Shown here: piece by piece, positions 1 through 64,000 of the stretch
Numbering within the stretch: the stretch's first letter is position 1
Layout: each line of letters opens with the position of its first letter
IMG/VR virus record: IMGVR_UViG_3300044946_000048
Span: 24,620 to 88,619 of that record
DNA from: a virus
Direction: 5' to 3' (one strand)
DNA: 64,000 nucleotides
Made by a program: the position numbers and the translations under genes
The notes under the pieces: model-generated
The model's database searches: none
The model's input: only the letters and a program-made list of their open reading frames with translations
What the model was told of the DNA's origin: nothing

Positions 1-252
1 GACTATCATCCGTCTTTGCCCTTAACCCGGCTATCGTCGCGCTAGACGCGCTCCAGCCCTATTTAAGGTTGCTCCAAGAGTGGAGTGCCCAGACTTGAAT
101 GACAATGCTATGAGAACAGAGGCCCGAAGGCTTGTATGAGAAGCATTGTACCTGGCCTTACCCGTCCGCTTACGCGGCCCGCAACTTCCACGGCTCTTTG
201 TCTAGTGGAGTCCTGAACTTACCTCGGTTTCCCGCGATAGTCTAGTTTACCA
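1..252 (-). ncRNA. rnpB: RNase P RNA, reduced type-A-like, 3' end beyond the window edge
   Basis: Minus strand folds into the RNase P core: P2 GACUAUC/GAUAGUC (236-242 with 1-7), P3 CGG-GAAA-CCG, CR-I-like GAGGUAAGUUCAGG (212-225), P5 CUCC/GGAG, P6 CUAGAC/GUCUAG, P7 AAGAG/CUCUU, P8, P9, GGAGCAA-P15-AAUAG, L15 GGGU and J15/2 AGACGGAU. Confidence 0.85.
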
Positions 253-798
253 TTAAGACTTATCTAAACCGCCCAATCCTGTTGAGCCGCCAGTAAGAAA
301 ATTCATCAATGTGTCTACTACTGCTTCCGAATCCGAAACATCCATCTGCTGGCATGTTTGAAATCTATCGTCTGCCCCAACCGTGATGTCGCTCTCCGGT
401 CCAATGAAACCATAATACACGTGGCCTAACTTCTCGTCAACAGTTAAAATTCCAATGATGCGATTACCTAGCCGAGCGCCATTTATTACTAGGTTATGCT
501 TTTCATAAACCGTCGCGGCGCTGAACGGGATTATGCCGTCTTTTGTTTTCGGCTCTTCCTTGTAACTGAACACTACCGGGTTATCTTCCTTCTTAACCGT
601 GGTCGCATCCGTCAAGAAATCTCCGAATGTAGCAGTCGTTCGCTCTGCATTCAACACCATGTGAATGACAGTAAAATCCCGCGAACCACAACTTGCGATA
701 TTATACTCAACAACAGGCTTCGGCTCGGGTTGCTGTGGCATAACTGGTGTTGCCAGCGCCAACATAACTCCGAGGATTATGGCACGGATCGCTTTCAT
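253..798 (-). CDS. exported hypothetical protein
   Basis: ORF begins MKAIRAIILGVMLALATP, which looks like a signal peptide; AGGA precedes the ATG at 798. Confidence 0.7.
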   Translation of the reverse strand: MKAIRAIILGVMLALATPVMPQQPEPKPVVEYNIASCGSRDFTVIHMVLNAERTTATFGDFLTDATTVKKEDNPVVFSYKEEPKTKDGIIPFSAATVYEKHNLVINGARLGNRIIGILTVDEKLGHVYYGFIGPESDITVGADDRFQTCQQMDVSDSEAVVDTLMNFLTGGSTGLGGLDKS

Positions 799-893
799 GT
801 TGCATCCTAAGAGCACCTGATATACAAGGCATTAGTGCTCTGCCGCCTACAAACGCCTAGTAAACTAGGCACGTAGTCCCCTGCTCGGTAAAC

Positions 894-969
894 TGGAAGG
901 CACACTCGGAATCGAACCGAGAATCTACTCTTTAGGAAAGAGTCGCATTGTCCCTTGTGCTATGCGCCC
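894..969 (-). tRNA. tRNA-Arg(CCT)
   Basis: Cloverleaf, anticodon loop TT-CCT-AA, TTCGA T-loop, encoded CCA. Confidence 0.93.
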
Positions 970-977
970 ATAAAACT

Positions 978-1052
978 TGGAGGGCCGTCCCGGAATTGAA
1001 CCGAGGTCTCTTCGTTAGAAGCGAAGCGCACTGTCCGTTGTACGAACAGCCC
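978..1052 (-). tRNA. tRNA-Arg(TCT)
   Basis: Cloverleaf, loop CT-TCT-AA, encoded CCA. Confidence 0.93.
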
Positions 1053-1058
1053 TTAAAC

Positions 1059-1132
1059 TGGCAGACCGTGGATGAATCGAACACCCGCTTCTTGATTTGG
1101 AGGCAAGAAGACTACCACTATCTTAACAGCCT
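1059..1132 (-). tRNA. tRNA-Trp(CCA)
   Basis: Cloverleaf, loop CT-CCA-AA, G73, encoded CCA; one anticodon-stem mismatch. Confidence 0.88.
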
Positions 1133-1139
1133 GCGAAAC

Positions 1140-1490
1140 TTATTTGATTCCTAATTTCTTCAGCAACAAGTAATTCTTGATTGCGTAATATGCTTCCCCG
1201 GCTGCAACGACTCCGGAATAAATCATACCAGCTAACCAGACCTTGCTGCCTATAAGCAATCCGATGAATAGATACGCCGCGCCGCTCAACCAGGTTGCGA
1301 ACGACTGTCCAACCTTACTAAACAGCCAACGCATTATCGGATTGCCTTCAACAAAACCCTTATTAGCCCCGAGGCCAATCATCGTAGTAATACCGTCACC
1401 GATGATTGCTAGCAAGCCGAGAACTAAAACACCGAACAGCGCTAACCACGGACCCGCTGGCACAGACATACCGATTGGTGTAATCATCAT
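1140..1490 (-). CDS. DUF5658-like membrane protein
   Basis: Hydrophobic helices with a D-x-x-TT...G...E-G-N-P motif. Confidence 0.7.
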   Translation of the reverse strand: MMITPIGMSVPAGPWLALFGVLVLGLLAIIGDGITTMIGLGANKGFVEGNPIMRWLFSKVGQSFATWLSGAAYLFIGLLIGSKVWLAGMIYSGVVAAGEAYYAIKNYLLLKKLGIK

Positions 1491-1663
1491 GCCTCGCTCA
1501 GAAATTGTTCACATATTGCCCATGCGGACTTCATCATCCAAGCACGAGCATTGTTGATTCGAACTCGCTCTCCGGTTCTTGCATCGAACACGGTCAACGT
1601 AATCTTCGGTGGAAGATTGAGCCGATAACCAGAAAACGTTCGTTCAACTATTCTATCTCTCAT
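1487..1663 (-). CDS. small hypothetical protein (58 aa)
   Basis: ATG 5 nt after the tRNA-Gly CCA; its stop overlaps the next start (ATGA). Confidence 0.55.
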   Translation of the reverse strand: MRDRIVERTFSGYRLNLPPKITLTVFDARTGERVRINNARAWMMKSAWAICEQFLSEA

Positions 1664-1668
1664 AAAAT

Positions 1669-1743
1669 TGGAGCGGGACATCGGATTCGAACCGACCCTC
1701 TCAGTTTGGAAGACTAATGTGCTACCACTAACACTAGTCCCGC
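1669..1743 (-). tRNA. tRNA-Gly(TCC)
   Basis: Cloverleaf, loop CT-TCC-AA, U73, CCA. Confidence 0.94.
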
Positions 1744-1752
1744 TTTGAAACT

Positions 1753-1826
1753 TGGAGCGACGTGCGGTAATCGAAACCGCGCCTAGTGCTTGGCAAGCAC
1801 TCGTTCTACCACTATACCAACATCGC
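1753..1826 (-). tRNA. tRNA-Gly(GCC)
   Basis: Cloverleaf, loop TT-GCC-AA, U73, CCA. Confidence 0.93.
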
Positions 1827-2271
1827 TCGGAACTTTTTCTCTCGTATAGTGCTGGCACTCTTTACATAGAGTATGATATCCAGACCAGTGAGAAGAATTT
1901 TTACTAAACTGCACCGTTGGGAGAAACTTCTTATGTCTATTGCACCAACTCATTCCTGACGGGCATTTAATTCTCAATTTCGAGAACTGCCCGTCTGGAC
2001 CTGCTGGACGATCAGGCCTGTTACACCAAGTATGAGAAAATGCAATATTCTCCAAATCCCAAAATAATTTTGTGTCTACGTGCAGCCAAGGTTTCTTATG
2101 TTCTATTGTAAGGTCTTCGACCTTCACTATCTTAGACGTACACTTAAAACAAACATCTTCGTTTAACTTTTGAAGACACCTAAACAAAAGTATCTTTTTA
2201 AGTCTCCCCGAGGCTGTACCCCAAGGCATTCCTAGCTGTGATGCCTTCACAGCATTTGAAGTTCCTGACAT
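1783..2271 (-). CDS. HNH-type homing endonuclease inserted in the tRNA array
   Basis: CFKC...TIEHKKPW...NIAFSHTWCN motif plus a C-terminal Cys cluster; AT-rich; GGAAGG precedes the ATG at 2271; stop lies inside tRNA-Gly(GCC). Confidence 0.75.
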   Translation of the reverse strand: MSGTSNAVKASQLGMPWGTASGRLKKILLFRCLQKLNEDVCFKCTSKIVKVEDLTIEHKKPWLHVDTKLFWDLENIAFSHTWCNRPDRPAGPDGQFSKLRIKCPSGMSWCNRHKKFLPTVQFSKNSSHWSGYHTLCKECQHYTREKVPSDVGIVVERVLAKH

Positions 2272-2293
2272 GGATACCTTCCTGTCTTTAACT

Positions 2294-2366
2294 TGCGCCA
2301 AATGGGAGTCGAACCCAATATCACTAGTTTATGAGGCTAGTATGATTATCCGTTTCACTCTGCCGC
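2294..2366 (-). tRNA. tRNA-CAT (Met or Ile2) with degenerate 3' end
   Basis: D, anticodon (CT-CAT-AA) and T arms present; acceptor has a G:G mismatch; no encoded CCA. Confidence 0.75.
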
Positions 2367-2371
2367 AAACT

Positions 2372-2447
2372 TGGTCGCTCTGGTTGGAATCGAACCAACT
2401 ATGCACGGTTTATGAGACCGCTGCCTCATCCGGCTAGCTTCAAAGCG
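2372..2447 (-). tRNA. tRNA-Met(CAT)
   Basis: Cloverleaf, loop CT-CAT-AA, A73, CCA. Confidence 0.9.
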
Positions 2448-2453
2448 AAAACT

Positions 2454-2537
2454 TGGTACCCCGCGAGAGATTTGAACTCCCATGACCGAAGTCGCCGCGT
2501 TCTAAGCGCGGTGTGTCTGCCGTTCCACCAGCAGGGC
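2454..2537 (-). tRNA. tRNA-Leu(TAG)
   Basis: Long variable arm, loop CT-TAG-AA, A73, CCA. Confidence 0.94.
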
Positions 2538-2543
2538 ATAAAA

Positions 2544-2645
2544 TCAATTCCAGAACAAACTAATTTGAAACTTTAAATCTTTTACAAACCAGGCGACAAG
2601 TATTGTGATGAATACTACGCCACCGATGACTTCAAATATGTTCAT
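2544..2645 (-). CDS. putative 33-aa membrane peptide
   Basis: MNIFEVIGGVVFITILVAWFVKDLKFQISLFWN fills almost the whole gap between two tRNAs. Confidence 0.5.
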   Translation of the reverse strand: MNIFEVIGGVVFITILVAWFVKDLKFQISLFWN

Positions 2646-2649
2646 AAAC

Positions 2650-2723
2650 TGGTACTCGGTGGGAGACTCGAACTCCCTTTGCTGGATTGAAAGTCCAACG
2701 TATTACCCATATACGAACTGAGC
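2650..2723 (-). tRNA. tRNA-Glu(TTC)
   Basis: Cloverleaf, loop CT-TTC-AA, CCA. Confidence 0.93.
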
Positions 2724-2729
2724 AAAATC

Positions 2730-2811
2730 TTGAGCCCTTGCTTTCCTTACAGTCCGGCAAGTTAGCATTCAGCCGCAATCGTGTAAGCGACGTGCTGAAG
2801 CCTCGGCTCAA
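2730..2811 (-). ncRNA. three-way-junction RNA with kissing loops (copy A)
   Basis: Closing stem UUGAGCC/GGCUCAA; two hairpins whose loops contain the complementary CUUACA and UGUAAG. Confidence 0.65.
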
Positions 2812-2824
2812 ACTCAAATAAACT

Positions 2825-2898
2825 TGGTACCCGGAAGCGGAATCGAACCGCTGCTACATCCGTGAGAGGGATGCGTCCTACCGTTAAACGATCTGGGC
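2825..2898 (-). tRNA. tRNA-Glu(CTC)
   Basis: Cloverleaf, loop CT-CTC-AC, CCA. Confidence 0.93.
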
Positions 2899-2900
2899 AC

Positions 2901-2930
2901 TGGCGGGCTCCGCCTTTCGACTCGGCCCGT
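2901..2930 (-). ncRNA. CCA-terminated mini-hairpin
   Basis: ACGGGCCGAGUC-GAAA-GGCGGAGCCCG-CCA, located between two tRNAs. Confidence 0.5.
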
Positions 2931-2935
2931 GAAAC

Positions 2936-3013
2936 TGGCGGAATGGATGGGATTCGAACCCACGATAATCTGTCGTGACAGGACAGTGCCATTGGCCGCT
3001 AGGCGACCACTCC
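2936..3013 (-). tRNA. tRNA-Asp(GTC)
   Basis: Cloverleaf, loop CT-GTC-AC, G73, CCA. Confidence 0.94.
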
Positions 3014-3022
3014 GTATAAAAT

Positions 3023-3097
3023 TGGAGCTAAGTGATGGAAATCGAACCATCGTTTCAGCTTTACCAAAGCTGCGTCTTACCATTAGACGAACCAAGC
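3023..3097 (-). tRNA. tRNA-Thr(GGT)
   Basis: Cloverleaf, loop TT-GGT-AA, CCA. Confidence 0.9.
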
Positions 3098-3101
3098 AAA
3101 C

Positions 3102-3175
3102 TGGAGCCAAGTAAAGGAATTGAACCTTTCTTTGTGGTTTACGAAACCACCGTATTACCGCTATACGAACAAGGC
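3102..3175 (-). tRNA. tRNA-Thr(CGT)
   Basis: Cloverleaf, loop TT-CGT-AA, CCA. Confidence 0.92.
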
Positions 3176-3183
3176 ATAAACTC

Positions 3184-3259
3184 TGGAGCACCGCATTCGA
3201 TTCGAACGAATGTGACGAAGGTACAAGCTTCGTATACTAGACCGCTATATGAGCAGTGC
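3184..3259 (-). tRNA. tRNA-Thr(TGT)
   Basis: Cloverleaf, loop CT-TGT-AC, CCA. Confidence 0.92.
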
Positions 3260-3269
3260 TCGAAACTAA

Positions 3270-3405
3270 TTCCAGGCAACAATCGCGTCGAGAGTCTCTT
3301 GAAGAGGGAGTCGAACCCTGCGCCCGATTTTACTCGGGCACCCAGACCATCCTGGCTATCCCCACGTGGCGGGGATAGAAGTATCTCAAAACTACGGCAC
3401 TGGAA
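3270..3405 (-). ncRNA. Y RNA-like RNA with tRNA-like domain
   Basis: Terminal stem UUCCAG/CUGGAA; shares UGCCGUAG...UACUUC...UUGUUGCC with the RNAs upstream of Ro60; internal D-like arm and AGGG-UUCGACU-CCCU T arm. Confidence 0.75.
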
Positions 3406-3412
3406 AATTGTA

Positions 3413-3508
3413 AGTCGCAGGGCAACAGGCGCATCAGGATAGTGTGGGGATTTCACCCACGTTCCTTTTAGGCAAAGAAGTAACCCGACACTAACGGCAC
3501 CTACGACT
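3413..3508 (-). ncRNA. Y RNA-like RNA (short)
   Basis: Terminal stem AGUCGUAG/CUGCGACU; UGCCGUUAG...GGUUACUUC...CUGUUGCC motif; one T-arm-like hairpin GUGGG-UGAAAUC-CCCAC. Confidence 0.72.
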
Positions 3509-3513
3509 AAAAT

Positions 3514-3589
3514 TGGCTGTGTCCCTCGGATTCGAACCGAGACCCTAGGCATTAACAGTGCCCTATCATACCAGTTAGACCAGAACACA
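3514..3589 (-). tRNA. tRNA-Asn(GTT)
   Basis: Cloverleaf, loop CT-GTT-AA, G73, CCA. Confidence 0.93.
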
Positions 3590-3599
3590 ACGTAAACTT

Positions 3600-3674
3600 T
3601 GGAGGCCCCACTCGGATTCAAACCGAGGTTAACGGTTTCGAAGACCGTAGTCCTATTCGCTGAACGATAGAGCC
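3600..3674 (-). tRNA. tRNA-Arg(TCG)
   Basis: Cloverleaf, loop CT-TCG-AA, CCA. Confidence 0.92.
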
Positions 3675-3679
3675 AAACT

Positions 3680-3754
3680 TGGAGGACCGTCGGGGAGTCG
3701 AACCCCGCTCCTGGCGTTCGTAGCGCCATGCATTGTCCGATATACGAACAGTCC
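3680..3754 (-). tRNA. tRNA-Arg(ACG)
   Basis: Cloverleaf, loop CT-ACG-AA, CCA. Confidence 0.92.
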
Positions 3755-3765
3755 GCAAAAATTAA

Positions 3766-3838
3766 TTGAACGCATTCTCCGTCGTAACACAGAGACACAG
3801 GCACGAAGGTTACGATGTTCGTGTCGCCTTACGTTCAA
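3766..3838 (-). ncRNA. three-way-junction RNA with kissing loops (copy B)
   Basis: Closing stem UUGAACGU/GCGUUCAA; loops contain the complementary CGUAAC and GUUACG; CCUGUG between the two hairpins. Confidence 0.65.
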
Positions 3839-3841
3839 AAT

Positions 3842-3917
3842 TGGTAGCCCGTAAGAGAATCGAACTCTTCCGGTCTGGGTGTAAACCAGATGCATACGAC
3901 CAGTTTGCTAACAGGCT
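3842..3917 (-). tRNA. tRNA-Val(TAC)
   Basis: Cloverleaf, loop TT-TAC-AC, A73, CCA. Confidence 0.92.
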
Positions 3918-3982
3918 ACAGAAAATAGCGGCGTACTGCGATACAGGGCTTTCAACCTGCATACGAATTTTGCCGCGAAATT

Positions 3983-4056
3983 TGGTGGACCGTGGGGGAG
4001 TCGGACCCCCAACGCTTCGGTGCAAGCGAAGCAGTATCCCATTTACCTAACAGCCC
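3983..4056 (-). tRNA. tRNA-Ala(TGC)
   Basis: Loop CT-TGC-AC, G3:U70 pair, A73, CCA. Confidence 0.92.
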
Positions 4057-4063
4057 ATAAAAT

Positions 4064-4138
4064 TGGTTCCCAGGGATGGAGTCGAACCATCGGCCTCTTC
4101 TTTATCAGAGAAGCATTCTGCCGCTGAACTACCCGGAA
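4064..4138 (-). tRNA. tRNA-Ile(GAT)
   Basis: Cloverleaf, loop CT-GAT-AA, CCA. Confidence 0.93.
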
Positions 4139-4145
4139 ACGAAAC

Positions 4146-4235
4146 TGGTGGAAGCGAAAGGATTCGAACCTTTTAGTGCCGCAAGGGCATTCTGTTTTAC
4201 AGACAGACACGACCCGCCGTCTTCGCCGCACTTCC
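4146..4235 (-). tRNA. tRNA-Tyr(GTA)
   Basis: Long variable arm, loop CT-GTA-AA, CCA. Confidence 0.92.
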
Positions 4236-4248
4236 ACTGAAACTTGTC

Positions 4249-4337
4249 TGGGAACCGACGGGGGATTCTCCCGTCCCATCCTACGGGCCGCTAGCAGGTA
4301 TCCGTAAGCATTCAATCTATCTCGAACTGCGTTCCCA
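4249..4337 (-). ncRNA. cloverleaf-like RNA without CCA or canonical anticodon
   Basis: 7-bp closing stem UGGGAAC/GUUCCCA enclosing three hairpins; the last is T-arm-like (GACGGG-AGAAUCC-CCCGUC). Confidence 0.55.
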
Positions 4338-4344
4338 CGAAACT

Positions 4345-4419
4345 TGGTACCCCGACCGAGACTCGAACTCGGACATTCTCCTTAAAAGGGAGTATTGCTG
4401 CCACTCGCATCCTCAGGGT
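4345..4419 (-). tRNA. tRNA-Lys(TTT)
   Basis: Loop CT-TTT-AA, T arm, CCA; atypical D arm. Confidence 0.88.
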
Positions 4420-4537
4420 GTAAAATCTGTTCTAAAGATATCTTCCCTCTATCGAATTCCAATGTCCTTTGTCTTACAATGGTGTGGGCCTTAACTGCGT
4501 TCCTACGTGCTGCTTCACTATGTTTAACCGATCTCAT
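4382..4537 (-). pseudogene. 51-aa ORF, possible homing endonuclease remnant
   Basis: GGAGG precedes the ATG; MRSVKHSEAARRN...KISLEQIL recalls phage HNH N-termini; ends inside tRNA-Lys. Confidence 0.4.
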
Positions 4538-4601
4538 ATACCCTCCCTAAAGGGTAGTCCGGGGTGTTAGGGCACCCCGAACCCGATGTAGCTACAAACT
4601 T

Positions 4602-4677
4602 TGGTGCGCCTACTCGGACTTGAACCGAGACCTTACCGGGTAAGAACCGGAGATTCTGCCACTCGAAATCCAGGCAC
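4602..4677 (-). tRNA. tRNA-Lys(CTT)
   Basis: Loop TT-CTT-AC, T arm, CCA. Confidence 0.9.
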
Positions 4678-4687
4678 ACTGAAAACT

Positions 4688-4773
4688 TGGTGCGGCTGGC
4701 AGGATTCGGACCTGCACGCTCGTTGGAGCACGGGGGTTTAAGTCCCGCTTGTCTTCCATTCCATCACAACCGC
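4688..4773 (-). tRNA. tRNA-Leu(TAA)
   Basis: Long variable arm, loop CT-TAA-AC, CCA. Confidence 0.9.
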
Positions 4774-4777
4774 AAAT

Positions 4778-4851
4778 TGGTCGTCGGTGAGTGAATCGAA
4801 CACTCGTCAAGCCCTTATAAGGAGGCCATTCTGCCATTGAACTAACCGACA
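4778..4851 (-). tRNA. tRNA-Ile(TAT)
   Basis: Loop CT-TAT-AA, A73, CCA; weak anticodon stem. Confidence 0.8.
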
Positions 4852-4859
4852 AAAATCAA

Positions 4860-4942
4860 TGGGGCCTAGGCCGAGCTTTAAAAGGCTGGACCATGGAGCA
4901 GAAAGGTTCTCACGCCAGTGTGCTCTTAGTGAGAAGACCCCA
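4860..4942 (-). ncRNA. structured RNA with possible pseudoknot
   Basis: Closing stem UGGGGUCU/AGGCCCCA; hairpin UCUCAC/GUGAGA whose loop GAGCA can pair with downstream UGCUC. Confidence 0.5.
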
Positions 4943-4946
4943 AACT

Positions 4947-5017
4947 TGGTGCGGCCTCATCGAAACCGAACATTCGAATCGTTAAACCGACAATACTATC
5001 TGGCGATTGTCAGCCGC
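4947..5017 (-). ncRNA. CCA-terminated tRNA-like RNA lacking an anticodon arm
   Basis: Acceptor-like GCGGCU/GGCCGC-ACCA with only two internal hairpins (GACAAU/AUUGUC and UCGAA/UUCGA). Confidence 0.55.
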
Positions 5018-5115
5018 AAATCTTTTAGTCATTTTAGTCGGGCGGCTGGTTCACCGTGTCGGTAGCTAACCTAATTTCCCGATTCGTACGTACTTTCCAG
5101 CCCGCACTCTAAACT

Positions 5116-5199
5116 TGGTCCGCCGCAAAGGATTTGAACCTTTACACCCGAAGGCGCTCGCTCTTGAGGCGAGTGCGTCTGCCGTTCCGCCAGCAGCGG
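5116..5199 (-). tRNA. tRNA-Leu(CAA)
   Basis: Long variable arm, loop CT-CAA-GA, CCA. Confidence 0.94.
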
Positions 5200-5267
5200 A
5201 TAATATTTTATGGAGCTTGTCGATGCTCCTGAACGAGGGCAGTTTTTATTCGTGCCCAGAGGAAACT

Positions 5268-5342
5268 TGGTCCTGAACCAGAGAGTCGAACTCCGTACGC
5301 CACCCTCTTCAGGGGTGCGCTCTACCGATGAGCTAGATCAGG
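5268..5342 (-). tRNA. tRNA-Phe(GAA)
   Basis: Cloverleaf, loop CT-GAA-GA, CCA. Confidence 0.94.
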
Positions 5343-5456
5343 ATAAACTTTTCAAACAAGAGCGTAGTGCCTTAACCCGTTTGCTACGCCTTGTTCGCGC
5401 TGCATATAAGTTACTGCTCTGACTACTCACTGCATTCGGAGGGTTCCTCCGAAACT

Positions 5457-5532
5457 TGGGGTTGACGCTCGGACTCGAACCGAGACAGATTCCTTCACAG
5501 GGAGCCGTGCTAACCATTACACTACATCGACC
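5457..5532 (-). tRNA. tRNA-His(GTG)
   Basis: Loop CT-GTG-AA, G-1 and C73, CCA. Confidence 0.93.
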
Positions 5533-5550
5533 ATTGAGCCCGACTTAATG

Positions 5551-5579
5551 ATTCTCTCACAACTTCGAAAACTTGTCAA
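5551..5579 (-). promoter_or_regulatory. sigma70-type promoter of the tRNA/ncRNA array
   Basis: TTGACA-17 bp-GAGAAT with upstream AAAAATAG, just ahead of tRNA-His. Confidence 0.75.
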
Positions 5580-5660
5580 GCACTATTTTTAACTTTCTTT
5601 AGTCGGTTGTATAGATGCTTGGGCGACTCGTCGTTACTGTTACGATAACGATGCCCTTCA

Positions 5661-5879
5661 TTAGAGTTTCGCCAAAACTACCTTAACTCGGGTTGCTACT
5701 GCTGTGTATGCGGCCTTTGCATCGGCTGACAACTTACTGCCTACTGCACTGGCTTCAGCTTCGACGGCTGCTACTTCTGCCGCGACGGCTGTCTTAACCG
5801 TGCTTCCTGCCGTGTAGTGCTTGTAGACACCGTACCCGAAACCACCGACTGCTACTGCGGCTGCTAATTCTAAAATCAT
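5661..5879 (-). CDS. small membrane-anchored Ala-rich protein
   Basis: AGGAAGG precedes the ATG at 5879; N-terminal hydrophobic stretch. Confidence 0.65.
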   Translation of the reverse strand: MILELAAAVAVGGFGYGVYKHYTAGSTVKTAVAAEVAAVEAEASAVGSKLSADAKAAYTAVATRVKVVLAKL

Positions 5880-5924
5880 GATAACCTTCCTTTGGAAACT
5901 TGTCAAGTACTATTTTCAACTTTC

Positions 5925-6116
5925 TTAAGCCGGGCAGTCCGTCTTAGGAATCGTTAGCGGATGCTCCAAAACTTTACTTGAGTCCACTAGATGATCCCAA
6001 TTCGAACCAGCCTGGTCTTTCGCTGACTTCCGTACCGTTCCCTCGACGCACTCTGCTTCCTTTACTGTCTGCTTCGGAATAGGTGCTCGTCCTGGGTATC
6101 CTTCGTAATCACTCAT
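5925..6116 (-). CDS. hypothetical protein
   Basis: Start (MSDYEG...) overlaps the end of the upstream ORF. Confidence 0.55.
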   Translation of the reverse strand: MSDYEGYPGRAPIPKQTVKEAECVEGTVRKSAKDQAGSNWDHLVDSSKVLEHPLTIPKTDCPA

Positions 6117-6630
6117 GGAACCATTTCCTTGTGTCAAAGCCTATCTGCTTAAAGGCTTCGATCACAGACTGCTTAAACTCTTCGAACTCTTCTCTAGAAA
6201 CAGGTCCTGCTCTCAATCCCTGCCGCTCTTCCTGTTCTGCTCTCAAGGTCTCGTAAAGTTCGTTAAGCTGCTCTTGAGGGCTCGTCTCAGGCTGTTTCAA
6301 ATCTGCTGGCATGTCCTCGAAGCAACAATGCGCCTGGGACAAAAGAATCTTCGCGACGTTTGCCGCGCTCGGAACCGCTACCACTGGCATTCCCGTCTTC
6401 TCGTTATACCCGAACATCGGATTCGTGACAACTGGTAAAGGATTGTTCATCACATCCGGATCGACCATCAACCCCTTCTCAGCAAGAGCCTTGGTTACTT
6501 CGGGATTCTGAGCAACTTCCTGAATTAGGGACAAACTCTTATCCAATACTTCCTCGGCGGCAACTTCGGCCTGCGTCTGAGCGAACGCCGGGGTTGGTGC
6601 TACCCGGTTGACAATCTTATACTCTGACAT
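6109..6630 (-). CDS. hypothetical protein
   Basis: 173-aa ORF, first gene of the leftward unit. Confidence 0.75.
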   Translation of the reverse strand: MSEYKIVNRVAPTPAFAQTQAEVAAEEVLDKSLSLIQEVAQNPEVTKALAEKGLMVDPDVMNNPLPVVTNPMFGYNEKTGMPVVAVPSAANVAKILLSQAHCCFEDMPADLKQPETSPQEQLNELYETLRAEQEERQGLRAGPVSREEFEEFKQSVIEAFKQIGFDTRKWFHE

Positions 6631-7265
6631 GTCTCAATCCGATACGTCTCACTGAGAATCCAGCGGGAGGCGTGAGACGGCCTCATGAGACAAAATGCTG
6701 GTCTCAGACCCGATAATCTGCTAAGTCCTTTGTTTTCAACAACATAATATCAGAGTACCTGATACGTGTATGCTTCGCAATCGAAAGCCCGGTCGCGGAC
6801 CCGCCTGGGGGCGACCTGCCCCCGCCAAGTTACTGAAAAGAATGCTTTTAGCGTTAGCATCCCCGTAACTTCAACTTTTTCAATCACTTAACTTAAACTC
6901 TTTCGTTTCAATCACTTGGGTTTTCAAGAGCAATTCGCTGGCCATTTCAGCCTTGTTGCAAACTCGTTGCAAAGATTGCCTAACTTGTTTGCTTTCAATC
7001 ACTTAGGATTTCTGCGTATAGTAAGTAACTATACGCGGTTCAGGCGCACGAACCACTATTTCAGGCTGCAAATCGTCTAAACCCTTTGTTTTCAACGAAA
7101 ATCGTTGTTTTTATTTCTGTTTTGACAGAAATGACTGAAATTTCTGTAATAATTGTTGGCACGCTGATTGCCGGACGCCCCGATGAGACGACCTCTGTCT
7201 CACCATTTTGTAAGTCGTTGAAACCATTAGTCTCAATCGCTAATCTCAATCTGAGACAATCTCAT
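6631..7265. repeat. repeat-rich noncoding region at the strand switch
   Basis: TTTCAATCACTT at 6878, 6906 and 6993; CCTTTGTTTTCAAC at 6727 and 7083; GTCTCA/TGAGAC clusters at 6631-6707 and 7183-7265. Confidence 0.75.
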
Positions 7266-7319
7266 GCGAATTCGACCTCGGTCAAAAATGACATTCGGGC
7301 GCTATACACTAGCCTGTCA

Positions 7320-7346
7320 TAAGATGCGTGTATACCCTCGCCATTT
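7320..7346 (-). promoter_or_regulatory. phage-specific regulatory motif, leftward copy
   Basis: AAATGGCGAGGGTATACACGCATCTTA matches the copies at 13273, 13814 and 37217. Confidence 0.65.
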
Positions 7347-7644
7347 ATCAATCCAAAGCGTTCGAGGTGTTGCCATGGCAACATCAGGTCCCTTATATAA
7401 TGTACTAAGTGATGTAACATGACTCCGAGCCACGGCAACATCGAAGCGTTGACGTTGCGTTGACGCGGGATTATCACCAAAACTCCGTGTACGTACACGG
7501 CAACACGAGTGACATTAGACGTGTACGTACTACCTATATCCATCGATATAAAGGAATTAAAACCTCATGTCAACACAACGTCAACTATCACGTCAACAGC
7601 CTAGTTTTCTAAATCGCTGCTCATACGTTATAAGCAGAAATGTG

Positions 7645-7672
7645 TTGACACGGAGCGTTGACGCGATATAAT
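7645..7672 (+). promoter_or_regulatory. sigma70-type promoter
   Basis: TTGACA-16 bp-TATAAT ahead of the GIY-YIG gene. Confidence 0.7.
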
Positions 7673-7693
7673 ACCTCAGGTCAGAGGAGACTT

Positions 7694-8029
7694 ATGAATA
7701 CATTCGAACTAACTAGAGAACAGCTTGAGCGACCAGGAGCATACATATTTTGGCTTGGAACAGTCTGCCAATATGTAGGTCAGGGAAAGAACTGCATTTC
7801 TCGGGCAACAGGATCAGGGCATCATGTGAAGCAAGTTCCAGGCTTCACATATGATAGAATCGAGTTTCGTTTTACCGAGACAAGGGAGAAAGCATTGGAG
7901 TTAGAAACAGAGCTAATTCAAATGCTAAGTCCTGTGTTTAATAAGACTTATCACCCACCTGGATTCGCAACGCCATTGTGGAGCAGGCAACATGGTGTGA
8001 AAGTACCAAAATACATTGAGAAGCAGTAG
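7694..8029 (+). CDS. GIY-YIG nuclease
   Basis: GAY...YVGQG...R...E..LI....P.FN motif; GAGGAG ribosome-binding site. Confidence 0.8.
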   Translation: MNTFELTREQLERPGAYIFWLGTVCQYVGQGKNCISRATGSGHHVKQVPGFTYDRIEFRFTETREKALELETELIQMLSPVFNKTYHPPGFATPLWSRQHGVKVPKYIEKQ

Positions 8030-8046
8030 TACCAAAGTTTAGCCTG

Positions 8047-8084
8047 AAGTACTATTGCACTCAAACTCGACTTCAGGTATTATG
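8047..8084 (+). promoter_or_regulatory. repeated early-promoter-like motif
   Basis: AAGTACTATTG-N5-AAACTCGACTTCAGGTATTATG, repeated at 9161; 17-bp spacer ahead of TATTAT. Confidence 0.65.
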
Positions 8085-8092
8085 TTCATATC

Positions 8093-8269
8093 ATGAAAGA
8101 CCAAACAAACACCGAGCGCATCATCACCCCGATTCGCATCCTAACCCAGGCTGAAGTTGATGCCTTGCTCCTCGACGCCAAGGCTAATGACTTTGACAGC
8201 GACGAAGACCGATATTCCACATCCGACCTAGCACGCTACCGGGCAATCGAAGCCAGAAAGTGCGTATAG
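8093..8269 (+). CDS. small hypothetical protein (58 aa)
   Basis: Open frame MKDQTNTERIITP... right after the promoter motif. Confidence 0.55.
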   Translation: MKDQTNTERIITPIRILTQAEVDALLLDAKANDFDSDEDRYSTSDLARYRAIEARKCV

Positions 8270-8284
8270 TAATTATACTCGATT

Positions 8285-8321
8285 ATACGTTAAGGATACG
8301 TTAAGGATACGTTAAGGATAC
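8285..8321. repeat. tandem repeat (ATACGTTAAGG)x3
   Basis: Three perfect 11-bp units plus ATAC in intergenic DNA. Confidence 0.9.
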
Positions 8322-8554
8322 TCTAATGGACACTAGACACGGTCTCAGGAATCTGATAATCTTAGTTGCGTTCAAGCTTCTAATGACTGCATGCCTGCTC
8401 AGGCAGAAAGGTTGGCTATAATGGACATCTTGATGCACTTCGTTGCTTGGTTCACGGTCCTCGCTGGACTTGTGAGGTACACAGAGCGTAAGATGCGAGT
8501 AATCCTAGTCGTGCTATACCTCATAGGGTCATTCATTGCCTACAGCGGTGGACT

Positions 8555-8779
8555 TTGAGACTTTGGACCATTCGTGCTTGGATACGAGACGTAAAGCGAG
8601 ACTGCGTGTATGCAGCCGAATGTAAGTTCATATCAGACGCTGAGACCGTCGAAGAGGCATATCAGGCAGCCTATAGCTATGGATTCGCCTGTCTGCGTAA
8701 GCTCCACGACAAGGATATCGTCGCGAATGCTCAATTAAGTGTCAGACTGTCATCCGTATTGATTCAAAAGGGAGAATAA
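8555..8779 (+). CDS. hypothetical protein
   Basis: ORF in a tightly packed run of small genes. Confidence 0.5.
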   Translation: MRLWTIRAWIRDVKRDCVYAAECKFISDAETVEEAYQAAYSYGFACLRKLHDKDIVANAQLSVRLSSVLIQKGE

Positions 8780-8780
8780 A

Positions 8781-8981
8781 ATGAACATTCTACGTATATC
8801 GATTATCGCACTCTTCATCATCGCATTCTATTTCGTTGTGATTGCAGTTCCGAGCGGCGTGTCACGCAAGCCAGAGCCCGTATATTCCAAGGGCAAATGG
8901 TATTGTCCGGCAGGCTATCAGGTGACAGCAGGCGAGAACGATTTAGTCCAAGGCAAGGACTTTACGCAATGTTCAAAGTAA
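8781..8981 (+). CDS. small membrane-anchored protein
   Basis: GGGAG ribosome-binding site; N-terminal hydrophobic helix. Confidence 0.6.
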   Translation: MNILRISIIALFIIAFYFVVIAVPSGVSRKPEPVYSKGKWYCPAGYQVTAGENDLVQGKDFTQCSK

Positions 8982-9160
8982 AAGCGCCGTTTACTATCAA
9001 ATGGGAATACGGACCTCATAGGCCGTGCAAAGCATTGAGGCCTTATAAGCTATTCAATTGGTGCGTGCTAGGCTTTCTGTTCGATGCTGCGGGCAATGTG
9101 ATTAAGAGCTATATTTGGTGGAAAGGTGAAGTACATTAGTACTAGTCAAAAATGAACCGG

Positions 9161-9198
9161 AAGTACTATTGGTTTTAAACTCGACTTCAGGTATTATG
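9161..9198 (+). promoter_or_regulatory. repeated early-promoter-like motif, second copy
   Basis: Near-identical to 8047-8084. Confidence 0.65.
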
Positions 9199-9244
9199 AG
9201 TACATCAAATCAAGAGCCCCTAAGGGGCAGAAAAGAGAAACAAA

Positions 9245-9749
9245 ATGAATCGCAAGCACGAACCCATGAGCAACGAAGCAATTCAACAGATTGCCCCATC
9301 GGCGTTCGCTGGACAGGCGCACGATACCCGTTCAGAGCGTTATTCCTTCGTGCCAACGTCCGTGATTATCGATGGCATGCGGGAACACGGTTTCGTCCCC
9401 GTATATGCCTCGCAGTCTATTTCCCGCGTCCCTGGCAAGCAGTATTTCACCAAGCATCAAATCCGCTTCCAGGCTATCAATAACCCTGTGATGAACCTAG
9501 GCGACGTTACAGCCGAAGTCATCCTGACGAATTCCATGGATGGCACGAGTCGCTATGAATTGTCCTGCGAATCGCGTACAAGAGAACACCCTGCAAGGCG
9601 GCTTCCGCTATAAGACGGAGACTGTCCCAGGCGATGCGAGCACGACACGCCGTGCACGTACTCGTGAAGTCAAGGGCATCGATCAATCCACGAAACTCAA
9701 CCGTGCGCTGTTCTCTCTCGCACAGAAAATGGCGGAACTGAAGAGGTAA
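9245..9749 (+). pseudogene. DUF932/DUF945-family gene with internal deletion and frameshift
   Basis: N-terminal family motifs (RSERYSFVPT, FTKH, NSMDGTS) in one frame join the C-terminal motifs (NRVQEN, GID..KLNRALF) in another frame near 9565. Confidence 0.75.
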
Positions 9750-9819
9750 CTGCCAGAGGCTCTATCAAGGGCTCGTGCTAGCACAGACGAGCCCTTCAAT
9801 AGACTCTCAGGAGAAAACG

Positions 9820-10071
9820 ATGTACATTATATTCCATAACTCGACACGCGGCGGGCTGTACACAATCAGGCTTCAAATGACAGGTGACAGCGACCCGTTT
9901 CCGGGCTCGTTCTCGATTGTCGAGACGAAGTACGGACGGGAAACGAGTTATGCAAACCTCGGACAGAAGCCCGCATGCGATGCCGTGAACGAATACAATA
10001 AGCGCATCGATGATTATGCCAAGTACGACGGTATTTTCTTCGTCAAGAAATTAATAACGAATACAATCTAA
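9820..10071 (+). CDS. hypothetical protein
   Basis: AGGAG ribosome-binding site ahead of MYIIFHN. Confidence 0.6.
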   Translation: MYIIFHNSTRGGLYTIRLQMTGDSDPFPGSFSIVETKYGRETSYANLGQKPACDAVNEYNKRIDDYAKYDGIFFVKKLITNTI

Positions 10072-10080
10072 GCGGAGGAT

Positions 10081-10275
10081 ATGATGGCAAAGCCACACGG
10101 CAAGGTATTACTAGGCAAGGAAGGCGGACGAGACACGCAGCACTGGTACAATTTTATTGAGAGCAAGCGTGCCATCCTTCGCAGCAAGCGATGGGACGGC
10201 GGATGCCCGCAATCTAGGCCAGGCGTTAGCTACACGATAGCGAAGTCTACTCTACTAGAGGAGAAAAAGCCATGA
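10081..10275 (+). CDS. hypothetical protein
   Basis: GGAGG ribosome-binding site. Confidence 0.55.
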   Translation: MMAKPHGKVLLGKEGGRDTQHWYNFIESKRAILRSKRWDGGCPQSRPGVSYTIAKSTLLEEKKP

Positions 10276-11780
10276 GCGATACTCAGGTATTGCTCGCCGT
10301 CATCGCCGGGCTCTTATCAATAATTATCTGGAAGCTGTCTCAAATCCACGAGACCTTGAGGACGCCATGACAGGCGCACAGATTAAGGCTCTAGCCTTTA
10401 CTCGTGAGAAGCGAGTCAATCAGACGAGTCCTGCAACACGCCTCAAGGTCGCTCGAAAGAATGCCAGGCTCAAGCTACGTGCGATTGAAAAGCGATTCGT
10501 GCTCAGGCAGAAGAGCCGCACGTATACAGCGAGGGTACAGTGAAGAGATTCGACAAGGCAATAGAAGCACGTAGACGGGCTCGCAACGAAGCACAGAAGC
10601 CCAATGCCGTGCGAGTTATCCCGGATAAGCGTATGAGGCCACCTAAGCATAGAAAGCCTCTACACGAGCCCATTCCGGATGCCACAGGGTACCCGTACTA
10701 AAGTACCATTGCGTTTCTTTGGGCTATATGAGAGCATGAGTTTGCAACTGAAGAGGCATGATTCTCGACAAATGCAACCGCTGACCCACGGGATACAAAA
10801 TGCCGCAGACACGGCAGAGGGTCACCTTAGTTAGATGTTCTCAGGGCGTACCGGACCAGAGCCGTAAACAGTCGGTCAAATGTCGCAGGCGCGGGAAGAA
10901 CATCTAACGGAGGTTATTATGTACCACATTGTATGGCGGGAAACAAACGGTCGCATCATACACGTCGGGCTCACGGAATACACCAAGGCATCCGATGCCG
11001 ACGAAGCGGCCCGCACCTTGTACGCTTGTCGCAATGTGAATTGCCTTATCACGGTGGAATTATTCCTATGGGAAATGACATGACACTAGAGCAGGCATTA
11101 GCCGAGCATTTGAGTGTAACGTTCTTCAGCATCACCACGCAAGAGCCTCTCAGGCTCCAACATATAGCACTGGCACAAGCGAACGGCTGCACCGTGCATG
11201 AGTTTACAGAGACCTTTGCGTGTGAATGCGCATTGAACGTCTTAGCTATCGGGCCACGCAAGAATGAAGGCCGTATTGCTAATGCCATGAAGGAACTGAA
11301 GGGACTGAAGGGACTGAAAGGGTAAACCTTGATCCTTATCATCCTAGTGCCTGTTATCCTAGGCACACTGTGCATACTTGATTTTATCTTTCATCCATAC
11401 GCGCCACGGAGGAATGATGCCGAAAGACAAAAGCCTCAAACCAGAGACTGATCACGACGGGAATCTGATTGACCCATGTCACTTCTTTGGTATGAAAGGA
11501 TTCGAGGATTGCCTAGAAGGGCTCGCATGGTATGCCCGTCGAGAGAACAGTGGCACTAAACAATATTTTGATGCGTGTTACAACTGTGCGAGGAAACCGT
11601 ACCCTGAGAAAAATCTCGAAAACTAAAATCAGATTTCGCATAATACCTTATAGTTTTCGGGGTAAAATTTTATCGGATCGATTTCTCCCAGGCCAGCTTC
11701 CCGAAGTATTCGATTTTTCTCCTCCGGGAAAGGACAAAAGTTTTCGTTAGCGGATAGTTAACGAAAGGATAGGTGAAAAG

Positions 11781-12053
11781 ATGAAAGAGAAGAAAGCAAT
11801 TGAGATTAAATTGGTCTTGATTGAGGATGCAAAAATATTACAAAAAATCTACACGCATGAGTGTGACCGTCCGGCTCAGGATATCATTGTCGAGCCTAGC
11901 GGTCTCGTGCCAGAGATTTACACCCCGGGCCGCAAGTGCGGGCACGGCGTATACATCCCTGCAAACTCCCAGGACCCGGGTCGTGCGGAATTCTGTACGC
12001 TCTGCAATCCTTACCTCATCCTGGCTAAAAAGAATGCTGCATTCGTGGCCTAA
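11781..12053 (+). CDS. hypothetical protein with Cys/His cluster
   Basis: AGGTG ribosome-binding site; CGHG...CTLC. Confidence 0.55.
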   Translation: MKEKKAIEIKLVLIEDAKILQKIYTHECDRPAQDIIVEPSGLVPEIYTPGRKCGHGVYIPANSQDPGRAEFCTLCNPYLILAKKNAAFVA

Positions 12054-12054
12054 C

Positions 12055-12351
12055 ATGATTGCCTCCGAGTGTTTCTATTGCGGACGCACCATCTTTCGAA
12101 GGGAGTATCTAGAACCAAAGTTAAAAGGTGTCTCTAAATCGAGGATGGCTACCAGGGATCATGTGATACCGAAATCCCGAGGCGGAGGGCAACTGCACAA
12201 CAATACGGTGGACGCATGCAATAAGTGTAACATGGAGAAAGGCTGTCTGACAGGCGAGGAATTTATGGCAGTCCTCGCCTACAGAGCAGGCCACAAAGAA
12301 TTGTTCAAGTTGTGGTATGCTAAATTCAGAGAGGAGAAGAACAGTGTCTAA
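12055..12351 (+). CDS. HNH endonuclease
   Basis: CFYCG...TRDHVIPKSRGG...N...ACNKCN..KG. Confidence 0.85.
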   Translation: MIASECFYCGRTIFRREYLEPKLKGVSKSRMATRDHVIPKSRGGGQLHNNTVDACNKCNMEKGCLTGEEFMAVLAYRAGHKELFKLWYAKFREEKNSV

Positions 12352-12510
12352 GACAGTCAGGAATTATTGCACGCAAGGAAAGCGTGCGCACGAGAAAAAC
12401 AAGTTGTTCAAGATTCGCATTGAGGATCGTAGGAACCGAGCGACCGAGCGACACATTCAGTATATCGTTAGGCACTTCGATTCTTCGATGTTTTCAAAAC
12501 GGGAGGAAAC

Positions 12511-12777
12511 ATGATTATAAATCTATTCGGTGGACACGTTGTACACGCAGCAGAAATTTTGATAAATGGCGATTGGGCGCGACTCGACCCCGAAAAATTG
12601 GGGCAGCCAGGCTTTCTAGACTTTCTAATGGATCGTATGGAAGCATACCGAATCCTAGATGAGCACGGAACTGTAATGAAGCATTCAGCCGAACCGTGCA
12701 AACTGTGCCACGGCGAAATCAGAGGTTGCCCGCAAGGCGAGTACTGCACTAACCCCTTGTGCAATTACGCTTACTAG
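12511..12777 (+). CDS. hypothetical Cys-rich protein
   Basis: GGAGG ribosome-binding site; C-terminal Cys cluster. Confidence 0.6.
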   Translation: MIINLFGGHVVHAAEILINGDWARLDPEKLGQPGFLDFLMDRMEAYRILDEHGTVMKHSAEPCKLCHGEIRGCPQGEYCTNPLCNYAY

Positions 12778-12928
12778 GACACGGCCATGCTTATAATCTT
12801 GGATTGGCTCTTTCGAAACGTAGTCGAGAAAGGATGGCACTACGAGAGTCTGCGATATTTAGAGCGGGATCGTCATGCACGTTCGATTGACCCGAGTTAT
12901 CACGAAGTTGACAGAAGCGAGGCGAAAA

Positions 12929-13279
12929 ATGTTAAACACCAAGACCCGCATCACCCGCATTATGGTGCTAGGCATCTTGACATGTACATTACAGAGCCCC
13001 GTAAACGCAGGGCCAGGGCAATCCCAACCTGACGCTAAGAGGCAGGCAGCGATACGTCAAGCGCTTGTGGCACACGGTTTCGAAGCGGGTAAGACTTGGG
13101 CTCAAACCCAGGATATCATGCGGGAAATCGCACGCAAACACGGTTGGCAGACGCATTACAGCCCGGATGCCCGCGTGCTAGGTTGCGAACTGCATTTGGG
13201 CAACCCAAAGTTCGATCCTGAGGTATGCACGGCAGGACACAATCACCTCGACGGAGCACAGCGCAAAGCCTCAAAATAG
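12929..13279 (+). CDS. exported protein with peptidoglycan-binding-like domain
   Basis: Signal peptide then IRQAL..HGF...W..TQ..M...HGWQT...PDAR.L...LG pattern. Confidence 0.5.
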   Translation: MLNTKTRITRIMVLGILTCTLQSPVNAGPGQSQPDAKRQAAIRQALVAHGFEAGKTWAQTQDIMREIARKHGWQTHYSPDARVLGCELHLGNPKFDPEVCTAGHNHLDGAQRKASK

Positions 13280-13300
13280 CGAGGGTATACAGGCATCTTA
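13273..13300 (+). promoter_or_regulatory. phage-specific regulatory motif
   Basis: AAAATAGCGAGGGTATACAGGCATCTTA, just ahead of a gene start. Confidence 0.7.
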
Positions 13301-13310
13301 TGACACCACA

Positions 13311-13721
13311 ATGCAGACAGAAAAGCAGCGGGAGCGGATGTATAGGATTCCGTTCAACATAGGCGTTAAGGAGTGGGAAATTATAGCTGCGTATCAAGGG
13401 AACGTTTGCGCATGTTGTGGACAACGTTCAGTAGGACGTAGACTTAGTACGGACCATAGTCATGAGGACGGATTACTCCGAGGACTGCTTTGTCAACGCT
13501 GCAATGCCCTTCTAGGCAAAATTGAAAACGCATTCAAGAGATACGGTTTGCATAAGGTACCAGGCTTCACCGTAGTCCTTCTTTTAAAAGCACTGCATTT
13601 CTATCTCAAGACACCTCCAGCCGTCGCGGCTCTAGGTAAAGAAGTGTACGGCTACCCTGGTCGAATCGGCACAGAAGCCTATCGTAAATGGGTAAGGAAG
13701 AAATTAGAAGACAGAACATGA
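13311..13721 (+). CDS. endonuclease VII-like protein
   Basis: Q...CACCG...LSTDHSH..G.LRGLLCQRCN..LG. Confidence 0.85.
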   Translation: MQTEKQRERMYRIPFNIGVKEWEIIAAYQGNVCACCGQRSVGRRLSTDHSHEDGLLRGLLCQRCNALLGKIENAFKRYGLHKVPGFTVVLLLKALHFYLKTPPAVAALGKEVYGYPGRIGTEAYRKWVRKKLEDRT

Positions 13722-13813
13722 CGACTCTCGAAACCATCTGTTTCAGATTTTATACGCAAATTGTAATTTTCTGAAAAGATTACTTACGCCATCTGAAAAT
13801 GGACGACAGGAAG

Positions 13814-13840
13814 AAAATAGCGAGGGTATAGACGCCCTCT
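13814..13840 (+). promoter_or_regulatory. phage-specific regulatory motif
   Basis: AAAATAGCGAGGGTATAGACGCCCTCT, intergenic. Confidence 0.7.
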
Positions 13841-13856
13841 GATGTAAGGTAAACAC

Positions 13857-14588
13857 ATGACAACCCTCGAAAAATATCTCGCCTGGTTTAAAGCGCACGA
13901 ACGCCTGCTCCTGTTCCTCGCCGCCAGTCTTCTCGTGGTTATGCTCTACCATATGAAGAACAATTCTGACTTCAAACACGATCAGGTACAGGCGCAGATA
14001 GCAACGACAGAGGCCGCAGCCGCGTCACAGAAGTTCACCAGCGACCAGGCTACGAATGCAGCACTAGTCCAGCAGTTGGCAACGATGCAGACAACGTTCG
14101 CCACACAGGTTGCGTCCCTACAGGCGCAGATAGCAGCAACGAACAAGCAGACACAGCAACAGAAGACCGTTGACGCAAGCATGACAGATGTACAGCTTGC
14201 GCAACGATGGGCTGCGCTCATTCAGGTTAAGCCCGAGGAAGTTACGATAGCTAATGTCCCATTGACTCTACAAATTTCGGACAATGCGTCACACATTACC
14301 GTCGCCAAGTTGGAGGACGGAGCAGCATGCAGTACGAATCTAATGGTAACACAATCTGAACTAGCAGCGGCTAATACGCTGAATTCAAAACAGAATGCAG
14401 TTATTACCAGTAATGCGGCGACAATCGTTGACGGAGCCGCAGCATTACAGACAGAAAAGAAAAGCCATGCTGATGACGTTGTATTGCTTAAGAAGCAGAA
14501 CAGGAAAAGCTTCTGGCACGGCGTTAAGGTCGGCGTAGGCGTAGTTGTAGGGGTTATAGGCGGTATTGCATTGGCATCGCACGTTTAA
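13857..14588 (+). CDS. coiled-coil membrane protein, spanin-like architecture
   Basis: Hydrophobic segments at both termini with an Ala/Gln-rich helical middle; the function is an inference. Confidence 0.55.
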   Translation: MTTLEKYLAWFKAHERLLLFLAASLLVVMLYHMKNNSDFKHDQVQAQIATTEAAAASQKFTSDQATNAALVQQLATMQTTFATQVASLQAQIAATNKQTQQQKTVDASMTDVQLAQRWAALIQVKPEEVTIANVPLTLQISDNASHITVAKLEDGAACSTNLMVTQSELAAANTLNSKQNAVITSNAATIVDGAAALQTEKKSHADDVVLLKKQNRKSFWHGVKVGVGVVVGVIGGIALASHV

Positions 14589-14604
14589 TCTCACAAGGAT
14601 CACT

Positions 14605-15351
14605 ATGAGTGATACAGCAAGAACGATTCTGTTAGACATTGAGACCGCGCCGAACTTAGGTTGGGTCTGGGGAAAATGGGAGCAAAACGTAATTGAGTTT
14701 GAGAAGAATTGGTATGTCCTCAGCTTCGCGTATAAAGTATTAGGTGAGAAGGATGTTCACGTTCACGCGCTTCCGGATTATCCGAGATATAAGAAAGACC
14801 GAGAGGACGATAGTCAGTTAGTGAAAAGCCTTTGGCACGTAATGGACAATGCAGACGTGATAGTGGCGCATAACGGGGATAATTTTGATATTAAGAAAAC
14901 TAATACGCGCTTTCTTACTCATCAGCTTCCTCCGCCGAGTCCTTACAAGACCGTCGATACGTTGAAGATTGCAAGGAAAGTATTTGCGTTCGATAGCAAC
15001 AAGCTAGATGAATTGTGCAAGTACCTGAGTATCGGTCGCAAGCTTCCGCATACAGGTTTCAAGCTATGGCACGATTGCATGCTAGGAGACCCTGAAGCTT
15101 GGGAGACCATGAAAGAGTACAATGCCCACGATATCGATTTACTTGAGGCCGTCTACGAGCGCATGAAGCCTTGGCATAATTTGCATCCTAATGTGAATGT
15201 AGGGGTAGCGATAACAGATGCATGCCCAAAGTGCGGATCACACAGCATTCAGAAGCGCGGTTTCAGCTACACGATGTTGAGCGCAAAACAGCGGTATCAA
15301 TGCCAGTCTTGTGAGGGCTGGTATGAAGGGTCAGCGCACAAAATCAGGTGA
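14605..15351 (+). CDS. RNase H-fold 3'-5' exonuclease with C-terminal zinc finger
   Basis: LLDIETAP, HNGDNFD and YNAHD exonuclease motifs; CPKC...CQSC. Confidence 0.85.
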   Translation: MSDTARTILLDIETAPNLGWVWGKWEQNVIEFEKNWYVLSFAYKVLGEKDVHVHALPDYPRYKKDREDDSQLVKSLWHVMDNADVIVAHNGDNFDIKKTNTRFLTHQLPPPSPYKTVDTLKIARKVFAFDSNKLDELCKYLSIGRKLPHTGFKLWHDCMLGDPEAWETMKEYNAHDIDLLEAVYERMKPWHNLHPNVNVGVAITDACPKCGSHSIQKRGFSYTMLSAKQRYQCQSCEGWYEGSAHKIR

Positions 15352-15355
15352 CGAT

Positions 15356-16033
15356 ATGCTATTACTCGGCCTGGGCCATCGAGCCCGACAGGGAAAAGAC
15401 CTGGCAGCAGAATCCATCAAGCACTACTACGACGCGAAGAACGCAGCCAGTTTGATGCACGTGCCCACGTGGAAGGGCTCAGTCCGAGTAGGTATATTCA
15501 AGTATGCGACAGCGCTGTACGCTGAAGTGAATGAAGCTATTAAGAATGGTATTTGGGAAACGCGAGCGGCGGTAGACCCAAAACTTGCAATCATACTTCC
15601 GGATTGGGTTCAACCAGAGCCAAACGCTGAGAAGAGCGAACTAGCACCGTATGGTAAGCATCCAAAGTTACTGCAATGGTGGGGCACGGAATATCGCAGG
15701 ACACACTTCGGCCAAGACTACTGGATTAAGAAACTATATGCAAGCATGCCGACAAACTTGCATATTGCAATCATTACGGACATGAGATTCCTGGATGAGG
15801 CCGCAGCAATCAAAGAACGAGGCGGCTACACGGTGAACGTGCAGAGGCTCAATCAGGACGGCACACAATGGTATTCAAGTGACCGCCCAAAGGATCACAG
15901 AAGTGAAACCGAGTTGGATGGATTCAACTACGATTTCTACATAAAAACTAAAGATCATCATGCGGCATTGACAGGCGAGCAAGCAGTCACGTTGGCCGAG
16001 TATCTTAAAGGACTCCATGAGCGCAAACAATAA
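15356..16033 (+). CDS. deoxynucleoside monophosphate kinase
   Basis: GLGHRARQGKD P-loop variant, LLQWWGTEYRR, ITDMRF..E, H.SE. Confidence 0.8.
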   Translation: MLLLGLGHRARQGKDLAAESIKHYYDAKNAASLMHVPTWKGSVRVGIFKYATALYAEVNEAIKNGIWETRAAVDPKLAIILPDWVQPEPNAEKSELAPYGKHPKLLQWWGTEYRRTHFGQDYWIKKLYASMPTNLHIAIITDMRFLDEAAAIKERGGYTVNVQRLNQDGTQWYSSDRPKDHRSETELDGFNYDFYIKTKDHHAALTGEQAVTLAEYLKGLHERKQ

Positions 16034-16583
16034 CGGCAAGGCATATATCATCACGTATACAGGCAAGCAATTCTTTCTGCTTCAAGCCCGCCCCGAGGAT
16101 ATTGATGTTGTGGACATTGCACACGCTCTAGCGATGCAATGCAGATGGACAGGACATAGTAGATTTCATTACAGCATTGCGCAGCATGCTTATTATTGCA
16201 GCTACATCGGACCAGAGAACGAAGCATTCGAGAGATTGAACCACGACGATTCAGAAGCCTACATGGGCGACATGAACCGTCCGTTGAAGCACTACACTGA
16301 GGCAGGCGTAGCATATAGGCACCAAGAAGCGAAGCTAGAGCGCACGATCAAGGAAGCGTTTGGAATTCAGCCTATCGAATCTAAATCCGTAAAAGAAGCA
16401 GATGAGATTATGCTGTATACGGAGAAGGCACAACTACTTCCGGCGGTGGAATTCGAGGGCAGCAATATCTACCCGCCGACGGAGCCTTCGCAGACGTTGG
16501 TGATAGAGAAGTGGACGCCCGAGCAAGCCGAAGGAAATTTTCTAAGAAGGTGGTACGAACTGTACCGAAAGAGGATAAACTAA
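16017..16583 (+). CDS. HD-domain 5'-deoxynucleotidase-like hydrolase
   Basis: DIAHAL...R..GH...YSIAQH...HD.SEAY.GD...PLK. Confidence 0.88.
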   Translation: MSANNNGKAYIITYTGKQFFLLQARPEDIDVVDIAHALAMQCRWTGHSRFHYSIAQHAYYCSYIGPENEAFERLNHDDSEAYMGDMNRPLKHYTEAGVAYRHQEAKLERTIKEAFGIQPIESKSVKEADEIMLYTEKAQLLPAVEFEGSNIYPPTEPSQTLVIEKWTPEQAEGNFLRRWYELYRKRIN

Positions 16584-16946
16584 ATGCCAATCATACAATC
16601 AGGATTTGTCACGATCTCATGTGATGGTCCCGAGGCAGAGTGTGGTAAGTCAGTAACGTTCGCAGCAACAGAGAACGACAAGAACGAAGCAGAGCGTAAC
16701 AACCCATGGTTGATGACGCTACGCAATGTCAACACAGCGGATAAGCGTAGCCTATGCTACTGTTCCGATGAATGTGAGATAAAGGCCGCTGGCCTGGGTG
16801 CGCACAACGCACGCACGATCCTCACAGCCACAGGACAGAGCCAGGTGAACCTAGCAGCATTAGCCGCAGCTAAGGCTAAGGCAGCGACAGCAGCACTCAA
16901 GGCTGGCGCAACGCCGGGACAAGTTGGCTTCCAGCCGATGAGCTAA
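16584..16946 (+). CDS. hypothetical protein
   Basis: Abuts both neighbours; Cys motifs. Confidence 0.65.
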   Translation: MPIIQSGFVTISCDGPEAECGKSVTFAATENDKNEAERNNPWLMTLRNVNTADKRSLCYCSDECEIKAAGLGAHNARTILTATGQSQVNLAALAAAKAKAATAALKAGATPGQVGFQPMS

Positions 16947-17254
16947 TGCTGTACAAGGGTCCATTCGGTGACTCACTAACGAGCGAGGAGTTTACTCGTG
17001 CGTGCGTGGCAGCTAAGGTTGAAGTCACCATTCAAGCATACCCGAATCCTGGAGATATCTACCACGCCTCTAGGATTCTAACGATCAAGAGTTTCAACAG
17101 CAAGACCATCCGCATCTATCAGAGGAACGCAAAGCACAGCGAGTATTTGCTGCCGCCTCGGATGGAACGAAAGATAATGCTACTCGCAATGGAAGAATTT
17201 CCAATATTCAAGGAAGAGCCAGAACAATGCCAAACTACTTCGTCAGGTTCATAG
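16946..17254 (+). CDS. hypothetical protein
   Basis: TAATG overlap with the upstream gene. Confidence 0.6.
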   Translation: MLYKGPFGDSLTSEEFTRACVAAKVEVTIQAYPNPGDIYHASRILTIKSFNSKTIRIYQRNAKHSEYLLPPRMERKIMLLAMEEFPIFKEEPEQCQTTSSGS

Positions 17255-17592
17255 CCCACATAGACGAGCGCAAGCGTCCTGAAGGTTTCCCACGCGAAAT
17301 ATATGTGGATGAGACTTACGAGAACGTTGAGGGCGCACAGCAGGTACGCCAGATGGCTAACCAAAGGTTCCTACAGTTAGCGATGTCGAACGGTCTCGTG
17401 TCATTGAAGAAACAAGAGACCATGGAGCAAGAACTAGTCACCTTCGACAAGCGTGTCTATGTGCCCTGGCACATGATAACGCACATGCACATGAAGGTGA
17501 CACAGCTTGTAGAAGTGTCGGATGTAAAGGCACCGGACCCGATAGCACCAGAGGATACTCCACCAGATAAGCCAACGGCACAGGTGAACTAG
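17227..17592 (+). CDS. hypothetical protein
   Basis: ORF within the operon. Confidence 0.65.
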   Translation: MPNYFVRFIAHIDERKRPEGFPREIYVDETYENVEGAQQVRQMANQRFLQLAMSNGLVSLKKQETMEQELVTFDKRVYVPWHMITHMHMKVTQLVEVSDVKAPDPIAPEDTPPDKPTAQVN

Positions 17593-18009
17593 GTGAAATG
17601 CAGAATCTGTAAAGGTAAACACAGACTAGCGCCTAACAGGAAAATCTGCGTTAAATGTTTAGCAGACAGATCAAGACGGTGGAGATACGAGAACCCAGAA
17701 AGACACAAACAGAGATTAAGACGGTGGAAGCTTAAAAATCCTTTAAAACTTCTGGAGTACGCAGTTAGGCACAATTATGATTTTTCGGAGAAAGAGATTC
17801 AAGAAATTCTTAAATGGAAATCAGGCAATTGTGCTGTCTGTGGTAAGTTTCTCAAAAGATTCGGTCAAGGATGGGATGATGCATGCATAGAGCACGATCA
17901 TTTAACAGGCAAATTTAGAGGAATATCGTGCGGTCGTTGTAACAGGGTTTTAGGAATGATTGAAGACAGTAAAAGACTTCTTAAAAAATTAATAAAATAT
18001 TTAAGTTGA
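17593..18009 (+). CDS. endonuclease VII-like homing endonuclease
   Basis: CAVCG...IEHDH.TGKFRG..C..CN..LG; AT-rich insert. Confidence 0.85.
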   Translation: MKCRICKGKHRLAPNRKICVKCLADRSRRWRYENPERHKQRLRRWKLKNPLKLLEYAVRHNYDFSEKEIQEILKWKSGNCAVCGKFLKRFGQGWDDACIEHDHLTGKFRGISCGRCNRVLGMIEDSKRLLKKLIKYLS

Positions 18010-18022
18010 AGGGAGAACTCAC

Positions 18023-18748
18023 ATTATACTTTTATCGTTAGATTTTGAGACGACAGGAACGGATAAGGCAAATGACCGTGTCATCGAATTCGGTGCGGTT
18101 CTTTATTCCACAGGACAGAACAAGTGCTTGGACAACCAGGGCTCGCTCGTACAAACGGACAAGCCTATCTCAGCGGAGATAACGGAAATAACCGGGATCA
18201 CTCAAAAGGCCGTGGATAGCTTCGGGTACGACGCCGACGACAGCTTGAACACAGTCATCCAATTGATGGATACCGCTGACCATATCATCGGCTACAACGT
18301 TCGACGCTTCGACAAGCCCGTGCTAGAGAATTGGGCAAAGCGTGCAGGCAGAGAACTTCCTAATAAGATTTGGATTGATTTGTTCGCAGACCTGCCGTGG
18401 CGTGTTACTCGTGGCAAGCTATCCCACGTTGCAGCCGATCATGGCATCATCAATTTGTTTCCACACTCGGCACTCGCAGACGCACAAACAGTGCTCGCCA
18501 TCTTGGGGAAGTACAGCCCTGAGTTAATCCTAGAACGTGCCAAGTCACCCGAGGTTGTGCTGCGTTCGCACCAAGAACGAGGCAACAACGACATAGTGAA
18601 GCAGGCACCATGGAAGTTCAGGTGGAATCCGCCTCGCAGTCTATGGTGGAAGCCAGTTAAGGCAGCAGATGTGGATGAAGTTGTAAAGAAGGCCCCGTTC
18701 CGAATCAGTATCGAAAAGGAACTAACGCCAGAGGAGCTAGATAACTAA
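18023..18748 (+). CDS. DnaQ-like 3'-5' exonuclease with likely ATT start
   Basis: The ExoI motif LDFETTG lies upstream of the annotated TTG; YN..FD and HSALAD follow; GGAG sits 8 nt before ATT at 18023. Confidence 0.85.
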   Translation: MILLSLDFETTGTDKANDRVIEFGAVLYSTGQNKCLDNQGSLVQTDKPISAEITEITGITQKAVDSFGYDADDSLNTVIQLMDTADHIIGYNVRRFDKPVLENWAKRAGRELPNKIWIDLFADLPWRVTRGKLSHVAADHGIINLFPHSALADAQTVLAILGKYSPELILERAKSPEVVLRSHQERGNNDIVKQAPWKFRWNPPRSLWWKPVKAADVDEVVKKAPFRISIEKELTPEELDN

Positions 18749-19149
18749 TGGGAGTCGGATTCAGAGCGGTACAAGACAGAGTTGTTGTCAAGCGTGTAGA
18801 TGATGAATACATGACAGACGGCGGTCTTTACATACCTGACTTGGCGAAGGAACGCCCGGCACAGGGGGTCGTGGTAGCCACGGGTCCAGGCAAGTATGAA
18901 TACGGCGTATTCCAGCCTGTAAACATTCAGCCCGGGGATCACGTGCTATTCGGAAAGTTCTCCGGCCAAGAAGTCAAGGTCGGAGTGGACGAGTTTTTGA
19001 TTCTGCGTGAGGAAGATGTGTTCTTGGTTCTCACGCCGAAGCAAATGAGTGAAGCAGCGCAAGCAGCATTAAAGCAACTAGATCAAGAAAAGGAAGAGGG
19101 GCCGCTAGTCATAGCATTTGCGACAGAGGAACCTACACAGGAGAGTTAA
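18748..19149 (+). CDS. groES: co-chaperonin GroES
   Basis: DRVVVKR...TDGGLYIPD.AKERP.QG.VVA.GPG...GDHVLFGKFSGQEVK...ILREED. Confidence 0.93.
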   Translation: MGVGFRAVQDRVVVKRVDDEYMTDGGLYIPDLAKERPAQGVVVATGPGKYEYGVFQPVNIQPGDHVLFGKFSGQEVKVGVDEFLILREEDVFLVLTPKQMSEAAQAALKQLDQEKEEGPLVIAFATEEPTQES

Positions 19150-19151
19150 AA

Positions 19152-19715
19152 ATGGCAATGATGGTCACAAACACCGCAAAAGTATTTGAGAAGCCGGAGT
19201 CAGGTATATTTCATGGCATACTCGCAGATATCGTAGAACTGAAAGACGTAAAAACCGTTTACAAGGGCGTCGAGAAGATTCAAGACTGCGTTAGGTTCAT
19301 TTGGGTCTTGGATAAGAACGGCAAGGATGGGAAGGCTCTCAGCGTAGCACAGCGTTACACGAAGGTGCTCCACGAGAATTCCAATCTATACAAGGCAGTC
19401 AAGCAGATTAAGGATTCCGCACCTCCGATTCCTTATGATATCGAACTGTTGCTCGGGACAGTTAAGAAGCTTGTCATCATTCGTGACACGAAAGAAGGCG
19501 GCAAGGATTACGCCAACATCAACGGCTATCTACCGCCGGACAAGGGCGTAGTTGTAACGATTCCAGCAGACTTTGTTCGCGCAAAGGATCGTCCAAAGCA
19601 GGGATCACAGGGAGTGCAACCAACGCAGCAAGCTGCCCCAGCGCAACAGCAAGCACAGCAAGCACAGCAGGCCGCACCGCAGCAAGAAATAGGGGACGAA
19701 GACATTCCGTTCTAA
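19152..19715 (+). CDS. single-stranded DNA-binding protein
   Basis: Gln/Ala-rich linker and acidic C-terminal DEDIPF tail. Confidence 0.75.
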   Translation: MAMMVTNTAKVFEKPESGIFHGILADIVELKDVKTVYKGVEKIQDCVRFIWVLDKNGKDGKALSVAQRYTKVLHENSNLYKAVKQIKDSAPPIPYDIELLLGTVKKLVIIRDTKEGGKDYANINGYLPPDKGVVVTIPADFVRAKDRPKQGSQGVQPTQQAAPAQQQAQQAQQAAPQQEIGDEDIPF

Positions 19716-19725
19716 TGCATCGAAT

Positions 19726-19763
19726 TGCAGGCTTTAGAGTCCTAATCGGCTTTAAAGCCTGCA
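19726..19763 (+). terminator. 16-bp intergenic hairpin
   Basis: TGCAGGCTTTAGAGTC/GGCTTTAAAGCCTGCA followed by TTTCT. Confidence 0.55.
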
Positions 19764-19787
19764 TTTCTAGGCTTTAATAGGAGACAT

Positions 19788-20135
19788 ATGGCACCGAAAC
19801 CGAAGTCAGACAATCTACTTCCGAGTCAGCATAAATTTCGCCCGGGCTCGAAGTTGACAGCAGCCGATCAGAATTTTATCGCAAGACAGGAACAAGCGCA
19901 GAAAGAAGCGGTAGCTATTTCCATTTCTGTGAACAATAGAATCATCGAGCCGTATACGACCAACATACGCAACATCACTAAGTACTTGACAGAAGAGAAT
20001 ATGAAAGCGTATGGTATATCATATGATCCTCGTGACCTAAGCAAAGGCACGTGGACGCCTATGATGATAGATTGGATCGCTACACTCGCAGCCCGCAAGG
20101 AAGCAGTTGAAGCAGTCAAGGCGTCGATCCATTAA
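19788..20135 (+). CDS. hypothetical protein
   Basis: AGGAG ribosome-binding site. Confidence 0.7.
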   Translation: MAPKPKSDNLLPSQHKFRPGSKLTAADQNFIARQEQAQKEAVAISISVNNRIIEPYTTNIRNITKYLTEENMKAYGISYDPRDLSKGTWTPMMIDWIATLAARKEAVEAVKASIH

Positions 20136-20146
20136 AGGATAGTCCA

Positions 20147-20926
20147 ATGGCAAGGAAAATTTTACATAAAAACAAAACAAGTACTCGTCGCGAAGCGGCG
20201 ATTCGCAACTACTATAAAGGTCTGAGAAATTCTTCGGGAACGGTGGAATCAGCGGCAACTCAGCTATGTAGACGATACGAAGGCCTTTCACAGAAACCCA
20301 CGCCGAAGCGCTCCAATGGATATAGTCGGGTAGTGAACGAAGCTTTTGCAGTTGTTAAGGCTTTAGAAAGCAGGAATCCACTACCAACGGTTTCAAGTCC
20401 ACGAAACACGGAAGCAAAAGAATTCCTTCGCGTTCGTGAAGCAATACGTTCTGCGACAGCGGACGCCATTGACAACTTGCCAACTATACTTGAGGACGAG
20501 CCCGAAGAGGTGGTTGATTCGTTTGACGACTCCGATGAGAGAATAAAAGAAATCTCCGAACACGTAGTTTCCGGGATCGCTCGCAACAATGTTTCAAGTG
20601 AAACAAGAAAACCACCGACTTTGCGGGAAGTGAAATTTCTCCACGAACCGGGTGACAAGTATGCTAGAAGTAAAGGGGCATGGGTAGAACCTGTAGACAG
20701 AGATGGTTTTCCAGACAGGCTATATTGGTTTAAGAAAACTCCACTAGGACATGTTGAATACAAGTACGGAAATAATAAACCGGACCCGCACCAGGCTGTG
20801 AAAATTCAAGAACTTCGTAATACCTTCGGTTATGACATGGCTCGTGTTTTCAACAACTTGAACGATTTCGAATCGTGGATTGATCGCCGCATTAAAGAAG
20901 TGCTTGACAATGTGTCTCAGAATTGA
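20147..20926 (+). CDS. hypothetical protein
   Basis: 259-aa ORF with AAGGA ribosome-binding site. Confidence 0.7.
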   Translation: MARKILHKNKTSTRREAAIRNYYKGLRNSSGTVESAATQLCRRYEGLSQKPTPKRSNGYSRVVNEAFAVVKALESRNPLPTVSSPRNTEAKEFLRVREAIRSATADAIDNLPTILEDEPEEVVDSFDDSDERIKEISEHVVSGIARNNVSSETRKPPTLREVKFLHEPGDKYARSKGAWVEPVDRDGFPDRLYWFKKTPLGHVEYKYGNNKPDPHQAVKIQELRNTFGYDMARVFNNLNDFESWIDRRIKEVLDNVSQN

Positions 20927-20932
20927 TATAAC
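20904..20932 (+). promoter_or_regulatory. sigma70-type promoter
   Basis: TTGACA-17 bp-TATAAC. Confidence 0.7.
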
Positions 20933-20952
20933 TGTAGCTAGGAGGAAACACC

Positions 20953-21348
20953 ATGCTTACAGATGTATCACTTGGGATGAGAGTCTCGCACCCAGATTTA
21001 CAAATCGGTAAAGTTGTGGAACTGAATGATTCGAAGATGGTAGTCCAATTCGGACGCCATGACGTTCAGTTCTCTAAGGACGAGCCGTCGCTATCGGTTG
21101 TAGAGAAGGGGCACTGCCACGCAGTTGCGGCATACGGCCTCGGCAGCAAAGGCGAAACAGTTCTCTCGGTTATGAAAGACGGTTTGTTTCGCTCGTTACA
21201 AGAAATATCTGAATTGTCCGAATACGAAAGCCTGACGGGATTGTCAGCTTGCATCCGGGCATTTAGAAAATCAGAAAACGGCGGGCACACCATTGACAAA
21301 AGAAAGAGAGAAGGATCAAACGAGTACGAGTACCGTCTCGTTGCCTAG
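20953..21348 (+). CDS. putative winged-helix DNA-binding protein
   Basis: M.DG.FRSL.EI...SA.IR.FRK...GGH.I.KR...YEYRL pattern; GGAGG ribosome-binding site. Confidence 0.6.
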   Translation: MLTDVSLGMRVSHPDLQIGKVVELNDSKMVVQFGRHDVQFSKDEPSLSVVEKGHCHAVAAYGLGSKGETVLSVMKDGLFRSLQEISELSEYESLTGLSACIRAFRKSENGGHTIDKRKREGSNEYEYRLVA

Positions 21349-22186
21349 CAGAGGAGAAATACATGAGTTGGCACTTTTCGCGGGCGCTGGCGGAGGAATA
21401 CTTGCGAGTGAACTCCTCGGGTGGAGAACTGTCTGCGCAGTTGAAATTGAGCCCTATCCAGTCGCTATTCTTGCACAAAGACAGAATGAAACAATTCTCT
21501 CGCCTTTCCCGATATGGGATGACATTCGGGATTTTAGAGGAGAGCCTTGGAGAGGAATTGTTAACTTGGTATCGGGGGGATTTCCTTGCCAAGCCTTCTC
21601 AACAGCAACGCACGGGAGATCAACAGCAGACGACCTCTGGCCTGAAATGTACCGCGTCGTGGAGCAAGTTAGACCCCAACTCGTTTTCGCCGAGAACGTA
21701 TCAATCAAAGCAATCTCAAAAGCAGCAGCAGACTGCCGTAAAAGCGGATATAGAACTATTACACTCGCCCTTTCTGCGGCGGACTTGGGCGCAGACCATA
21801 ACCGATCCCGATATTGGCTTCTTGCATACGCCGACGACAGCGGCGAATTACTTAGCTCCATCAATGTACAAACATCAGGGATGCAAGAATTATATCCGTG
21901 TGTTTGGTCAAAAAAGCCCCAGGGCTGGACAGCAGAATCTGTCAACGAAAGGCACGGACTCAACAGCACAAGACAGCGACAAACAAAACGAGGGTGCGAA
22001 GCGCTGGCCTTACGAAGCGAACGAGAGCCCGCGTCCGAATCCGATAGATCAAGAGTGGTTAATGGGGTGGCCTCCTGGATGGACAGATATAAAGCCATTG
22101 GAAATGGACAGGTACCAGCAGTGGCGACAGCAGCATTTCTCGCCTTGTGTCACTTCGCAGCAAAAGAACTTAAAAAAGGAGAATAA
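21293..22186 (+). CDS. DNA cytosine-C5 methyltransferase, large subunit
   Basis: LFAGAGG, GGFPCQ, AENV, H.R.R and AIGNGQ motifs. Confidence 0.9.
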   Translation: MTKEREKDQTSTSTVSLPSRGEIHELALFAGAGGGILASELLGWRTVCAVEIEPYPVAILAQRQNETILSPFPIWDDIRDFRGEPWRGIVNLVSGGFPCQAFSTATHGRSTADDLWPEMYRVVEQVRPQLVFAENVSIKAISKAAADCRKSGYRTITLALSAADLGADHNRSRYWLLAYADDSGELLSSINVQTSGMQELYPCVWSKKPQGWTAESVNERHGLNSTRQRQTKRGCEALALRSEREPASESDRSRVVNGVASWMDRYKAIGNGQVPAVATAAFLALCHFAAKELKKGE

Positions 22187-22370
22187 CATGACAGAGAGAA
22201 CTTGCGAAAAATGTGGTGTGCCCTATAAAAGAGATAAAGGATATAAGCACAGGGACGGAAAGTGCATTTCTCAAACCAGTGAGCCGCGAAAGAAAAATAA
22301 AGTAGATGAAGTGGTAAATCTTTTAACTACAGAACAATTGAGAGAATTGGTTAAGAAATCTTTGCAATAG
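21363..22370 (+). CDS. overlapping alternative-frame ORF, probable methyltransferase small subunit
   Basis: Long open +1 frame with GGAG ribosome-binding site; NP...EWLMGWP.GWT resembles motif IX; MTERTCEKCG at 22188 may be a separate in-frame gene. Confidence 0.7.
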   Translation: MSWHFSRALAEEYLRVNSSGGELSAQLKLSPIQSLFLHKDRMKQFSRLSRYGMTFGILEESLGEELLTWYRGDFLAKPSQQQRTGDQQQTTSGLKCTASWSKLDPNSFSPRTYQSKQSQKQQQTAVKADIELLHSPFLRRTWAQTITDPDIGFLHTPTTAANYLAPSMYKHQGCKNYIRVFGQKSPRAGQQNLSTKGTDSTAQDSDKQNEGAKRWPYEANESPRPNPIDQEWLMGWPPGWTDIKPLEMDRYQQWRQQHFSPCVTSQQKNLKKENNMTERTCEKCGVPYKRDKGYKHRDGKCISQTSEPRKKNKVDEVVNLLTTEQLRELVKKSLQ

Positions 22371-22386
22371 TTTTGCCGGAGTATCA

Positions 22387-24522
22387 ATGGGATTTTTCAA
22401 AGACATTGCAATGCCTTTGGTTAGTCGAGGTGTATCTGTAATCCCTCTCAGTCCGAAGACTAAGATTGCGTTCCTGAAGAATTGGCAGGAGCTAGCATCC
22501 ACGGACCTGACAGCCGTCGAGAGATGGGATAAGGAATACCCGGACGCTAATTGTGCGTGCGTGGCCTTTGCAAAGCCTGAGGGTGTGTGGTTCTTAGAAC
22601 TGGATCGAGAGAACTATCACCAAGAGATTGCAAAGCAGACGGGCATGAAGATGCCTGTCACGTTCATGGTTCGCAGTTCGCCAGGACGAGGGCACTACTA
22701 TTTCAAGCAGACGGCTGCCAGCATCGCCATGGGTAACCGCCAGGCCGAGGATGCGCAGGGAGAACTGTGGAGCGCACGAGTCGATAAGCGTTACGTGGTC
22801 TCTCCTGGTAGCATACACCCTAAGACGGGGATGCCATATGAAGTAGTGCGTAACACGCCGATTATAGAAGCGCCCGATTGGTTGGTTCAGTGGTGCTCAG
22901 GGCAGATTGTGTCTGCACCTAAGATAACGGATGCCCTCGAAGAGTCTCCGATCATCGAGGGTTCACGCAACAATACCATCACGAGCCTGCTAGGCAAGGC
23001 AAGACAGAACCTAGGCATGGACCGAGACCAGTTGCTGGAATTCGGTTTGAGCCTGAACCAAAAGCGTTGTCATCCTCCGCTGCCTGACAGCGAAATAAAG
23101 ACCATTGCAAACTCTGTGGCTCGTTACAATGTTGTGCCCACGGGACCGTCAACGGTTATCATGGGCCAGACGGATGCAGATAAGAAGGTGCAAGCGGAGA
23201 AAAAGTCTACGCTTGAGAGCACGATTCGTGCTGCCAATCCGAAGTTGAGCGATGCGACAGTTGCTCGCATGGTTCATCAGATACAGGCAGGATGCGAAGA
23301 GGAATATAATTCAGCCAACGGAAGCAAGCCAGACTTCATACATTCTGATGCGTTTGCCAGCACACGATTGAGCGATATCTATCAGGAAGTGTTCGAGCCG
23401 AACGACTGGCCGCTTGTGATGGCTCTGCCTGCATTAGTTACGGCGGCGTCTGTAGTGGTGCCGCCACAGCCTAGGCCAGAGTCTGGGATGATGATAGGCG
23501 ACGATCCTATGGTCAGTCTGTATACTGCGCTGATTGCAGAAGTGAACGCAGGCAAGTCACAGATGATGAAATGGGCCGCACGAGCAATCGGCATCATGCC
23601 CGAGGACGAAACCTTAGGCACGCACTATTACGAAGGCAAGTGGGGCTCCGGCGAGCAGATGCTGAGAGCGATACAAAAGAAGCAGAGCAATTTCGTAAAC
23701 AGGACCGTGTTGATAACTTCAGACGAATTGTCGCACTTGTTCGCGAAGGCAACCATCGAGAAGGCGTCTCTGCCGATGGTTTTGGATACCGCCTTCTACA
23801 AGAGGCATCACAATTTTACGCTCGGCGGGCACAACGGCGGCACGGAATATAATTTGAATGTCGCTATGAGTCTCATCGGGGGTATTGTGGAATCCGAATT
23901 CGATACCGTATTCGGTGCGGGCACATTGGGCGGACTATATGACAGGTTTTTATTCGGACGTGCACCAACAAATTTCAAGTGGGATTATAGGCCATGCCCG
24001 ATTCTAGAAACGAGGCAATGGTCAACCTGGGACATGAAGCCTGTGCGCCAGGATGCCTCTGTCTGGGAAGTTACCAAGGGATGGAAGAGAAAGAATCCAG
24101 AGATGGGACGTATATCAGAACTGTGCGTCCGCATCGCTACCATCTTCGCATCCGTAGACGGTAGGTCGGAAATTACGGGCAAGGATATCGAGCCGTTGGA
24201 ATCCCTAGCCGCTAACCAGCTTAACATCCGTGGCGTCTATCAACCGAACGCAGGCTTGAATTATGAAGCCGTGTTCGCTAACAAGGCTTTGGCTTGGATT
24301 GACGACAAAGCCACAGAATGGAAGTCAATCCGAGATTTGAAGCGTGATTTGAAGCGTGTCGAAGCAAAGGTCGGGCCTGTCATAGCATTGCGCACGTTGA
24401 GAAGCCTAGCCTACAGCGGCAGTATCGATATGTGGGAGTCCAAGGACGAAACCAAGAACCCGAGACCGACGGATTATGTTGGTGGAGACATTAAAATTGG
24501 GCTCGTGAGAAAGGCAAGATAA
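22387..24522 (+). CDS. primase-polymerase with PriCT and C-terminal helicase-like domain
   Basis: GHYYF, YVVSPGSIHP.TG..Y, EGSRN, PPLPDSE motifs; Walker-A-like NAGKS; DE motif. Confidence 0.88.
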   Translation: MGFFKDIAMPLVSRGVSVIPLSPKTKIAFLKNWQELASTDLTAVERWDKEYPDANCACVAFAKPEGVWFLELDRENYHQEIAKQTGMKMPVTFMVRSSPGRGHYYFKQTAASIAMGNRQAEDAQGELWSARVDKRYVVSPGSIHPKTGMPYEVVRNTPIIEAPDWLVQWCSGQIVSAPKITDALEESPIIEGSRNNTITSLLGKARQNLGMDRDQLLEFGLSLNQKRCHPPLPDSEIKTIANSVARYNVVPTGPSTVIMGQTDADKKVQAEKKSTLESTIRAANPKLSDATVARMVHQIQAGCEEEYNSANGSKPDFIHSDAFASTRLSDIYQEVFEPNDWPLVMALPALVTAASVVVPPQPRPESGMMIGDDPMVSLYTALIAEVNAGKSQMMKWAARAIGIMPEDETLGTHYYEGKWGSGEQMLRAIQKKQSNFVNRTVLITSDELSHLFAKATIEKASLPMVLDTAFYKRHHNFTLGGHNGGTEYNLNVAMSLIGGIVESEFDTVFGAGTLGGLYDRFLFGRAPTNFKWDYRPCPILETRQWSTWDMKPVRQDASVWEVTKGWKRKNPEMGRISELCVRIATIFASVDGRSEITGKDIEPLESLAANQLNIRGVYQPNAGLNYEAVFANKALAWIDDKATEWKSIRDLKRDLKRVEAKVGPVIALRTLRSLAYSGSIDMWESKDETKNPRPTDYVGGDIKIGLVRKAR

Positions 24523-25109
24523 TGCATAAATTACCGGAGCCAAACAGTATGAGTAAATCAGAACTGGATGCAGAAGTAGCCAAACTCGAATTAGAGAAGT
24601 TACTTAGCGACGATTTTTACGAAAGATGGCGCAGAAGAGATGAAGATCACAAGGATATTTCTGAGTGCGTTAATTGTAAAAAGTCATATCATAATTCTAT
24701 ATGGGAAGACGCTGGAAAAGACCCGCGTAGATGGCAACTACAAATCTGTCGAGTGTGTTTCTATGATTTGAACAAGAATCTAACTCCAGAACTGGAACTG
24801 CTTTTTAAATTAGTAGATAAGCAAAAAGAACTCAATGCTGTTGAAGACGGGTTACGTGAAGCATATGATACTCTAATAAAGGAACAACGCACTCCAGCCA
24901 GAATAGAGCTAGACGCATATCAAAAAGAACAAGGCGTCTGTTGGTTTGGTCCTCAGCCAAGACCAGAAGGTTTCGTGGGCGGCCCAGAGAAAAGCCGAAT
25001 CAAGGCTGTCTTCGGACTTGATATGGGCGGAGAAAAGGGTGTATCTAAATCAAAAGAAATGATTTTTATGCCACCCACTATAATTTTAGACGAAGGAGGT
25101 TTCGAATGA
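24522..25109 (+). CDS. hypothetical protein
   Basis: Translationally coupled ORF with CxxC pairs. Confidence 0.65.
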   Translation: MHKLPEPNSMSKSELDAEVAKLELEKLLSDDFYERWRRRDEDHKDISECVNCKKSYHNSIWEDAGKDPRRWQLQICRVCFYDLNKNLTPELELLFKLVDKQKELNAVEDGLREAYDTLIKEQRTPARIELDAYQKEQGVCWFGPQPRPEGFVGGPEKSRIKAVFGLDMGGEKGVSKSKEMIFMPPTIILDEGGFE

Positions 25110-25435
25110 TTCATTATTGGGAATGTAAAATCTGCACAAGCCAATGGAGAACTTGCTGCTTCGGAGAAATGTTCGAGTCTCCTGAACAACGAGAATTAAA
25201 TCGTCGAAAACCATATCATTTTTGCGATCATTGTTTTCTAGAATTAGAAAAGACTGACAAGCCTCTACTGCACGTTTTGCACTTGAAACAGAGACTTGAA
25301 AAGAAGAGCGAAGAGTTACGAAAGGTCGTTGACGATTTAACTGCTATATTGGGTTTCGGATATGAGCATCATCTTAAAGACCTTCTAAGGGAATTAGGAG
25401 CGAAGAAAATTAAGAGCGGAGAAATTCCGTGCTAG
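25106..25435 (+). CDS. hypothetical protein
   Basis: GGAGG ribosome-binding site; CxxC pairs. Confidence 0.65.
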   Translation: MIHYWECKICTSQWRTCCFGEMFESPEQRELNRRKPYHFCDHCFLELEKTDKPLLHVLHLKQRLEKKSEELRKVVDDLTAILGFGYEHHLKDLLRELGAKKIKSGEIPC

Positions 25436-25579
25436 TCAATTTATCAATAAACTTACAGAGAGGCGAATCCCCAACGTGTGCAGCTTGCGGGCACAAGATG
25501 TCCTCACACGTCGTAAATGCACAAGGTGATGCAATTTGTTTCGGATGTACAAATACGTGCAATGCAATGGTAAAGGCAA

Positions 25580-26269
25580 ATGAAGATAATAAAGCCAAGC
25601 TTCAAATTCAGCAACCCGTACCAGGACAGACTAACTCCTGAAGACGGGCTCAAGATGCTCAGGTTCATCGAACTTCAGGCGAGGATATCCCATCGCTCCG
25701 AAGACAAGCAGACGGGAGACACCTGGAAGAAATTTATCGAAGCCGTCGTGATTAAGCATGGGGACTGGTCGGTTACAGAGCATTGCTCCATCACAGCGAC
25801 GATTCGCACAGACCGAGGCGTGACGCATGAGTTGGTTCGCCACAGGCTGTTTAGTTTCACCCAGGAGAGCACGAGGTTTGTAAGGTACAAGGCGGCAGAC
25901 GCACCGATGGACCTTAACGCTGGAATGGAATTCATATATCCTGAAGAGGCACCCGAGGGCTGCTTTGCGAATTGGGATTTAGCAATGAGCGTATGTGAGG
26001 ATGCTTATAGAGACCTTCTGAAGGCAGGATGGCGTCCGCAGGAAGCACGCAGCGTGTTACCGAATGCACTGGCGGCAACGATAGCAGTCACAGGCAATCT
26101 CCGTAATTGGAGACACTTTTTCTTGATGCGTACTTCGAAAGAAACGCATCCAGACTTCAAGCGAATCACGATTCCGATGCTTGCGGAGTTTCAAAGAATA
26201 GTACCGTTGTTGTATGACGACATTGTTCCTGAGAACAGGCAAGTCGATAACTTGAGGTTAGTGCGATGA
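25580..26269 (+). CDS. thyX: flavin-dependent thymidylate synthase
   Basis: THELVRHRLFSFTQESTRF signature, ARSVLPN, NLRNWRHF. Confidence 0.95.
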   Translation: MKIIKPSFKFSNPYQDRLTPEDGLKMLRFIELQARISHRSEDKQTGDTWKKFIEAVVIKHGDWSVTEHCSITATIRTDRGVTHELVRHRLFSFTQESTRFVRYKAADAPMDLNAGMEFIYPEEAPEGCFANWDLAMSVCEDAYRDLLKAGWRPQEARSVLPNALAATIAVTGNLRNWRHFFLMRTSKETHPDFKRITIPMLAEFQRIVPLLYDDIVPENRQVDNLRLVR

Positions 26270-26610
26270 ATAGAGCGTATCAAAGGATATGGAGGCGTAA
26301 TCGAAGGTTAGCGGGGTTATGCGCTCGTTGTTCTAGAAAACGAAAGAAGAACTCGAATGTTTGCGAGGCTTGCACCGCGTCTTCATCTATATTTAAAATC
26401 AGAAAGACGGATAGAACAAAAGCCAAGGAAGCAAAGAATAAGAAGTGTATCATATGTAATCGTCGCGTACCTTTAGAAATAGATCACTGTCACAAGACGG
26501 GCAAGTTTCGGGGCAGAATATGCCATCGTTGTAATATGGGCCTCGGTCAATTCAGGGATAGCATAAGGCTGTTGATAAGAGTAATTCTGTATCTCCGAGG
26601 AGAGTTATGA
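26266..26610 (+). CDS. endonuclease VII-like homing endonuclease
   Basis: CIIC...IDHCHKTGKFRGRIC..CN.GLG.F.D. Confidence 0.85.
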   Translation: MNRAYQRIWRRNRRLAGLCARCSRKRKKNSNVCEACTASSSIFKIRKTDRTKAKEAKNKKCIICNRRVPLEIDHCHKTGKFRGRICHRCNMGLGQFRDSIRLLIRVILYLRGEL

Positions 26611-28247
26611 CGAAGATGAGCAAGTTTGCGCAAGATATTATGTGCCAGAAGTACAGCCACTTAAACAAGGAAGGCGAGAAAGAAACATGGGACAACATAG
26701 CATATCGAGTGAGCAAGAAGGTGCTGCAAGCCGTGCATGCTTCAACGAGCCAGATCGAGCAAACCAAGAATCTGATACAACAGCGCAAATTTATACCGGG
26801 TGGGAGATATCTTGCAGCGACTGGACGCTTATATCATCAGGTGAACAATTGCTTTTTGTTCCGTGCAGAGGATTCGAGGGAAGGTTGGGCAGACCTGATG
26901 CACAAGGCTACGCTTTCACTGATGACTGGAGGCGGTATTGGGTGCGATTATTCAGACGTGCGGGAGAAAGGCAGACTAATCCGAAAGACTGGTGGAGAAG
27001 CCACGGGTCCGATTGCTTTGATGCAGATGGTCAACGAATCGGGACGCTATATTATGCAGGGCGGCTCACGGCGTTCAGCGATATGGGCAGGCTTAAACTG
27101 GTCGCATCCTGACATTCAGGAGTTTATCCGATTGAAGGATTGGAGCGAAGTAGTATGCCAGGAAAAGCTGAAGAATTTCAATTTCCCGGCGACAATGGAC
27201 ATGACCAACATTTCCGTGCTACTAGATGATGAATTCTTTGAGGCATACAACGATGACAAACACGAACAGCATACATTGGCACAATCGATCTACTGGAGCA
27301 CCGTGCGCCATATGTTGGAGACAGGCGAACCCGGATTTTCCATTGACACTGGAAGGAATAGTCGAGAGACACTTCGAAACGCTTGCACGGAAGTTACCTC
27401 AGCGGACGATTCCGATGTCTGCAACTTGGGCTCTATTAACATGGCTCGAATCGAATCCTTGGAAGAAATGGCACACGCGGTGGAATACGGAATTGCTTTC
27501 CTTCTTGCTGGAACCGTCTATTCCGACATTCCGTTTGCCGGAGTGGACAAGATTAGAAATAAGAACCGCCGTCTGGGACTTGGCCTTATGGGACTTCACG
27601 AATGGCTGCTCAGACACGGAAAGAAGTACGGACCAGACGAAGAACTAGGAAAGTATCTGGAGATTTATGCAAGAGCAGACGAATTCGTTAAGCCTTACGC
27701 AAAGAAGTGGGAACTCTCTCAGCCAATTAAGACACGAGCAATCGCTCCTAACGGTACTATCGGAATCGTCGCTGAAACAACGACTGGCGTTGAGCCGATA
27801 TTTTGTGCCGCTTATAAACGACGCTATCTCAAAGGTGATGTCTGGAACTTCCAGTACGTGGTTGACCCTACTGCAAAAACATTACTGGATGCAGGAGTGC
27901 CTCTGGAATTAATCGAGGATGCATATGATTTGGCGAATGATGTTGAAAGACGAGTATCCTTTCAGACTTGGGTCCAACAGTACGTGGACCATTCCATCTC
28001 CAGCACTATTAATCTGCCAAGATGGGGAAGCGAACTCAATAATGAAAACAAAGTACGGAATTTCGGAAACATGCTCATCAAGTATCTTCCGAATCTTCGG
28101 GGGATCACAGTTTATCCTGACGGAGCAAGAGCAGGACAGCCACTGAACCCTGTGCCGCTGGCTGAAGCATTAAAGAATGAGGGGCATGTGTACGAAGAAT
28201 CCGGAACAACTGTGTGCGACGTGACTCGTGGAGGTGTCTGTGGATAA
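26607..28247 (+). CDS. nrdJ: ribonucleotide reductase, probably class II (B12-dependent)
   Basis: PGGR, NNCF, NACTE, CNLGSIN, IAPNGT, SISSTIN and C-terminal Cys pair; no beta subunit nearby. Confidence 0.85.
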   Translation: MTKMSKFAQDIMCQKYSHLNKEGEKETWDNIAYRVSKKVLQAVHASTSQIEQTKNLIQQRKFIPGGRYLAATGRLYHQVNNCFLFRAEDSREGWADLMHKATLSLMTGGGIGCDYSDVREKGRLIRKTGGEATGPIALMQMVNESGRYIMQGGSRRSAIWAGLNWSHPDIQEFIRLKDWSEVVCQEKLKNFNFPATMDMTNISVLLDDEFFEAYNDDKHEQHTLAQSIYWSTVRHMLETGEPGFSIDTGRNSRETLRNACTEVTSADDSDVCNLGSINMARIESLEEMAHAVEYGIAFLLAGTVYSDIPFAGVDKIRNKNRRLGLGLMGLHEWLLRHGKKYGPDEELGKYLEIYARADEFVKPYAKKWELSQPIKTRAIAPNGTIGIVAETTTGVEPIFCAAYKRRYLKGDVWNFQYVVDPTAKTLLDAGVPLELIEDAYDLANDVERRVSFQTWVQQYVDHSISSTINLPRWGSELNNENKVRNFGNMLIKYLPNLRGITVYPDGARAGQPLNPVPLAEALKNEGHVYEESGTTVCDVTRGGVCG

Positions 28248-29256
28248 CAAGTCTAAAGTGCTATTTATTTTGAAGCGTCACTCTTATTGCTATCCTCACC
28301 ACTATTTTCCACGGTACGGGGGCATGTCCAGCGGGCTGCACAATTCGGCGCAGTTCGTTAGTCAGATGCTGACGAAGAATGGTGTGGACTCTAAGGTGGT
28401 AGTAGTCATAGACAACAATGATATAGACAGAGAAGTTTACAATTATAAGCCTACTCATGTCGTAATTGAAGCCCTCTGGGTCGTTCCTGAGAAATTTGAA
28501 ATACTCAAGAAGCTTCACCCAAACGTTCGATGGATTGTGCGCACGCACAGTGAGATTCCGTTTCTTGCGTTGGAGGGGATAGCGATAGATTGGATTAAGC
28601 GATATCGAGGTGACGGGATAGCGGTAGCGGTTAATTCACTGCGCACGCAAAGAGATTTAGAAAATTCAATCGGGGTTGACATTGAGTATTTGCCAAACTA
28701 CTATCCAACAGACTTCAGGCATTTCTATTCTAGCGACGACGGAATTCTGAACGTGGGCTGTTTCGGCGCAATCCGTCCTATGAAGAACCAGCTTCTACAG
28801 GCGATGGCAGCTATCTCATATGCTAATTCCACGGGTCTCTCACTAGCTTTTCACATAAACGCAGGGAGGGTAGAGCAGGGCGAATCCGTTCTAAAAAATC
28901 TTGAAGCGTTGTTTGCGGGAACCTCGTATGCGCTAGTCAAGCATGGATGGGAAGATTCGGAATCATTTCTGTCCATCGTCCAGGGAATGGATTTAGTTAT
29001 GTCCGTATCTCTTACAGAAACCTTTTCATTGGTTACAGCAGACGCCGTCTCTCAGGGAATTCCAATTGTTACGTCTCCTGAGGTTAGTTGGGCTTGGAAA
29101 GCCGCTCAAGCTGATCCTACGAACGCAGCGGACATTGAGAGAAAAATGCATTATGCTCTCTGTTGCCCGGCTCTGACATCGTGGATTAATCAAACTAAGT
29201 TGAAGAGATACTCAGAAAAGTCTCAAAGCATTTGGCTAGATTATTTAAATCGATAG
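28240..29256 (+). CDS. GT-B (GT4-like) glycosyltransferase
   Basis: GCFGAIRPMKN and S..ETF.LV.ADA...G.P motifs. Confidence 0.8.
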   Translation: MDNKSKVLFILKRHSYCYPHHYFPRYGGMSSGLHNSAQFVSQMLTKNGVDSKVVVVIDNNDIDREVYNYKPTHVVIEALWVVPEKFEILKKLHPNVRWIVRTHSEIPFLALEGIAIDWIKRYRGDGIAVAVNSLRTQRDLENSIGVDIEYLPNYYPTDFRHFYSSDDGILNVGCFGAIRPMKNQLLQAMAAISYANSTGLSLAFHINAGRVEQGESVLKNLEALFAGTSYALVKHGWEDSESFLSIVQGMDLVMSVSLTETFSLVTADAVSQGIPIVTSPEVSWAWKAAQADPTNAADIERKMHYALCCPALTSWINQTKLKRYSEKSQSIWLDYLNR

Positions 29257-29265
29257 GAGAATACA

Positions 29266-29637
29266 GTGGAATTAAACGAATATCAACGAGCGGTACTGAA
29301 GACAGCGGTTTATCCTGGCATGGGCATCAAAGAGGGATTCGAGTACACTCTCTTCGGCATGTTGGGAGAAGGTGGAGAACTCGCTAATAAATATAAGAAG
29401 ATTCTCCGCAATCGGGAGCAGTACGCAGCCCACCGAGCACTATTAATGGATGAGTTAGGTGACGTACTCTGGTACGCACTTGCAGTTGCTTCCGAACTAG
29501 GATATACTCTAGAGGAAGTCGCCGCTTTCAATCTCGCCAAACTTGCCGCAAGACAAGCCACGGGAACGCTCAAGCAGCACGGAGAATATAGCTTACACGA
29601 AGTGTCTGAATGTAAGCCTGGAGTTTGTGTAAAATAG
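29266..29637 (+). CDS. MazG-like nucleotide pyrophosphohydrolase
   Basis: GEGGE...KK...DELGDVLWY...N..KL..R. Confidence 0.88.
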   Translation: MELNEYQRAVLKTAVYPGMGIKEGFEYTLFGMLGEGGELANKYKKILRNREQYAAHRALLMDELGDVLWYALAVASELGYTLEEVAAFNLAKLAARQATGTLKQHGEYSLHEVSECKPGVCVK

Positions 29638-29818
29638 GATTGGGGTTGTATGCAGCGCAAGTTGAAAGAAATAATAGAGTGTGCATTATGCAAAGAACAT
29701 ATCAGATTAGCCTTCTGCTTGCGTTTCTTTGAGCATCTATTCGAGCATCACAAGTTTGACAATCACGTGGAAGTCGGAACGCATGTTCTGAATCATGTGC
29801 TTACGGAGAAGCAAAAGA

Positions 29819-32056
29819 ATGCGTCAGGAATACCTATACCTAGACTTCGAAACTCGATCAGAGGCTGACTTACCAGAAGTCGGATTGCATAATTATTTCT
29901 TGCATCCGTCAGCTAAAGTTTTGATGCTCGCCTGGGCGTTCGACGATGAGGAGCCAGAACTGTGGTTCCCTAGTACGTCTATGCCCGAACGTCTGCTAAA
30001 CGGACTCCGCAATTCAAATATAAAGAAGGTCGCGTTTAATAGCGCGTTCGAACGTAATTGTCTTGATATCTTGTGTGGTATCAAGATACCTGCCTCAGAA
30101 TTTGAAGACCCACAAGCCAGTGCTCGATATCTAAGTCTGCCTGCTCACTTAAGTGAGGTGGGCGAGGCTCTCGGGCTCCCGTTAGAATTAACAAAAGACA
30201 AACAGGGTAAAGAATTGATGAAAATCTTTTCTTTCCCTCATACCCGCACCAAGAAAGACGGCGGAGGAACGTATTTCTACGAGCCTGCTGACCTACCTGA
30301 AGAATTCAAAGCCTACGGAGAATACTGCAAGCAGGATGTGCGCACAGAGCGTGAAGTTGTGCGCCGTCTCACTGCGTTCAAAGTGTTCCCATTACCTGAG
30401 CGAGAGCGAGCTATTTGGTTGTTTGACCAGAAGGTAAACGATAGAGGCATTCCCGTAGATAGGAAGTTTGTCGAAAACCTATTTAGGATATCGGACAAAA
30501 ACAAGGGTGAAAAGAAAGAAGAGCAGAATGCAGCCACGGGATTGGAGAACGCAAACTCTACAGACCAGTTGCTACCGTGGGTTCGTGAGCGAGGATATCC
30601 ACTGAATAATCTCCGCAAGCAAAATATTGAGCTAGTTCTAAAAGACCCGGAAGTCAAATTAACACAGGAGTGCCGTGATGTTCTCGAAGCAAGAATGGAA
30701 GCAGGATCAATTTCTTACAAGAAGCTATCAGCTATTCTTAGGAACCTTTCTCCTGATGACCGCTTGCGTAACCAATTCATCTATATGGGTAGCAGTCGAT
30801 GCGGAAGGTGGTCTGGGGATGCTGTTCAATTACACAATTTTGCGCGTCCAGACGGTACTTTTGAAGATTTGGATAATGTTATCAAGGCTCGCAACTTCGT
30901 TTATCTCAATGATTACGAGAGCCTGACAAAGATATTCTATAATGAAAAGAAGAAGCGCAATTACAGTCCGCTAGAGATTTCGAGGAACATCATACGCACG
31001 GTGTTCGTTGCGCCCCCAGGCAAAAGGTATAACGTATGTGACCTGAACGCGATAGAAACGAGAGTAGGCGCATGGGTTGCAGAATGTCCTGCATTGCTCC
31101 AGGTCTTCCTGGATGGTAAGGACCCTTACGTAGAATTCGCCACGAAGATGACAGGCATTCTCTATGACGTAATCAAAGCGAATCTGAAATCTCCGGACCC
31201 GGCAGTACGTGCTGCGGCAAAGAGGATGCGTCAGATTGCAAAGCCTGCCGTGCTCGGAGCCATCTATCGCTTGAGTGCTGGCGGTTGGGGATTCGATAAG
31301 AATCGAGACAGGATTAAGACGGGCATGTGGGGCTATGCCGAGAACATGGGCATTGACATGACCTTGGAGCAGTGCACGGACGTTGTAAAAGTCTTCCGTG
31401 AATCCTATCCGGAGATATGTGCTCCACCTAGCAAGGAATTCCCTGACCGTCCAGTTGGAATTTGGTTCCGGTTGGAAGAGGCTGTCTTTGATGTACTCAA
31501 GGGCGGCAAACGGATGAAGAGATTCATCGGCCCGAACGGCTGCATCAAAATCGACAAACTTACACGTACAGAGCCGAACCTACCGATTCTGCGTATTCAG
31601 CTTCCATCCGGAAGATACTTGCACTACATGGATGCAGGCATCCAGAACACGGCAAAGCCGTGGATGGTTAACAAGAAAGACGAGTACGGACAGTACGTCA
31701 AAGACGAGCACGGTGAGAACGTGATGGAGCAGGCGCACGGTCCTAGCTTCACGTACTTTGGAAAGGATCAGCACACAGGCATATGGACACTTATCGTAAG
31801 CCACGGGGGCAAAATATTCGAAAACATCGTGCAGGGCATCGCACGAGACGTGCTAGCGGACAAGCTGTTAGAATTCGAGTCCATTGGCCTGGAAGTAGTT
31901 GGACACGTTCACGACGAAGGGATTACGCTAAGCGACGACGATCCCTTTGCTCCAGGGTTGCTGGAGATGAAAGCAACCATGGATAGACCAGTAACCTGGG
32001 CATTGACTTTACCCTTGGGTAGTGACGGTTTTGAGGATACGTTCTATCACAAGTAG
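29819..32056 (+). CDS. family A DNA polymerase
   Basis: LDFETRS exonuclease motif, GRWSG, DLNAIE.R motif A, RQIAKPAVLG..Y motif B, HVHDE motif C. Confidence 0.93.
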   Translation: MRQEYLYLDFETRSEADLPEVGLHNYFLHPSAKVLMLAWAFDDEEPELWFPSTSMPERLLNGLRNSNIKKVAFNSAFERNCLDILCGIKIPASEFEDPQASARYLSLPAHLSEVGEALGLPLELTKDKQGKELMKIFSFPHTRTKKDGGGTYFYEPADLPEEFKAYGEYCKQDVRTEREVVRRLTAFKVFPLPERERAIWLFDQKVNDRGIPVDRKFVENLFRISDKNKGEKKEEQNAATGLENANSTDQLLPWVRERGYPLNNLRKQNIELVLKDPEVKLTQECRDVLEARMEAGSISYKKLSAILRNLSPDDRLRNQFIYMGSSRCGRWSGDAVQLHNFARPDGTFEDLDNVIKARNFVYLNDYESLTKIFYNEKKKRNYSPLEISRNIIRTVFVAPPGKRYNVCDLNAIETRVGAWVAECPALLQVFLDGKDPYVEFATKMTGILYDVIKANLKSPDPAVRAAAKRMRQIAKPAVLGAIYRLSAGGWGFDKNRDRIKTGMWGYAENMGIDMTLEQCTDVVKVFRESYPEICAPPSKEFPDRPVGIWFRLEEAVFDVLKGGKRMKRFIGPNGCIKIDKLTRTEPNLPILRIQLPSGRYLHYMDAGIQNTAKPWMVNKKDEYGQYVKDEHGENVMEQAHGPSFTYFGKDQHTGIWTLIVSHGGKIFENIVQGIARDVLADKLLEFESIGLEVVGHVHDEGITLSDDDPFAPGLLEMKATMDRPVTWALTLPLGSDGFEDTFYHK

Positions 32057-32073
32057 TAAAAAGGAGAAACAAA

Positions 32074-32340
32074 ATGAGTAAGCTCGTTGAAAGAGAAGTA
32101 AACGAAGCTACTTTTGAACTTATTCGAGAGGCTTACGATAAGTTTAAAGAAGCTTTGTTATTAACAGAACGCTGGTACGCAGGAAAAGATATGTCTGACG
32201 ATGTTGTTAATCGGGAGGAATATCTTCAGTACTGGATGGAAGACATAAAGACTAGATGGTTGGATCGGCTTCAAAATACGCTAGCCAACCAAGGAAGTTT
32301 TTTGCCTTTTAAAATCGCTCCGGGAAGACGTAGAAATTAA
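32074..32340 (+). CDS. hypothetical protein
   Basis: AAGGAG ribosome-binding site. Confidence 0.65.
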   Translation: MSKLVEREVNEATFELIREAYDKFKEALLLTERWYAGKDMSDDVVNREEYLQYWMEDIKTRWLDRLQNTLANQGSFLPFKIAPGRRRN

Positions 32341-32350
32341 TACCAGCGGA

Positions 32351-32370
32351 GGGGCGGCGAAAGTCGCCCC
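32351..32370 (+). terminator. GC-rich hairpin with GAAA loop
   Basis: GGGGCGGC-GAAA-GTCGCCCC between operons; weak U tail. Confidence 0.55.
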
Positions 32371-32382
32371 TTAAAATAAGAC

Positions 32383-32410
32383 TTGACAATGGTTTCAGGT
32401 ATGATAAAAT
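32383..32410 (+). promoter_or_regulatory. sigma70-type promoter
   Basis: TTGACA-16 bp-TAAAAT with extended TG. Confidence 0.7.
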
Positions 32411-32426
32411 CTAATTGGGGGATACA

Positions 32427-33593
32427 ATGAGTAAAAAGTTTGTTCCGATGTACGACCTTTCGTCTTTGACGGAAGAACAGAAGCAAAACTATGTGTTAGC
32501 ACTGAATGAGCACCTGGGCTTACCGCCGGAATTAAGGCTCGTGCGACTAATCTGGGACGACGATGGAAGTACGTCCCGTAAGCAAGTTGCATATGTGTTG
32601 AAAGGGGGTACCGATATCATTCGAGACAATCGGAATATTAATACTGTGAGCCTGACAAACGTAGTAGTTAACGGCGCAATCGTTTTCACTGCCGCTGGTA
32701 AAGACGGCAATGGGCGGCATGAATATGCGGTAGGTGCAAAATCAATTGATGGGCTCGTAGGCAAGGCACTCGATGATAGTATTATGACGGCGCAGACCAG
32801 AGCGACACGTAGAATGACGTTGCAGTTCGTCGGCGGAGGCGTGTTGGATGAGAGCGAAGTCAACCAGGCTACCACGAATCTGAATAGCCAGTCTACGCCG
32901 TTAGCAGAACTAGCCTTGGCCGCACCGCAACCAGTGGTAAAGGTGAACGATGCGCCAGGCGAAGATGTTACAGCCGCAGTCGAAATCGACAAGGCTGCTG
33001 TAGCGGCGAAAGAACAGATTGAATTCGAAGCGCAGCAAAAGAAGCGCCGTGACGAAGCCATCGCGTCCCTGAACGCAAAACCAGCGGTAGAGCCGACAAC
33101 GGAACCAAAGAAGCGTAGAACACGTGGCCCGAACAAACCGAAGCCAGCACTTACACCGAGCGATTTAGCAAATCAATTAGTGCTGACGATTCCACCTGCT
33201 GAACCCGTCGTAATGAGTCCCTCAGCAGCCGTGGCTCTAGGAACTGCACTACTGGAAAATGCCAAGCCCGATCCAACACAAGCAAATCCTGCTGTGCTAG
33301 CGCAAGTCATTCCTGCTAAAGGATTGACAACAGAGCAAGTTAAGCCTTACAGACAGCGTCTCTTCCGCTTGAACAATGACCACTTCGAACAGAACGGTTT
33401 GATCCAGAAGGAAGGGCTCGGACGTTCTGAGCAGTTGAGGATGCTCGCAAGCATGATGTTCCCGGGCGTGGCCAATTTTAATGAAATGACGGTCGAGCAG
33501 TGGGAGAAGTACCTCGGCAACCTTGAAGACCGCGTCAAGAAAGACGGCGCAGCCGAAACCGTGAAGTACATCCAAGAGTCTATAGGAATATGA
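32427..33593 (+). CDS. putative RecT/Bet-like single-strand annealing protein
   Basis: L.EEQK..Y......GL.P and M.AQTRA.RR.TL pattern; lies next to a helicase and a nuclease. Confidence 0.55.
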   Translation: MSKKFVPMYDLSSLTEEQKQNYVLALNEHLGLPPELRLVRLIWDDDGSTSRKQVAYVLKGGTDIIRDNRNINTVSLTNVVVNGAIVFTAAGKDGNGRHEYAVGAKSIDGLVGKALDDSIMTAQTRATRRMTLQFVGGGVLDESEVNQATTNLNSQSTPLAELALAAPQPVVKVNDAPGEDVTAAVEIDKAAVAAKEQIEFEAQQKKRRDEAIASLNAKPAVEPTTEPKKRRTRGPNKPKPALTPSDLANQLVLTIPPAEPVVMSPSAAVALGTALLENAKPDPTQANPAVLAQVIPAKGLTTEQVKPYRQRLFRLNNDHFEQNGLIQKEGLGRSEQLRMLASMMFPGVANFNEMTVEQWEKYLGNLEDRVKKDGAAETVKYIQESIGI

Positions 33594-33811
33594 AACACTA
33601 TTCCTGGGACGAGGGTTTGGGGAAGACAGAAGTCTTCCCTGAACAAATGCGATATAACGCGGAGCACCAGATTCTGACCGTTATCTACACGGATGGTAGC
33701 TGCGTTCAGTATTCCGGTGTTCCGTCTACCGCGTCGTTTCTGGTTCCGAACAACCCTAGGCGCAATCGGGATTTCCTGCAACTTCGAAGTCAATACACTG
33801 TGGTGGGATGA
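33590..33811 (+). CDS. KTSC-like domain protein
   Basis: Y....IL.V.Y..G...QY.GVP pattern. Confidence 0.6.
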   Translation: MKHYSWDEGLGKTEVFPEQMRYNAEHQILTVIYTDGSCVQYSGVPSTASFLVPNNPRRNRDFLQLRSQYTVVG

Positions 33812-35415
33812 TGGACTTAGACGTAAAACTGAACGAACAGCAGAAGGCTATCACAGAAGCGGTCGAGGGTGTCTACGTCGTAATCGCAGGTCCCGGTTCA
33901 GGGAAGACGAAGACACTGCTAGAACGTCATATCAGAATGCTAATGGCTGGCATCCAGCAGAAGGATATTCTAAACTTGACGTTTACGAGCGCAGCGGCGG
34001 CTGAGATGGTCAAGCGCGTGGGACTGATTCGGGCAGAGTCAGTCTTTAGAACCTTCCATAGCTTTGCATTGGAATTAATCAAGCGAGAGCGGGAATTTCT
34101 TCCGTTCAAGCTTAATGACCTTGTGATCCCCGTGAAAGGAGAAGACTATCAGTTGTTGTTCGACCTTACGAGGGAGTATGAATTCGAAGATTTCAGATTG
34201 CTGAAAGAAAAGCTGTCTGAATGGAAGCGTAGTAATATAGAGCCTGAGCAGGCTATCAAGCGATTCGAATCCGTAGAAGGGGAATCACTTAGGCTGGCAC
34301 AGGCATATCAAGAATACGAACAGCGGAGTCGCGAGCAGGGATGGTTAGACTTTGATTCCTTGATGCGAGAAGCTGTGAAACTGATGGAGACAAACGACGA
34401 TGTTAGAAAACGAAACCAAAAGAAATACATCGCAGTTGACGAATGCCAGGATACAGACATTACTCAATTCAGATTCTTGCAAGCCTTGTTTGCCGGAAAC
34501 ATCCTGGCTGTCGGAGACGAGAACCAGCTTATCTACGAGTGGCGGTCTGCCCAACCTGGAAATCTCTCGAACTTTAGCCGATCATTTCTGGGTGCGAAGA
34601 CCCTCTACCTGGGAAAGAATTACCGCAGCACGGGTGCACTTGTACGCTTTCTTAAAGAAATTCTACCAGTGGATAACGGGATCGCATCGTATATGGTCAC
34701 AGACAACCCCGAAGGCACCTCTCCTACCATTACCCGTTATACCGATCCGGACACCGAAGCCAGGAGGGTTCTCACCAAGGCAATCGTTGACGCGGATAAC
34801 TCCGTTATCATTGCCAGAACCAACAGACAACTCTTCAACGTTCAACGAATCGCAGCGAGCCGAGGAATAAAATACAAAAACCTAGGCAAGAAAGATTTCT
34901 GGGATCAGAACGAAGTGAAGTCTTTGATAGCGCACGCAAAAGAACATATTCATGAGCCAAACGCGGCTACGACATTAACTGGCCTAGCTACATCCTTGCA
35001 TTACCGTTATCGTAACTCTGGAGACTTTGATTCTGACCCTATCGAGAATTTGAATCGTGTGGTTCAGTTGGCGCAGACGAAGGGCGGCTCGGTTGCGGAA
35101 TTCTTAACGTATTTGAACAAGCTCACGCTCGCCAGGAAATCTCGCAAGGAAAAAGACCTCACGCTCGCCACGGTGCATCAGGCGAAGGGACAGGAGTGGA
35201 AGAACGTATTTGTTATCGGCGCAAAGGAAGGCATGATGCCGCATGCGGAAGGCGACGTAGCAGAAGAGAAGCGTATATTCTATGTTGCATGCAGCCGGGC
35301 AGCAGAGAAGCTAGAAATAAGCTGGAGTGGACCGAGAAGCAGGTTCATCCCAGAAAAGTATGAAGCCGTATTGGAGAGAGGGGATGCCACACCTTTATGT
35401 CAACAGCAAGGGTAA
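33808..35415 (+). CDS. UvrD/PcrA-like SF1 helicase
   Basis: AGPGSGKT, VDECQD, VGDENQ.IY.WR, NYRS, TVHQAKG.E, YVACSRA. Confidence 0.95.
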   Translation: MMDLDVKLNEQQKAITEAVEGVYVVIAGPGSGKTKTLLERHIRMLMAGIQQKDILNLTFTSAAAAEMVKRVGLIRAESVFRTFHSFALELIKREREFLPFKLNDLVIPVKGEDYQLLFDLTREYEFEDFRLLKEKLSEWKRSNIEPEQAIKRFESVEGESLRLAQAYQEYEQRSREQGWLDFDSLMREAVKLMETNDDVRKRNQKKYIAVDECQDTDITQFRFLQALFAGNILAVGDENQLIYEWRSAQPGNLSNFSRSFLGAKTLYLGKNYRSTGALVRFLKEILPVDNGIASYMVTDNPEGTSPTITRYTDPDTEARRVLTKAIVDADNSVIIARTNRQLFNVQRIAASRGIKYKNLGKKDFWDQNEVKSLIAHAKEHIHEPNAATTLTGLATSLHYRYRNSGDFDSDPIENLNRVVQLAQTKGGSVAEFLTYLNKLTLARKSRKEKDLTLATVHQAKGQEWKNVFVIGAKEGMMPHAEGDVAEEKRIFYVACSRAAEKLEISWSGPRSRFIPEKYEAVLERGDATPLCQQQG

Positions 35416-36577
35416 ACCGTGGGTCAAGCACAGCTACTCAGCAGGAAATGATTTCGATCAGAGTCCGTATAAATACTATCTCCGTCGAATACTCGGATGG
35501 CGTGAGGCAGACAATAAGGCTCGATTTGCATTCGGCAAAGCACTTGAGGAGTCTGTTCAGTTTCATCATGAGCACAACGGACAGGGAGCAGTGCAAGATT
35601 TCGTGTCTAGGTGGGAGCCGTGGAAAACTGCGTCTCTTAGCTACACGGCTGTAGAAAAGGATTGGGCTACCTGTTTACAAATGGGTAAGGATATGATAAG
35701 GTTGTATCAAGCCATACAGCCGACGCTTCCAATACCTTTGGGCGGGAGCGCGATATTTCAAAGAGAGTACATGAAAGAGGTATTTCCAAATGACCCGAGC
35801 TATGGCGGAATTAAAGATGCAGGCAAACTCGATATTGTTTGCTTTGTTGATCCTGCTCATCCTAGTCTTCCGAAGGTTGAGTGGAAGCCTGAATACGGCC
35901 TGGTGCGTCCTCTTATCGTGGATATCAAAACTTCGGCAATCGAATTTCCCGAGCAGCCCGGGATGGCAGCTTATGATGCGCAACTACGAAGATACTCATG
36001 GGTTTCGGGAATTCGAGATGTCTCCCTTTTATGGTTTAAAAAATCAGGATTGGGTTTCAAAAGAGGCTACGACGTTACCTTTATCGAACCCGCAGGCAGT
36101 TATGCTAGCGGTGAGCAAGCCGTCGTCGCTCAAGTCGATGGAGAGAATATCTGGGTATTCAAGTCCGAATTTATGCTATCCGAAATGGACAGGGCGCATG
36201 GCAAAAATGACAGCGGCGGAGTGGATCAGACAAAGGCAGGAAAAGAACGAGGGCAAGCCTTTCTTCATCAGCACGGGACAGCCGTGGCGATGGCGTCAGT
36301 AACAAGACAGAAGATACAGTTCAATGCAGGGCTCGTGACAAAGGCGTCCGCAGACGATGCGGGGCGACAAGCAGCCCGGCAGATTGTGGGGATTGTAAAT
36401 GCCTGGAAGACAGGTGAGTGGCCGAACACTTTCGGCATTCGTTATCCCAAAGATGATCGTAATGATGCTTATTTCAGGGCGTTCGTTCAGGGCGATGAGG
36501 ATTACCGTAAGCAAAACTTCACAAAAGCGGACGAGGAGTCATTTGACGACTTGTTCAGAGACGAGACAGAGCAATGA
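35384..36577 (+). CDS. PD-(D/E)XK nuclease, RecB/AddB-like
   Basis: HSYS...PYKYY, GKLD...IVDIKTS...QL.RY. Confidence 0.8.
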   Translation: MPHLYVNSKGKPWVKHSYSAGNDFDQSPYKYYLRRILGWREADNKARFAFGKALEESVQFHHEHNGQGAVQDFVSRWEPWKTASLSYTAVEKDWATCLQMGKDMIRLYQAIQPTLPIPLGGSAIFQREYMKEVFPNDPSYGGIKDAGKLDIVCFVDPAHPSLPKVEWKPEYGLVRPLIVDIKTSAIEFPEQPGMAAYDAQLRRYSWVSGIRDVSLLWFKKSGLGFKRGYDVTFIEPAGSYASGEQAVVAQVDGENIWVFKSEFMLSEMDRAHGKNDSGGVDQTKAGKERGQAFLHQHGTAVAMASVTRQKIQFNAGLVTKASADDAGRQAARQIVGIVNAWKTGEWPNTFGIRYPKDDRNDAYFRAFVQGDEDYRKQNFTKADEESFDDLFRDETEQ

Positions 36578-36846
36578 AAATGAATGTATTTGTACCCACC
36601 TCAAGAGGCGGGAAATTCGGAACAGATCAACTCTATAGTTCCGTCACGGGGCAACAGATCAGCGGTCCTGAGAGTCCTGAGGATGAAATTATAACTGCGG
36701 TAGACGAGAGTAAGATGTCTCCGCAGAAGGTTCTGGCGCAACGGTTTCTCACATTCTTAGGAAACCATCGATTGAATATGAGGACGTTGAAAGAACTTCC
36801 GCCAGGAGAACAAGCAAGGCTTAAAAAAGAATTCTTAGGAGCGTAG

Positions 36847-37248
36847 TTGAGCACACGGGATACACTTTCCAGGTTGCGAGGCTCACTCGACGGCAGTGAC
36901 AATTTTGTAAGTGGCGGACACGGCGTCATAAAGACTGCCGGAGCTACACGTCATGCTGAGAGAATGAGAAAGGTCCCCGTGTGGGCGTTGAGCGATGAGG
37001 AGATTAAGAAACTGGTCAAGCGATGCTATCCAGGACCGGGGCAGAGAGCGCAGGCTGCTCGGATGGTTGTCATTGTTTGCAGGTACTACAGGCTCGGGGA
37101 TACCGCAGGAAAGATCGCCGGGGACTTGCAGATGACGCTAAAGGCCGTCGAGATGGTGCTGAGGAGAATCAATCGAACTGCTAGTCGCCCAGAGAAGCCA
37201 AGGGGCAGGCCGGAGAAAAATAGCGAGGGTATACAGGCATCTATGTAA
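36847..37248 (+). CDS. protein with sigma70 region 4-like helix-turn-helix
   Basis: YY.LG.TA..IA.DL.MT.KAV...L.RI pattern. Confidence 0.5.
   Translation: MSTRDTLSRLRGSLDGSDNFVSGGHGVIKTAGATRHAERMRKVPVWALSDEEIKKLVKRCYPGPGQRAQAARMVVIVCRYYRLGDTAGKIAGDLQMTLKAVEMVLRRINRTASRPEKPRGRPEKNSEGIQASM
37217..37243 (+). promoter_or_regulatory. phage-specific regulatory motif
   Basis: AAAATAGCGAGGGTATACAGGCATCTA. Confidence 0.7.
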
Positions 37249-37295
37249 GCAGATACATATCGGGTTTCAGGCACAGCCATCAATCCCATTAAGCT

Positions 37296-37862
37296 ATGTT
37301 GTTGATTTCAGAGGGGATGATGGCTACAGTTAAAGTTTTGGTACACAAGTGCCTCCAGAAGATCGAAGGTTATATCCCGCCGGGCACTAGATGCGGATGC
37401 CGAAAGTGGATATCAGTTCCGAAGGCAGCGGTAATGGTCGAAGAGGGCGACGCGGCTTATGTCATTACAGAAATGCGAATCAGTGAGGTAGACGAGCCTT
37501 GTCATTTGTGTGGCAATATAGACGGGTTCAAGAAGTATTGCGGCGCGTGCCTCTCCATGGGGACCATTAAGGTCAGAAAGCTGTTCACAGTGCAAGGCGA
37601 AAACATTTATCTCACGTCAGCTAAGAAGACTCCTAGGACACCGACAATCGAACGAACGCATATCGAGCGTGCTTTCGGAAAGCAAGCAGACGTAGATCGA
37701 ATCGAATACTACGGGAGTTTAGGAATCTTGCTGTTAGGCGAATTCGGCGCAGAAATAAGGGACGGTAAGACAGGAGAGATTGTCAAACCTGGCAAACCAG
37801 AGCCCGAGAACGACGCCAGTACTGGCACGGGCAGAGATTACGACTACGGGAGAAGCGTGTAA
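37296..37862 (+). CDS. hypothetical zinc-binding protein
   Basis: Several Cys pairs; follows the regulatory motif. Confidence 0.65.
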   Translation: MLLISEGMMATVKVLVHKCLQKIEGYIPPGTRCGCRKWISVPKAAVMVEEGDAAYVITEMRISEVDEPCHLCGNIDGFKKYCGACLSMGTIKVRKLFTVQGENIYLTSAKKTPRTPTIERTHIERAFGKQADVDRIEYYGSLGILLLGEFGAEIRDGKTGEIVKPGKPEPENDASTGTGRDYDYGRSV

Positions 37863-38176
37863 TGGATAAAGCACAGTATCTACTAATGAAACTCGCTGAG
37901 GAGTGTGCGGAAGTCGCACAGCGGGCCATCAAGCAGATGCAATTCGGCAAGCTGGAAGTTCAGCCGGGCCAGCCGCTAACAAATGGTGAGCGTTTGATGC
38001 AGGAAGTTAACGATCTAGGCGTCATACTCGAACTTCTAATCGAAGCAAAAGAAATGCCGGACTACAACGAAAGGGAACTGGAATGGGACAAGCTAAGAGA
38101 AACAAAGATCGCAAAAATGCAGAAATACTTGCAGCTATCAGCGGACTTGGGACGAATCAGGGGATTTCAGATTTAA
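37862..38176 (+). CDS. MazG-like protein
   Basis: KLAEECAEV.Q...K..FG...EVNDL. Confidence 0.7.
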   Translation: MDKAQYLLMKLAEECAEVAQRAIKQMQFGKLEVQPGQPLTNGERLMQEVNDLGVILELLIEAKEMPDYNERELEWDKLRETKIAKMQKYLQLSADLGRIRGFQI

Positions 38177-38474
38177 CTCCAGTCCAACAAGCTGTGGTTC
38201 GTGCGCTAACTCAGGTTGCGAAGCGCACTGTTTCCGGACGAATTGGCTTGAAGATGATTAAGTGCCCAGCTTGTAATACTCGGCACCGAGAGCCTCGTTG
38301 TGAACAGAGAGTTGTAGTACCAGCATTTCCGTCCAGGCATCCTAAGAAGGTTCGATTCAATCCGCACCTGAAGCACGGGAAGGTCGGACGGGCTCAAGCA
38401 ATAATCGAACGAAACCGAATCGCGAATCGAGTGGCACGTCTTGCTAAGAAAGCGGCGGCGAAAGAAGTGGCACA

Positions 38475-39032
38475 ATGAGTGGATTTTACTTTTGGTTGTA
38501 CAGTTTAATCGAGCCTCTTTACTTGTGGCTTGAGAGTCAGACAGAAGCAGCACAACGTGCAGCACAACGTGCAGCCGAGCGCAAGGCAGTACTCCTAGAT
38601 GCAGAACAGCGACTGACCGCAGTTCGTATGCGCCGCCTGATGGGAACGCAGCCTTTAGGATCATGGCCGAACATATTTGAGAAACCCTGCAAACACTTAA
38701 AGGGTGGACGATACAGACTGCCGGGGCACAAAGATTATGCTACGTGGTGTTTTACTTTTGTTGATGGTTCGACGATAATTAAGTGTGCGATTTGTGGAGA
38801 GAAATGGACACCACAGAGTCCGGATTGGGCCGACGCAATAAAAATGATGGAGCAATCAACGAACACACGCTGTTCTTCAGAAGTGATTTACAGCAAACTA
38901 TTATATTCGGATGGGAAGACTAGAACACCCGAAGAGGCAAAGGCCGAAGGACTCGCTACCTCCTATTCGGAGCAAGAAGAAAAGAACGCAAAAATAGTTG
39001 TTGACAAAGAAGCCGAGAAAGCGGTAGAATGA
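38475..39032 (+). CDS. hypothetical protein
   Basis: 185-aa ORF coupled to the upstream gene. Confidence 0.65.
   Translation: MSGFYFWLYSLIEPLYLWLESQTEAAQRAAQRAAERKAVLLDAEQRLTAVRMRRLMGTQPLGSWPNIFEKPCKHLKGGRYRLPGHKDYATWCFTFVDGSTIIKCAICGEKWTPQSPDWADAIKMMEQSTNTRCSSEVIYSKLLYSDGKTRTPEEAKAEGLATSYSEQEEKNAKIVVDKEAEKAVE
39001..39030 (+). promoter_or_regulatory. sigma70-type promoter of the Y RNA-Ro60 unit
   Basis: TTGACA-18 bp-TAGAAT, 7 nt before the first RNA stem. Confidence 0.8.
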
Positions 39033-39037
39033 TTTTA

Positions 39038-39108
39038 GTGCGGATGCCGTAGGCCAAGGTTACTTCTACGATAAAGGAAAAACACCTTGTCCGTTTGTTG
39101 CCCCGCAC
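39038..39108 (+). ncRNA. Y RNA, minimal form
   Basis: Terminal stem GUGCGG/CCGCAC; UGCCGUAG...GGUUACUUC...UUUGUUGCC; inner CAAGGU/ACCUUG; upstream of Ro60. Confidence 0.75.
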
Positions 39109-39128
39109 ACAAGTTTAGATGTAAAAGT

Positions 39129-39266
39129 TTGACGAGTACCGTAGATTGGGGTTACTTCTGACTACGAATCAGATAGTGTAGGTTCGAATCCTGCGGCTCA
39201 TCCTCATGATGAGTCTAGTGTAATGGTAGCACATCCCGTTACTTCAATCGCTTGTCGTCTCGTCAA
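39129..39266 (+). ncRNA. YrlA-like Y RNA with circularly permuted tRNA domain
   Basis: Terminal stem UUGACGAG/CUCGUCAA; anticodon arm, T arm GUAGG-UUCGAAU-CCUGC, loop-closed acceptor stem and D arm in that order; abuts the Ro60 gene. Confidence 0.85.
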
Positions 39267-39273
39267 TTAGCTC

Positions 39274-40614
39274 ATGAGGATGAACATGAAGTTAAACAAA
39301 GCCACGCAGTTTGCACTAACGAAGTTTACTCACGAAGGCGCACCAGCCTATCGACACACGAATGCAGCCCAGGACCTGAGCCGTTCCGTAATGGCCTGCA
39401 TGTTATGGGAAAATACGTTCTACGAGTCCGGAGAGGAAATTGCTACACGCATCCAGAATCTCGTAAAAGCGGTCGATCCGGAAGTCGTTTCTGCCATCGC
39501 CATCGAAGCGCGTGAAAAGATGAACCTGCGTCATGTTCCTTTGCTATTGGTAACTGCGATGGCGAAGCTGCCGACACACCGTCACGCCGTGGCCGAAACG
39601 GCTGCACGTGTTATTCAGCGTGCGGACGAACTGGCAGAAGTGCTTGCCATTTACACGAAGGGCCGCACGGGAACCAAGAAGTTGAACAAGCTTTCAAACC
39701 AGCTTAAGAAGGGCGTGGCTACCGCGTTCACAAAGTTCAACGAGTACAGCCTGGCGAAGTATAACCAGGACAACGAAATCAAGCTGCGTGACGTTTTGTT
39801 CGCAGTGCACCCTCGTCCGTTGAACGACGAACAGGGCGCAGTGTGGAAGCGCCTGGCTCAGAATGAACTTGCTACGCCAGACACTTGGGAAGTTGCGCTG
39901 TCAGCAACCAAGGACAAGAGAGCGGAGTGGACTCGTCTGTTGACCGAAGAGAAACTCGGCGCACTTGCTTTGCTTCGTAACTTGCGTAATATGCAACAGG
40001 CAGGAGTGGACGAGAAATTGGTTCGCTCTGCATTGGCGGCGATGAAGACAGAACGTGTCCTACCGTTTCGCTTCGTCGGCGCAGCCAACCATGCTCCGCA
40101 GTGGGAGCCAGAGTTGGAAGCTGCAATGTTGAAGAACCTTGCAGAAATGCCGAAGTTGCCGGGCAAGACGGCTATCGTTGTGGATAATTCCGGGTCGATG
40201 TCGGACAGAATTTCTGGAAAGTCAGAACTGTCTCGCATCGATGCAGCTTGCGCACTTGCAATTTTGGTGCGTGAAGTCTGCGAACGAGCCGTCGTGATTG
40301 GTTTCGGTTCAACCGCAGCCGTGATTCCGGCCCGCAAGGGATTCGCTTTGCGTGATGCTATCAAGCGAGGCCCGGGCGGTGGTACGAACACAGACACAGC
40401 GTTGGCGCTCGCAAGGCAGCAAGGCTATGATCGTATCATTGTAATCACGGACGAACAGTCTCACCAGCGTATCTCTGGCCCGTTGTCCAGAGCAAAGGGC
40501 TACTTCATCAACGTTGCGTCAAACAAGAACGGCATCGGTTACGGTGCGTGGACTCACTTGGACGGATGGTCAGAAGCTATTCTCCAGTACATTCAAGCAA
40601 TCGAACAGGTATAA
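39274..40614 (+). CDS. Ro60/TROVE-domain RNA-binding protein (Rsr-like)
   Basis: THEG, E.TFYE, R..MNLR, IQRADE, TWE..LS, ALLRNLRNM, VLPFRF and vWA MIDAS motifs VDNSGSM, GGT, ITDEQ; start may be 39286. Confidence 0.95.
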   Translation: MRMNMKLNKATQFALTKFTHEGAPAYRHTNAAQDLSRSVMACMLWENTFYESGEEIATRIQNLVKAVDPEVVSAIAIEAREKMNLRHVPLLLVTAMAKLPTHRHAVAETAARVIQRADELAEVLAIYTKGRTGTKKLNKLSNQLKKGVATAFTKFNEYSLAKYNQDNEIKLRDVLFAVHPRPLNDEQGAVWKRLAQNELATPDTWEVALSATKDKRAEWTRLLTEEKLGALALLRNLRNMQQAGVDEKLVRSALAAMKTERVLPFRFVGAANHAPQWEPELEAAMLKNLAEMPKLPGKTAIVVDNSGSMSDRISGKSELSRIDAACALAILVREVCERAVVIGFGSTAAVIPARKGFALRDAIKRGPGGGTNTDTALALARQQGYDRIIVITDEQSHQRISGPLSRAKGYFINVASNKNGIGYGAWTHLDGWSEAILQYIQAIEQV

Positions 40615-40615
40615 C

Positions 40616-41395
40616 GTGTTTGAAAAAATTGCCGTCGGCATAAAAACATTTCTGCGAGACGCCAAGCTGTTTAAGGCGGTCGAGGGAATTCGTACCAATA
40701 TGCCGGGGGCTCAGATCATCATCGCAGACGATGGTGATATGGCACATGAGAAATATAACCTATACTCCGATCTTGTCCTTTGCGGGCACAAGGTCGGAGT
40801 ATATTCTTTTGATTCCGGTTTCGGATTCAAGAGTAACATGATCGTCAATATGCTCGATAGGCCGTATCTTTTAATCGGCTCAGATGATTTCGACTTTACG
40901 CCCAAGGCAGCCGAGGGAGTGAAGACGATGATCGATATTATGGAAGAGAATCCGTGGGACCTGGATATTCTAAGCGGACGGCTGAATGGACGAACCTACG
41001 AATTCTTTCTAGAAGACCTAGGGGATACTATCATCGAGCACAAGGCAGACACAAATTTTAAAATGAACGGAACCCGGCCTCTTGTATACCGGGTTGATCT
41101 GACTGTGAATTATAGCTTGATTCGCCGAGACGTGTTCAAGCAAGTTAAGTTTGATAATGAAGAGATTATCGGAGAAGGCGGGCATGGAGCATTCTTTGTG
41201 GACTGCAAGCGTGCAGGACTCAAGGTAGGATTCACACCGCTGGCAGAAATTAATGAGCAGGATCAGCCGGAAGACAGTGCTCGGTACAAACAATTCAGAG
41301 CGCGAGCACACAGCCCATCCCGGAAGACATTCGATAGGCGGGGAATTAAACGATACGTTTTGGGATCAGGAAAGGTTGATTATGATTGTCGTTAA
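40616..41395 (+). CDS. GT-A (GT2-like) glycosyltransferase
   Basis: IKTFLR, IIIADDG, DSG, SDDF motifs; GTG start 1 nt after the Ro60 stop. Confidence 0.85.
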   Translation: MFEKIAVGIKTFLRDAKLFKAVEGIRTNMPGAQIIIADDGDMAHEKYNLYSDLVLCGHKVGVYSFDSGFGFKSNMIVNMLDRPYLLIGSDDFDFTPKAAEGVKTMIDIMEENPWDLDILSGRLNGRTYEFFLEDLGDTIIEHKADTNFKMNGTRPLVYRVDLTVNYSLIRRDVFKQVKFDNEEIIGEGGHGAFFVDCKRAGLKVGFTPLAEINEQDQPEDSARYKQFRARAHSPSRKTFDRRGIKRYVLGSGKVDYDCR

Positions 41396-42020
41396 ATCCT
41401 GTCATCGTGATCGTCTGCGAGGCTGCCATCAAATCATACGCGAAACCTGGGGTAAGGATGCAGAGGTTCGTTTCTTCATGGGTGGTGAAACCACAGATGC
41501 TCTCATGGTGGACGAAACTACTTTAGATTGTCCAGATGACCACGAAGGCTTGCCATTTAAAACAAAAGCAATGTGTCAATGGTTGAAAGATAAAACAGAT
41601 TATGCATTTTTCTGCGACAATGACACGTTTCTCATTCCTCGTCGCTTACTAGCATGCGGCTATGAGAAGTATGATTACGCGGGTAAGATTGATGTTCTCG
41701 GTAAACCCGGCCAGCCTAGAAGCTATAAAGATTGTAGAGGAATTCTTATACCGCAGTGCTATCCGTTTGCAAGCGGAGGATTTGGATATTGGTTGAGTAA
41801 AAGAGCAATGGAATTAGTGGCGTCCCAAGTGCCAACAACTTGGGCTGAAGACATCTTTGTCGCCCAAGTCACAGGTCCTGAGATTCAGGCGGGCAGAATG
41901 ACAGGCTATAACATTCCAAACTTTCCTAATAAAATATCCTGGCATTTTATCAAGAGGCCAGGAGCAGGCTACGAGCCGTTCAACGGCTGGCAGAAAAAGC
42001 TGTACGAGGAAAACAAGTGA
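41382..42020 (+). CDS. GT31/Fringe-like glycosyltransferase
   Basis: IRETW, RFF.G, LP.KT, CDNDT, FASGG.GY.LS, AED motifs. Confidence 0.85.
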   Translation: MIVVKSCHRDRLRGCHQIIRETWGKDAEVRFFMGGETTDALMVDETTLDCPDDHEGLPFKTKAMCQWLKDKTDYAFFCDNDTFLIPRRLLACGYEKYDYAGKIDVLGKPGQPRSYKDCRGILIPQCYPFASGGFGYWLSKRAMELVASQVPTTWAEDIFVAQVTGPEIQAGRMTGYNIPNFPNKISWHFIKRPGAGYEPFNGWQKKLYEENK

Positions 42021-42706
42021 AGCTGTTAGTCGCGGTTAAAAGCTGCAATCGAGACAAGGCGAATGGCTGCCACCAAGCTATTCGTGAGACGTGGGGCAAA
42101 GACTTCCCTGCTAACGTTGACGTTCGATTTTTCGTGGGCAGCGGTGGTCTGTCCGATGATTGGCTTCTCACGGATGAAATACGAGTTAATGCAGACGATA
42201 CTTTAGTTGCGCTACCAGTAAAAGTACGAAAAATGGCTGAATGGTCCGTTGAGCACGGGTATGATTATTCTTATTTCTGTGATGTGGATACGTTCGTAAT
42301 TCCGAAGAGACTGCTGGCGAGTGGCTTCGAGAACTACGACTACTTTGGGCGGTTCATGATTTCCGGAGTTCCGCAATTAATAAAAGATTTCAAGGACGGA
42401 CGACTAGGAACGGTCCATAACGTTTGGAACTATGCATCCGGCGGAGTCGGATATTTCTTAAGCTATAAGGCAGCTGAATTAATTGCTACCATGATACCCG
42501 TGCACTACGCAGAAGATTTCTCAGTCGGACAAGTGCTTGGGCCACTGACAAATTCAGGTGAACTGAAAGTTGCATACCCACCGAAGTTTGATTTGTATTG
42601 CGCCTGGCATTATTGCACGTGGGGCAAGACCAGGTATTGTTGGCCTAACAGTGTTGGCTTTAATCCTCAGTGGATGCGGGATAGTTACAAGAAAGGACAG
42701 CCGTGA
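42017..42706 (+). CDS. GT31/Fringe-like glycosyltransferase
   Basis: IRETW, CDVDT, YASGG.GY.LS, AED motifs. Confidence 0.85.
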   Translation: MKLLVAVKSCNRDKANGCHQAIRETWGKDFPANVDVRFFVGSGGLSDDWLLTDEIRVNADDTLVALPVKVRKMAEWSVEHGYDYSYFCDVDTFVIPKRLLASGFENYDYFGRFMISGVPQLIKDFKDGRLGTVHNVWNYASGGVGYFLSYKAAELIATMIPVHYAEDFSVGQVLGPLTNSGELKVAYPPKFDLYCAWHYCTWGKTRYCWPNSVGFNPQWMRDSYKKGQP

Positions 42707-44280
42707 TAACCGTTAAACTTCAAGGCGGCATTGGCAATCAAATGTTTATTTTTGCCTTGGGCTACGCGCAATCCAAACGATTAGGCGTAGGGTTACAGCT
42801 AGACGTGTCTCTGCTTAACGGACGCAGGAAATATCAGTTGGATCAGTGGCATCGGTTCTGCCCCTTAACACGTGCGCCTCTTCCCGACGAATACTCAACG
42901 GTCACAGGCAAAACTACGACAGTCAACGAAAATGGAATGCCTTATAATCCCGGGCTTCTAGAGCATATCAAAGACGGTGCCGTTATAAATGGTTATTGGC
43001 AAACCGAGAAGTACTTCTCTGACTTTGCAAGTGAAATTCGAGGAATATTTCATCCCCGTGGTTGCAATTCACAACAGGAAAATCTGAATTTTATAGACTG
43101 GTCAAAGAAAATAGAACAAGAAGACGAAAGCGTCTTCGTTCACGTAAGACATGGCGACTACCTCATCGAACCTCACCACAGTTATCACGGCATCCTCCCG
43201 CTGTCATACTATAAATCTGCGATGGATTACATAAGAGGATTATCTCGTGCGCCGAAGTTCTTTGTATTCTCTGATGACGAATCCTGGGTTCGTCAAAATC
43301 TTATCGGGAAAGATGTAACATTCGTAGACATCAAGCAAGAGGCCCATGCTATTAGTTTGATGAGCAAATGCAGGCATGCGATTATTGCCAACAGCAGTTT
43401 CTCATGGTGGGGTGCATGGTTGGGCTACGGCAAGAAAGACGGAATTCACATAGCCCCGAAGCAGTGGTTCGCGTCAAGCAAAGAAGATACCCGAGATATT
43501 ATTCCTGATTTGTGGAACGCAATCAACGTTGTTCCCCTGGCTACGAAGAGAGAACAAGAGCCGGGCAGAAAGATTTTATTTGCCGTTAATTCTTGGGACG
43601 AAGATGCCAGGCGAGGATGTCATCAAGCGATCCGTGAGACATGGGGCAAGGATGTAGTCCCTGCGGATTTGCGTTTCTTCGTTCCTAGAGTGCCGAATCA
43701 TCCACTACTAGCAGACGAAGTGTTCGTAGATGTTCCGCGTGACTACGATTACGTTTGTCGCGAAGTCGTGGAGATTCTCCGTTGGTCACTTAACGAAGGG
43801 TATGATTTTACTTTCTTGGTGAGCAACGACGCATTCGTGCTCCCTCAAAAACTTCTGAAGAGTGGTTTTGAGCAATACGATTATTCTGGTTTCTTCCATG
43901 AGCGAACTCCGTTAGGCGAGATGGCTACCGAAGACTATGAATGCACGTTCAAGACAGAAGCAGGTTATGGTAGACTACGGAAACTTTACAATTGGGCAGA
44001 CGGCGGGGACGGAAGAATGCTTTCTCGTAAAGCAGCCGAGATTATCGTAGCAAGTCCGGATGCAGCATATTGGCTCGCAGCCGATGACATTTTTATCGGC
44101 CAAGCACTCGGGCCACACATTCATAACGGTAGGATAAAAGCCTGGAACATAGGCCAGCACAAGGACGCGGTTCCGGACAACGGGATTACTTGGCACTTTA
44201 AGAACTATCCTGAACACAAGGGAGCGCGATACGAGCCGAATGTAGGATGGATGCAAAAGATGTATAAGGAACACGCATGA
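42703..44280 (+). CDS. alpha-1,2-fucosyltransferase (GT11) fused to a GT31-like domain
   Basis: GGIGNQMF, GYWQ.EKYF, HVRHGDY, FSDD, NSSFSWWGAWL, followed by a second IRETWGKD domain. Confidence 0.9.
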   Translation: MITVKLQGGIGNQMFIFALGYAQSKRLGVGLQLDVSLLNGRRKYQLDQWHRFCPLTRAPLPDEYSTVTGKTTTVNENGMPYNPGLLEHIKDGAVINGYWQTEKYFSDFASEIRGIFHPRGCNSQQENLNFIDWSKKIEQEDESVFVHVRHGDYLIEPHHSYHGILPLSYYKSAMDYIRGLSRAPKFFVFSDDESWVRQNLIGKDVTFVDIKQEAHAISLMSKCRHAIIANSSFSWWGAWLGYGKKDGIHIAPKQWFASSKEDTRDIIPDLWNAINVVPLATKREQEPGRKILFAVNSWDEDARRGCHQAIRETWGKDVVPADLRFFVPRVPNHPLLADEVFVDVPRDYDYVCREVVEILRWSLNEGYDFTFLVSNDAFVLPQKLLKSGFEQYDYSGFFHERTPLGEMATEDYECTFKTEAGYGRLRKLYNWADGGDGRMLSRKAAEIIVASPDAAYWLAADDIFIGQALGPHIHNGRIKAWNIGQHKDAVPDNGITWHFKNYPEHKGARYEPNVGWMQKMYKEHA

Positions 44281-44975
44281 GAATTCTATTCGCAATCAAT
44301 TCGTTCGATGTGGCGGCTAAGAGGGGTTGGCACCAAGTAATTCGCGAGACCTGGGGCAAGGACGTTGCACCAGCAGACCTGCGTTTCTTTATTCCAAAAT
44401 CCGGTAGCTATACGCCGCTCGCAGACGAAGTCTTCCTAGACGTGTCTGCCGAATACGAGAAAATATGCATCGAAGTCGTTGAGATGCTTAAGTGGGGCGT
44501 CGAACATGGATACGACTACATTATGATGGCAAGCACGGACTCATACGTGATTCCTAAAAAGGTCTTAGCATGCGGGTTCGAGAAGTATGACTACGCGGGA
44601 GATTGGGCGTTTGGTGAGCAGGTTCCGTTTGGGGAAGTCAATCCCATTCCTATGAACTGCACCTTTAAGACTGAAGGCGGATATGCCGTTGACCGCAATC
44701 TTTATAACTGGTGTGGATGCGGGCCTGTGCGGGTACTATCCAGGAAGGCAGCAGCCATCGTTGCTCCGTGCAGGAAAGAAGCAGAATTCTGGCACTCGGC
44801 GGACGATATCATGATCGGACAAATTCTCGGCCCGCGCATCAAGAGCGGGGAAATACTTCCTTATCGTATCCCGGACTACGGCGCAAAGATGGTATGGCAC
44901 TACAAGCATACTGAGAAAAAGCCATATAGCGTTGAAGGTGGATGGATGAAAAAGATGTATGAGGAGCACAAATGA
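44277..44975 (+). CDS. GT31-like glycosyltransferase paralog
   Basis: IRETWGKDV.PADLRFF; closely resembles the C-terminal domain of the upstream gene. Confidence 0.8.
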   Translation: MRILFAINSFDVAAKRGWHQVIRETWGKDVAPADLRFFIPKSGSYTPLADEVFLDVSAEYEKICIEVVEMLKWGVEHGYDYIMMASTDSYVIPKKVLACGFEKYDYAGDWAFGEQVPFGEVNPIPMNCTFKTEGGYAVDRNLYNWCGCGPVRVLSRKAAAIVAPCRKEAEFWHSADDIMIGQILGPRIKSGEILPYRIPDYGAKMVWHYKHTEKKPYSVEGGWMKKMYEEHK

Positions 44976-45607
44976 GCAGTCTCTGGTTGAAGAACCACAA
45001 AAAGGATATCAACAGTCAGTGCGGTGACGATGGTATCATACAGGCTATCTTTGACAAGATCGGTGTAACGAATCGATGGTGCTGCGAATTCGGAGCATAC
45101 AATGGAAAGGCGTATTCTAATACCCGTGCGCTGATTGACCAAGGCTGGCAAGGTGTCATGATTGAACCAAGCGAAGATTTTCACGCCTTAGTAAATAACA
45201 TGAAAGACTATCCTGTGATCTGTATGCAGGAATTCGTCGGAACCAACCTAGATGAACTTCTGGCTCGTACACCGATTCCTGTGGATTTTGACTTACTATC
45301 CATTGACACTGATAACGGGTCTTATTATACATGGGAAGCTTTAAAAAATTATAAACCTCGTGTTGTGGATTTCGAAGTGAATGCGTTCTATTCGGCGGAC
45401 GAACGGCATACCCCAGACATGCCCGCATCGGACTGGACACGTGAAGGCGTATCCATAGCCCCTGCGGTTGAATTAGCGAAGAGTAAAGGCTATGAACTTG
45501 CCATATGCGGTGGGTGGAATGCTTTCTTCGTCCTACGCGAATATGTTGATGTTCTCGGGATCGATACTGTTAACTGGAAATCACTCTTTGGATATCCGCA
45601 TTGGTAG
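44972..45607 (+). CDS. FkbM-like SAM methyltransferase
   Basis: SQ.G.DG.I, EFGA.NG...SNT..L...W.G..IE, DLLSIDTD. Confidence 0.8.
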   Translation: MSSLWLKNHKKDINSQCGDDGIIQAIFDKIGVTNRWCCEFGAYNGKAYSNTRALIDQGWQGVMIEPSEDFHALVNNMKDYPVICMQEFVGTNLDELLARTPIPVDFDLLSIDTDNGSYYTWEALKNYKPRVVDFEVNAFYSADERHTPDMPASDWTREGVSIAPAVELAKSKGYELAICGGWNAFFVLREYVDVLGIDTVNWKSLFGYPHW

Positions 45608-46281
45608 AAAGGATAATTATGGAACCTTTAATTTCAATTTTGCACCCGACAGTAAGACCTACGCACTGGAATCATGTAGCTGCGGACTGGCACAAAACCT
45701 GTGACCGTTCAGAGTTCGTAGAATACGTACTCGTGCCCGAAAGGAAGCACTTTCCGAACGGTCTTCCTGATAAGACGCCATTTCAGAGCAGTCTGATTCA
45801 GTTCAATGAAGAGGCTGCGTCTACCGTAGGAGGATATAATTTCGGGGCTCGAATCTCTCATGGCAAAGTTCTCGTTTGCGTTGCTGATGATTTCTATCCT
45901 GCTCGGCATTGGGATACGGATATCCTGGATTTGCTACGAGGCAAAATGGACCAGGAAGTGATCGTTCAAGTGGATACAGGGATGCCTCAGTTCGATGACA
46001 ATTTTATACCGCTTCCGTTTTTGACCAGGAAATACTACGAAAGAAACAACTACATATTCTGGCCGGAGTACGTGTCTTATTACGCCGACGTGGACTTCAC
46101 GGAGATGGCAAAATTGAGCGGAGCAGAAATCATCAATGCTCGTCATTTGAAGTTTCGTCACCTGCAAGGCGGCACCACAGGCGCGTTCCGAGGCGACCAG
46201 CATTATATAAGAAATGGCACGGACGGTGTGGCCGATGGTGTTCTGTATGGCAAACGTCATGCGGCGAGAGAATCTCGATGA
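45601..46281 (+). CDS. GT-A (GT2-like) glycosyltransferase
   Basis: ISILHPT.R, ADDFYP...WD, Y.SYYAD.DF, F.H. Confidence 0.75.
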   Translation: MVERIIMEPLISILHPTVRPTHWNHVAADWHKTCDRSEFVEYVLVPERKHFPNGLPDKTPFQSSLIQFNEEAASTVGGYNFGARISHGKVLVCVADDFYPARHWDTDILDLLRGKMDQEVIVQVDTGMPQFDDNFIPLPFLTRKYYERNNYIFWPEYVSYYADVDFTEMAKLSGAEIINARHLKFRHLQGGTTGAFRGDQHYIRNGTDGVADGVLYGKRHAARESR

Positions 46282-46859
46282 TTCCTGTTTATCCGCCAAG
46301 CATCCATAATACGGTTGTAGACTATGTTCTGCACGACGGCGATGTTGTGTTGGACATCGGCGGATATCACGGGGAGTGGACCGCAGTCTTGCTGAATAAA
46401 AACAAGGACATAAATTGCCGAGTCTTTGTTTTTGAACCAGTGGGAAGATTCTATGACGAGATAAAGTTACGATTCGAGGGAAGGCCCAATATTACGGTTT
46501 TGAACGTAGCCTTATCGGACGCGACCGGATACGATACAATAGTCGAAATGGAAGAAGGATCGCACATAGAAGATTCGGATTACGAAATCGAAACTCTTGA
46601 CGTTGTGGATTTCTTCAAGAAATACGCCATCAAAAGAGTTGCTTTAGCGAGCGTTAACATCGAAGGCCATGAGTTCGTATTACTTCCTAGGCTTATCGAA
46701 TCCGGATTTATAGACAATATAGAGAAACTACAAATTCAGTTCCACGAAACGTACCCAAACGCTGTCGAACGACGGGACAAAATTAGAGAGTGGCTAGGGG
46801 TAACGCATGAAGAAGTTTATTGCTATCCCTTTGTGTGGGAGTGCTGGAAAAAGAAATGA
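46278..46859 (+). CDS. FkbM-family methyltransferase
   Basis: VLDIGGYHG, FEPV, NIEG.EF, LQIQFH. Confidence 0.88.
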   Translation: MIPVYPPSIHNTVVDYVLHDGDVVLDIGGYHGEWTAVLLNKNKDINCRVFVFEPVGRFYDEIKLRFEGRPNITVLNVALSDATGYDTIVEMEEGSHIEDSDYEIETLDVVDFFKKYAIKRVALASVNIEGHEFVLLPRLIESGFIDNIEKLQIQFHETYPNAVERRDKIREWLGVTHEEVYCYPFVWECWKKK

Positions 46860-47806
46860 TTATATCTAAGACGCCATTTCGAATGTCTTTCATAGGCGGA
46901 GGCACTGACCGTCCCGAGTTTTATGAAAAGCAGCAAGGGGCTGTTATTAGCACTGCGATAGACAAGTACGTCTACATCACGGTCAACACCCGATTTGATG
47001 ACACGATTCGCATCAGCTATTCCAAGACAGAAATAGCGGACAAGTTGGCGGATATAAAGCACGAGAGATTCAGAGAAGCAATGCGAATGGTAGGAGTTAC
47101 GCAAGGCGTGGAGATTACATCCATAGCGGACATGCCCGCTGGCAGCGGCATGGGCTCATCTAGCAGTTTCACGGTTGGGGCACTCAACGCACTTTCCGCC
47201 TATCAGGGAATAGGTTTGTCTGCGAAAGTTTTGGCCGAAGCTGCGTGCAGGCTGGAAATAGGCACGCTTAATGAGCCTATCGGCAAACAGGATCAGTACG
47301 CAGCAGCCTACGGCGGACTCCGTCGGTATCTGTTCAACCCAGACGGTACGGTCTTCGTGGACCCTGTCGTCACTTCAGACCTTAGGATGCGGGAATTCTA
47401 CGACAGCTTGATGCTCTTCTATGTAGGCGGAGAACGAAAAGCTTCCGACGTACTGAGCGCGTCCGTCGCTCCAGATACTCGTATGCGAACACTAGTGGAC
47501 GATTTCTGGAAGATTCTCACGACGGGCGATATCCGAGAACTCGGGGAGATTTTTCACGAGGGTTGGGAGATTAAGAAGCGCACCGGAGCCGTCACCAGCC
47601 CACAGATAGATGAGTGCTACGAATTAGCTTGCAAAGCGGGTGCTAGTGGTGGTAAACTACTAGGTGCTGGAGGGGCGGGCTTCTTAATGCTCTTCGTTAA
47701 TCCTCAACAGCAGCGCAAGGTGCGTAAAGTTTTTTGGCAGACGCACAACCCGAGATGGATTCCGTTTCAGTTCGAGCCCGAAGGGAGCAAGATTATTTTA
47801 TGTTGA
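46856..47806 (+). CDS. hddA: D-glycero-alpha-D-manno-heptose-7-phosphate kinase (GHMP family)
   Basis: KTPFRMSFIGGGTD, PAGSGMGSSS, GKQDQYAAAYGG, GGKLLGAGG.GF. Confidence 0.88.
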   Translation: MIISKTPFRMSFIGGGTDRPEFYEKQQGAVISTAIDKYVYITVNTRFDDTIRISYSKTEIADKLADIKHERFREAMRMVGVTQGVEITSIADMPAGSGMGSSSSFTVGALNALSAYQGIGLSAKVLAEAACRLEIGTLNEPIGKQDQYAAAYGGLRRYLFNPDGTVFVDPVVTSDLRMREFYDSLMLFYVGGERKASDVLSASVAPDTRMRTLVDDFWKILTTGDIRELGEIFHEGWEIKKRTGAVTSPQIDECYELACKAGASGGKLLGAGGAGFLMLFVNPQQQRKVRKVFWQTHNPRWIPFQFEPEGSKIILC

Positions 47807-48381
47807 CTGATGTTTGCAATTACAAAAAGGAATTAGATAGTTGTTGGGACGAACTTGTTCCGGCTCAATTGACTCGTGTCATTTCTCAGTTGATGAAACG
47901 GGGTACTACGATTTTCATATTAGGGAACGGCGGGAGCGCAGCGACCGCATCCCATATGGCAGTGGATTTAGCCAAGGGAACCCAGGTTAAAGGGTTCCCT
48001 TCACTGAAGGCAATCAGCCTGACGGATAACGTTGGCATGCTGACAGCCTGGGCAAACGATGTAGCCTATCAATCTATTTTCAAAGAGCAGTTAGCAGTAC
48101 TCATGAAGCCACGCGACACTGTTATCGGTATCTCGGCCTCGGGAAATTCTCCGAACATTTCGGCAGCAATAGCCTACGCTAAGATGAACGGTGGCTTTAC
48201 GATTGGTTTTAGCGGATTCGGCGGCGGCGCTTTGAAACGTTTGGTAGACTTGGATATCACAGTGTCATCCCGTAACTACGGAGCGGTGGAAGATTTTCAC
48301 TTGAGTTTGAATCATATGATTACGCAGTTCATCAAACGATTTCGAGAGGGAGGCGAAAAATGGGACAATCCATCTTGGTAA
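47800..48381 (+). CDS. gmhA: sedoheptulose-7-phosphate isomerase (SIS domain)
   Basis: GNGGSAATASH, TAWAND..Y..IF..Q, ISASGNSPN, VED.H....H. Confidence 0.9.
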   Translation: MLTDVCNYKKELDSCWDELVPAQLTRVISQLMKRGTTIFILGNGGSAATASHMAVDLAKGTQVKGFPSLKAISLTDNVGMLTAWANDVAYQSIFKEQLAVLMKPRDTVIGISASGNSPNISAAIAYAKMNGGFTIGFSGFGGGALKRLVDLDITVSSRNYGAVEDFHLSLNHMITQFIKRFREGGEKWDNPSW

Positions 48382-49121
48382 CGGGAAACAAAGGATACAT
48401 CGGTTCACACTTGCTGTATCATGTTAGCAGACTAAAGGTGCCGATATATTATTGTGATTTAGAAGGCGGTCTGGATTTCGGCGTCATGAGAGGATATCAT
48501 TTTGATTACGTTATCCATCTGGCGGCGCACGCTTCTGTGACTCAATCCATGCTAGACCCGGACGAGTGCTTTGAGAATAATGCTTTCAAATTGATACCCT
48601 TTTTGCAATATAACAAAATCGGAAAGCTGATATTCACTTCGACAGGCGGAGCCATTTACGGAAATAAACTCAACGCCAAGGAAGAGGATGCTAGCTGGAA
48701 CGGTTGTATTTCGCCTTACGGACAGTCCAAGTATCTTGCTGAGAAGATTATCCGCAGGATGCACCCGAACCATTGCATACTGCGCTTAGGCAACGTCTGG
48801 GGCGGGCAGGATTCCAATAGGCTTGAATTAGCCATGCATGCATGCTTTGCAAAAGACAATCCAATCGTAGTCTATGGCGGGACCCAGATCAGAGATTTTA
48901 TCCATGTAGAAACTGTCTGCAAGGCCATCATGCGAGCGATAAAATTGGATGTTACAGGCACGTTCAATCTCGGAGACGGACAAAAGAAAATTAAGGATGT
49001 CGCAGAAGAGTATGCAGCAAAACGTAACGTGGACATTCGCTACGCCATGGCACGTCCAGGAGAAATCGATTACGTCAGCTTGGATAGTACGCGGGCGCAC
49101 GAAGCAGGACTATTGCCATGA
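48360..49121 (+). CDS. NAD-dependent sugar epimerase/dehydratase
   Basis: VTGNKGYIG, HLAA, STGGAIYG, YGQSK, RDFIHV. Confidence 0.9.
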   Translation: MGQSILVTGNKGYIGSHLLYHVSRLKVPIYYCDLEGGLDFGVMRGYHFDYVIHLAAHASVTQSMLDPDECFENNAFKLIPFLQYNKIGKLIFTSTGGAIYGNKLNAKEEDASWNGCISPYGQSKYLAEKIIRRMHPNHCILRLGNVWGGQDSNRLELAMHACFAKDNPIVVYGGTQIRDFIHVETVCKAIMRAIKLDVTGTFNLGDGQKKIKDVAEEYAAKRNVDIRYAMARPGEIDYVSLDSTRAHEAGLLP

Positions 49122-50173
49122 AAACCACAATCGTCACGACAACCGTGCGGGTTCCAACATTTTTAACTGCATACCACGAGAACGCAAAGTACTTCGGGCA
49201 TGAGGTGGACTTTGTCGTTGCAGGAGATTTGAAGAGTGATAATCACGCTACACGAGCATTCTGCGACACGATACCGAATTGCGAATACCTAGGACCAACA
49301 GACCAGCGAGAGTTTATAAAGGATTCCCCGCTTGAGACATTGCCTTGGAATTCACCGGGACGCAGGAACGTAGCATTGCTTTGGGCATACAGTCATGGTG
49401 CGGACGTAATCATCACGCTTGACGACGACAATCTTGCCACGGCTGCGGATGCAGTCGGGGAGCACACGGCGTCTATCGGAAACATATTCCCGAGAGGAAT
49501 GGTTAGATCGAAACAGAAAGGATGGTTCAACGTCTGTGGCATGCTGCAAGAAAGGCACAACGTCGAGTTTTACCATCGGGGCTATCCGCCAGCGCAACGT
49601 TGGAACGACGACTTTATCGATCTTGTGTACTCGGGTGTAACAGGCCAGCATGCGGTAGTGAACGCAGGACTATGGACGGGCGACCCTGATACAGATGCAA
49701 TTACTAGACTTGAACGTCCTCTTATTTCTGACGGCTTCCGGTCAAAAGATTTAACTAAGGTAGTTCTTGCGCCTGGCACATGGTCCCCGTTCAACTGCCA
49801 GAACACGGCACTGGCTCGGGAGATTATCCCTGCTTACTTTCTTAATCCGATGATTGGCAGGCATGATGATATTTTTGCAAGCTTCATCATCAATCGACTT
49901 GCAGAACATTTTGGACATGTAATCTCATTTGGTACGCCGTTGGCATTTCACGACCGAAGCCCGCACGACTTGTGGAAGGACTTGGAAGCAGAGCAAGGAG
50001 GAATGCAATTAACAGATGGTTTCGTCGCTGCTTTGCGGGACATGAAACTGACGGCGAAAACGTACCACGAAGGATTCGGTCAAGTCATGGAAGGGCTAGG
50101 CTCTTGGGGATGGCACCATGACATGTGGGCGTTCATAATGCACATGCAAAACTGGTATGAGGTGTTTAAATGA
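49118..50173 (+). CDS. GT75/RGP- or STELLO-like protein
   Basis: LDDDN, HRGYP, GLW.GDPD.DAI.RL, PFN.QNT, GR.DDI, H.R..HD...DL..E. Confidence 0.7.
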   Translation: MKTTIVTTTVRVPTFLTAYHENAKYFGHEVDFVVAGDLKSDNHATRAFCDTIPNCEYLGPTDQREFIKDSPLETLPWNSPGRRNVALLWAYSHGADVIITLDDDNLATAADAVGEHTASIGNIFPRGMVRSKQKGWFNVCGMLQERHNVEFYHRGYPPAQRWNDDFIDLVYSGVTGQHAVVNAGLWTGDPDTDAITRLERPLISDGFRSKDLTKVVLAPGTWSPFNCQNTALAREIIPAYFLNPMIGRHDDIFASFIINRLAEHFGHVISFGTPLAFHDRSPHDLWKDLEAEQGGMQLTDGFVAALRDMKLTAKTYHEGFGQVMEGLGSWGWHHDMWAFIMHMQNWYEVFK

Positions 50174-50763
50174 GAGATATAGAATTTAGTCGCGGGACGT
50201 ATCGTCGGTTAACTCCGAACAAAGTCGTGCACAATCAAGACGGAACCACGTGCGTGGTTCTCGAAAGAAAAAGCGGCCCACATCTCATCTGTATTATTGA
50301 TACATCAATCTACGATTGGATTAAAGGATTTCGTTGGTCGGTTTATCGAGCAGCGGCAGGTAAAACGTACTACGCAAAAACTGCCGTTCGTAAACCAACA
50401 GGGCAACAAACAACCGTATATATGCAAAATTTTGTACTTCCTGACATCGATGAAGTCGATCATAGAAATGGAAACGGTTTAGATAATAGACGAGAAAATT
50501 TGCGACCTGCAACTCACTCTCAAAATATGGCTAATAGAAAAAAGATTGAGGACACTTCGTCTAGATTTATAGGCGTGCATTGGAGAGAAGACATACAGAA
50601 ATTTCGGGCGCATATTTCTGTCGATAGGAAACGCATTGATCTAGGACATTTCGACGACGAAATTAAGGCTGCCAAAGTGCGAGATAAAAAAGCAAAAGAA
50701 ATTTACGGAGAGTTCGCAAAATTGAATTTTCCGAATATCGTTGTCGGAGAACAACCGTCATGA
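50170..50763 (+). CDS. HNH-AP2 homing endonuclease
   Basis: [17 protein letters not shown] plus C-terminal AP2 domain (SRFIGV.W...LG.F..E..AA...GEFA.LNF). Confidence 0.9.
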
Positions 50764-51710
50764 AAAAAGTTTTAATTACGGGAATTTCAGGACAATGTGG
50801 GTCGTACTTATCCGAACTTCTTTTAGAAAAAGGATACGAAGTTCATGGCATTATTCGAAGACATAGTACTCCAGCGACAAGCAGAATCGATCATATTTTT
50901 AATAGCCTACAATTACACTACGGAGATATGACAGATGCTATGTCTATTGAGAATGCCATCAATATTATTAAGCCAGATGAAATCTACGGGTTAGCGGCGC
51001 AATCTCACGTGCGAACCTCATTTGACATTCCGATATATACCGCCCAAGCTACAGCTATAGGAACCTTGAATATTTTAGAAGCTATTAAAGGTAAAGGCAT
51101 TAAATTTTATCAAGCGAGCAGCAGCGAACTTTTCGGAAAGTCTCCAGCACCTCAATCTGAAACGACGCCCTTCTATCCTCGCAGTCCATATGCAGTTGCA
51201 AAACAATTTGCTTATTGGTCAGTGGTGAATCATAGAGAGGCATATGAAACGTTCGGATGCAACGGAATACTTTTCAATAACGAATCTCCGCGACGAGGGC
51301 CTACGTTCGTAACACAAAAGATTGTCAAGGCTGCTTGCAACATCTTTAAAGGCACGCAGGATAAACTTTACCTCGGGAACCTTGACTCTAGACGGGATTG
51401 GGGGTATGCTAAGGATTACGTGGAAGCAATGTGGTTAATGCTTCAGCAAGAGAAGCCAGACGATTACGTAATCGCTACAGGCGAGCAGCACTCGGTTCGG
51501 GAATTCCTCGACTTGGTCTTCGGAAGATTGAACCTAGACTGGCACAAGTACGTTGAAATCGATCCCAGGCTCTTCCGGCCTACCGAAGTGGATTCTCTCT
51601 TGGGCGATCCATCCAAGGCGATGAAAGTTTTGGGGTGGAAACCAAAAACGAACCTTAATAGCTTGGTAGAAATCATGGTCGAAGCAGAACTGTACGGAGA
51701 AACACGATGA
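50760..51710 (+). CDS. gmd: GDP-mannose 4,6-dehydratase
   Basis: [51 protein letters not shown]. Confidence 0.95.
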
Positions 51711-62748: not shown

Positions 62749-63001
62749 GAATGCCGTTCGCAAGTCGAACGTATTCTATGTGTCCAGCGAGGCAGAGCCG
62801 ACGAAGACGTACATGGTGGTTAGGGCACTAACTGGTGCATTTTTCTGCCAATGCTCCGACTTCTTTGGACGTAGACTTCCTAACATGAAACAAATCGGCC
62901 CCTTTACGTACATGAGCTACTGCAAGCACATAAACTTTGTGATTGACGTGGAAAGCAACACGCCTGCTGGCACTCGTGTCACCTCGGCGGTGCGTGGATG
63001 A
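62726..63001 (+). CDS. SWIM zinc-finger protein
   Basis: V.S......Y.V...CQCSDF...CKHI. Confidence 0.7.
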   Translation: MMKLTVPKNAVRKSNVFYVSSEAEPTKTYMVVRALTGAFFCQCSDFFGRRLPNMKQIGPFTYMSYCKHINFVIDVESNTPAGTRVTSAVRG

Positions 63002-63462
63002 GCACATTTACTGCACAATTGATCCTGCTCAATCTTAGGCTCAAGATTGAGAGGCTTGAAAAGCAAGTCGCCGCGCTCAACGCACGACTCAATGAATACA
63101 CGTTCCCGAATCCTGACGAGGACTCGTCTTGTACGTTTCACTCTGAGCCTGAGCCATCTCCGAGCGAAAAGCTTCAGGATGAGCTAGAGCCGCTACCAGA
63201 AACATACGGAAAGCTGCACGTCGGATGAAGTGCCCATACTGCCAAGCGACGATGGACTATCTCGACCACGGAAAATGCCCGGATTGTAATAAACATTGTG
63301 GTTGCTCTTTCAGCCCTTCGAGCATGAGTGATTATTGCGGTACACATAGGCCGCGTGCCGCGAACGCGGAATTCTGCGTGCACTGCGGTGCTGGCATCGG
63401 AAAGTTCAGACGCGAGGGCGAAGGCACGTGCCCGAAATGCAATCCTGAAGGAGTGAAGAAAA

Positions 63463-63798
63463 ATGAAGCTTTGGCTGGACGACATCAGAAACCCCGTTGA
63501 ACGAGGGTTCATCGGCTGGACGTGGGCGAAGACTGCGGAAGAGGCTATCAATCTATTACGCTCGGGCGAAGTAACACGGGCGTCCCTGGACCATGACCTG
63601 ACGCAAGACCAAATGATTAAGGGTGGATTCCTCGGTCAGGTTCACGAGGATGGACAACGCTCAGGATACGATGTTGTGATGTGGCTCGAACAGCACCCGG
63701 AATACTGGCCTCCGGACGGTGTTGCAGTGCACTCCGCAAACCCGGCTGGAGCAAGTAGAATGCGACAAGTGATTAATAGGCATTACAACAATCAATAA
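63463..63798 (+). CDS. cyclic-phosphate-processing receiver-domain protein
   Basis: LWLDDIR.P, SLDHDL, GYD...W, HSANP.G motifs. Confidence 0.8.
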   Translation: MKLWLDDIRNPVERGFIGWTWAKTAEEAINLLRSGEVTRASLDHDLTQDQMIKGGFLGQVHEDGQRSGYDVVMWLEQHPEYWPPDGVAVHSANPAGASRMRQVINRHYNNQ

Positions 63799-64000
63799 AC
63801 AGTTGATTATCAGGAGGAACAATGCCAAGTGCAGGATTGCCGATAGAAAATCTGATGACATTCGAAAACGACGAAGAAAACCGAAAGCTGGCTTTGAGGT
63901 TCGAGACGGATGCCAAACATGCTCTTAAATTGGGAATGTTTACGGAGTGGCTAGAGTCTTTCGTGGGAGCCTGGAATGCTACGAAAGACCCTATACAAGC

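What the first reader, a model, noticed from the sequence alone, without database searches (positions are those of the whole stretch)
1..252. Phage-encoded RNase P ribozyme with a remodelled specificity domain
Seen: the minus strand forms P2, P3, the 5' strand of P4, P5, the P6 pseudoknot, P7-P9, P15-P17 and an L15 GGU. The pairings hold although the primary sequence differs from the bacterial consensus (GAGGUAAGUUCAGG versus GAGGAAAGUCCGG). P18 and P13/P14 are absent. I cannot find the CR-II (ACAGAAA-like) or CR-III (UGAAA-like) motifs. The P12-like helix ACAAUGCU/AGCAUUGU instead carries two copies of UUCUCAUA. Known: CR-II and CR-III form the T-loops that bind the tRNA elbow. Inference: a minimal RNase P with altered substrate choice, possibly tuned to the non-canonical RNAs of this array. 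No RnpA is in the window, so host protein would be needed.
Basis: partly seen in the sequence, partly recalled or inferred. Interest (0 to 1): 0.92.

Follow-up and report, generated by a model that had tools for sequence, protein, structure and literature searches.

The report
Phage RNase P ribozyme, rebuilt tRNA-reading half
An uncultured soil phage carries, inside its own cluster of 33 tRNA genes, a complete but slimmed-down copy of the RNase P ribozyme (the RNA enzyme that trims new tRNAs), in which the part that normally grips the tRNA "elbow" has been rebuilt.

Summary
The minus strand of window 1-253, plus 44 nt left of base 1, encodes a complete 297-nt RNase P RNA. It matches Rfam RF00010 over the whole model at 87 bits, E 1e-26, below the 100-bit cut-off. 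The predicted P4 3' strand and P1 partner are there.

I found 30 other distinct homologues with the same design in viral and metagenome contigs. On their alignment 92.5% of proposed pairs form, against 34-41% when partners are slid, and 47 of 66 pairs show double-sided changes.

All 31 lie in same-strand tRNA arrays. The record is a tailed phage with tRNAs for all 20 amino acids, 33 of 33 ending in encoded CCA.

P13/P14, P18 and CR-II are absent. CR-III is replaced by a conserved CAUUCRAG, which is T-loop-like. The UUCUCAUA duplication is unique to this RNA (1 of 31).

No RnpA is encoded here or in 5 relatives' records. "Altered substrate choice" is untested; the phage tRNAs have normal elbows.

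This scan already reported phage RNase P RNAs on other DNA. I found no paper on them.

The parts
1..253 (-). RNase P RNA gene, RNA positions 1-253 of 297. The last 44 nt lie left of window base 1 at L001 1457-1500 (record C1 24576-24619). They hold a P19-like GCAA hairpin, CR-V ACAGAA, the P4 3' strand CCUGGCU and the P1 3' strand GUUUGCCA.
   Evidence: RF00010 67.5 bits, E 3.4e-20, cut at 3'. Full length on L001 at 87.0 bits, E 1.1e-26. Same place.
212..252 (-). 5' part of the catalytic domain: P1 5' strand (252-245), P2 5' strand (242-236), a P3 stub with GAAA loop (234-225), and CR-I with the P4 5' strand GAGGUAAGUUCAGG (225-212). The invariant bulged U is at window 216.
   Evidence: Pair lists. 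P2 is 98.6% paired and P4 100% paired with 4 of 7 pairs covarying. U38, C39 and G41 are invariant in 31 sequences.
72..210 (-). P5 (210-207 with 75-72), the 5' strand of the P6 pseudoknot (204-200), P7 (198-194 with 80-76), and the specificity domain they enclose.
   Evidence: P5 87.9%, P6 96.8% (5 of 5 pairs covary), P7 100% (5 of 5 covary).
164..193 (-). P8 with the conserved 9-nt loop UGGAAGUUG (193-179) and P9 with a GUAA tetraloop (178-164).
   Evidence: P8 and P9 are 100% paired. The P8 loop and GACGGGUAAG are invariant, but they were part of the search pattern.
82..163 (-). P10/P11 stack extended by a 4-bp helix (CAGG/UCUG), enclosing the P12-like hairpin and the joining strands. The CR-II strand is replaced by the dinucleotide UA (window 150-149).
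   Evidence: Helix 10 is 92.9% paired with 5 of 8 pairs covarying. None of the 31 RNAs has ACAGARA at J11/12.
102..149 (-). P12-like hairpin ACAAUGCU/AGCAUUGU with a UUCG-capped tip and an internal loop that carries UUCUCAUA on both strands (window 142-135 and 116-109).
   Evidence: Positions; MFE fold -15.0 kcal/mol. Not conserved: the hairpin is 4-86 nt in relatives.
94..101 (-). CAUUCAAG, a conserved T-loop-like joining strand (UUCAA fits U-U/G-N-R-A) at the position of CR-III GGGUGAAA.
   Evidence: C153 A154 U155 U156 A159 G160 are at least 90% conserved. YAUU(C/G)RAG occurs in 30 of 31. The T-loop reading is inference.
20..68 (-). P15 (68-65 with 23-20), P16 (58-55 with 32-29), P17 (51-48 with 42-39), the L17 strand of P6 (47-43), and L15 CGGGU with the CCA-binding GGU (29-25).
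   Evidence: P15 99.2%, P16 100%, P17 89.4% paired. CGGGU is present in 31 of 31.
1..15 (-). CR-IV AGACGGAUG (15-7) and the P2 3' strand GAUAGUC (7-1). P18 is missing between P15 and CR-IV.
   Evidence: AGAnGnAUG is present in 31 of 31. The P18 block goes from 24 model positions to 0.
894..5531 (-). 28 tRNA genes upstream on the same strand. 6 more lie downstream at record C1 23501-24150, left of the window.
   Evidence: ARAGORN. All 20 amino acids are covered and 33 of 33 canonical tRNAs end in encoded CCA.

Best explanation
This is a functional, phage-encoded RNase P RNA derived from the bacterial type-A ribozyme.

Inferred mechanism:
1. It is made as part of the phage's long minus-strand tRNA transcript.
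2. It is released by the cuts that free the neighbouring tRNAs.
3. It folds into an intact catalytic domain: P1-P5, P15-P17, the P4 and P6 pseudoknots, CR-I, CR-IV and CR-V, and the bulged U of P4.
4. It borrows the host's RnpA protein.
5. It removes the 5' leaders from the burst of 33 phage pre-tRNAs. Its L15 GGU pairs with their encoded 3'-CCA.

Its specificity domain is a simplified lineage-wide redesign. P13/P14 and the CR-II T-loop strand are gone. P11 is lengthened by a 4-bp helix. One T-loop-like strand (CAUUCRAG) remains where CR-III was. P12 is a free-evolving hairpin. Elbow docking by the classical double T-loop cannot occur, so recognition of the tRNA elbow is probably weaker or made differently. 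CCA pairing and the protein's contact with the leader would compensate.

Shown by computation: the homology, the fold, the conservation, the tRNA-array context, and the absence of RnpA from the phage records. Inferred: transcription and processing, use of host RnpA, catalysis, and the way the elbow is read.
For: Homology: full-length RF00010 match at 87 bits, E 1.1e-26 and 1.9e-28.

Selection on the fold, from 31 distinct homologues:
- 92.5% of 2021 cells pair, against 72.7 +/- 0.6 in shuffles (0 of 500 reach it) and 33.6-41.0% with partners slid.
- 47 of 66 pairs have double-sided changes, against 15-25 when slid.
- P4 is 100% paired, with G-C, C-G and A-U at one position.
- P6 is 96.8% paired and all 5 of its pairs covary.

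Catalytic motifs are kept: CR-IV, CR-V and L15 CGGGU in 31 of 31, and the bulged U38 is invariant.

Context:
- 31 of 31 have 3-19 same-strand tRNAs within 1.5 kb, the nearest often 2-12 nt away.
- This record has 34 ARAGORN genes in one array, covering all 20 amino acids, with 33 of 33 carrying CCA.
- Relatives' tRNAs carry CCA in 434 of 440.

Phage identity: terminase large subunit and portal; Prim-Pol, RNR, PolA and UvrD.

No RnpA: 0 of 1 and 0 of 5 records, including 2 complete DTR genomes.

Weak hint of expression: contigs from 3 metatranscriptome runs of 3 studies hold a relative about 88% identical over almost exactly the gene. X6 is a 291-nt contig over L001 1467-1745. X5 stops at 1470. 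DNA run X2 reads on to 1432.
Against: - The score is below Rfam's curated cut-off (87 against 100 bits).
- No activity, transcript ends or host are known.
- The RNA-library contigs are assemblies of a relative, not this phage. They cannot show strand or level, and RNA libraries can hold DNA.
- The double T-loop that docks the elbow in every structurally known bacterial RNase P (PMC3664808, passages read) cannot form as known. An RNA without it might be a poor tRNA enzyme.
- This RNA has an extra U in J3/4 (GAGG-U-AAG), shared with only 1 other of the 31 (L303). It lies next to the active site.
- In this phage the gene is separated from the tRNAs by two ORFs (426 nt to the nearest tRNA), unlike most relatives.
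- The record is 83% complete, so a phage RnpA is not excluded for this phage itself.
Confidence: 0.75

Rival explanations
1. Specialised ribozyme. The rebuilt specificity domain redirects cleavage towards non-tRNA or tRNA-like RNAs of the array (Y-RNA-like and other structured spacers), or discriminates phage from host precursors, rather than serving general tRNA maturation.
For: The canonical elbow-docking module is absent in all 31. This phage also encodes a Ro60/TROVE protein with a partial tRNA-like Rfam hit beside it. Earlier notes of this scan list non-tRNA folds in the array (unchecked).
Against: The same S-domain design occurs in 31 RNAs from many different arrays. The only part that differs between them, the P12-like hairpin, has no conserved feature. 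The neighbours are ordinary tRNAs with canonical elbows and CCA. L15 GGU is kept, which fits CCA-bearing tRNA substrates.
Confidence: 0.12
2. Protein-independent ribozyme, or one using a new protein partner. The phage RNA works alone in vivo, or with an unrecognised phage protein instead of host RnpA.
For: No RnpA in 6 of 6 records searched. Bacterial RNase P RNAs are catalytic alone in vitro (established knowledge; PMC13254310, listing only).
Against: No conserved protein gene accompanies the RNA. In most relatives it is flanked directly by tRNAs (nearest 2-12 nt). The 181-aa ORF next to it here has no Pfam or PHROG match and is not a shared neighbour. Reduced RNase P RNAs generally depend more on protein, not less (recalled).
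Confidence: 0.08
3. Decoy or relic. The RNA is catalytically dead. It either soaks up host RnpA to shut down host tRNA processing, or it is a decaying copy of a captured host gene.
For: Sub-threshold Rfam score, loss of several helices, and an extra U beside the active site in this copy.
Against: Decay is excluded by the covariation and by invariant catalytic nucleotides across 31 distinct sequences. A pure RnpA sponge would not need the P4 bulged U, CR-IV, CR-V, L15 GGU and the P6 pseudoknot all preserved.
Confidence: 0.04

Closest known systems
Bacterial class A RNase P RNA (E. coli M1 RNA / rnpB, Thermotoga maritima P RNA; Rfam RF00010)
   Same: Full-length alignment to the model. It has P1-P5, the P4 and P6 pseudoknots, P7-P11, P15-P17, CR-I, CR-IV and CR-V, the bulged U in P4, and the L15 GGU that pairs with tRNA CCA.
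   Different: - It is 297 nt and scores 87 bits, under the 100-bit cut-off.
- It has no P13/P14, no P18, and P3 is a 2-3-bp stub.
- CR-II is absent and CR-III GGGUGAAA is replaced by CAUUCAAG, so the double T-loop (AG..A / UG..A; PMC3664808) is not there.
- P4 is respelled (AGU-U-CNGG / CCNG-GCU instead of AAG-U-CCGG / CCGG-CUU) with the same 3 bp + bulged U + 4 bp geometry.
- It is encoded by a phage inside a tRNA array.
Other phage-encoded RNase P RNAs in IMG/VR records with a canonical S-domain core (such as L064 from a 463-kb record, L067 from a 168-kb DTR record, and L202, L203, L182)
   Same: They sit in tRNA arrays and have lost P13/P14 (43 model positions to 0-2). L202, L203 and L182 share the respelled P4.
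   Different: They keep ACAGAGACGAG (CR-II) and GGGUGAAA (CR-III) and score 141-208 bits, over the cut-off. The RNA here belongs to a derived subgroup without these motifs.
Diverged RNase P RNAs of CPR bacteria (Lui et al. 2021, PMC8172020; passages read)
   Same: They are type-A-derived, fall below the Rfam thresholds, and some lack P12, P13, P14 and P18.
   Different: Those are the cells' only RNase P RNA genes on bacterial chromosomes. The paper's structures are in supplementary figures that I could not see, so the state of their CR-II and CR-III is unknown to me.
RNase P RNAs with a reduced or missing specificity domain: mitochondrial RNAs lacking J11/12-J12/11 (PMC3664808, passage read) and Pyrobaculum type T (recalled, not checked)
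   Same: They have lost the elbow-docking module while keeping the catalytic core.
   Different: In mitochondria the loss goes with elbow-less tRNAs. Here the substrates keep canonical elbows, and most of the S-domain (P7-P11) is retained.

Membership tests
Bacterial RNase P RNA class A (Rfam RF00010) | Covariance-model score at or above the curated gathering cut-off (100 bits) | tested here: not met
   87.0 bits, E 1.1e-26, full model 1-367. Homology is significant but curated membership is not reached.
Bacterial RNase P RNA class A (Rfam RF00010) | P4 long-range helix with a bulged U, flanked by CR-I (GAGGAAAGUCC-like) and CR-V (ACAGAA-CC-GGCUUA-like) | tested here: met
   P4 is 100% paired in 31 sequences and 4 of 7 pairs covary. 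U38 is invariant. CR-V is present in 31 of 31. The spelling differs (AGU-U-CAGG / CCUG-GCU).
Bacterial RNase P RNA class A (Rfam RF00010) | CR-IV (AGAnGnAUG) in J18/2 and the P2 helix | tested here: met
   AGACGGAUG is present, as in 31 of 31. P2 is 98.6% paired.
Bacterial RNase P RNA class A (Rfam RF00010) | P15-P16-P17 arm with an L15 GGU for tRNA 3'-CCA, and the P6 pseudoknot (type A, not type B, architecture) | tested here: met
   P15 99.2%, P16 100%, P17 89.4%, P6 96.8% paired. CGGGU in 31 of 31. Clan competition keeps RF00010 as the best model.
Bacterial RNase P RNA class A (Rfam RF00010) | Specificity-domain double T-loop module (CR-II 'AG..A' in J11/12 and CR-III 'UG..A' in J12/13) that docks the tRNA elbow | tested here: not met
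   None of the 31 has ACAGARA at J11/12; the strand is 2 nt (UA). The CR-III position reads CAUUCAAG, with U where the core G stands. The definition of the module is from PMC3664808 (passages read).
Bacterial RNase P RNA class A (Rfam RF00010) | Peripheral helices P13/P14 and P18 (common in type A, but known to be dispensable in some lineages) | tested here: not met
   The P18 block goes from 24 positions to 0, and the P12-P14 block is 63 nt against 90 and holds a single hairpin.
Bacterial RNase P RNA class A (Rfam RF00010) | Catalysis of pre-tRNA 5'-leader removal, with an RnpA protein partner | not testable with these tools
   No assay is possible. RnpA (PF00825) is absent from the phage record and from 5 relatives' records. 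The host is unknown.
Phage tRNA-array RNase P RNAs (informal group seen in IMG/VR and in this scan) | RNase P RNA homologue lying on the same strand within an array of phage tRNA genes in a record with phage hallmark genes | tested here: met
   28 tRNAs upstream and 6 downstream on the same strand. Terminase and portal are present. 31 of 31 lineage members and 21 of 31 other viral RNase P loci have tRNA neighbours.

The most novel reading that the evidence does not exclude
These phages carry a distinct structural class of RNase P RNA in which the otherwise universal double-T-loop elbow dock has been replaced by a single T-loop-like strand on an extended P11, although the substrates keep normal elbows. 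If so, the tRNA elbow is either read by a mode not seen in any solved RNase P or is not read at all. That would make this a natural minimal-specificity ribozyme. By borrowing the host protein, it could also give the phage its own control over which precursors are matured during infection.
Probability: 0.3. Interest if true: 0.85.

Novelty: new variant of a known kind. Interest (0 to 1): 0.74.

Why it matters
RNase P RNA is treated as a cellular housekeeping ribozyme. In 8 literature searches I found no description of a virus-encoded one.

This case shows that phages with full tRNA sets also bring the ribozyme that matures those tRNAs. It also shows a whole phage lineage that has discarded the double T-loop module, which is thought to be the conserved device for gripping the tRNA elbow in RNase P, the ribosomal L1 stalk and T-boxes (PMC3664808, PMC4919913).

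That gives a natural series for asking how much elbow recognition the ribozyme needs. The series runs from the canonical form, to a form without P13/P14, to a form with respelled P4, to the form without CR-II.

It also matters for annotation. 6 of the 12 lineage RNAs scored here, this one included, fall under Rfam's cut-off, so standard pipelines miss them.

Tried and rejected
1. The gathering-threshold Rfam scan of the window found no RNase P. This is explained by the truncation at the window edge and the sub-threshold score.

2. BLASTN against 50,697 GenBank phage records gave no match, with this RNA or with a canonical-looking viral RNase P RNA. BLASTN is too insensitive for this RNA, so that says little.

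3. The 20-nt form of the CR-I pattern hit 9 loci: L016, L017, L018, L022, L024, L026, L033, L036, L038. They have no other RNase P motif and look like coding sequence. I rejected them as chance. The same applies to L020 and L025.

- It gave 108 new loci, of which I passed 50 to the model search. 42 were picked by a motif-or-edge filter and 8 by eye.
- 46 of the 50 were held. 5 matched, 4 of them over the cut-off.
- The other 58 loci were not scored.

5. The genome-collection scan with the lineage pattern gave 30 loci, and none matched the lineage profile. This is one 19-base pattern, so absence of the design from cellular genomes is not shown.

6. L185 (214 nt, 59 bits) lacks a recognisable P4 5' strand. 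I left it out.

7. L300, L284 and L302 were partial, and 6 sequences were exact duplicates. All were dropped before alignment A1. L195 was not held for the model search and was only read by eye.

8. I tested whether the UUCUCAUA internal loop is a relocated double T-loop. It is not conserved, so I rejected the idea.

9. I considered pairing between CAUUCAAG and the P8 loop. I rejected it because the CAUUGGAG subgroup keeps the same P8 loop.

10. The promoter and terminator scan around the gene found nothing beyond chance: 1 promoter-like site against 1.9 expected, and 3 terminator-like sites against 1.6 expected.

11. P1 counts as only 60.5% paired. MAFFT misaligns its 3' strand, and I did not correct the alignment.

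12. Ascertainment. Lineage members were fetched with a pattern covering the P8 loop, P9 and GACGGGUAAG, so those features are shared by construction. CAUUCRAG, the missing CR-II, the P4 respelling and the tRNA context are independent of the pattern.

14. Supplementary files of papers were closed. Those of PMC8172020 may show how similar the CPR RNAs are.
Full report
WHAT IS THERE

The window is bases 24620-88619 of an 88,619-bp IMG/VR virus record, which is linear and estimated 83% complete by CheckV. A standard Rfam scan of the window reports only tRNAs: 26 matches, all RF00005.

A permissive scan of window 1-900 finds RF00010 (bacterial RNase P class A) on the minus strand at 1-253. It scores 67.5 bits, E 3.4e-20, covers model positions 1-320 of 367, and is marked as cut at the RNA's 3' end by the window edge.

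With the flank from the record (L001; window base 1 = L001 1501) the match becomes complete. It spans L001 1457-1753 (-), 297 nt, model 1-367, at 87.0 bits, E 1.1e-26. That is still below the curated 100-bit cut-off. A second pipeline places it at C1 24576-24872 with the same score, E 1.9e-28.

IS IT A REAL, SELECTED RNA?

Pattern scans of viral contigs and of metagenomes, followed by covariance-model or nhmmer scoring, gave 30 further distinct RNAs of the same design. They include RNAs from two complete phage genomes with direct terminal repeats: G056 (70.8 kb, 263 nt, 131.8 bits) and G091 (101 kb, 318 nt, 84.6 bits).

On the 31-sequence alignment A1 I wrote the type-A secondary structure onto the columns, mapped from our RNA, and counted it:
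- 92.5% of 2021 cells form standard pairs. Shuffles give 72.7 +/- 0.6%, and 0 of 500 reach the observed value. Sliding the partners by 1-3 columns gives 33.6-41.0%.
- 47 of 66 pairs show changes on both sides, against 15-25 when slid.
- The covariation score is 0.554, against 0.065-0.107 when slid.

Per helix:
- P4 is paired in 100% of cells. One position reads G-C (21), A-U (6) and C-G (4).
- The P6 pseudoknot is 96.8% paired and all 5 pairs covary, for example CUAGAC/GUCUAG here and CUCAAC/GUUGAG or CUAAGU/ACUUAG elsewhere.
- P7, P8, P9 and P16 are 100% paired.
- P1 scores only 60.5% because MAFFT misaligns its 3' strand.
- P3 was not counted.

The catalytic signatures are conserved. CR-IV AGAnGnAUG, CR-V and L15 CGGGU are in 31 of 31, and the bulged U of P4 (U38) is invariant. 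This excludes a decaying pseudogene.

CONTEXT

The record is a tailed phage. It has a terminase large subunit (phrog_38, E 3e-37) and a portal (phrog_1216), and also Prim-Pol, class II RNR, PolA, UvrD and Ro60/TROVE. The closest GenBank phage PolA is only 38.6% identical, so the host is unknown.

ARAGORN finds 34 genes in one minus-strand array at C1 23501-30150. The RNase P RNA lies inside it, with 28 genes upstream and 6 downstream. The tRNAs cover all 20 amino acids, and 33 of 33 canonical tRNAs end in an encoded CCA.

Here the RNA is bracketed by two ORFs. Upstream is a 181-aa ORF with no Pfam or PHROG match, and downstream is an HNH endonuclease. In the relatives it usually abuts tRNAs. 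All 31 have 3-19 same-strand tRNAs within 1.5 kb, and the nearest is often 2-12 nt away. 434 of 440 of the relatives' tRNAs encode CCA.

RnpA (PF00825) is absent from this record and from 5 relatives' records, including both complete genomes.

The promoter and terminator scans around the gene show nothing above chance.

EXPRESSION (WEAK)

One soil metagenome run holds the stretch completely and is probably its source. An aquatic run holds 43% of its words.

I laid three soil or rhizosphere metatranscriptome runs from three studies at 80% likeness or better:
- X6 has a 291-nt contig over L001 1467-1745 with 33 differences.
- X5 has a 399-nt contig over 1470-1752.
- X7 has fragments.
- Both long RNA contigs end at 1467-1470 with no loose end, while DNA run X2 continues to 1432.

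These are contigs of a relative. They show presence in RNA libraries, not strand or level.

THE SPECIFICITY DOMAIN

The Rfam alignment shows P18 deleted (24 positions to 0) and only 63 nt where the model has 90 for P12-P14. Across the lineage the S-domain reads as follows, in 5'-to-3' order:
- P7
- P8, with an invariant 9-nt loop UGGAAGUUG
- P9, with a GNRA loop
- GACGGGUAAGGC
- a covarying 4-bp extension of P11 (UUCG/CGAA; CAGG/UCUG here; CCGA/UCGG in L209)
- a 2-nt joiner, UA
- a hairpin
- (U/C)CAUUC(A/G)AG, or CAUUGGAG in a subgroup
- the P11 and P10 3' strands, GGCACUCC

CR-II (ACAGARA) is absent from J11/12 in 31 of 31. The one ACAGAGA found lies in J5/7 of L263. The four GUGAAA found are stem or loop sequence of the variable hairpin.

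The strand YAUU(C/G)RAG is present in 30 of 31, all but the most reduced member, L184. It occupies the place of CR-III. Compare GGGUGAAAC-GGGC in the intermediate L202 with UCAUUCAAG-CGAAGGC here. Its UUCAA, UUCGA or UUGGA fits the pentanucleotide T-loop pattern (recalled consensus).

[quoted passage not shown] Its invariant AG..A and UG..A cores dock the tRNA G19:C56 platform. They note that a T-loop is stable only when an outside base fills its gap (PMC3664808, passages read; see also PMC4919913).

In this lineage the AG..A loop is gone and the G of UG..A is a U. So the known module cannot form. At most one T-loop remains, and what fills its gap is unknown. That reading is inference.

ACAAUGCU/AGCAUUGU pair, UUCUCAUA lies on both strands, the tip is UUCG, and the MFE is -15.0 kcal/mol. 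But it is the least conserved element. It ranges from 4 nt (L285) to 86 nt (L208) with no shared internal loop, and the duplication occurs in this RNA only. It is therefore unlikely to be the substitute for CR-II and CR-III.

THE CATALYTIC CORE HAS A LINEAGE-SPECIFIC SPELLING

Most members read GAGGAAGUUCNGG ... CCNGGCUAU instead of GAGGAAAGUCCGG ... CCGGCUUA. Written as pairs, the new form is (AGU)-U-(CNGG) with (CCNG)(GCU). It keeps the 3 bp, bulged U and 4 bp of canonical P4.

L208, L301, L288 and L254 carry the canonical spelling together with the derived S-domain. L202, L203 and L182 carry the new spelling together with a canonical CR-II and CR-III. So the two traits are separable.

Our RNA and L303 have one extra U, GAGG-U-AAG.

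WIDER PICTURE

RNase P RNAs are common in IMG/VR records:
- 26 of 38 records fetched with the canonical CR-I pattern score over the cut-off.
- 4 of 46 did so in a second set.
- 6 of 15 did so in a third set, with 5 more below the cut-off.

Of the 31 such loci outside the lineage, 21 have tRNAs within about 1.5 kb. The other 10 have none and are mostly short contigs, so they may be host DNA.

The nine examined in detail all sit beside tRNAs. The eight whose alignments were shown lack P13/P14, and most keep CR-II and CR-III.

The pattern for the derived S-domain hit 30 places in 185,579 species' genomes, and none is a family member. That fits a phage-borne design but does not prove it.

This scan had already reported phage RNase P RNAs on other genomes, several with soil relatives sharing a few words with this one. 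Those notes are leads, not evidence.

LITERATURE

Eight full-text searches found no paper describing a virus- or phage-encoded RNase P RNA. A 2024 historical review mentions phages only as sources of substrates (PMC11143913, passages from a term search).

The nearest precedent for sub-threshold type-A RNAs lacking P12-P14 and P18 is in CPR bacteria (PMC8172020, passages). Subscription journals and supplements were not searchable.

VERDICT

The best reading (confidence 0.75) is a working phage RNase P RNA that matures the phage's own CCA-bearing tRNAs with host RnpA. It has a simplified, lineage-wide S-domain that no longer has the classical elbow dock.

Whether this changes substrate choice is open. 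The phage tRNAs have ordinary elbows (29 of 33 UUCRA T-loops by a naive positional test, 32 of 33 D-loop GG), which speaks against co-evolution with odd substrates.

Novelty: a new variant of a known kind.

Noticed in passing
window 256-798 (-): A 181-aa ORF with a hydrophobic, signal-peptide-like N-terminus. Its stop codon abuts the 5' end of the RNase P RNA. It has no Pfam or PHROG match and is not a shared neighbour in relatives.
   Followed up: partly
L001 1025-1393 (-), left of window base 1: An HNH homing-endonuclease ORF (PF01844; phrog_23251, E 5.5e-22) sits between the RNase P RNA and the six downstream tRNAs. A similar ORF lies at L001 3283-3801. These look like mobile insertions that split the array.
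   Followed up: partly
window 39141-39194 (+) and 39274-40614 (+): A partial tRNA-model hit (30.9 bits, model positions 10-63) lies just upstream of a TROVE/Ro60-vWA protein. This is consistent with a phage Y-RNA/Ro60 pair, as other notes of this scan suggest.
   Followed up: no
window 3297-3366 (-): ARAGORN calls a tRNA-like gene with an undetermined two-base anticodon and no encoded CCA, inside the array.
   Followed up: no
L185 1501-1714 (+) (record G069, 5.6 kb): A 214-nt RF00010 match at 59 bits. It keeps P5, P15-P18, CR-IV and ACAGAA but has no recognisable CR-I or P4 5' strand. It could be an even more reduced RNA or a fragment.
   Followed up: partly
L064 1965-2040 (+); L066 2582-2655 (-): Sub-threshold tmRNA-model hits (41 and 32 bits, cut-off 47) lie next to RNase P RNAs in two other viral tRNA arrays.
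   Followed up: no
alignment A1, columns 2-6 and 505-509: The end of P1 is nearly invariant (UUGGU ... ACCAA) across the lineage, while the rest of P1 varies. It could be a processing signal.
   Followed up: no
L205/L299, L296, L206/L209 S-domain hairpins: Several relatives also carry a motif on both strands of the P12-like hairpin: CGAGCGCUGACAU twice and UUACCGAGCGG twice. A GAGAGC...GCGUAGAUA internal loop is shared by L206 and L209. I have no explanation for this.
   Followed up: partly
L044, L045, L047-L049, L051, L057-L059, L181: Ten RNase P RNA loci in IMG/VR records, nine of them scoring 235-328 bits and L181 179 bits, have no tRNA within about 1.5 kb. They are mostly on short contigs and may be host DNA filed as viral.
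   Followed up: no

What the first reader, a model, noticed from the sequence alone, without database searches (positions are those of the whole stretch)
1..5579. A tRNA operon interleaved with about a dozen non-tRNA structured RNAs
Seen: one leftward promoter at 5551-5579 precedes 28 tRNAs. Nearly every gap over 30 nt that is not an ORF holds a self-contained fold, usually closed by a terminal stem and flanked by the same short AGUUU/AUUUU spacers that separate the tRNAs. The set includes Y RNA-like RNAs, kissing-loop RNAs, CCA-ended mimics and RNase P. Inference: tRNA processing punctuates the transcript and releases a panel of small RNAs. With Ro60 and putative end-healing enzymes elsewhere in the window, this may be an RNA decoy, maturation and repair system against tRNA-targeting host defences.
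Basis: partly seen in the sequence, partly recalled or inferred. Interest (0 to 1): 0.85.

Follow-up and report, generated by a model that had tools for sequence, protein, structure and literature searches.

The report
Phage tRNA operon carrying extra RNAs
An uncultured soil phage transcribes about 35 tRNA genes as one long unit that also carries its own copy of the tRNA-trimming ribozyme RNase P, two partner RNAs for the phage's Ro60 protein, one new conserved RNA and several unconserved hairpins.

Summary
The minus strand of window 1-5579 is the upstream 5.6 kb of a roughly 6.8-kb phage tRNA operon. It runs about 1.2 kb past the window start to a terminator. It holds 35 tRNA genes covering all 20 amino acids. 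In ARAGORN's list, 33 of 34 calls end in an encoded CCA and 31 of 34 are followed by (A)GUUU/AUUUU, against a 3.25% background.

Four kinds of non-tRNA RNA have comparative support:
- a compact class-A RNase P RNA (11 phage contigs, 9 distinct sequences, 97.4% of cells paired, P4 covaries);
- two Y RNAs, paralogs of two next to Ro60 36 kb away, found by models trained only on other phages;
- a conserved four-way-junction RNA, G5 (7 sequences);
- a kissing-loop leader of HNH endonuclease cassettes.

About eight further spacers have no homolog in roughly 780 kb of related arrays. No RtcB, Rnl2-type RNA ligase or CCA-adding enzyme was found, so the 'repair' reading is unsupported. No RNA-seq data were available.

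This scan had already noted phage RNase P RNAs and Y-like RNAs in tRNA operons on other DNA. Four literature searches found no paper on phage-encoded RNase P RNA.

The parts
5551..5580 (-). Operon promoter: -35 TTGACA, 17-nt spacer, TG-extended -10 GAGAAT, within the phage box CTTGACAAGTTT
   Evidence: Similar box ahead of the G026 array.
5343..5456 (-). G1: spacer of three hairpins between tRNA-His and tRNA-Phe. Private to this genome.
   Evidence: MFE z -3.1. No homolog. No paralog on the contig.
5200..5267 (-). G2: spacer of two small hairpins. Private.
   Evidence: z -2.7. No homolog.
4944..5107 (-). G3a: fold of about 164 nt closed by GUGCGG/CCGCAC, ending ..GCACCA then AGUUU (the 'CCA-ended mimic'). 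Orphan.
   Evidence: Not a tRNA or tmRNA by relaxed ARAGORN, no Rfam hit at E<=10, no homolog. One X3 contig joins 4841 to 5033.
4860..4938 (-). G3b: spacer whose ends (GGGGUC.. and ..GGCCCC) look complementary by eye. Orphan.
   Evidence: the MFE fold of the element alone does not pair the two ends. No homolog.
4538..4596 (-). Twin-hairpin 'kissing-loop' leader. Loop 1 CCCUAA is complementary to loop 2 UUAGGG, which overlaps the Shine-Dalgarno GGGAGG. It lies ahead of a 51-aa ORF (4382-4537) that runs into tRNA-Lys.
   Evidence: The same leader precedes HNH ORFs elsewhere on this contig and in relatives.
4236..4344 (-). G5: conserved four-way-junction RNA (core about 4249-4337) with a 7-bp closing stem, three hairpins and no CCA.
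   Evidence: 7 sequences (6 distinct), 82% column identity, 31 pairs of which 5 are compensatory. nhmmer hits. No Rfam hit.
3918..3982 (-). G6: single long hairpin spacer.
   Evidence: z -2.8. One weak nhmmer hit, L085, E 1.1e-4.
3755..3841 (-). G7: terminal-stem-closed branched spacer. Orphan.
   Evidence: z -2.1. Closed. No homolog.
3414..3505 (-). Ya1: short Y RNA (YrlB-like) inside the tRNA operon.
   Evidence: R1 33.7 bits, E 3.7e-7. R2 32.7 bits. Homologs occupy the same Asn-to-Thr slot in G008, G026 and G030.
3267..3406 (-). Ya2: long Y-like RNA with a T-arm (ARAGORN 'tRNA-???' at 3297-3366).
   Evidence: R2 27.7 bits, E 4.5e-4, full-length match. Shares the 5' and 3' blocks with Ya1, Yr1 and Yr2. 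Not hit by R1 or nhmmer.
2899..2935 (-). G9: small hairpin spacer.
   Evidence: z -1.25. No homolog by nhmmer.
2724..2824 (-). G10: spacer closed by UUGAGCC/GGCUCAA. Orphan.
   Evidence: z -1.1. No homolog.
2544..2645 (-). 33-aa hydrophobic small ORF filling the Glu-to-Leu gap.
   Evidence: No Pfam hit.
2294..2366 (-). tRNA(CAU) found only by Rfam. It lacks an encoded CCA.
   Evidence: 31.8 bits. Sequence.
1783..2271 (-). HNH endonuclease ORF inside the array.
   Evidence: Pfam HNH, E 2e-4. A paralogous ORF follows the RNase P RNA.
1140..1663 (-). Two small ORFs (58 aa and a 116-aa DUF5658 membrane protein) between tRNA-Gly and tRNA-Trp.
253..816 (-). 187-aa ORF immediately upstream of the RNase P RNA. 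A counterpart ORF lies in the same slot in G008, G026 and G030.
   Evidence: (no Pfam hit).
1..253 (-). 5' 253 nt of a 297-nt compact class-A RNase P RNA (it continues 44 nt beyond the window start), followed by AAGUUU.
894..5531 (-). 27 canonical tRNA genes (individual coordinates), each with an encoded CCA.
39039..39109 (+). Yr1: short Y RNA directly upstream of Ro60.
   Evidence: R1 54.5 bits, E 1.4e-13. Rfam YrlB 19.6 bits, E 0.29.
39130..39267 (+). Yr2: YrlA-like Y RNA with T-arm, hairpin and D-arm, upstream of Ro60.
   Evidence: R2 72 bits, E 1.7e-14. Rfam partial tRNA 30.9 bits. Rfam YrlA 17.1 bits.
39274..40614 (+). Ro60 ortholog (TROVE plus vWA domains).
   Evidence: Pfam TROVE 6.9e-18, VWA_2 4.1e-8, vWA_Ro60 3.1e-5.

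Best explanation
This is a single phage tRNA operon of about 6.8 kb that serves as a common carrier for several unrelated kinds of RNA gene and for mobile cassettes. It is not one dedicated 'decoy and repair' system.

SHOWN.
1. 35 tRNA genes for all 20 amino acids lie on one strand between one strong promoter and one intrinsic terminator.
2. Each tRNA carries an encoded CCA followed by (A)GUUU/AUUUU. The same motif brackets most non-tRNA elements.
3. A compact class-A RNase P RNA sits inside the array. It keeps the P4 core, the bulged U and the L15 GGU that pairs with CCA. Its P3 and specificity domain are shortened and its P18 is absent. It evolves under structural constraint in at least 9 distinct phage sequences.
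4. Two Y RNAs in the array belong to the same family as the two beside the phage's Ro60 gene.
5. G5 is a conserved four-way-junction RNA.
6. HNH endonuclease cassettes carry a covarying loop-loop leader that overlaps their ribosome-binding site.
7. The remaining spacers, about eight, are genome-private.

INFERRED.
- A host RNase E-type enzyme cuts at AG|UUU just 3' of each CCA, and 3' exonucleases trim back to the CCA.
- The phage RNase P RNA, presumably with the host RnpA protein because none is encoded on the contig, cuts each 5' leader. U stands at -1 in 21 of 34 tRNAs.
- These cuts also free the Y RNAs, G5 and the RNase P RNA itself as discrete stable RNAs.
- The Y RNAs load onto phage Ro60.
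- The private spacers are most likely structured insulators, exonuclease stops or remnants of cassette turnover driven by the homing endonucleases.
For: OPERON ANATOMY..

PUNCTUATION. 33 of 34 calls end in CCA and 31 of 34 carry the motif, against 3.25% background. The motif follows 50-83% of tRNAs in the 12 other arrays that hold more than one tRNA. It fits the RN|WUU core of RNase E (passages of PMC5222698).

RNase P RNA.
- Full-length match at E 1.9e-28, with the alignment showing the core.
- Present in 1 of 18 Ro60-phage records and in 9 of 12 lineage records, 3 above the gathering score, one a complete 101.7-kb genome.
- 61 pairs, 97.4% of 536 cells paired, 35 pairs changed on both sides, 0 of 500 shuffles as high.
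- P4 is 100% paired with 3 covarying pairs.
- 105 metagenome stretches carry the lineage pattern, and 63 of the 81 loci examined (80 listed plus the one true genome hit) hold 3 or more tRNAs.
- No rnpA on the contig.

Y RNAs.
- The training set of 18 Ro60-adjacent elements from other phages has 15 of 15 covarying pairs and 93.5% of cells paired.
- In 346,648 nt, every hit at E<0.01 is either Ro60-adjacent or in the Asn-to-Thr array slot.
- The long-form model gives Yr2 72 bits, the G008 array element 58.2 bits and Ya2 27.7 bits.
- TROVE is found only in the window and G008 among the lineage records. The complete G035 has neither Ro60 nor array Y RNAs.

G5..

LEADER. 21 of 41 stem-selected twin hairpins have 6 nt or more of loop complementarity, spread over 15 loop variants. 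Only 25 of 1,620 cross pairings reach that.

PRIVATE SPACERS..

CASSETTE MOSAICISM. An X2 contig replaces window 3514-3733 with 743 nt and 4343-4773 with 497 nt, while 4774-5600 differs at only 5 positions.
Against: - No RNA data. No listed run is RNA, so co-transcription, cleavage at AG|UUU and accumulation of discrete RNAs are all inferred.
- The host is unknown, so the presence of an RNase E-type enzyme and of a compatible RnpA is assumed.
- The window's RNase P RNA scores 87 bits, below Rfam's gathering score of 100. Catalysis is untested.
- A promoter-like site (440-412, 10 of 12 matches) inside the upstream ORF could drive the RNase P RNA separately.
- Ya2's E-value is modest and comes from a roughly calibrated model. 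Rfam's own YrlA and YrlB models score far below threshold.
- G5 has only 5 compensatory pairs in 6 distinct, rather similar sequences.
- Calling the orphan spacers non-functional rests on absence of homologs. Fast-evolving functional RNAs would look the same, and terminal-stem closure is enriched lineage-wide (33 of 73 against 13.0), which hints at selection on shape.
- The Ro60 and array-Y-RNA co-occurrence rests on few complete genomes. G026 and G030 are fragments, and the 102-kb record behind L138 could not be searched.
Confidence: 0.72

Rival explanations
1. The whole operon is a dedicated RNA decoy, maturation and repair system against tRNA-targeting host defences. The spacers are tRNA-shaped or CCA-ended decoys, Ro60 and the Y RNAs handle damaged RNA, and end-healing enzymes reseal cleaved tRNAs.
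For: - Large phage tRNA sets are proposed or shown to counter anticodon nucleases, retron effectors and PARIS (search listing: PMC10264068, PMC11555353, PMC13096335; abstracts only).
- tRNA-shaped non-tRNAs exist here: G5, Ya2 and G3a.
- Ro60 is present.
- The rapid turnover of spacers, together with lineage-wide enrichment of closed folds, would fit an arms race.
Against: - No RtcB, Rnl2-type ligase or CCA-adding enzyme on the 83%-complete contig.
- No kinase/phosphatase or ligase domain in the 48 ORFs scanned. The only candidates are a generic DEDD exonuclease and a sub-threshold Metallophos_2 hit.
- Most relatives with the same kind of array lack Ro60 and Y RNAs.
- The orphan spacers do not resemble tRNA anticodon arms and are not detected by tRNA models at E<=10.
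Confidence: 0.15
2. All non-tRNA elements other than RNase P RNA are incidental: processing spacers, decayed tRNAs and debris of homing-endonuclease traffic, with no function of their own.
For: - 12 of 15 window gap elements have no nhmmer homolog in 13 related arrays, and 11 of 15 have none in 81 further loci.
- 10 of 15 gaps have MFE z-scores above -2.
- Whole blocks are swapped between near-identical strains.
- HNH ORFs are scattered through all the arrays.
Against: - Ya1 and its homologs hold the same slot in all 4 group-A arrays and match a model trained on Ro60-adjacent RNAs.
- G008 carries a canonical YrlA-like RNA in its array at 58.2 bits.
- G5 is 82% conserved across 6 distinct sequences in different array contexts.
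- The leader loops covary in 15 variants.
Confidence: 0.08
3. The RNase P RNA is a decaying fragment captured from a host, not a working ribozyme.
For: - It scores below Rfam's gathering threshold (87 against 100 bits).
- P3 is reduced to two pairs, the specificity domain is shortened (63 nt against 90) and a 24-nt region is absent.
- No protein subunit is encoded on the contig.
Against: - 9 distinct sequences keep 97.4% of cells paired, with 35 of 61 pairs compensated.
- P4 is perfectly kept through 3 covarying pairs.
- The CR-I, CR-V and L15 GGU letters are invariant.
- The RNA always lies inside large arrays and is absent from the 12-tRNA relatives.
- None of the 8 cellular-genome pattern hits is a host RNase P. 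The single real hit is a phage-sized contig of 99,937 bp.
Confidence: 0.05

Closest known systems
Bacterial class-A RNase P RNA (Rfam RF00010; E. coli M1 RNA / rnpB)
   Same: Full-length covariance-model match covering P1-P5, P7-P12 and P15. The P4 pseudoknot has a bulged U, and the GAGGAAG.UC and ACAGAA.CC core strands and the L15 GGU are conserved.
   Different: It is phage-encoded and lies inside a tRNA operon. It is compact: 260-329 nt across the lineage and 297 nt here. P3 is reduced to two pairs, the specificity domain is shortened and a 24-nt region of the model is absent. No cognate protein gene is on the contig. The nearest thing in print that I found is extra, deviant RNase P RNA copies flanking an endonuclease gene in two mycobacterial genomes (PMC9569102, passages).
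YrlA/YrlB Y RNAs with Ro60/Rsr (Chen et al. 2014, PMC4201824; Thermus phage phiLo Ro60 with Yrl1 and Yrl2, PMC12135203)
   Same: Two Y RNAs lie directly upstream of a phage Ro60 gene. One is short and one has a T-arm, a hairpin and a D-arm. A 5'/3' stem carries a GNCGAA(N)G-like motif.
   Different: Two further paralogs lie 36 kb away inside the tRNA operon. Chen et al. reported only hits within 4 kb of Ro60 and discarded hits overlapping tandem tRNA genes. The window's motif is GCCGUAG paired with UUGUUGCC, not GGCGAAG. A UUACUUC box is conserved. Rfam's YrlA and YrlB models score 17-20 bits, far below their thresholds of 69 and 97.
Phage T4 tRNA gene cluster with stable 'species 1 and 2' RNAs (rnaC, rnaD) and the SegB homing endonuclease
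   Same: A polycistronic phage tRNA transcript that also yields non-tRNA stable RNAs of unknown role and houses a homing endonuclease gene. The endonuclease part is documented in PMC2330249 (abstract in the listing).
   Different: The species 1 and 2 part is recalled, not verified. The terms were absent from PMC2330249. T4 has 8 tRNAs against 35 here, and no RNase P RNA, no Y RNAs and no Ro60. The endonucleases here are HNH, not GIY-YIG.
Spacer-derived RNAs of bacterial tRNA operons (leuZ 3'ETS sponge) released by RNase E
   Same: A functional small RNA cut out of a polycistronic tRNA transcript by RNase E (PMC5222698, passages).
   Different: There a single 3' trailer acts by base-pairing with sRNAs. 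Here there are many internal spacers, most of them closed folds, with no known targets.

Membership tests
Bacterial RNase P RNA class A (RF00010) | Full-length match to the family covariance model | tested here: met
   Model positions 1-367 matched at E 1.9e-28 and 87 bits. This is below the curated gathering score of 100. 3 of 11 lineage members exceed it, at 111.8, 102 and 102 bits.
Bacterial RNase P RNA class A (RF00010) | P4 long-range helix with a bulged U, and conserved core strands | tested here: met
   7 pairs, 63 of 63 cells paired, 3 pairs with changes on both sides. Core letters are invariant in the 11-sequence alignment.
Bacterial RNase P RNA class A (RF00010) | Helices maintained by compensatory change | tested here: met
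   61 pairs, 97.4% of cells paired, 35 pairs changed on both sides, 0 of 500 shuffles as high, and slid controls at 33-41% paired.
Bacterial RNase P RNA class A (RF00010) | L15 GGU that pairs with the tRNA 3' CCA | tested here: met
   CGGGT is invariant in all 11 sequences and aligns to the model's CCGGGU. The substrates carry an encoded CCA.
Bacterial RNase P RNA class A (RF00010) | Catalytic cleavage of pre-tRNA 5' leaders | not testable with these tools
   Needs an in-vitro ribozyme assay or rnpB complementation.
YrlA/YrlB Y RNAs | Encoded next to a Ro60/Rsr gene (within 4 kb in Chen et al. 2014) | tested here: not met
   Met for Yr1 and Yr2, which end 165 and 7 nt upstream of Ro60. Not met for the array copies Ya1 and Ya2, which lie about 36 kb from Ro60 on the other strand. 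The array copies are therefore filed as Y-family paralogs by sequence and structure, not by this context criterion.
YrlA/YrlB Y RNAs | Stem formed by the 5' and 3' ends carrying the GNCGAAN0-1G motif (Rsr-binding region) | tested here: inconclusive
   The terminal stem is present and covaries in the family. The other phages carry GGCGAAG or GGUGAAG. The window copies carry GCCGU(U)AG, or ACCGUAG in Yr2: one position off the motif, with an extra U in Ya1.
YrlA/YrlB Y RNAs | tRNA-like module with T and D arms (YrlA type) | tested here: met
   Yr2: R2 72 bits, with T-arm, hairpin and D-arm aligned, and an Rfam tRNA partial match at 30.9 bits. Ya2 has a T-arm only (ARAGORN '???'). Ya1 and Yr1 are the short type without this module.
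YrlA/YrlB Y RNAs | Match to Rfam RF02553 / RF02565 at the gathering score | tested here: not met
   YrlA 17.1 bits against 69, and YrlB 19.6 bits against 97, both at the Ro60-adjacent copies. Nothing in the array at E<=10. This is a curated threshold for narrow seed alignments, not a structural feature.
YrlA/YrlB Y RNAs | Match to a model built only from Ro60-adjacent RNAs of other phages | tested here: met
   Ya1 33.7 bits, E 3.7e-7. Yr1 54.5 bits. Ya2 27.7 bits, E 4.5e-4. Yr2 72 bits.
YrlA/YrlB Y RNAs | Binding to Ro60 | not testable with these tools
   Needs EMSA or co-purification.
tmRNA (considered for the CCA-ended G3a) | tRNA-like domain plus tag reading frame, recognised by ARAGORN or Rfam | tested here: not met
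   No tmRNA call at a relaxed threshold. No Rfam tmRNA hit at E<=10 in 4852-5115.
tRNA (considered for the CCA-ended G14, outside the window) | Cloverleaf with a 7-nt anticodon loop, T-arm and CCA end, maintained by covariation | tested here: met
   11 sequences, 26 pairs of which 15 are compensatory. The loop UUUGGAA is invariant in 10 of 11 sequences (one reads CGG). ARAGORN at -ps90 of 11 tRNA-Pro.

The most novel reading that the evidence does not exclude
The operon is a self-processing RNA arsenal. The phage ships its own RNase P ribozyme on the same transcript as its substrates, so that a complete tRNA set and a set of protein-hijacking RNAs mature independently of host RNase P RNA supply. 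Those hijacking RNAs would be the Y RNAs, which load phage Ro60 and possibly recruit host PNPase, and the tRNA-shaped G5. On this reading the fast-turning-over, end-closed spacers are not junk. They are hypervariable decoys or sponges for host tRNA-targeting nucleases, exchanged as cassettes by the resident homing endonucleases.
Probability: 0.12. Interest if true: 0.85.

Novelty: new variant of a known kind. Interest (0 to 1): 0.64.

Why it matters
RNase P RNA is regarded as a universal cellular housekeeping ribozyme. A widespread lineage of phages of about 100 kb carries a slimmed, structurally constrained copy inside its tRNA operons: 11 viral contigs, one mis-binned 'archaeal' contig and 105 metagenome stretches. 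This means viruses can encode a ribozyme for tRNA maturation. It also offers natural minimal class-A designs for ribozyme studies.

Finding Y RNAs inside a tRNA operon, far from Ro60, suggests that earlier surveys undercount phage Y RNAs, because they looked only next to Ro60 and discarded hits in tRNA clusters. It also ties Y RNA biogenesis to the tRNA-processing machinery. This fits the published cleavage of a mycobacterial YrlA by RNase P.

G5 and the kissing-loop leader are compact, covarying RNA motifs ready for experiment.

The negative result matters as well. Most 'structured spacers' in such arrays are not conserved and should not be counted as RNA genes without further evidence.

Tried and rejected
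ANCHORING RELATIVES. Anchoring on array-embedded proteins (187-aa ORF, DUF5658 ORF) found no relative in IMG/VR. blastn of the array against deposited phages gave only hits of single-tRNA size, with 0 records covering 80% or more. The RNase P RNA alone had no match there. DNA-polymerase relatives at 21-51% identity were a dead end: 0 of 5 records have RNase P RNA and they hold 0-3 tRNAs.

EXPRESSION. No RNA holder was listed, so nothing can be said about expression. The contigs laid cover the stretch unevenly. Parts without cover are not interpreted.

RO60 CO-OCCURRENCE. The record behind L138, a 102-kb contig with two array Y RNAs, is not held, so it was not searched. G026 and G030 are fragments.

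HOST. The genome contigs pattern scan gave 8 hits. Seven have no RNase P RNA there and are chance matches. The eighth is a phage-sized contig inside an 'archaeon' MAG, so there is no host clue.

ORPHAN SPACERS. blastn, nhmmer, Rfam at E<=10, relaxed ARAGORN (tRNA, intron and tmRNA modes) and a search for paralogs on the contig all returned nothing for G1, G2, G3a, G3b, G7, G9, G10 and G15.

REJECTED READINGS.
- G3a as a tmRNA or an intron-containing tRNA. I noticed a short internal ORF by eye, but no tool supports either reading.
- The spacers as decayed tRNAs. No tRNA-model hits.

LITERATURE.
- Four searches for phage-encoded RNase P RNA listed nothing relevant.
- 'find' in three tRNA-array papers gave 0 mentions of RNase P in two of them (PMC6409571, PMC12803027). 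In the third (PMC6582537) the passages shown mention only the chromosomal gene.
- The T4 species 1 and 2 RNAs could not be verified in PMC2330249 and are cited from recall.
- Supplementary tables of Chen et al. 2014, which list the phage YrlA hits, were not seen and could show array-embedded cases.

UNUSED. The third covariance-model slot, structure prediction and complex prediction were not used.

Full report
WHAT IS THERE.

The window is bases 24620-88619 of an 88,619-bp IMG/VR viral contig, 83% complete by CheckV. It encodes a primase-polymerase, a family-A DNA polymerase, ribonucleotide reductase, ThyX, a UvrD helicase, an integrase and a large sugar-modification cluster.

On the minus strand, a strong promoter precedes a dense run of tRNA genes. 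The promoter is TTGACA-17-GAGAAT with a TG extension at 5579-5551, inside a box CTTGACAAGTTT that occurs on that strand only here and at 5896-5907.

ARAGORN finds 28 tRNAs in the window and 34 on the contig. The array therefore runs about 1.2 kb past the window start, to a G+C-rich hairpin followed by a T-run, which I read by eye as an intrinsic terminator. One ARAGORN call ('tRNA-???', 3297-3366) is really the T-arm of a Y-like RNA. Rfam adds a tRNA(CAU) at 2294-2366. An element missed by ARAGORN's defaults is an atypical tRNA-Pro(UGG). The operon therefore has 35 tRNA genes, covering all 20 amino acids.

PUNCTUATION.

Of the 34 ARAGORN calls, 33 end in an encoded CCA and 31 are followed at once by A0-2[GAT]TTT. 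The per-position background of that motif in the region is 3.25%. In the 12 other arrays of the lineage that hold more than one tRNA, the motif follows 50-83% of tRNAs.

In 8 of 10 whole non-coding window gaps the motif also recurs just before the next tRNA.

AG|UUU and AU|UUU fit the RNase E core consensus 'RN|WUU', with its dominant U at +2 (PMC5222698, passages read). That paper also recalls that RNase E cuts near tRNA 3' ends and can release a functional spacer RNA. U precedes the tRNA 5' end in 21 of 34 cases. I recall, without checking it here, that bacterial RNase P prefers U at -1. Cleavage at these sites is inference, since no RNA data exist (see Tried and rejected).

RNase P RNA.

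Window 1-253 matches Rfam's class-A RNase P model at E 2.3e-19 but is cut by the window edge. On the contig the RNA is 297 nt, matches model positions 1-367 and scores 87 bits at E 1.9e-28, below the gathering score of 100. The alignment shows both P4 strands, the L15 GGU, a two-pair P3, a shortened specificity domain (63 nt against 90) and a missing 24-nt region. The RNA is followed by AAGUUU.

Relatives found through the DNA polymerase lack it (0 of 5 records). One of 18 phage records found through Ro60 has it (G008). G008 also has the same tRNA order, with the RNase P RNA in the same slot.

Two exact-pattern scans of IMG/VR then gave 12 more contigs. 9 of these 12 carry the RNA, three above the gathering score, and one is a complete 101.7-kb genome with terminal repeats.

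In the 11-sequence alignment (9 distinct sequences):
- RNAalifold predicts 54 pairs, 32 of them with compensatory change.
- With P4 added, 97.4% of 536 cells are paired and 35 of 61 pairs change on both sides. No shuffle out of 500 reaches this, and slid controls pair at 33-41%.
- P4 alone is paired in 63 of 63 cells, with three covarying pairs.

A degenerate lineage pattern occurs in 105 metagenome stretches. 63 of the 81 loci examined (the 80 listed plus the one true genome hit, L071) hold 3 or more tRNAs. Among 8 hits in cellular genomes, only one is real, and it is a 99,937-bp contig with at least 20 tRNAs binned into an 'archaeon' MAG. The two 12-tRNA relatives lack the RNA. No RnpA gene is on the contig.

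This is a working-looking, phage-borne, compact ribozyme lineage that travels with large tRNA arrays.

Y RNAs.

Ro60 (TROVE plus vWA domains) is at 39274-40614. The 240 nt upstream hold two elements flanked by AUUUU/AAGUUU. These share an invariant 5' block (..CCGU-AG..UACUUCU) and a 3' block (UUGU[UC]G[CU]C) with the two elements in the array gap between tRNA-Asn and tRNA-Thr.

18 other phage Ro60 loci carry one to five similar elements directly upstream. 18 short elements from 12 of these loci, none from the window's lineage, align to a two-helix structure. 93.5% of cells are paired and 15 of 15 pairs covary.

The model built from them (R1) was run over 346,648 nt. At E<0.01 it hits only:
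- the Ro60-adjacent elements of the window (54.5 bits) and of G008;
- elements in the Asn-to-Thr slot of all four group-A arrays, including window 3414-3505 at 33.7 bits, E 3.7e-7.

In 434,858 nt of metagenome loci R1 hits only one further array.

A second model (R2), built from 9 long Ro60-adjacent forms, gives 72 bits for window 39130-39267, 58.2 bits for an element inside the G008 array, and 27.7 bits (E about 4.5e-4, full length) for window 3267-3406. Its partial matches are T-arm/D-arm pairs of neighbouring tRNAs, the false-positive class that Chen et al. warned of.

Rfam's own YrlB and YrlA models give only 19.6 and 17.1 bits at the Ro60-adjacent copies. Chen et al. define a GNCGAAN0-1G motif. 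Other phages here carry GGCGAAG or GGUGAAG, and the window carries GCCGUAG.

TROVE is found only in the window and in G008 among the lineage records. The complete G035 has neither Ro60 nor array Y RNAs.

Phage Ro60 with two upstream Y-like RNAs is known (PMC4201824; PMC12135203, passages). Extra copies inside a tRNA operon 36 kb away fall outside what those surveys reported.

OTHER SUPPORTED ELEMENTS.

G5 (4236-4344) has homologs in G008, G028 and four metagenome loci. The 7 sequences (6 distinct) are 82% identical by column. They fold into a four-way junction with a 7-bp closing stem. 5 of 31 pairs show compensatory change, so the support is real but thin.

The same leader precedes HNH endonuclease ORFs on this contig and in relatives. 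When members were selected by their stems alone, 21 of 41 had 6-7 nt of loop-to-loop complementarity, spread over 15 loop variants. Only 25 of 1,620 mismatched pairings reached that. Loop 2 overlaps the Shine-Dalgarno sequence. It is therefore a cis-regulatory leader of mobile cassettes, not a free small RNA.

UNSUPPORTED ELEMENTS.

G1, G2, G3a (the CCA-ended fold), G3b, G7, G9, G10 and the post-Pro element have no homolog:
- by blastn or nhmmer in 13 related arrays;
- in 81 further loci;
- as paralogs on the contig;
- in Rfam at E<=10.

G6 has one weak hit. Only G1, G2, G6, G7 and the Y-RNA gap reach an MFE z-score of -2 or lower.

Arrays with the same tRNA order fill the same slots with unrelated sequences. 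A near-identical strain replaces two blocks outright.

Even so, end-closed folds are enriched among non-coding gaps lineage-wide (33 of 73 against 13.0 expected). Selection on shape, for insulation or exonuclease protection, is therefore plausible.

INTERPRETATION.

The best reading is a carrier operon. A complete phage tRNA set is processed at CCA-(A)G|UUU sites and by an in-operon ribozyme. Y RNAs, G5 and the ribozyme itself ride along and are presumably released by the same cuts. Homing-endonuclease cassettes churn the spacers.

The 'decoy' part is untested.

Published work makes an anti-defence role for large phage tRNA sets credible (abstracts in the listing). The cleavage of M. smegmatis YrlA by RNase P gives a mechanistic reason for Y RNAs to sit among tRNAs.

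NOVELTY.

Four literature searches and targeted reading found no description of phage-encoded RNase P RNA. The nearest case is a pair of extra deviant copies beside an endonuclease gene in two mycobacteria.

Earlier notes of this scan already record compact RNase P RNAs in phage tRNA arrays on four other genomes, and Y-like RNAs in phage tRNA operons. The kinds are therefore recurrent in this scan. This window adds a well-sampled lineage in which all of them are combined.

Noticed in passing
window 40514-52609 (+): A long phage-borne sugar-modification cluster follows Ro60. It holds a family-11 glycosyltransferase, three galactosyltransferase-like ORFs, a GHMP kinase, GDP-mannose 4,6-dehydratase and two epimerases.
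   Followed up: no
window 412-440 (-): A promoter-like site (TTGACG-17-TATTAT, 10 of 12 matches) lies inside the 187-aa ORF, about 160 nt upstream of the RNase P RNA. It could give the ribozyme its own transcript.
   Followed up: no
window 4382-4537 (-): The 51-aa ORF behind the kissing-loop leader has no stop codon of its own before it runs into tRNA-Lys(UUU). It looks like a decayed endonuclease cassette.
   Followed up: partly
L053 (G030), gap between tRNA-Trp and tRNA-Arg(TCT): An element of about 130 nt has a 7-bp acceptor-like stem, ends in ACCA, has an internal T-arm and carries the Y-family box GGUUACUUCC near its 3' end. It may be a tRNA/Y-RNA hybrid. R1 gave only E 0.062 nearby.
   Followed up: no
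L037 (G008) 18990-19059 and L057 (G026) about 5300-5360: A spacer with an identical 38-nt core has closing stems that differ in a compensatory way between the two phages. It resembles the Y 'handle' (GGUACGCAG ... AUGUUGCU). Seen by eye.
   Followed up: no
L071 (contig CABMCB010000059.1, 99,937 bp): A contig binned into an 'uncultured archaeon' MAG carries bacterial-type RNase P RNA inside a tRNA array of at least 20 genes. It is probably a mis-binned phage of this lineage.
   Followed up: partly
window 3514-3733 and 4343-4773: In a soil metagenome contig that is otherwise 99% identical over 4774-5600, these two blocks are replaced by 743 and 497 unrelated letters. The breakpoints lie at tRNA boundaries. 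The evidence is a single contig at depth 11.
   Followed up: partly
window 18128-18748 (+): A DEDD exonuclease of the RNase_T Pfam family (E 6.9e-7). It could be a DNA proofreading or RNA 3'-trimming enzyme. The family is too broad to say which.
   Followed up: no
window 2294-2366 (-): The Rfam-only tRNA(CAU) lacks an encoded CCA and has a G-G mismatch in its acceptor stem (seen by eye). Its counterparts in G008 and G026 do end in CCA.
   Followed up: no
window 61289-62257 (+): A tyrosine integrase (Phage_integrase, E 7.6e-7) on a phage with a 35-tRNA array, suggesting a temperate or integrative lifestyle.
   Followed up: no

What the first reader, a model, noticed from the sequence alone, without database searches (positions are those of the whole stretch)
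39129..39266. Y RNA holding an entire circularly permuted tRNA-Arg(ACG), anticodon arm included
Seen, in order: UCUGA-CUACGAA-UCAGA (anticodon arm, ACG), UAGU, a T arm, the acceptor 3' strand GGCUCAU, a 7-nt loop, the acceptor 5' strand AUGAGUC, UA, and the D arm GUGU-AAUGGUA-GCAC. This is a full tRNA opened between positions 26 and 27. Known: described YrlA RNAs mimic the D, T and acceptor arms, with the Ro-binding stem in place of the anticodon arm. Inference: an anticodon-displaying decoy tethered to Ro60, an evolutionary intermediate, or a permuted tRNA precursor.
Basis: partly seen in the sequence, partly recalled or inferred. Interest (0 to 1): 0.82.

Follow-up and report, generated by a model that had tools for sequence, protein, structure and literature searches.

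The report
Phage Y RNA with anticodon-like arm
This soil-phage RNA is a normal partner RNA of the Ro60 protein that is shaped like a back-to-front tRNA, and its anticodon-like hairpin is a common trait of this RNA family in phages and bacteria, not a one-off.

Summary
At 39129-39266 (+), 20 nt upstream of a Ro60 (TROVE+vWA) gene, lies a Y RNA. Its ends pair into a Ro-type stem. Its middle reads anticodon-like hairpin (5 bp, loop CUACGAA), UAGU, T arm, closed 7-8 bp acceptor hairpin, UA, D arm.

It is not exceptional. In a sample limited to close relatives of this Ro60, 50 of 93 distinct YrlA-type modules from phages and bacteria have the same 5/7/5 hairpin followed by a 4-5 nt variable loop. 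Loop position 2 is U in 47/50, position 6 a purine in 48/50, position 7 A in 44/50. The middle triplet differs at 69% of sites between otherwise near-identical RNAs, so ACG is incidental.

By position this hairpin is the 'V' stem-loop that Chen et al. 2014 described in many YrlAs. I could not see their figures.

Covariation shows the top two stem pairs are made with the nucleotides just after the D arm. In the family the tRNA is therefore opened at about 28/29, not 26/27.

Verdict: a new member of a known kind. The complete-cloverleaf reading of the V arm is a modest new angle that fits the published dimeric-tRNA origin model. This scan found related tRNA/Y-RNA chimeras before, on other DNA.

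The parts
39001..39030 (+). sigma-70-like promoter (TTGACA, 18 nt, TAGAAT) in front of the Y RNA - Ro60 unit
   Evidence: 11 of 12 consensus matches. It is a consensus match only. No terminator-like site lies between it and the Ro60 start.
39032..39114 (+). YrlB-like Y RNA: same Ro-type scaffold, A-rich loop, no tRNA body
   Evidence: Rfam YrlB RF02565 at 19.6 bits, far below the gathering score of 97.: it shares the CCGTAG...TTACTTC motif with the YrlA.
39129..39266 (+). whole YrlA-type Y RNA (hairpin-bearing, 'H-type')
39130..39136 (+). basal stem, 5' strand; pairs with 39259-39265
   Evidence: MFE fold
39137..39145 (+). 5' side of the presumed Ro60-binding internal loop (CCGUAG; relatives have GGCGUAG or GGUGAAG, compare GNCGAAN0-1G of Chen 2014)
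   Evidence: Binding is inferred, not tested.
39144..39155 (+). upper stem 5' strand, ending in the conserved YUAY (UUAC 39152-39155); pairs with 39238-39249
   Evidence: the motif is conserved
39157..39173 (+). anticodon-like arm (the family's 'V' stem-loop): 5 bp plus the 7-nt loop CUACGAA
39174..39177 (+). variable loop UAGU (U48 at 39177 pairs with A15 at 39223)
39178..39194 (+). T arm
   Evidence: this helix is paired in 100% of cells across 48 rows.
39195..39215 (+). closed acceptor stem-loop (7 bp, or 8 bp with a 5-nt loop)
   Evidence: 97.3% of cells are paired, and all 7 pairs show changes on both sides.
39216..39232 (+). U8 A9 and the D arm
39233..39235 (+). A26, then U and C, which can pair with A43 (39173) and G42 (39172): the family's long-range top of the anticodon stem
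39250..39258 (+). 3' side of the presumed Ro60-binding internal loop (UUGUCG; relatives have UUGUUCC)
39286..40614 (+). Ro60 homologue (442 aa, TROVE plus vWA)
   Evidence: TROVE 6.1e-18, VWA_2 4.1e-08.: relatives.

Best explanation
This is a YrlA-class Y RNA of an uncultured soil phage. It is probably co-transcribed with a YrlB-like Y RNA and the phage Ro60 gene from one promoter and cut out of the precursor.

Its 5' and 3' ends form the stem and internal loop that dock on Ro60. Its distal module is a complete, circularly permuted tRNA-like cloverleaf. The anticodon-like hairpin is the family's known 'V' stem-loop.

In this branch of the family that hairpin has true anticodon-arm geometry: a 5-bp stem, a 7-nt loop with U at loop position 2 and a purine at position 6, then a 4-5 nt variable loop of AGGUC type. 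The stem is composite. Its top two pairs use the nucleotides that follow the D arm and N26, its lower pairs are local, and the Ro stem branches from the 5' strand of the anticodon stem.

The triplet ACG is incidental.

Inferred mechanism, by analogy with Deinococcus and Salmonella Rsr-Y RNA-PNPase and with Thermus phage phiLo Ro60-Yrl-PNPase: the stem holds Ro60, and the tRNA-shaped module recruits a tRNA-binding effector or PNPase and resists nucleases. The likely service is RNA surveillance during infection by a phage that carries about 35 tRNAs (note; 28 ARAGORN calls in the window, plus 4 Rfam tRNA hits upstream).

The arm is most simply a retained piece of the ancestral tRNA, kept because it completes the fold.
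For: Shown:
- Anatomy and fold.
- Ro60 gene 20 nt downstream on the same strand.
- Promoter-like site upstream and no terminator-like site before Ro60.
- The same scaffold motif in 3 places of the window against 0.06 expected.
- T, acceptor and D helices paired in 97-100% of cells across 48 related RNAs, with many two-sided changes.
- 50 of 93 distinct modules have the 5/7/5 hairpin. Loop composition: position 1 C41/A7, position 2 U47, position 6 A28/G20, position 7 A44. The selection did not use loop letters.
- The phage's 27 real tRNAs give nearly the same signature: position 32 C21/U6, 33 U27, 37 A25/G2, 38 A20/C7.
- Long-range pairs 27':43 and 28':42 are each formed in 45/46 rows, with 3 and 4 pair types, and 0 of 2000 shuffles reach this. 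On a MAFFT alignment: GC32 AU7 UA4 CG3 other 2.
- The local partners of 42/43 show no two-sided change.
- The triplet differs at 69% of sites, against 3-7% for loop positions 32/33, the stem and the T arm, in 267 near-identical pairs.
- The hairpin type occurs in Acidobacteriota, a Bacteroidota MAG, CcrColossus and Xanthomonas phage Sopo.

From papers:
- V stem-loop, YUAY at the start of the V loop, Levitt covariation (PMC4201824, section 6, read).
- Dimeric-tRNA origin and likeness to permuted tRNAs (10.1101/312249, Discussion, read).
- Phage Ro60-Yrl-host PNPase complex (PMC12135203, abstract and passages).
Against: - Rfam's YrlA model scores only 17.1 bits (gathering score 69) and covers T-AS-D only.
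- There are no expression, binding or processing data. No RNA run holds the stretch.
- I could not see the figures or supplements of Chen 2014. The equation 'V = this hairpin' therefore rests on the text (position upstream of T, YUAY at its start).
- The sample is limited to Ro60 genes about 50-67% identical to this one. It was found with a home-made scanner that misses real cases (L002, L013, L017 at 1338, Sopo).
- Rows are related, so counts of cells are not counts of events.
- The H-type rows were chosen for inner local pairs, so those pairs are paired by construction.
- In the window itself the local 5-bp hairpin is all Watson-Crick and the long-range alternative is only 2 bp.
- The effector is unknown. 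No RNA-repair gene lies in the 20 ORFs checked around it.
Confidence: 0.84

Rival explanations
1. Arg-specific decoy or enzyme substrate. The hairpin copies the tRNA-Arg(ACG) anticodon arm so that an anticodon-directed enzyme acts on the Ro60-tethered RNA instead of, or as well as, the real tRNA. Candidates are the A34 deaminase TadA or an Arg-tRNA anticodon nuclease.
For: - The 7-nt loop is identical to that of the phage's own tRNA-Arg(ACG).
- The stem is 5 Watson-Crick pairs.
- From my own knowledge, not checked here: TadA accepts anticodon-arm minihelices with a UACG loop.
- tRNA-Arg(ACG) genes lie upstream of Ro60 in 4 related loci: L002, L014, L017, L018.
Against: - ACG occurs once among 50 loops with 28 different triplets. 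With 48-50 loops, any given triplet is expected about once by chance.
- The triplet is at near-saturation divergence between near-identical RNAs.
- The stem differs from the tRNA-Arg stem.
- Triplets unusual for bacterial anticodons (ACU, AUU, AUG, ACC) occur in relatives.
Confidence: 0.06
2. Permuted tRNA precursor. The RNA is processed into a working or chargeable tRNA-like molecule by removal of the Ro stem, opening of the acceptor loop by RNase P and CCA addition.
For: - The acceptor hairpin has 7 or more bp here and in 35 of 50 H-type modules.
- M. smegmatis YrlA with a 7-bp stem is cut by RNase P and receives CCA (PMC4201824, section 8, read).
- Wang et al. 2018 raise processing as a possibility (Discussion, read).
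Against: - The phage already has a canonical tRNA-Arg(ACG).
- Acceptor hairpins vary from 12 to 48 nt among relatives.
- Triplets include unusual anticodons.
- No bacterial enzyme is known that would excise the Ro stem and rejoin the anticodon stem (Wang 2018 Discussion).
- No RNase P RNA was found in the phage record at gathering scores.
Confidence: 0.04
3. Plain variable arm. The hairpin is only a stabilising extra arm, as in class II tRNAs, and its likeness to an anticodon arm is coincidence.
For: - Chen et al. 2014 label it V and equate it with the variable arm (section 6, read).
- Hairpins of other sizes occur at the same place: a 3-nt loop in L019, 6-nt and 8-nt loops in L030, L080, L152.
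- YrlB-type RNAs without a tRNA body can carry a similar hairpin after YUAC-UUC (L008, L009; L020).
Against: - 4-5 nt of AGGUC type follow the hairpin, as after an anticodon stem; from my own knowledge a class II variable arm is followed by only 1-2 nt.
- The local and long-range pairs sum to a 5-bp stem.
- The loop signature matches real anticodon loops of the same phage.
- tRNA finders read it as an anticodon arm in L002, L017, L018 and in the GenBank record of CcrColossus.
Confidence: 0.06

Closest known systems
YrlA (Y RNA-like A; Rfam RF02553; Chen et al. 2014 PMC4201824; structure 6CU1, Wang et al. 2018, 10.1101/312249)
   Same: - Lies next to Ro60/Rsr on the same strand.
- Ends pair into a Ro-binding stem.
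- T arm, closed acceptor hairpin, UA and D arm come in that order.
- Levitt pair 15:48.
- YUAY before the region upstream of T.
- A 'V' stem-loop upstream of T in many members.
   Different: - The crystallised Salmonella RNA has a long-range anticodon stem and 'lacks the anticodon loop' (Wang 2018).
- Here a 7-nt loop closes a local hairpin.
- The Rfam model is not reached (17.1 against 69 bits).
- The 5' motif is CCGUAG, not GNCGAA.
Mycobacterium smegmatis YrlA (Chen et al. 2014, section 8)
   Same: - 7-bp acceptor-like stem.
- Y RNAs upstream of rsr, processed from one precursor.
   Different: [quoted passage not shown]
Caulobacter phage CcrColossus and Xanthomonas phage Sopo YrlA-type RNAs upstream of their TROVE genes (JX100810.1, LR743529.1)
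   Same: - Same hairpin-bearing design: loops AUCUGGA and CUGUUAA, then AGGUC, T, acceptor hairpin, D.
- Ro60 is 50-51% identical.
   Different: - Other triplets.
- The CcrColossus acceptor hairpin is 48 nt.
- In GenBank the 5' half is annotated as tRNA-Gln.
Thermus phage phiLo Ro60 with Yrl1/Yrl2 and host PNPase (PMC12135203)
   Same: Phage Ro60 with two Y RNA-like genes just upstream, and an RNP that engages host PNPase.
   Different: None of the searched terms YrlA, tRNA-like or anticodon occurs in the paper's main text (0 occurrences each); its Y RNA-like RNAs are described as stem-bulge-stem with a CGAA motif.
Circularly permuted tRNA genes of red algae and an archaeon (cited in Wang et al. 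2018 Discussion; originals not read)
   Same: [quoted passage not shown]
   Different: Those are spliced and ligated into working tRNAs. Nothing suggests that here.
Dimeric-tRNA origin model of Y RNAs (Sim and Wolin 2018, as summarised in Wang et al. 2018; original not held)
   Same: - The T arm would come from a first tRNA and the D arm from a second.
- The hairpin-bearing RNAs still show the first tRNA's anticodon arm and variable loop in order.
- Their 5' halves are called as tRNAs by ARAGORN or by GenBank annotators.
   Different: The model has the first tRNA's anticodon arm absorbed into the Ro stem. Here it persists as a hairpin.

Membership tests
YrlA-type bacterial/phage Y RNA | Encoded within about 4 kb of a Ro60/TROVE gene, on the same strand | tested here: met
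   The RNA ends at 39266 and the Ro60 ORF starts at 39286.
YrlA-type bacterial/phage Y RNA | 5' and 3' ends pair, with a GNCGAAN0-1G-like motif near the 5' end | tested here: inconclusive
   The stem is present. The motif here is CCGUAG, a variant of the GGCGUAG or GGUGAAG of relatives. Ro60 binding is not testable here.
YrlA-type bacterial/phage Y RNA | Conserved T arm, closed acceptor stem-loop, UA, conserved D arm, in that order | tested here: met
   Helices are 97-100% paired with covariation across 48 rows.
YrlA-type bacterial/phage Y RNA | Levitt pair 15:48 kept as G:C or A:U | tested here: met
   A15 (39223) and U48 (39177). Relatives with A15 mostly have U48 by eye. No formal count was made.
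YrlA-type bacterial/phage Y RNA | Reaches the Rfam RF02553 gathering score (69 bits) | tested here: not met
   17.1 bits over model positions 24-84. The model has no V hairpin.
YrlA-type bacterial/phage Y RNA | Bound by Ro60 in vivo and carrying tRNA-type modifications | not testable with these tools
   No RNA run holds the stretch.
canonical tRNA gene | Full cloverleaf in 5'-acceptor to 3'-acceptor order with free ends | tested here: not met
   ARAGORN makes no call. The Rfam tRNA match is partial, model positions 10-63. The acceptor is a closed loop.
tRNA-Arg(ACG) mimic | ACG loop conserved among homologues | tested here: not met
   1 of 50 loops, 28 distinct triplets. 69% divergence at the triplet.
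circularly permuted tRNA precursor | Processing signals at the junction and a ligated mature form | not tested
   No bulge-helix-bulge search was made and no RNA data exist.

The most novel reading that the evidence does not exclude
The hairpin-bearing YrlAs are 'anticodon-displaying' Y RNAs. A conserved U-turn-type loop presents a triplet that is free to change. That triplet would be a specificity element of the Ro60 particle.

Two forms are possible:
- Bait or sensor for enzymes that attack or modify anticodon loops. Here that would be enzymes acting on tRNA-Arg(ACG), with which the loop is identical.
- A three-base guide that kisses target RNAs.

If RNase P opens the 7-bp acceptor hairpin, the particle would carry a two-piece, CCA-ended tRNA.
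Probability: 0.09. Interest if true: 0.75.

Novelty: new member of a known kind. Interest (0 to 1): 0.36.

Why it matters
It corrects a tempting over-reading. The anticodon-like arm is real but is a family trait, so this phage RNA is not a special Arg decoy.

The survey done to show this gives three small things of use to people who work on Y RNAs:
- In this Ro60 clade, about half of the tRNA-like Y RNAs are complete cloverleaves whose extra arm has anticodon-arm geometry and loop signature.
- The anticodon stem is built from three strands, so the Ro stem branches from within it. This can be tested by probing or by a structure.
- These RNAs look like surviving intermediates of the proposed origin of Y RNAs from tandem tRNAs.

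They also explain some spurious tRNA annotations next to phage Ro60 genes.

Tried and rejected
- DNA search of 38400-41000 against named phages found no match. Relatives therefore had to be reached through the Ro60 protein.
- Rfam YrlA and YrlB models score far below their thresholds. They were of no use for collecting relatives, so I wrote a pattern scanner. It misses real cases whose acceptor hairpin has an early mismatch.
- A first automatic hairpin classification chose wrong registers for many rows. I replaced it with a fixed 5/7/5 plus 4-5 nt test.
- The MAFFT alignment A2 puts the window row one column off in the hairpin and shifts the 5' strand of the CUUCA-type rows. Its counts for the inner local pairs are therefore too low. 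The anchored Python counts are the better ones for those.
- I looked for a phage RNase P RNA and found none at gathering scores, in the window or in the other 24.6 kb of the record. Protein-only RNase P was not searched.
- I tried to fetch a mycobacteriophage YrlA of the kind aligned by Chen et al., to compare its V arm. Neither tblastn listing shown contained a Mycobacterium phage (only 40 of 91 and 40 of 94 records were listed). I dropped this.
- No RNA holder was listed for the stretch.
- Laying DNA contigs of four runs showed a close strain with 12 substitutions and a 22-nt deletion in 801 nt, and none in the YrlA. Zero where about 2 are expected is not significant.
- The 2018 and 2020 Wolin-lab reviews and Burroughs and Aravind 2016 are not held. 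Supplements are closed. A statement in print that the V arm looks like an anticodon arm may therefore exist that I could not see.
- The control genomes of the genome search family search gave nothing useful.

Full report
**What is there.** The window is part of an 88.6-kb IMG/VR viral record with a large tRNA array.
- An outer stem is made by the two ends.
- Inside it come a hairpin UCUGA-CUACGAA-UCAGA (39157-39173), UAGU, a T arm (39178-39194), a closed acceptor hairpin (39195-39215), UA and a D arm (39218-39232).

Free folding gives the same picture (-44.7 kcal/mol, z -2.80, 3 of 200 shuffles as good). Rfam's tRNA model matches 39141-39194 over model positions 10-63 at 30.9 bits. ARAGORN makes no call there.

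Twenty bases downstream starts a 442-aa protein with TROVE and vWA domains. A YrlB-like RNA with the same scaffold lies at 39032-39114 (weak). A near-consensus promoter-like site lies at 39001-30. The scaffold motif occurs three times in the window against 0.06 expected.

**Is the arm unusual?** Chen et al. 2014 (PMC4201824, sections 5, 6, 8, 10 read) state three things.
- They equate V with the variable arm.
- A conserved YUAY begins the V loop.

Here UUAC (39152-55) stands two bases before the hairpin, so by position the hairpin is V. I could not see their figures or supplements.

**The survey.** I collected Ro60 loci through the protein:
- 18 and then 80 viral contigs (478 relatives exist in that collection);
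- 80 genome contigs, mostly Acidobacteriota;
- six named phages.

A scanner for T arm, closed hairpin, two bases and D arm found 98 modules in 83 of 179 sources. Of these, 93 are distinct and have enough upstream sequence. Fifty of the 93 have five bases, a 7-nt loop, five bases with at least the inner pairs formed, and then 4-5 bases before the T stem. Two of the 50 are doubtful.

Loop letters were not used in the selection, yet:
- position 1 is C in 41 and A in 7;
- position 2 is U in 47;
- position 6 is a purine in 48;
- position 7 is A in 44;
- the three middle positions give 28 different triplets.

The phage's 27 real tRNAs give C21/U6, U27, A25/G2 and A20/C7 at positions 32, 33, 37 and 38. 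The 4-5 bases after the hairpin are mostly AGGUC, the usual tRNA variable loop.

CcrColossus and Xanthomonas phage Sopo carry the same design. In CcrColossus the 5' half is annotated in GenBank as tRNA-Gln. ARAGORN likewise called pseudo-tRNAs on the 5' halves in L002, L017 and L018, with the hairpin triplet as the anticodon.

The arm is therefore a conserved family trait in this Ro60 clade.

**Caveats on the survey.**
- The sample is restricted to Ro60 genes roughly 50-67% identical to this one.
- The scanner misses cases.
- Rows are related.

**Finer structure.** In 46 distinct hairpin-type rows, the last two bases of the hairpin's 3' strand (positions 43 and 42) pair with the two bases that follow N26 after the D stem. 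This holds in 45/46 rows each.
- Pair types are CG43/GC1/UA1 and CG31/UA7/AU4/GC3.
- None of 2000 shuffles reaches this.
- Sliding by one base destroys it.

Their local partners are the invariant UU of the YUAC-UUC motif. Those form only U-G or U-A pairs, mispair exactly where 42 has become U or C, and score no better than shuffles.

The tool count on a MAFFT alignment of 48 rows agrees. The long-range pair shows 14 two-sided changes and the local pair none.

The inner local pairs are paired by construction of the set, but they vary (GC/CG, CG/AU). Hairpin-type modules have 2 or 3 consecutive long-range pairs in 44 of 50 cases. By contrast, 19 of the 43 other modules have 4-6 long-range pairs and no loop, which is the Salmonella-like open type. 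Both types often sit in tandem in one genome.

The family's anticodon stem is therefore made of three strands, and the Ro stem leaves it at about 28/29. In the window, U39234:A39173 and C39235:G39172 fit this; the U:A is the only one in the set. The local five-pair hairpin is also perfect, so both forms are possible.

**Is ACG meaningful?** The loop equals that of the phage's tRNA-Arg(ACG), but the stems differ. ACG occurs once in 50 loops.

Among 267 pairs of modules whose backbone differs by at most 12%, the triplet differs at 69% of sites. Loop positions 32/33 differ at 3%, the stem at 4% and the T arm at 6.5% (pairs are not independent). I read the triplet as unconstrained. A close strain has no change in the RNA, but that is not significant.

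**How it probably works.** What is shown is the anatomy, the gene context and the conservation. The rest is inferred.
- The stem docks on Ro60.
- The tRNA-shaped module engages a tRNA-binding effector or PNPase and resists nucleases. This is what is proposed for YrlA (Chen 2014 section 10; Wang 2018 Discussion) and shown for a phage Ro60 with host PNPase (PMC12135203, abstract and passages).
- The 7-8 bp acceptor hairpin resembles that of M. smegmatis YrlA, which RNase P cuts (Chen 2014 section 8). This is untested here, and the phage record shows no RNase P RNA.
- Neighbouring genes are for replication and sugar metabolism, not RNA repair.

**Comparison and novelty.** The RNA is a YrlA-type Y RNA that fails the Rfam threshold but meets the structural definition. 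The arm is the known V stem-loop.

What I did not find in the papers I could read is the statement that V has full anticodon-arm geometry and loop signature and a composite stem (searches; texts). It may stand in figures, supplements or reviews that I could not open.

It fits the dimeric-tRNA origin model quoted by Wang et al. 2018. Earlier agents of this scan reported the inverse design, a tRNA with a Ro-binding arm, on other DNA. I did not test those reports.

**Verdict.**
- Observation: confirmed.
- Interpretation: partly supported.
- Class: new member of a known kind.
- Interest: modest.

Noticed in passing
window 3268-3403 (-) and 3425-3508 (-): Two more RNAs with the same Ro-type scaffold (terminal stem, CCGU(U)AG, stem, UACUUC, variable insert, UUGUUGCC) sit inside the tRNA array. 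One has a T-arm-like hairpin, and ARAGORN calls it 'tRNA-???'. The phage therefore has four Y-type RNAs with different inserts.
   Followed up: partly
window 39032-39114; deletion after 39069: The YrlB-like RNA shares CUACGA with the YrlA loop region. In two soil runs a close strain lacks 22 nt of its loop region. Another run's contig carries a different 5' part with an AUGCUAA-type hairpin.
   Followed up: no
L180 (Caulobacter phage CcrColossus JX100810.1) 361-428: The GenBank 'tRNA-Gln' next to the TROVE gene is the 5' half of a hairpin-type YrlA (anticodon-like loop AUCUGGA, then the T arm). Its D arm lies 60 nt further on, after a 48-nt acceptor hairpin.
   Followed up: partly
L002 1288-1357, L017 1293-1359, L018 1312-1381: ARAGORN calls short odd tRNAs (Gln-uug, Ser-acu, His-gug) that are the 5' halves of hairpin-type YrlAs. 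Such calls next to Ro60 genes are probably annotation artefacts.
   Followed up: partly
L111, L113, L117, L162, L173, L017, L018, L027: Many genomes carry a hairpin-type and an open-type YrlA in tandem upstream of one Ro60 gene. This suggests a division of labour between the two forms.
   Followed up: no
L002 779-853, L014 399-475, L017 666-754, L018 771-846: A tRNA-Arg(ACG) gene lies 0.6-1.1 kb upstream of Ro60 in four related phage loci. The one in L017 is 89 nt long.
   Followed up: no
L004/L048 1345-1490: L004, whose two Y RNAs have the scaffold most like the window's (its Ro60 is 57% identical; L020's is 67%), has a second Y RNA with the same stem but a different insert: a long hairpin and a T arm near the 3' side, with no D arm. 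The payload changes faster than the scaffold.
   Followed up: no
L100-L179: The nearest cellular Ro60 genes (57-62% identity) are almost all from Acidobacteriota (Terriglobia) MAGs, and the DNA is held by soil metagenome runs. The host may be a soil acidobacterium.
   Followed up: no
window 42017-50173 (+): Downstream of Ro60 lies a run of glycosyltransferase, FkbM methyltransferase, GHMP kinase, SIS and epimerase genes. This is a sugar-nucleotide or glycan module in a phage.
   Followed up: no
window 39141-39156 and relatives: The 5' Ro-stem strand (G-U/A-A-G, 6-8 nt, YUAC) is aligned by Rfam's tRNA model as a D arm. The preceding 'CG-UA-G' resembles tRNA positions 6-10. This may be a relic of the first tRNA in the dimeric-origin model. 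The GAAG variants do not covary, so it is probably not a helix today.
   Followed up: no
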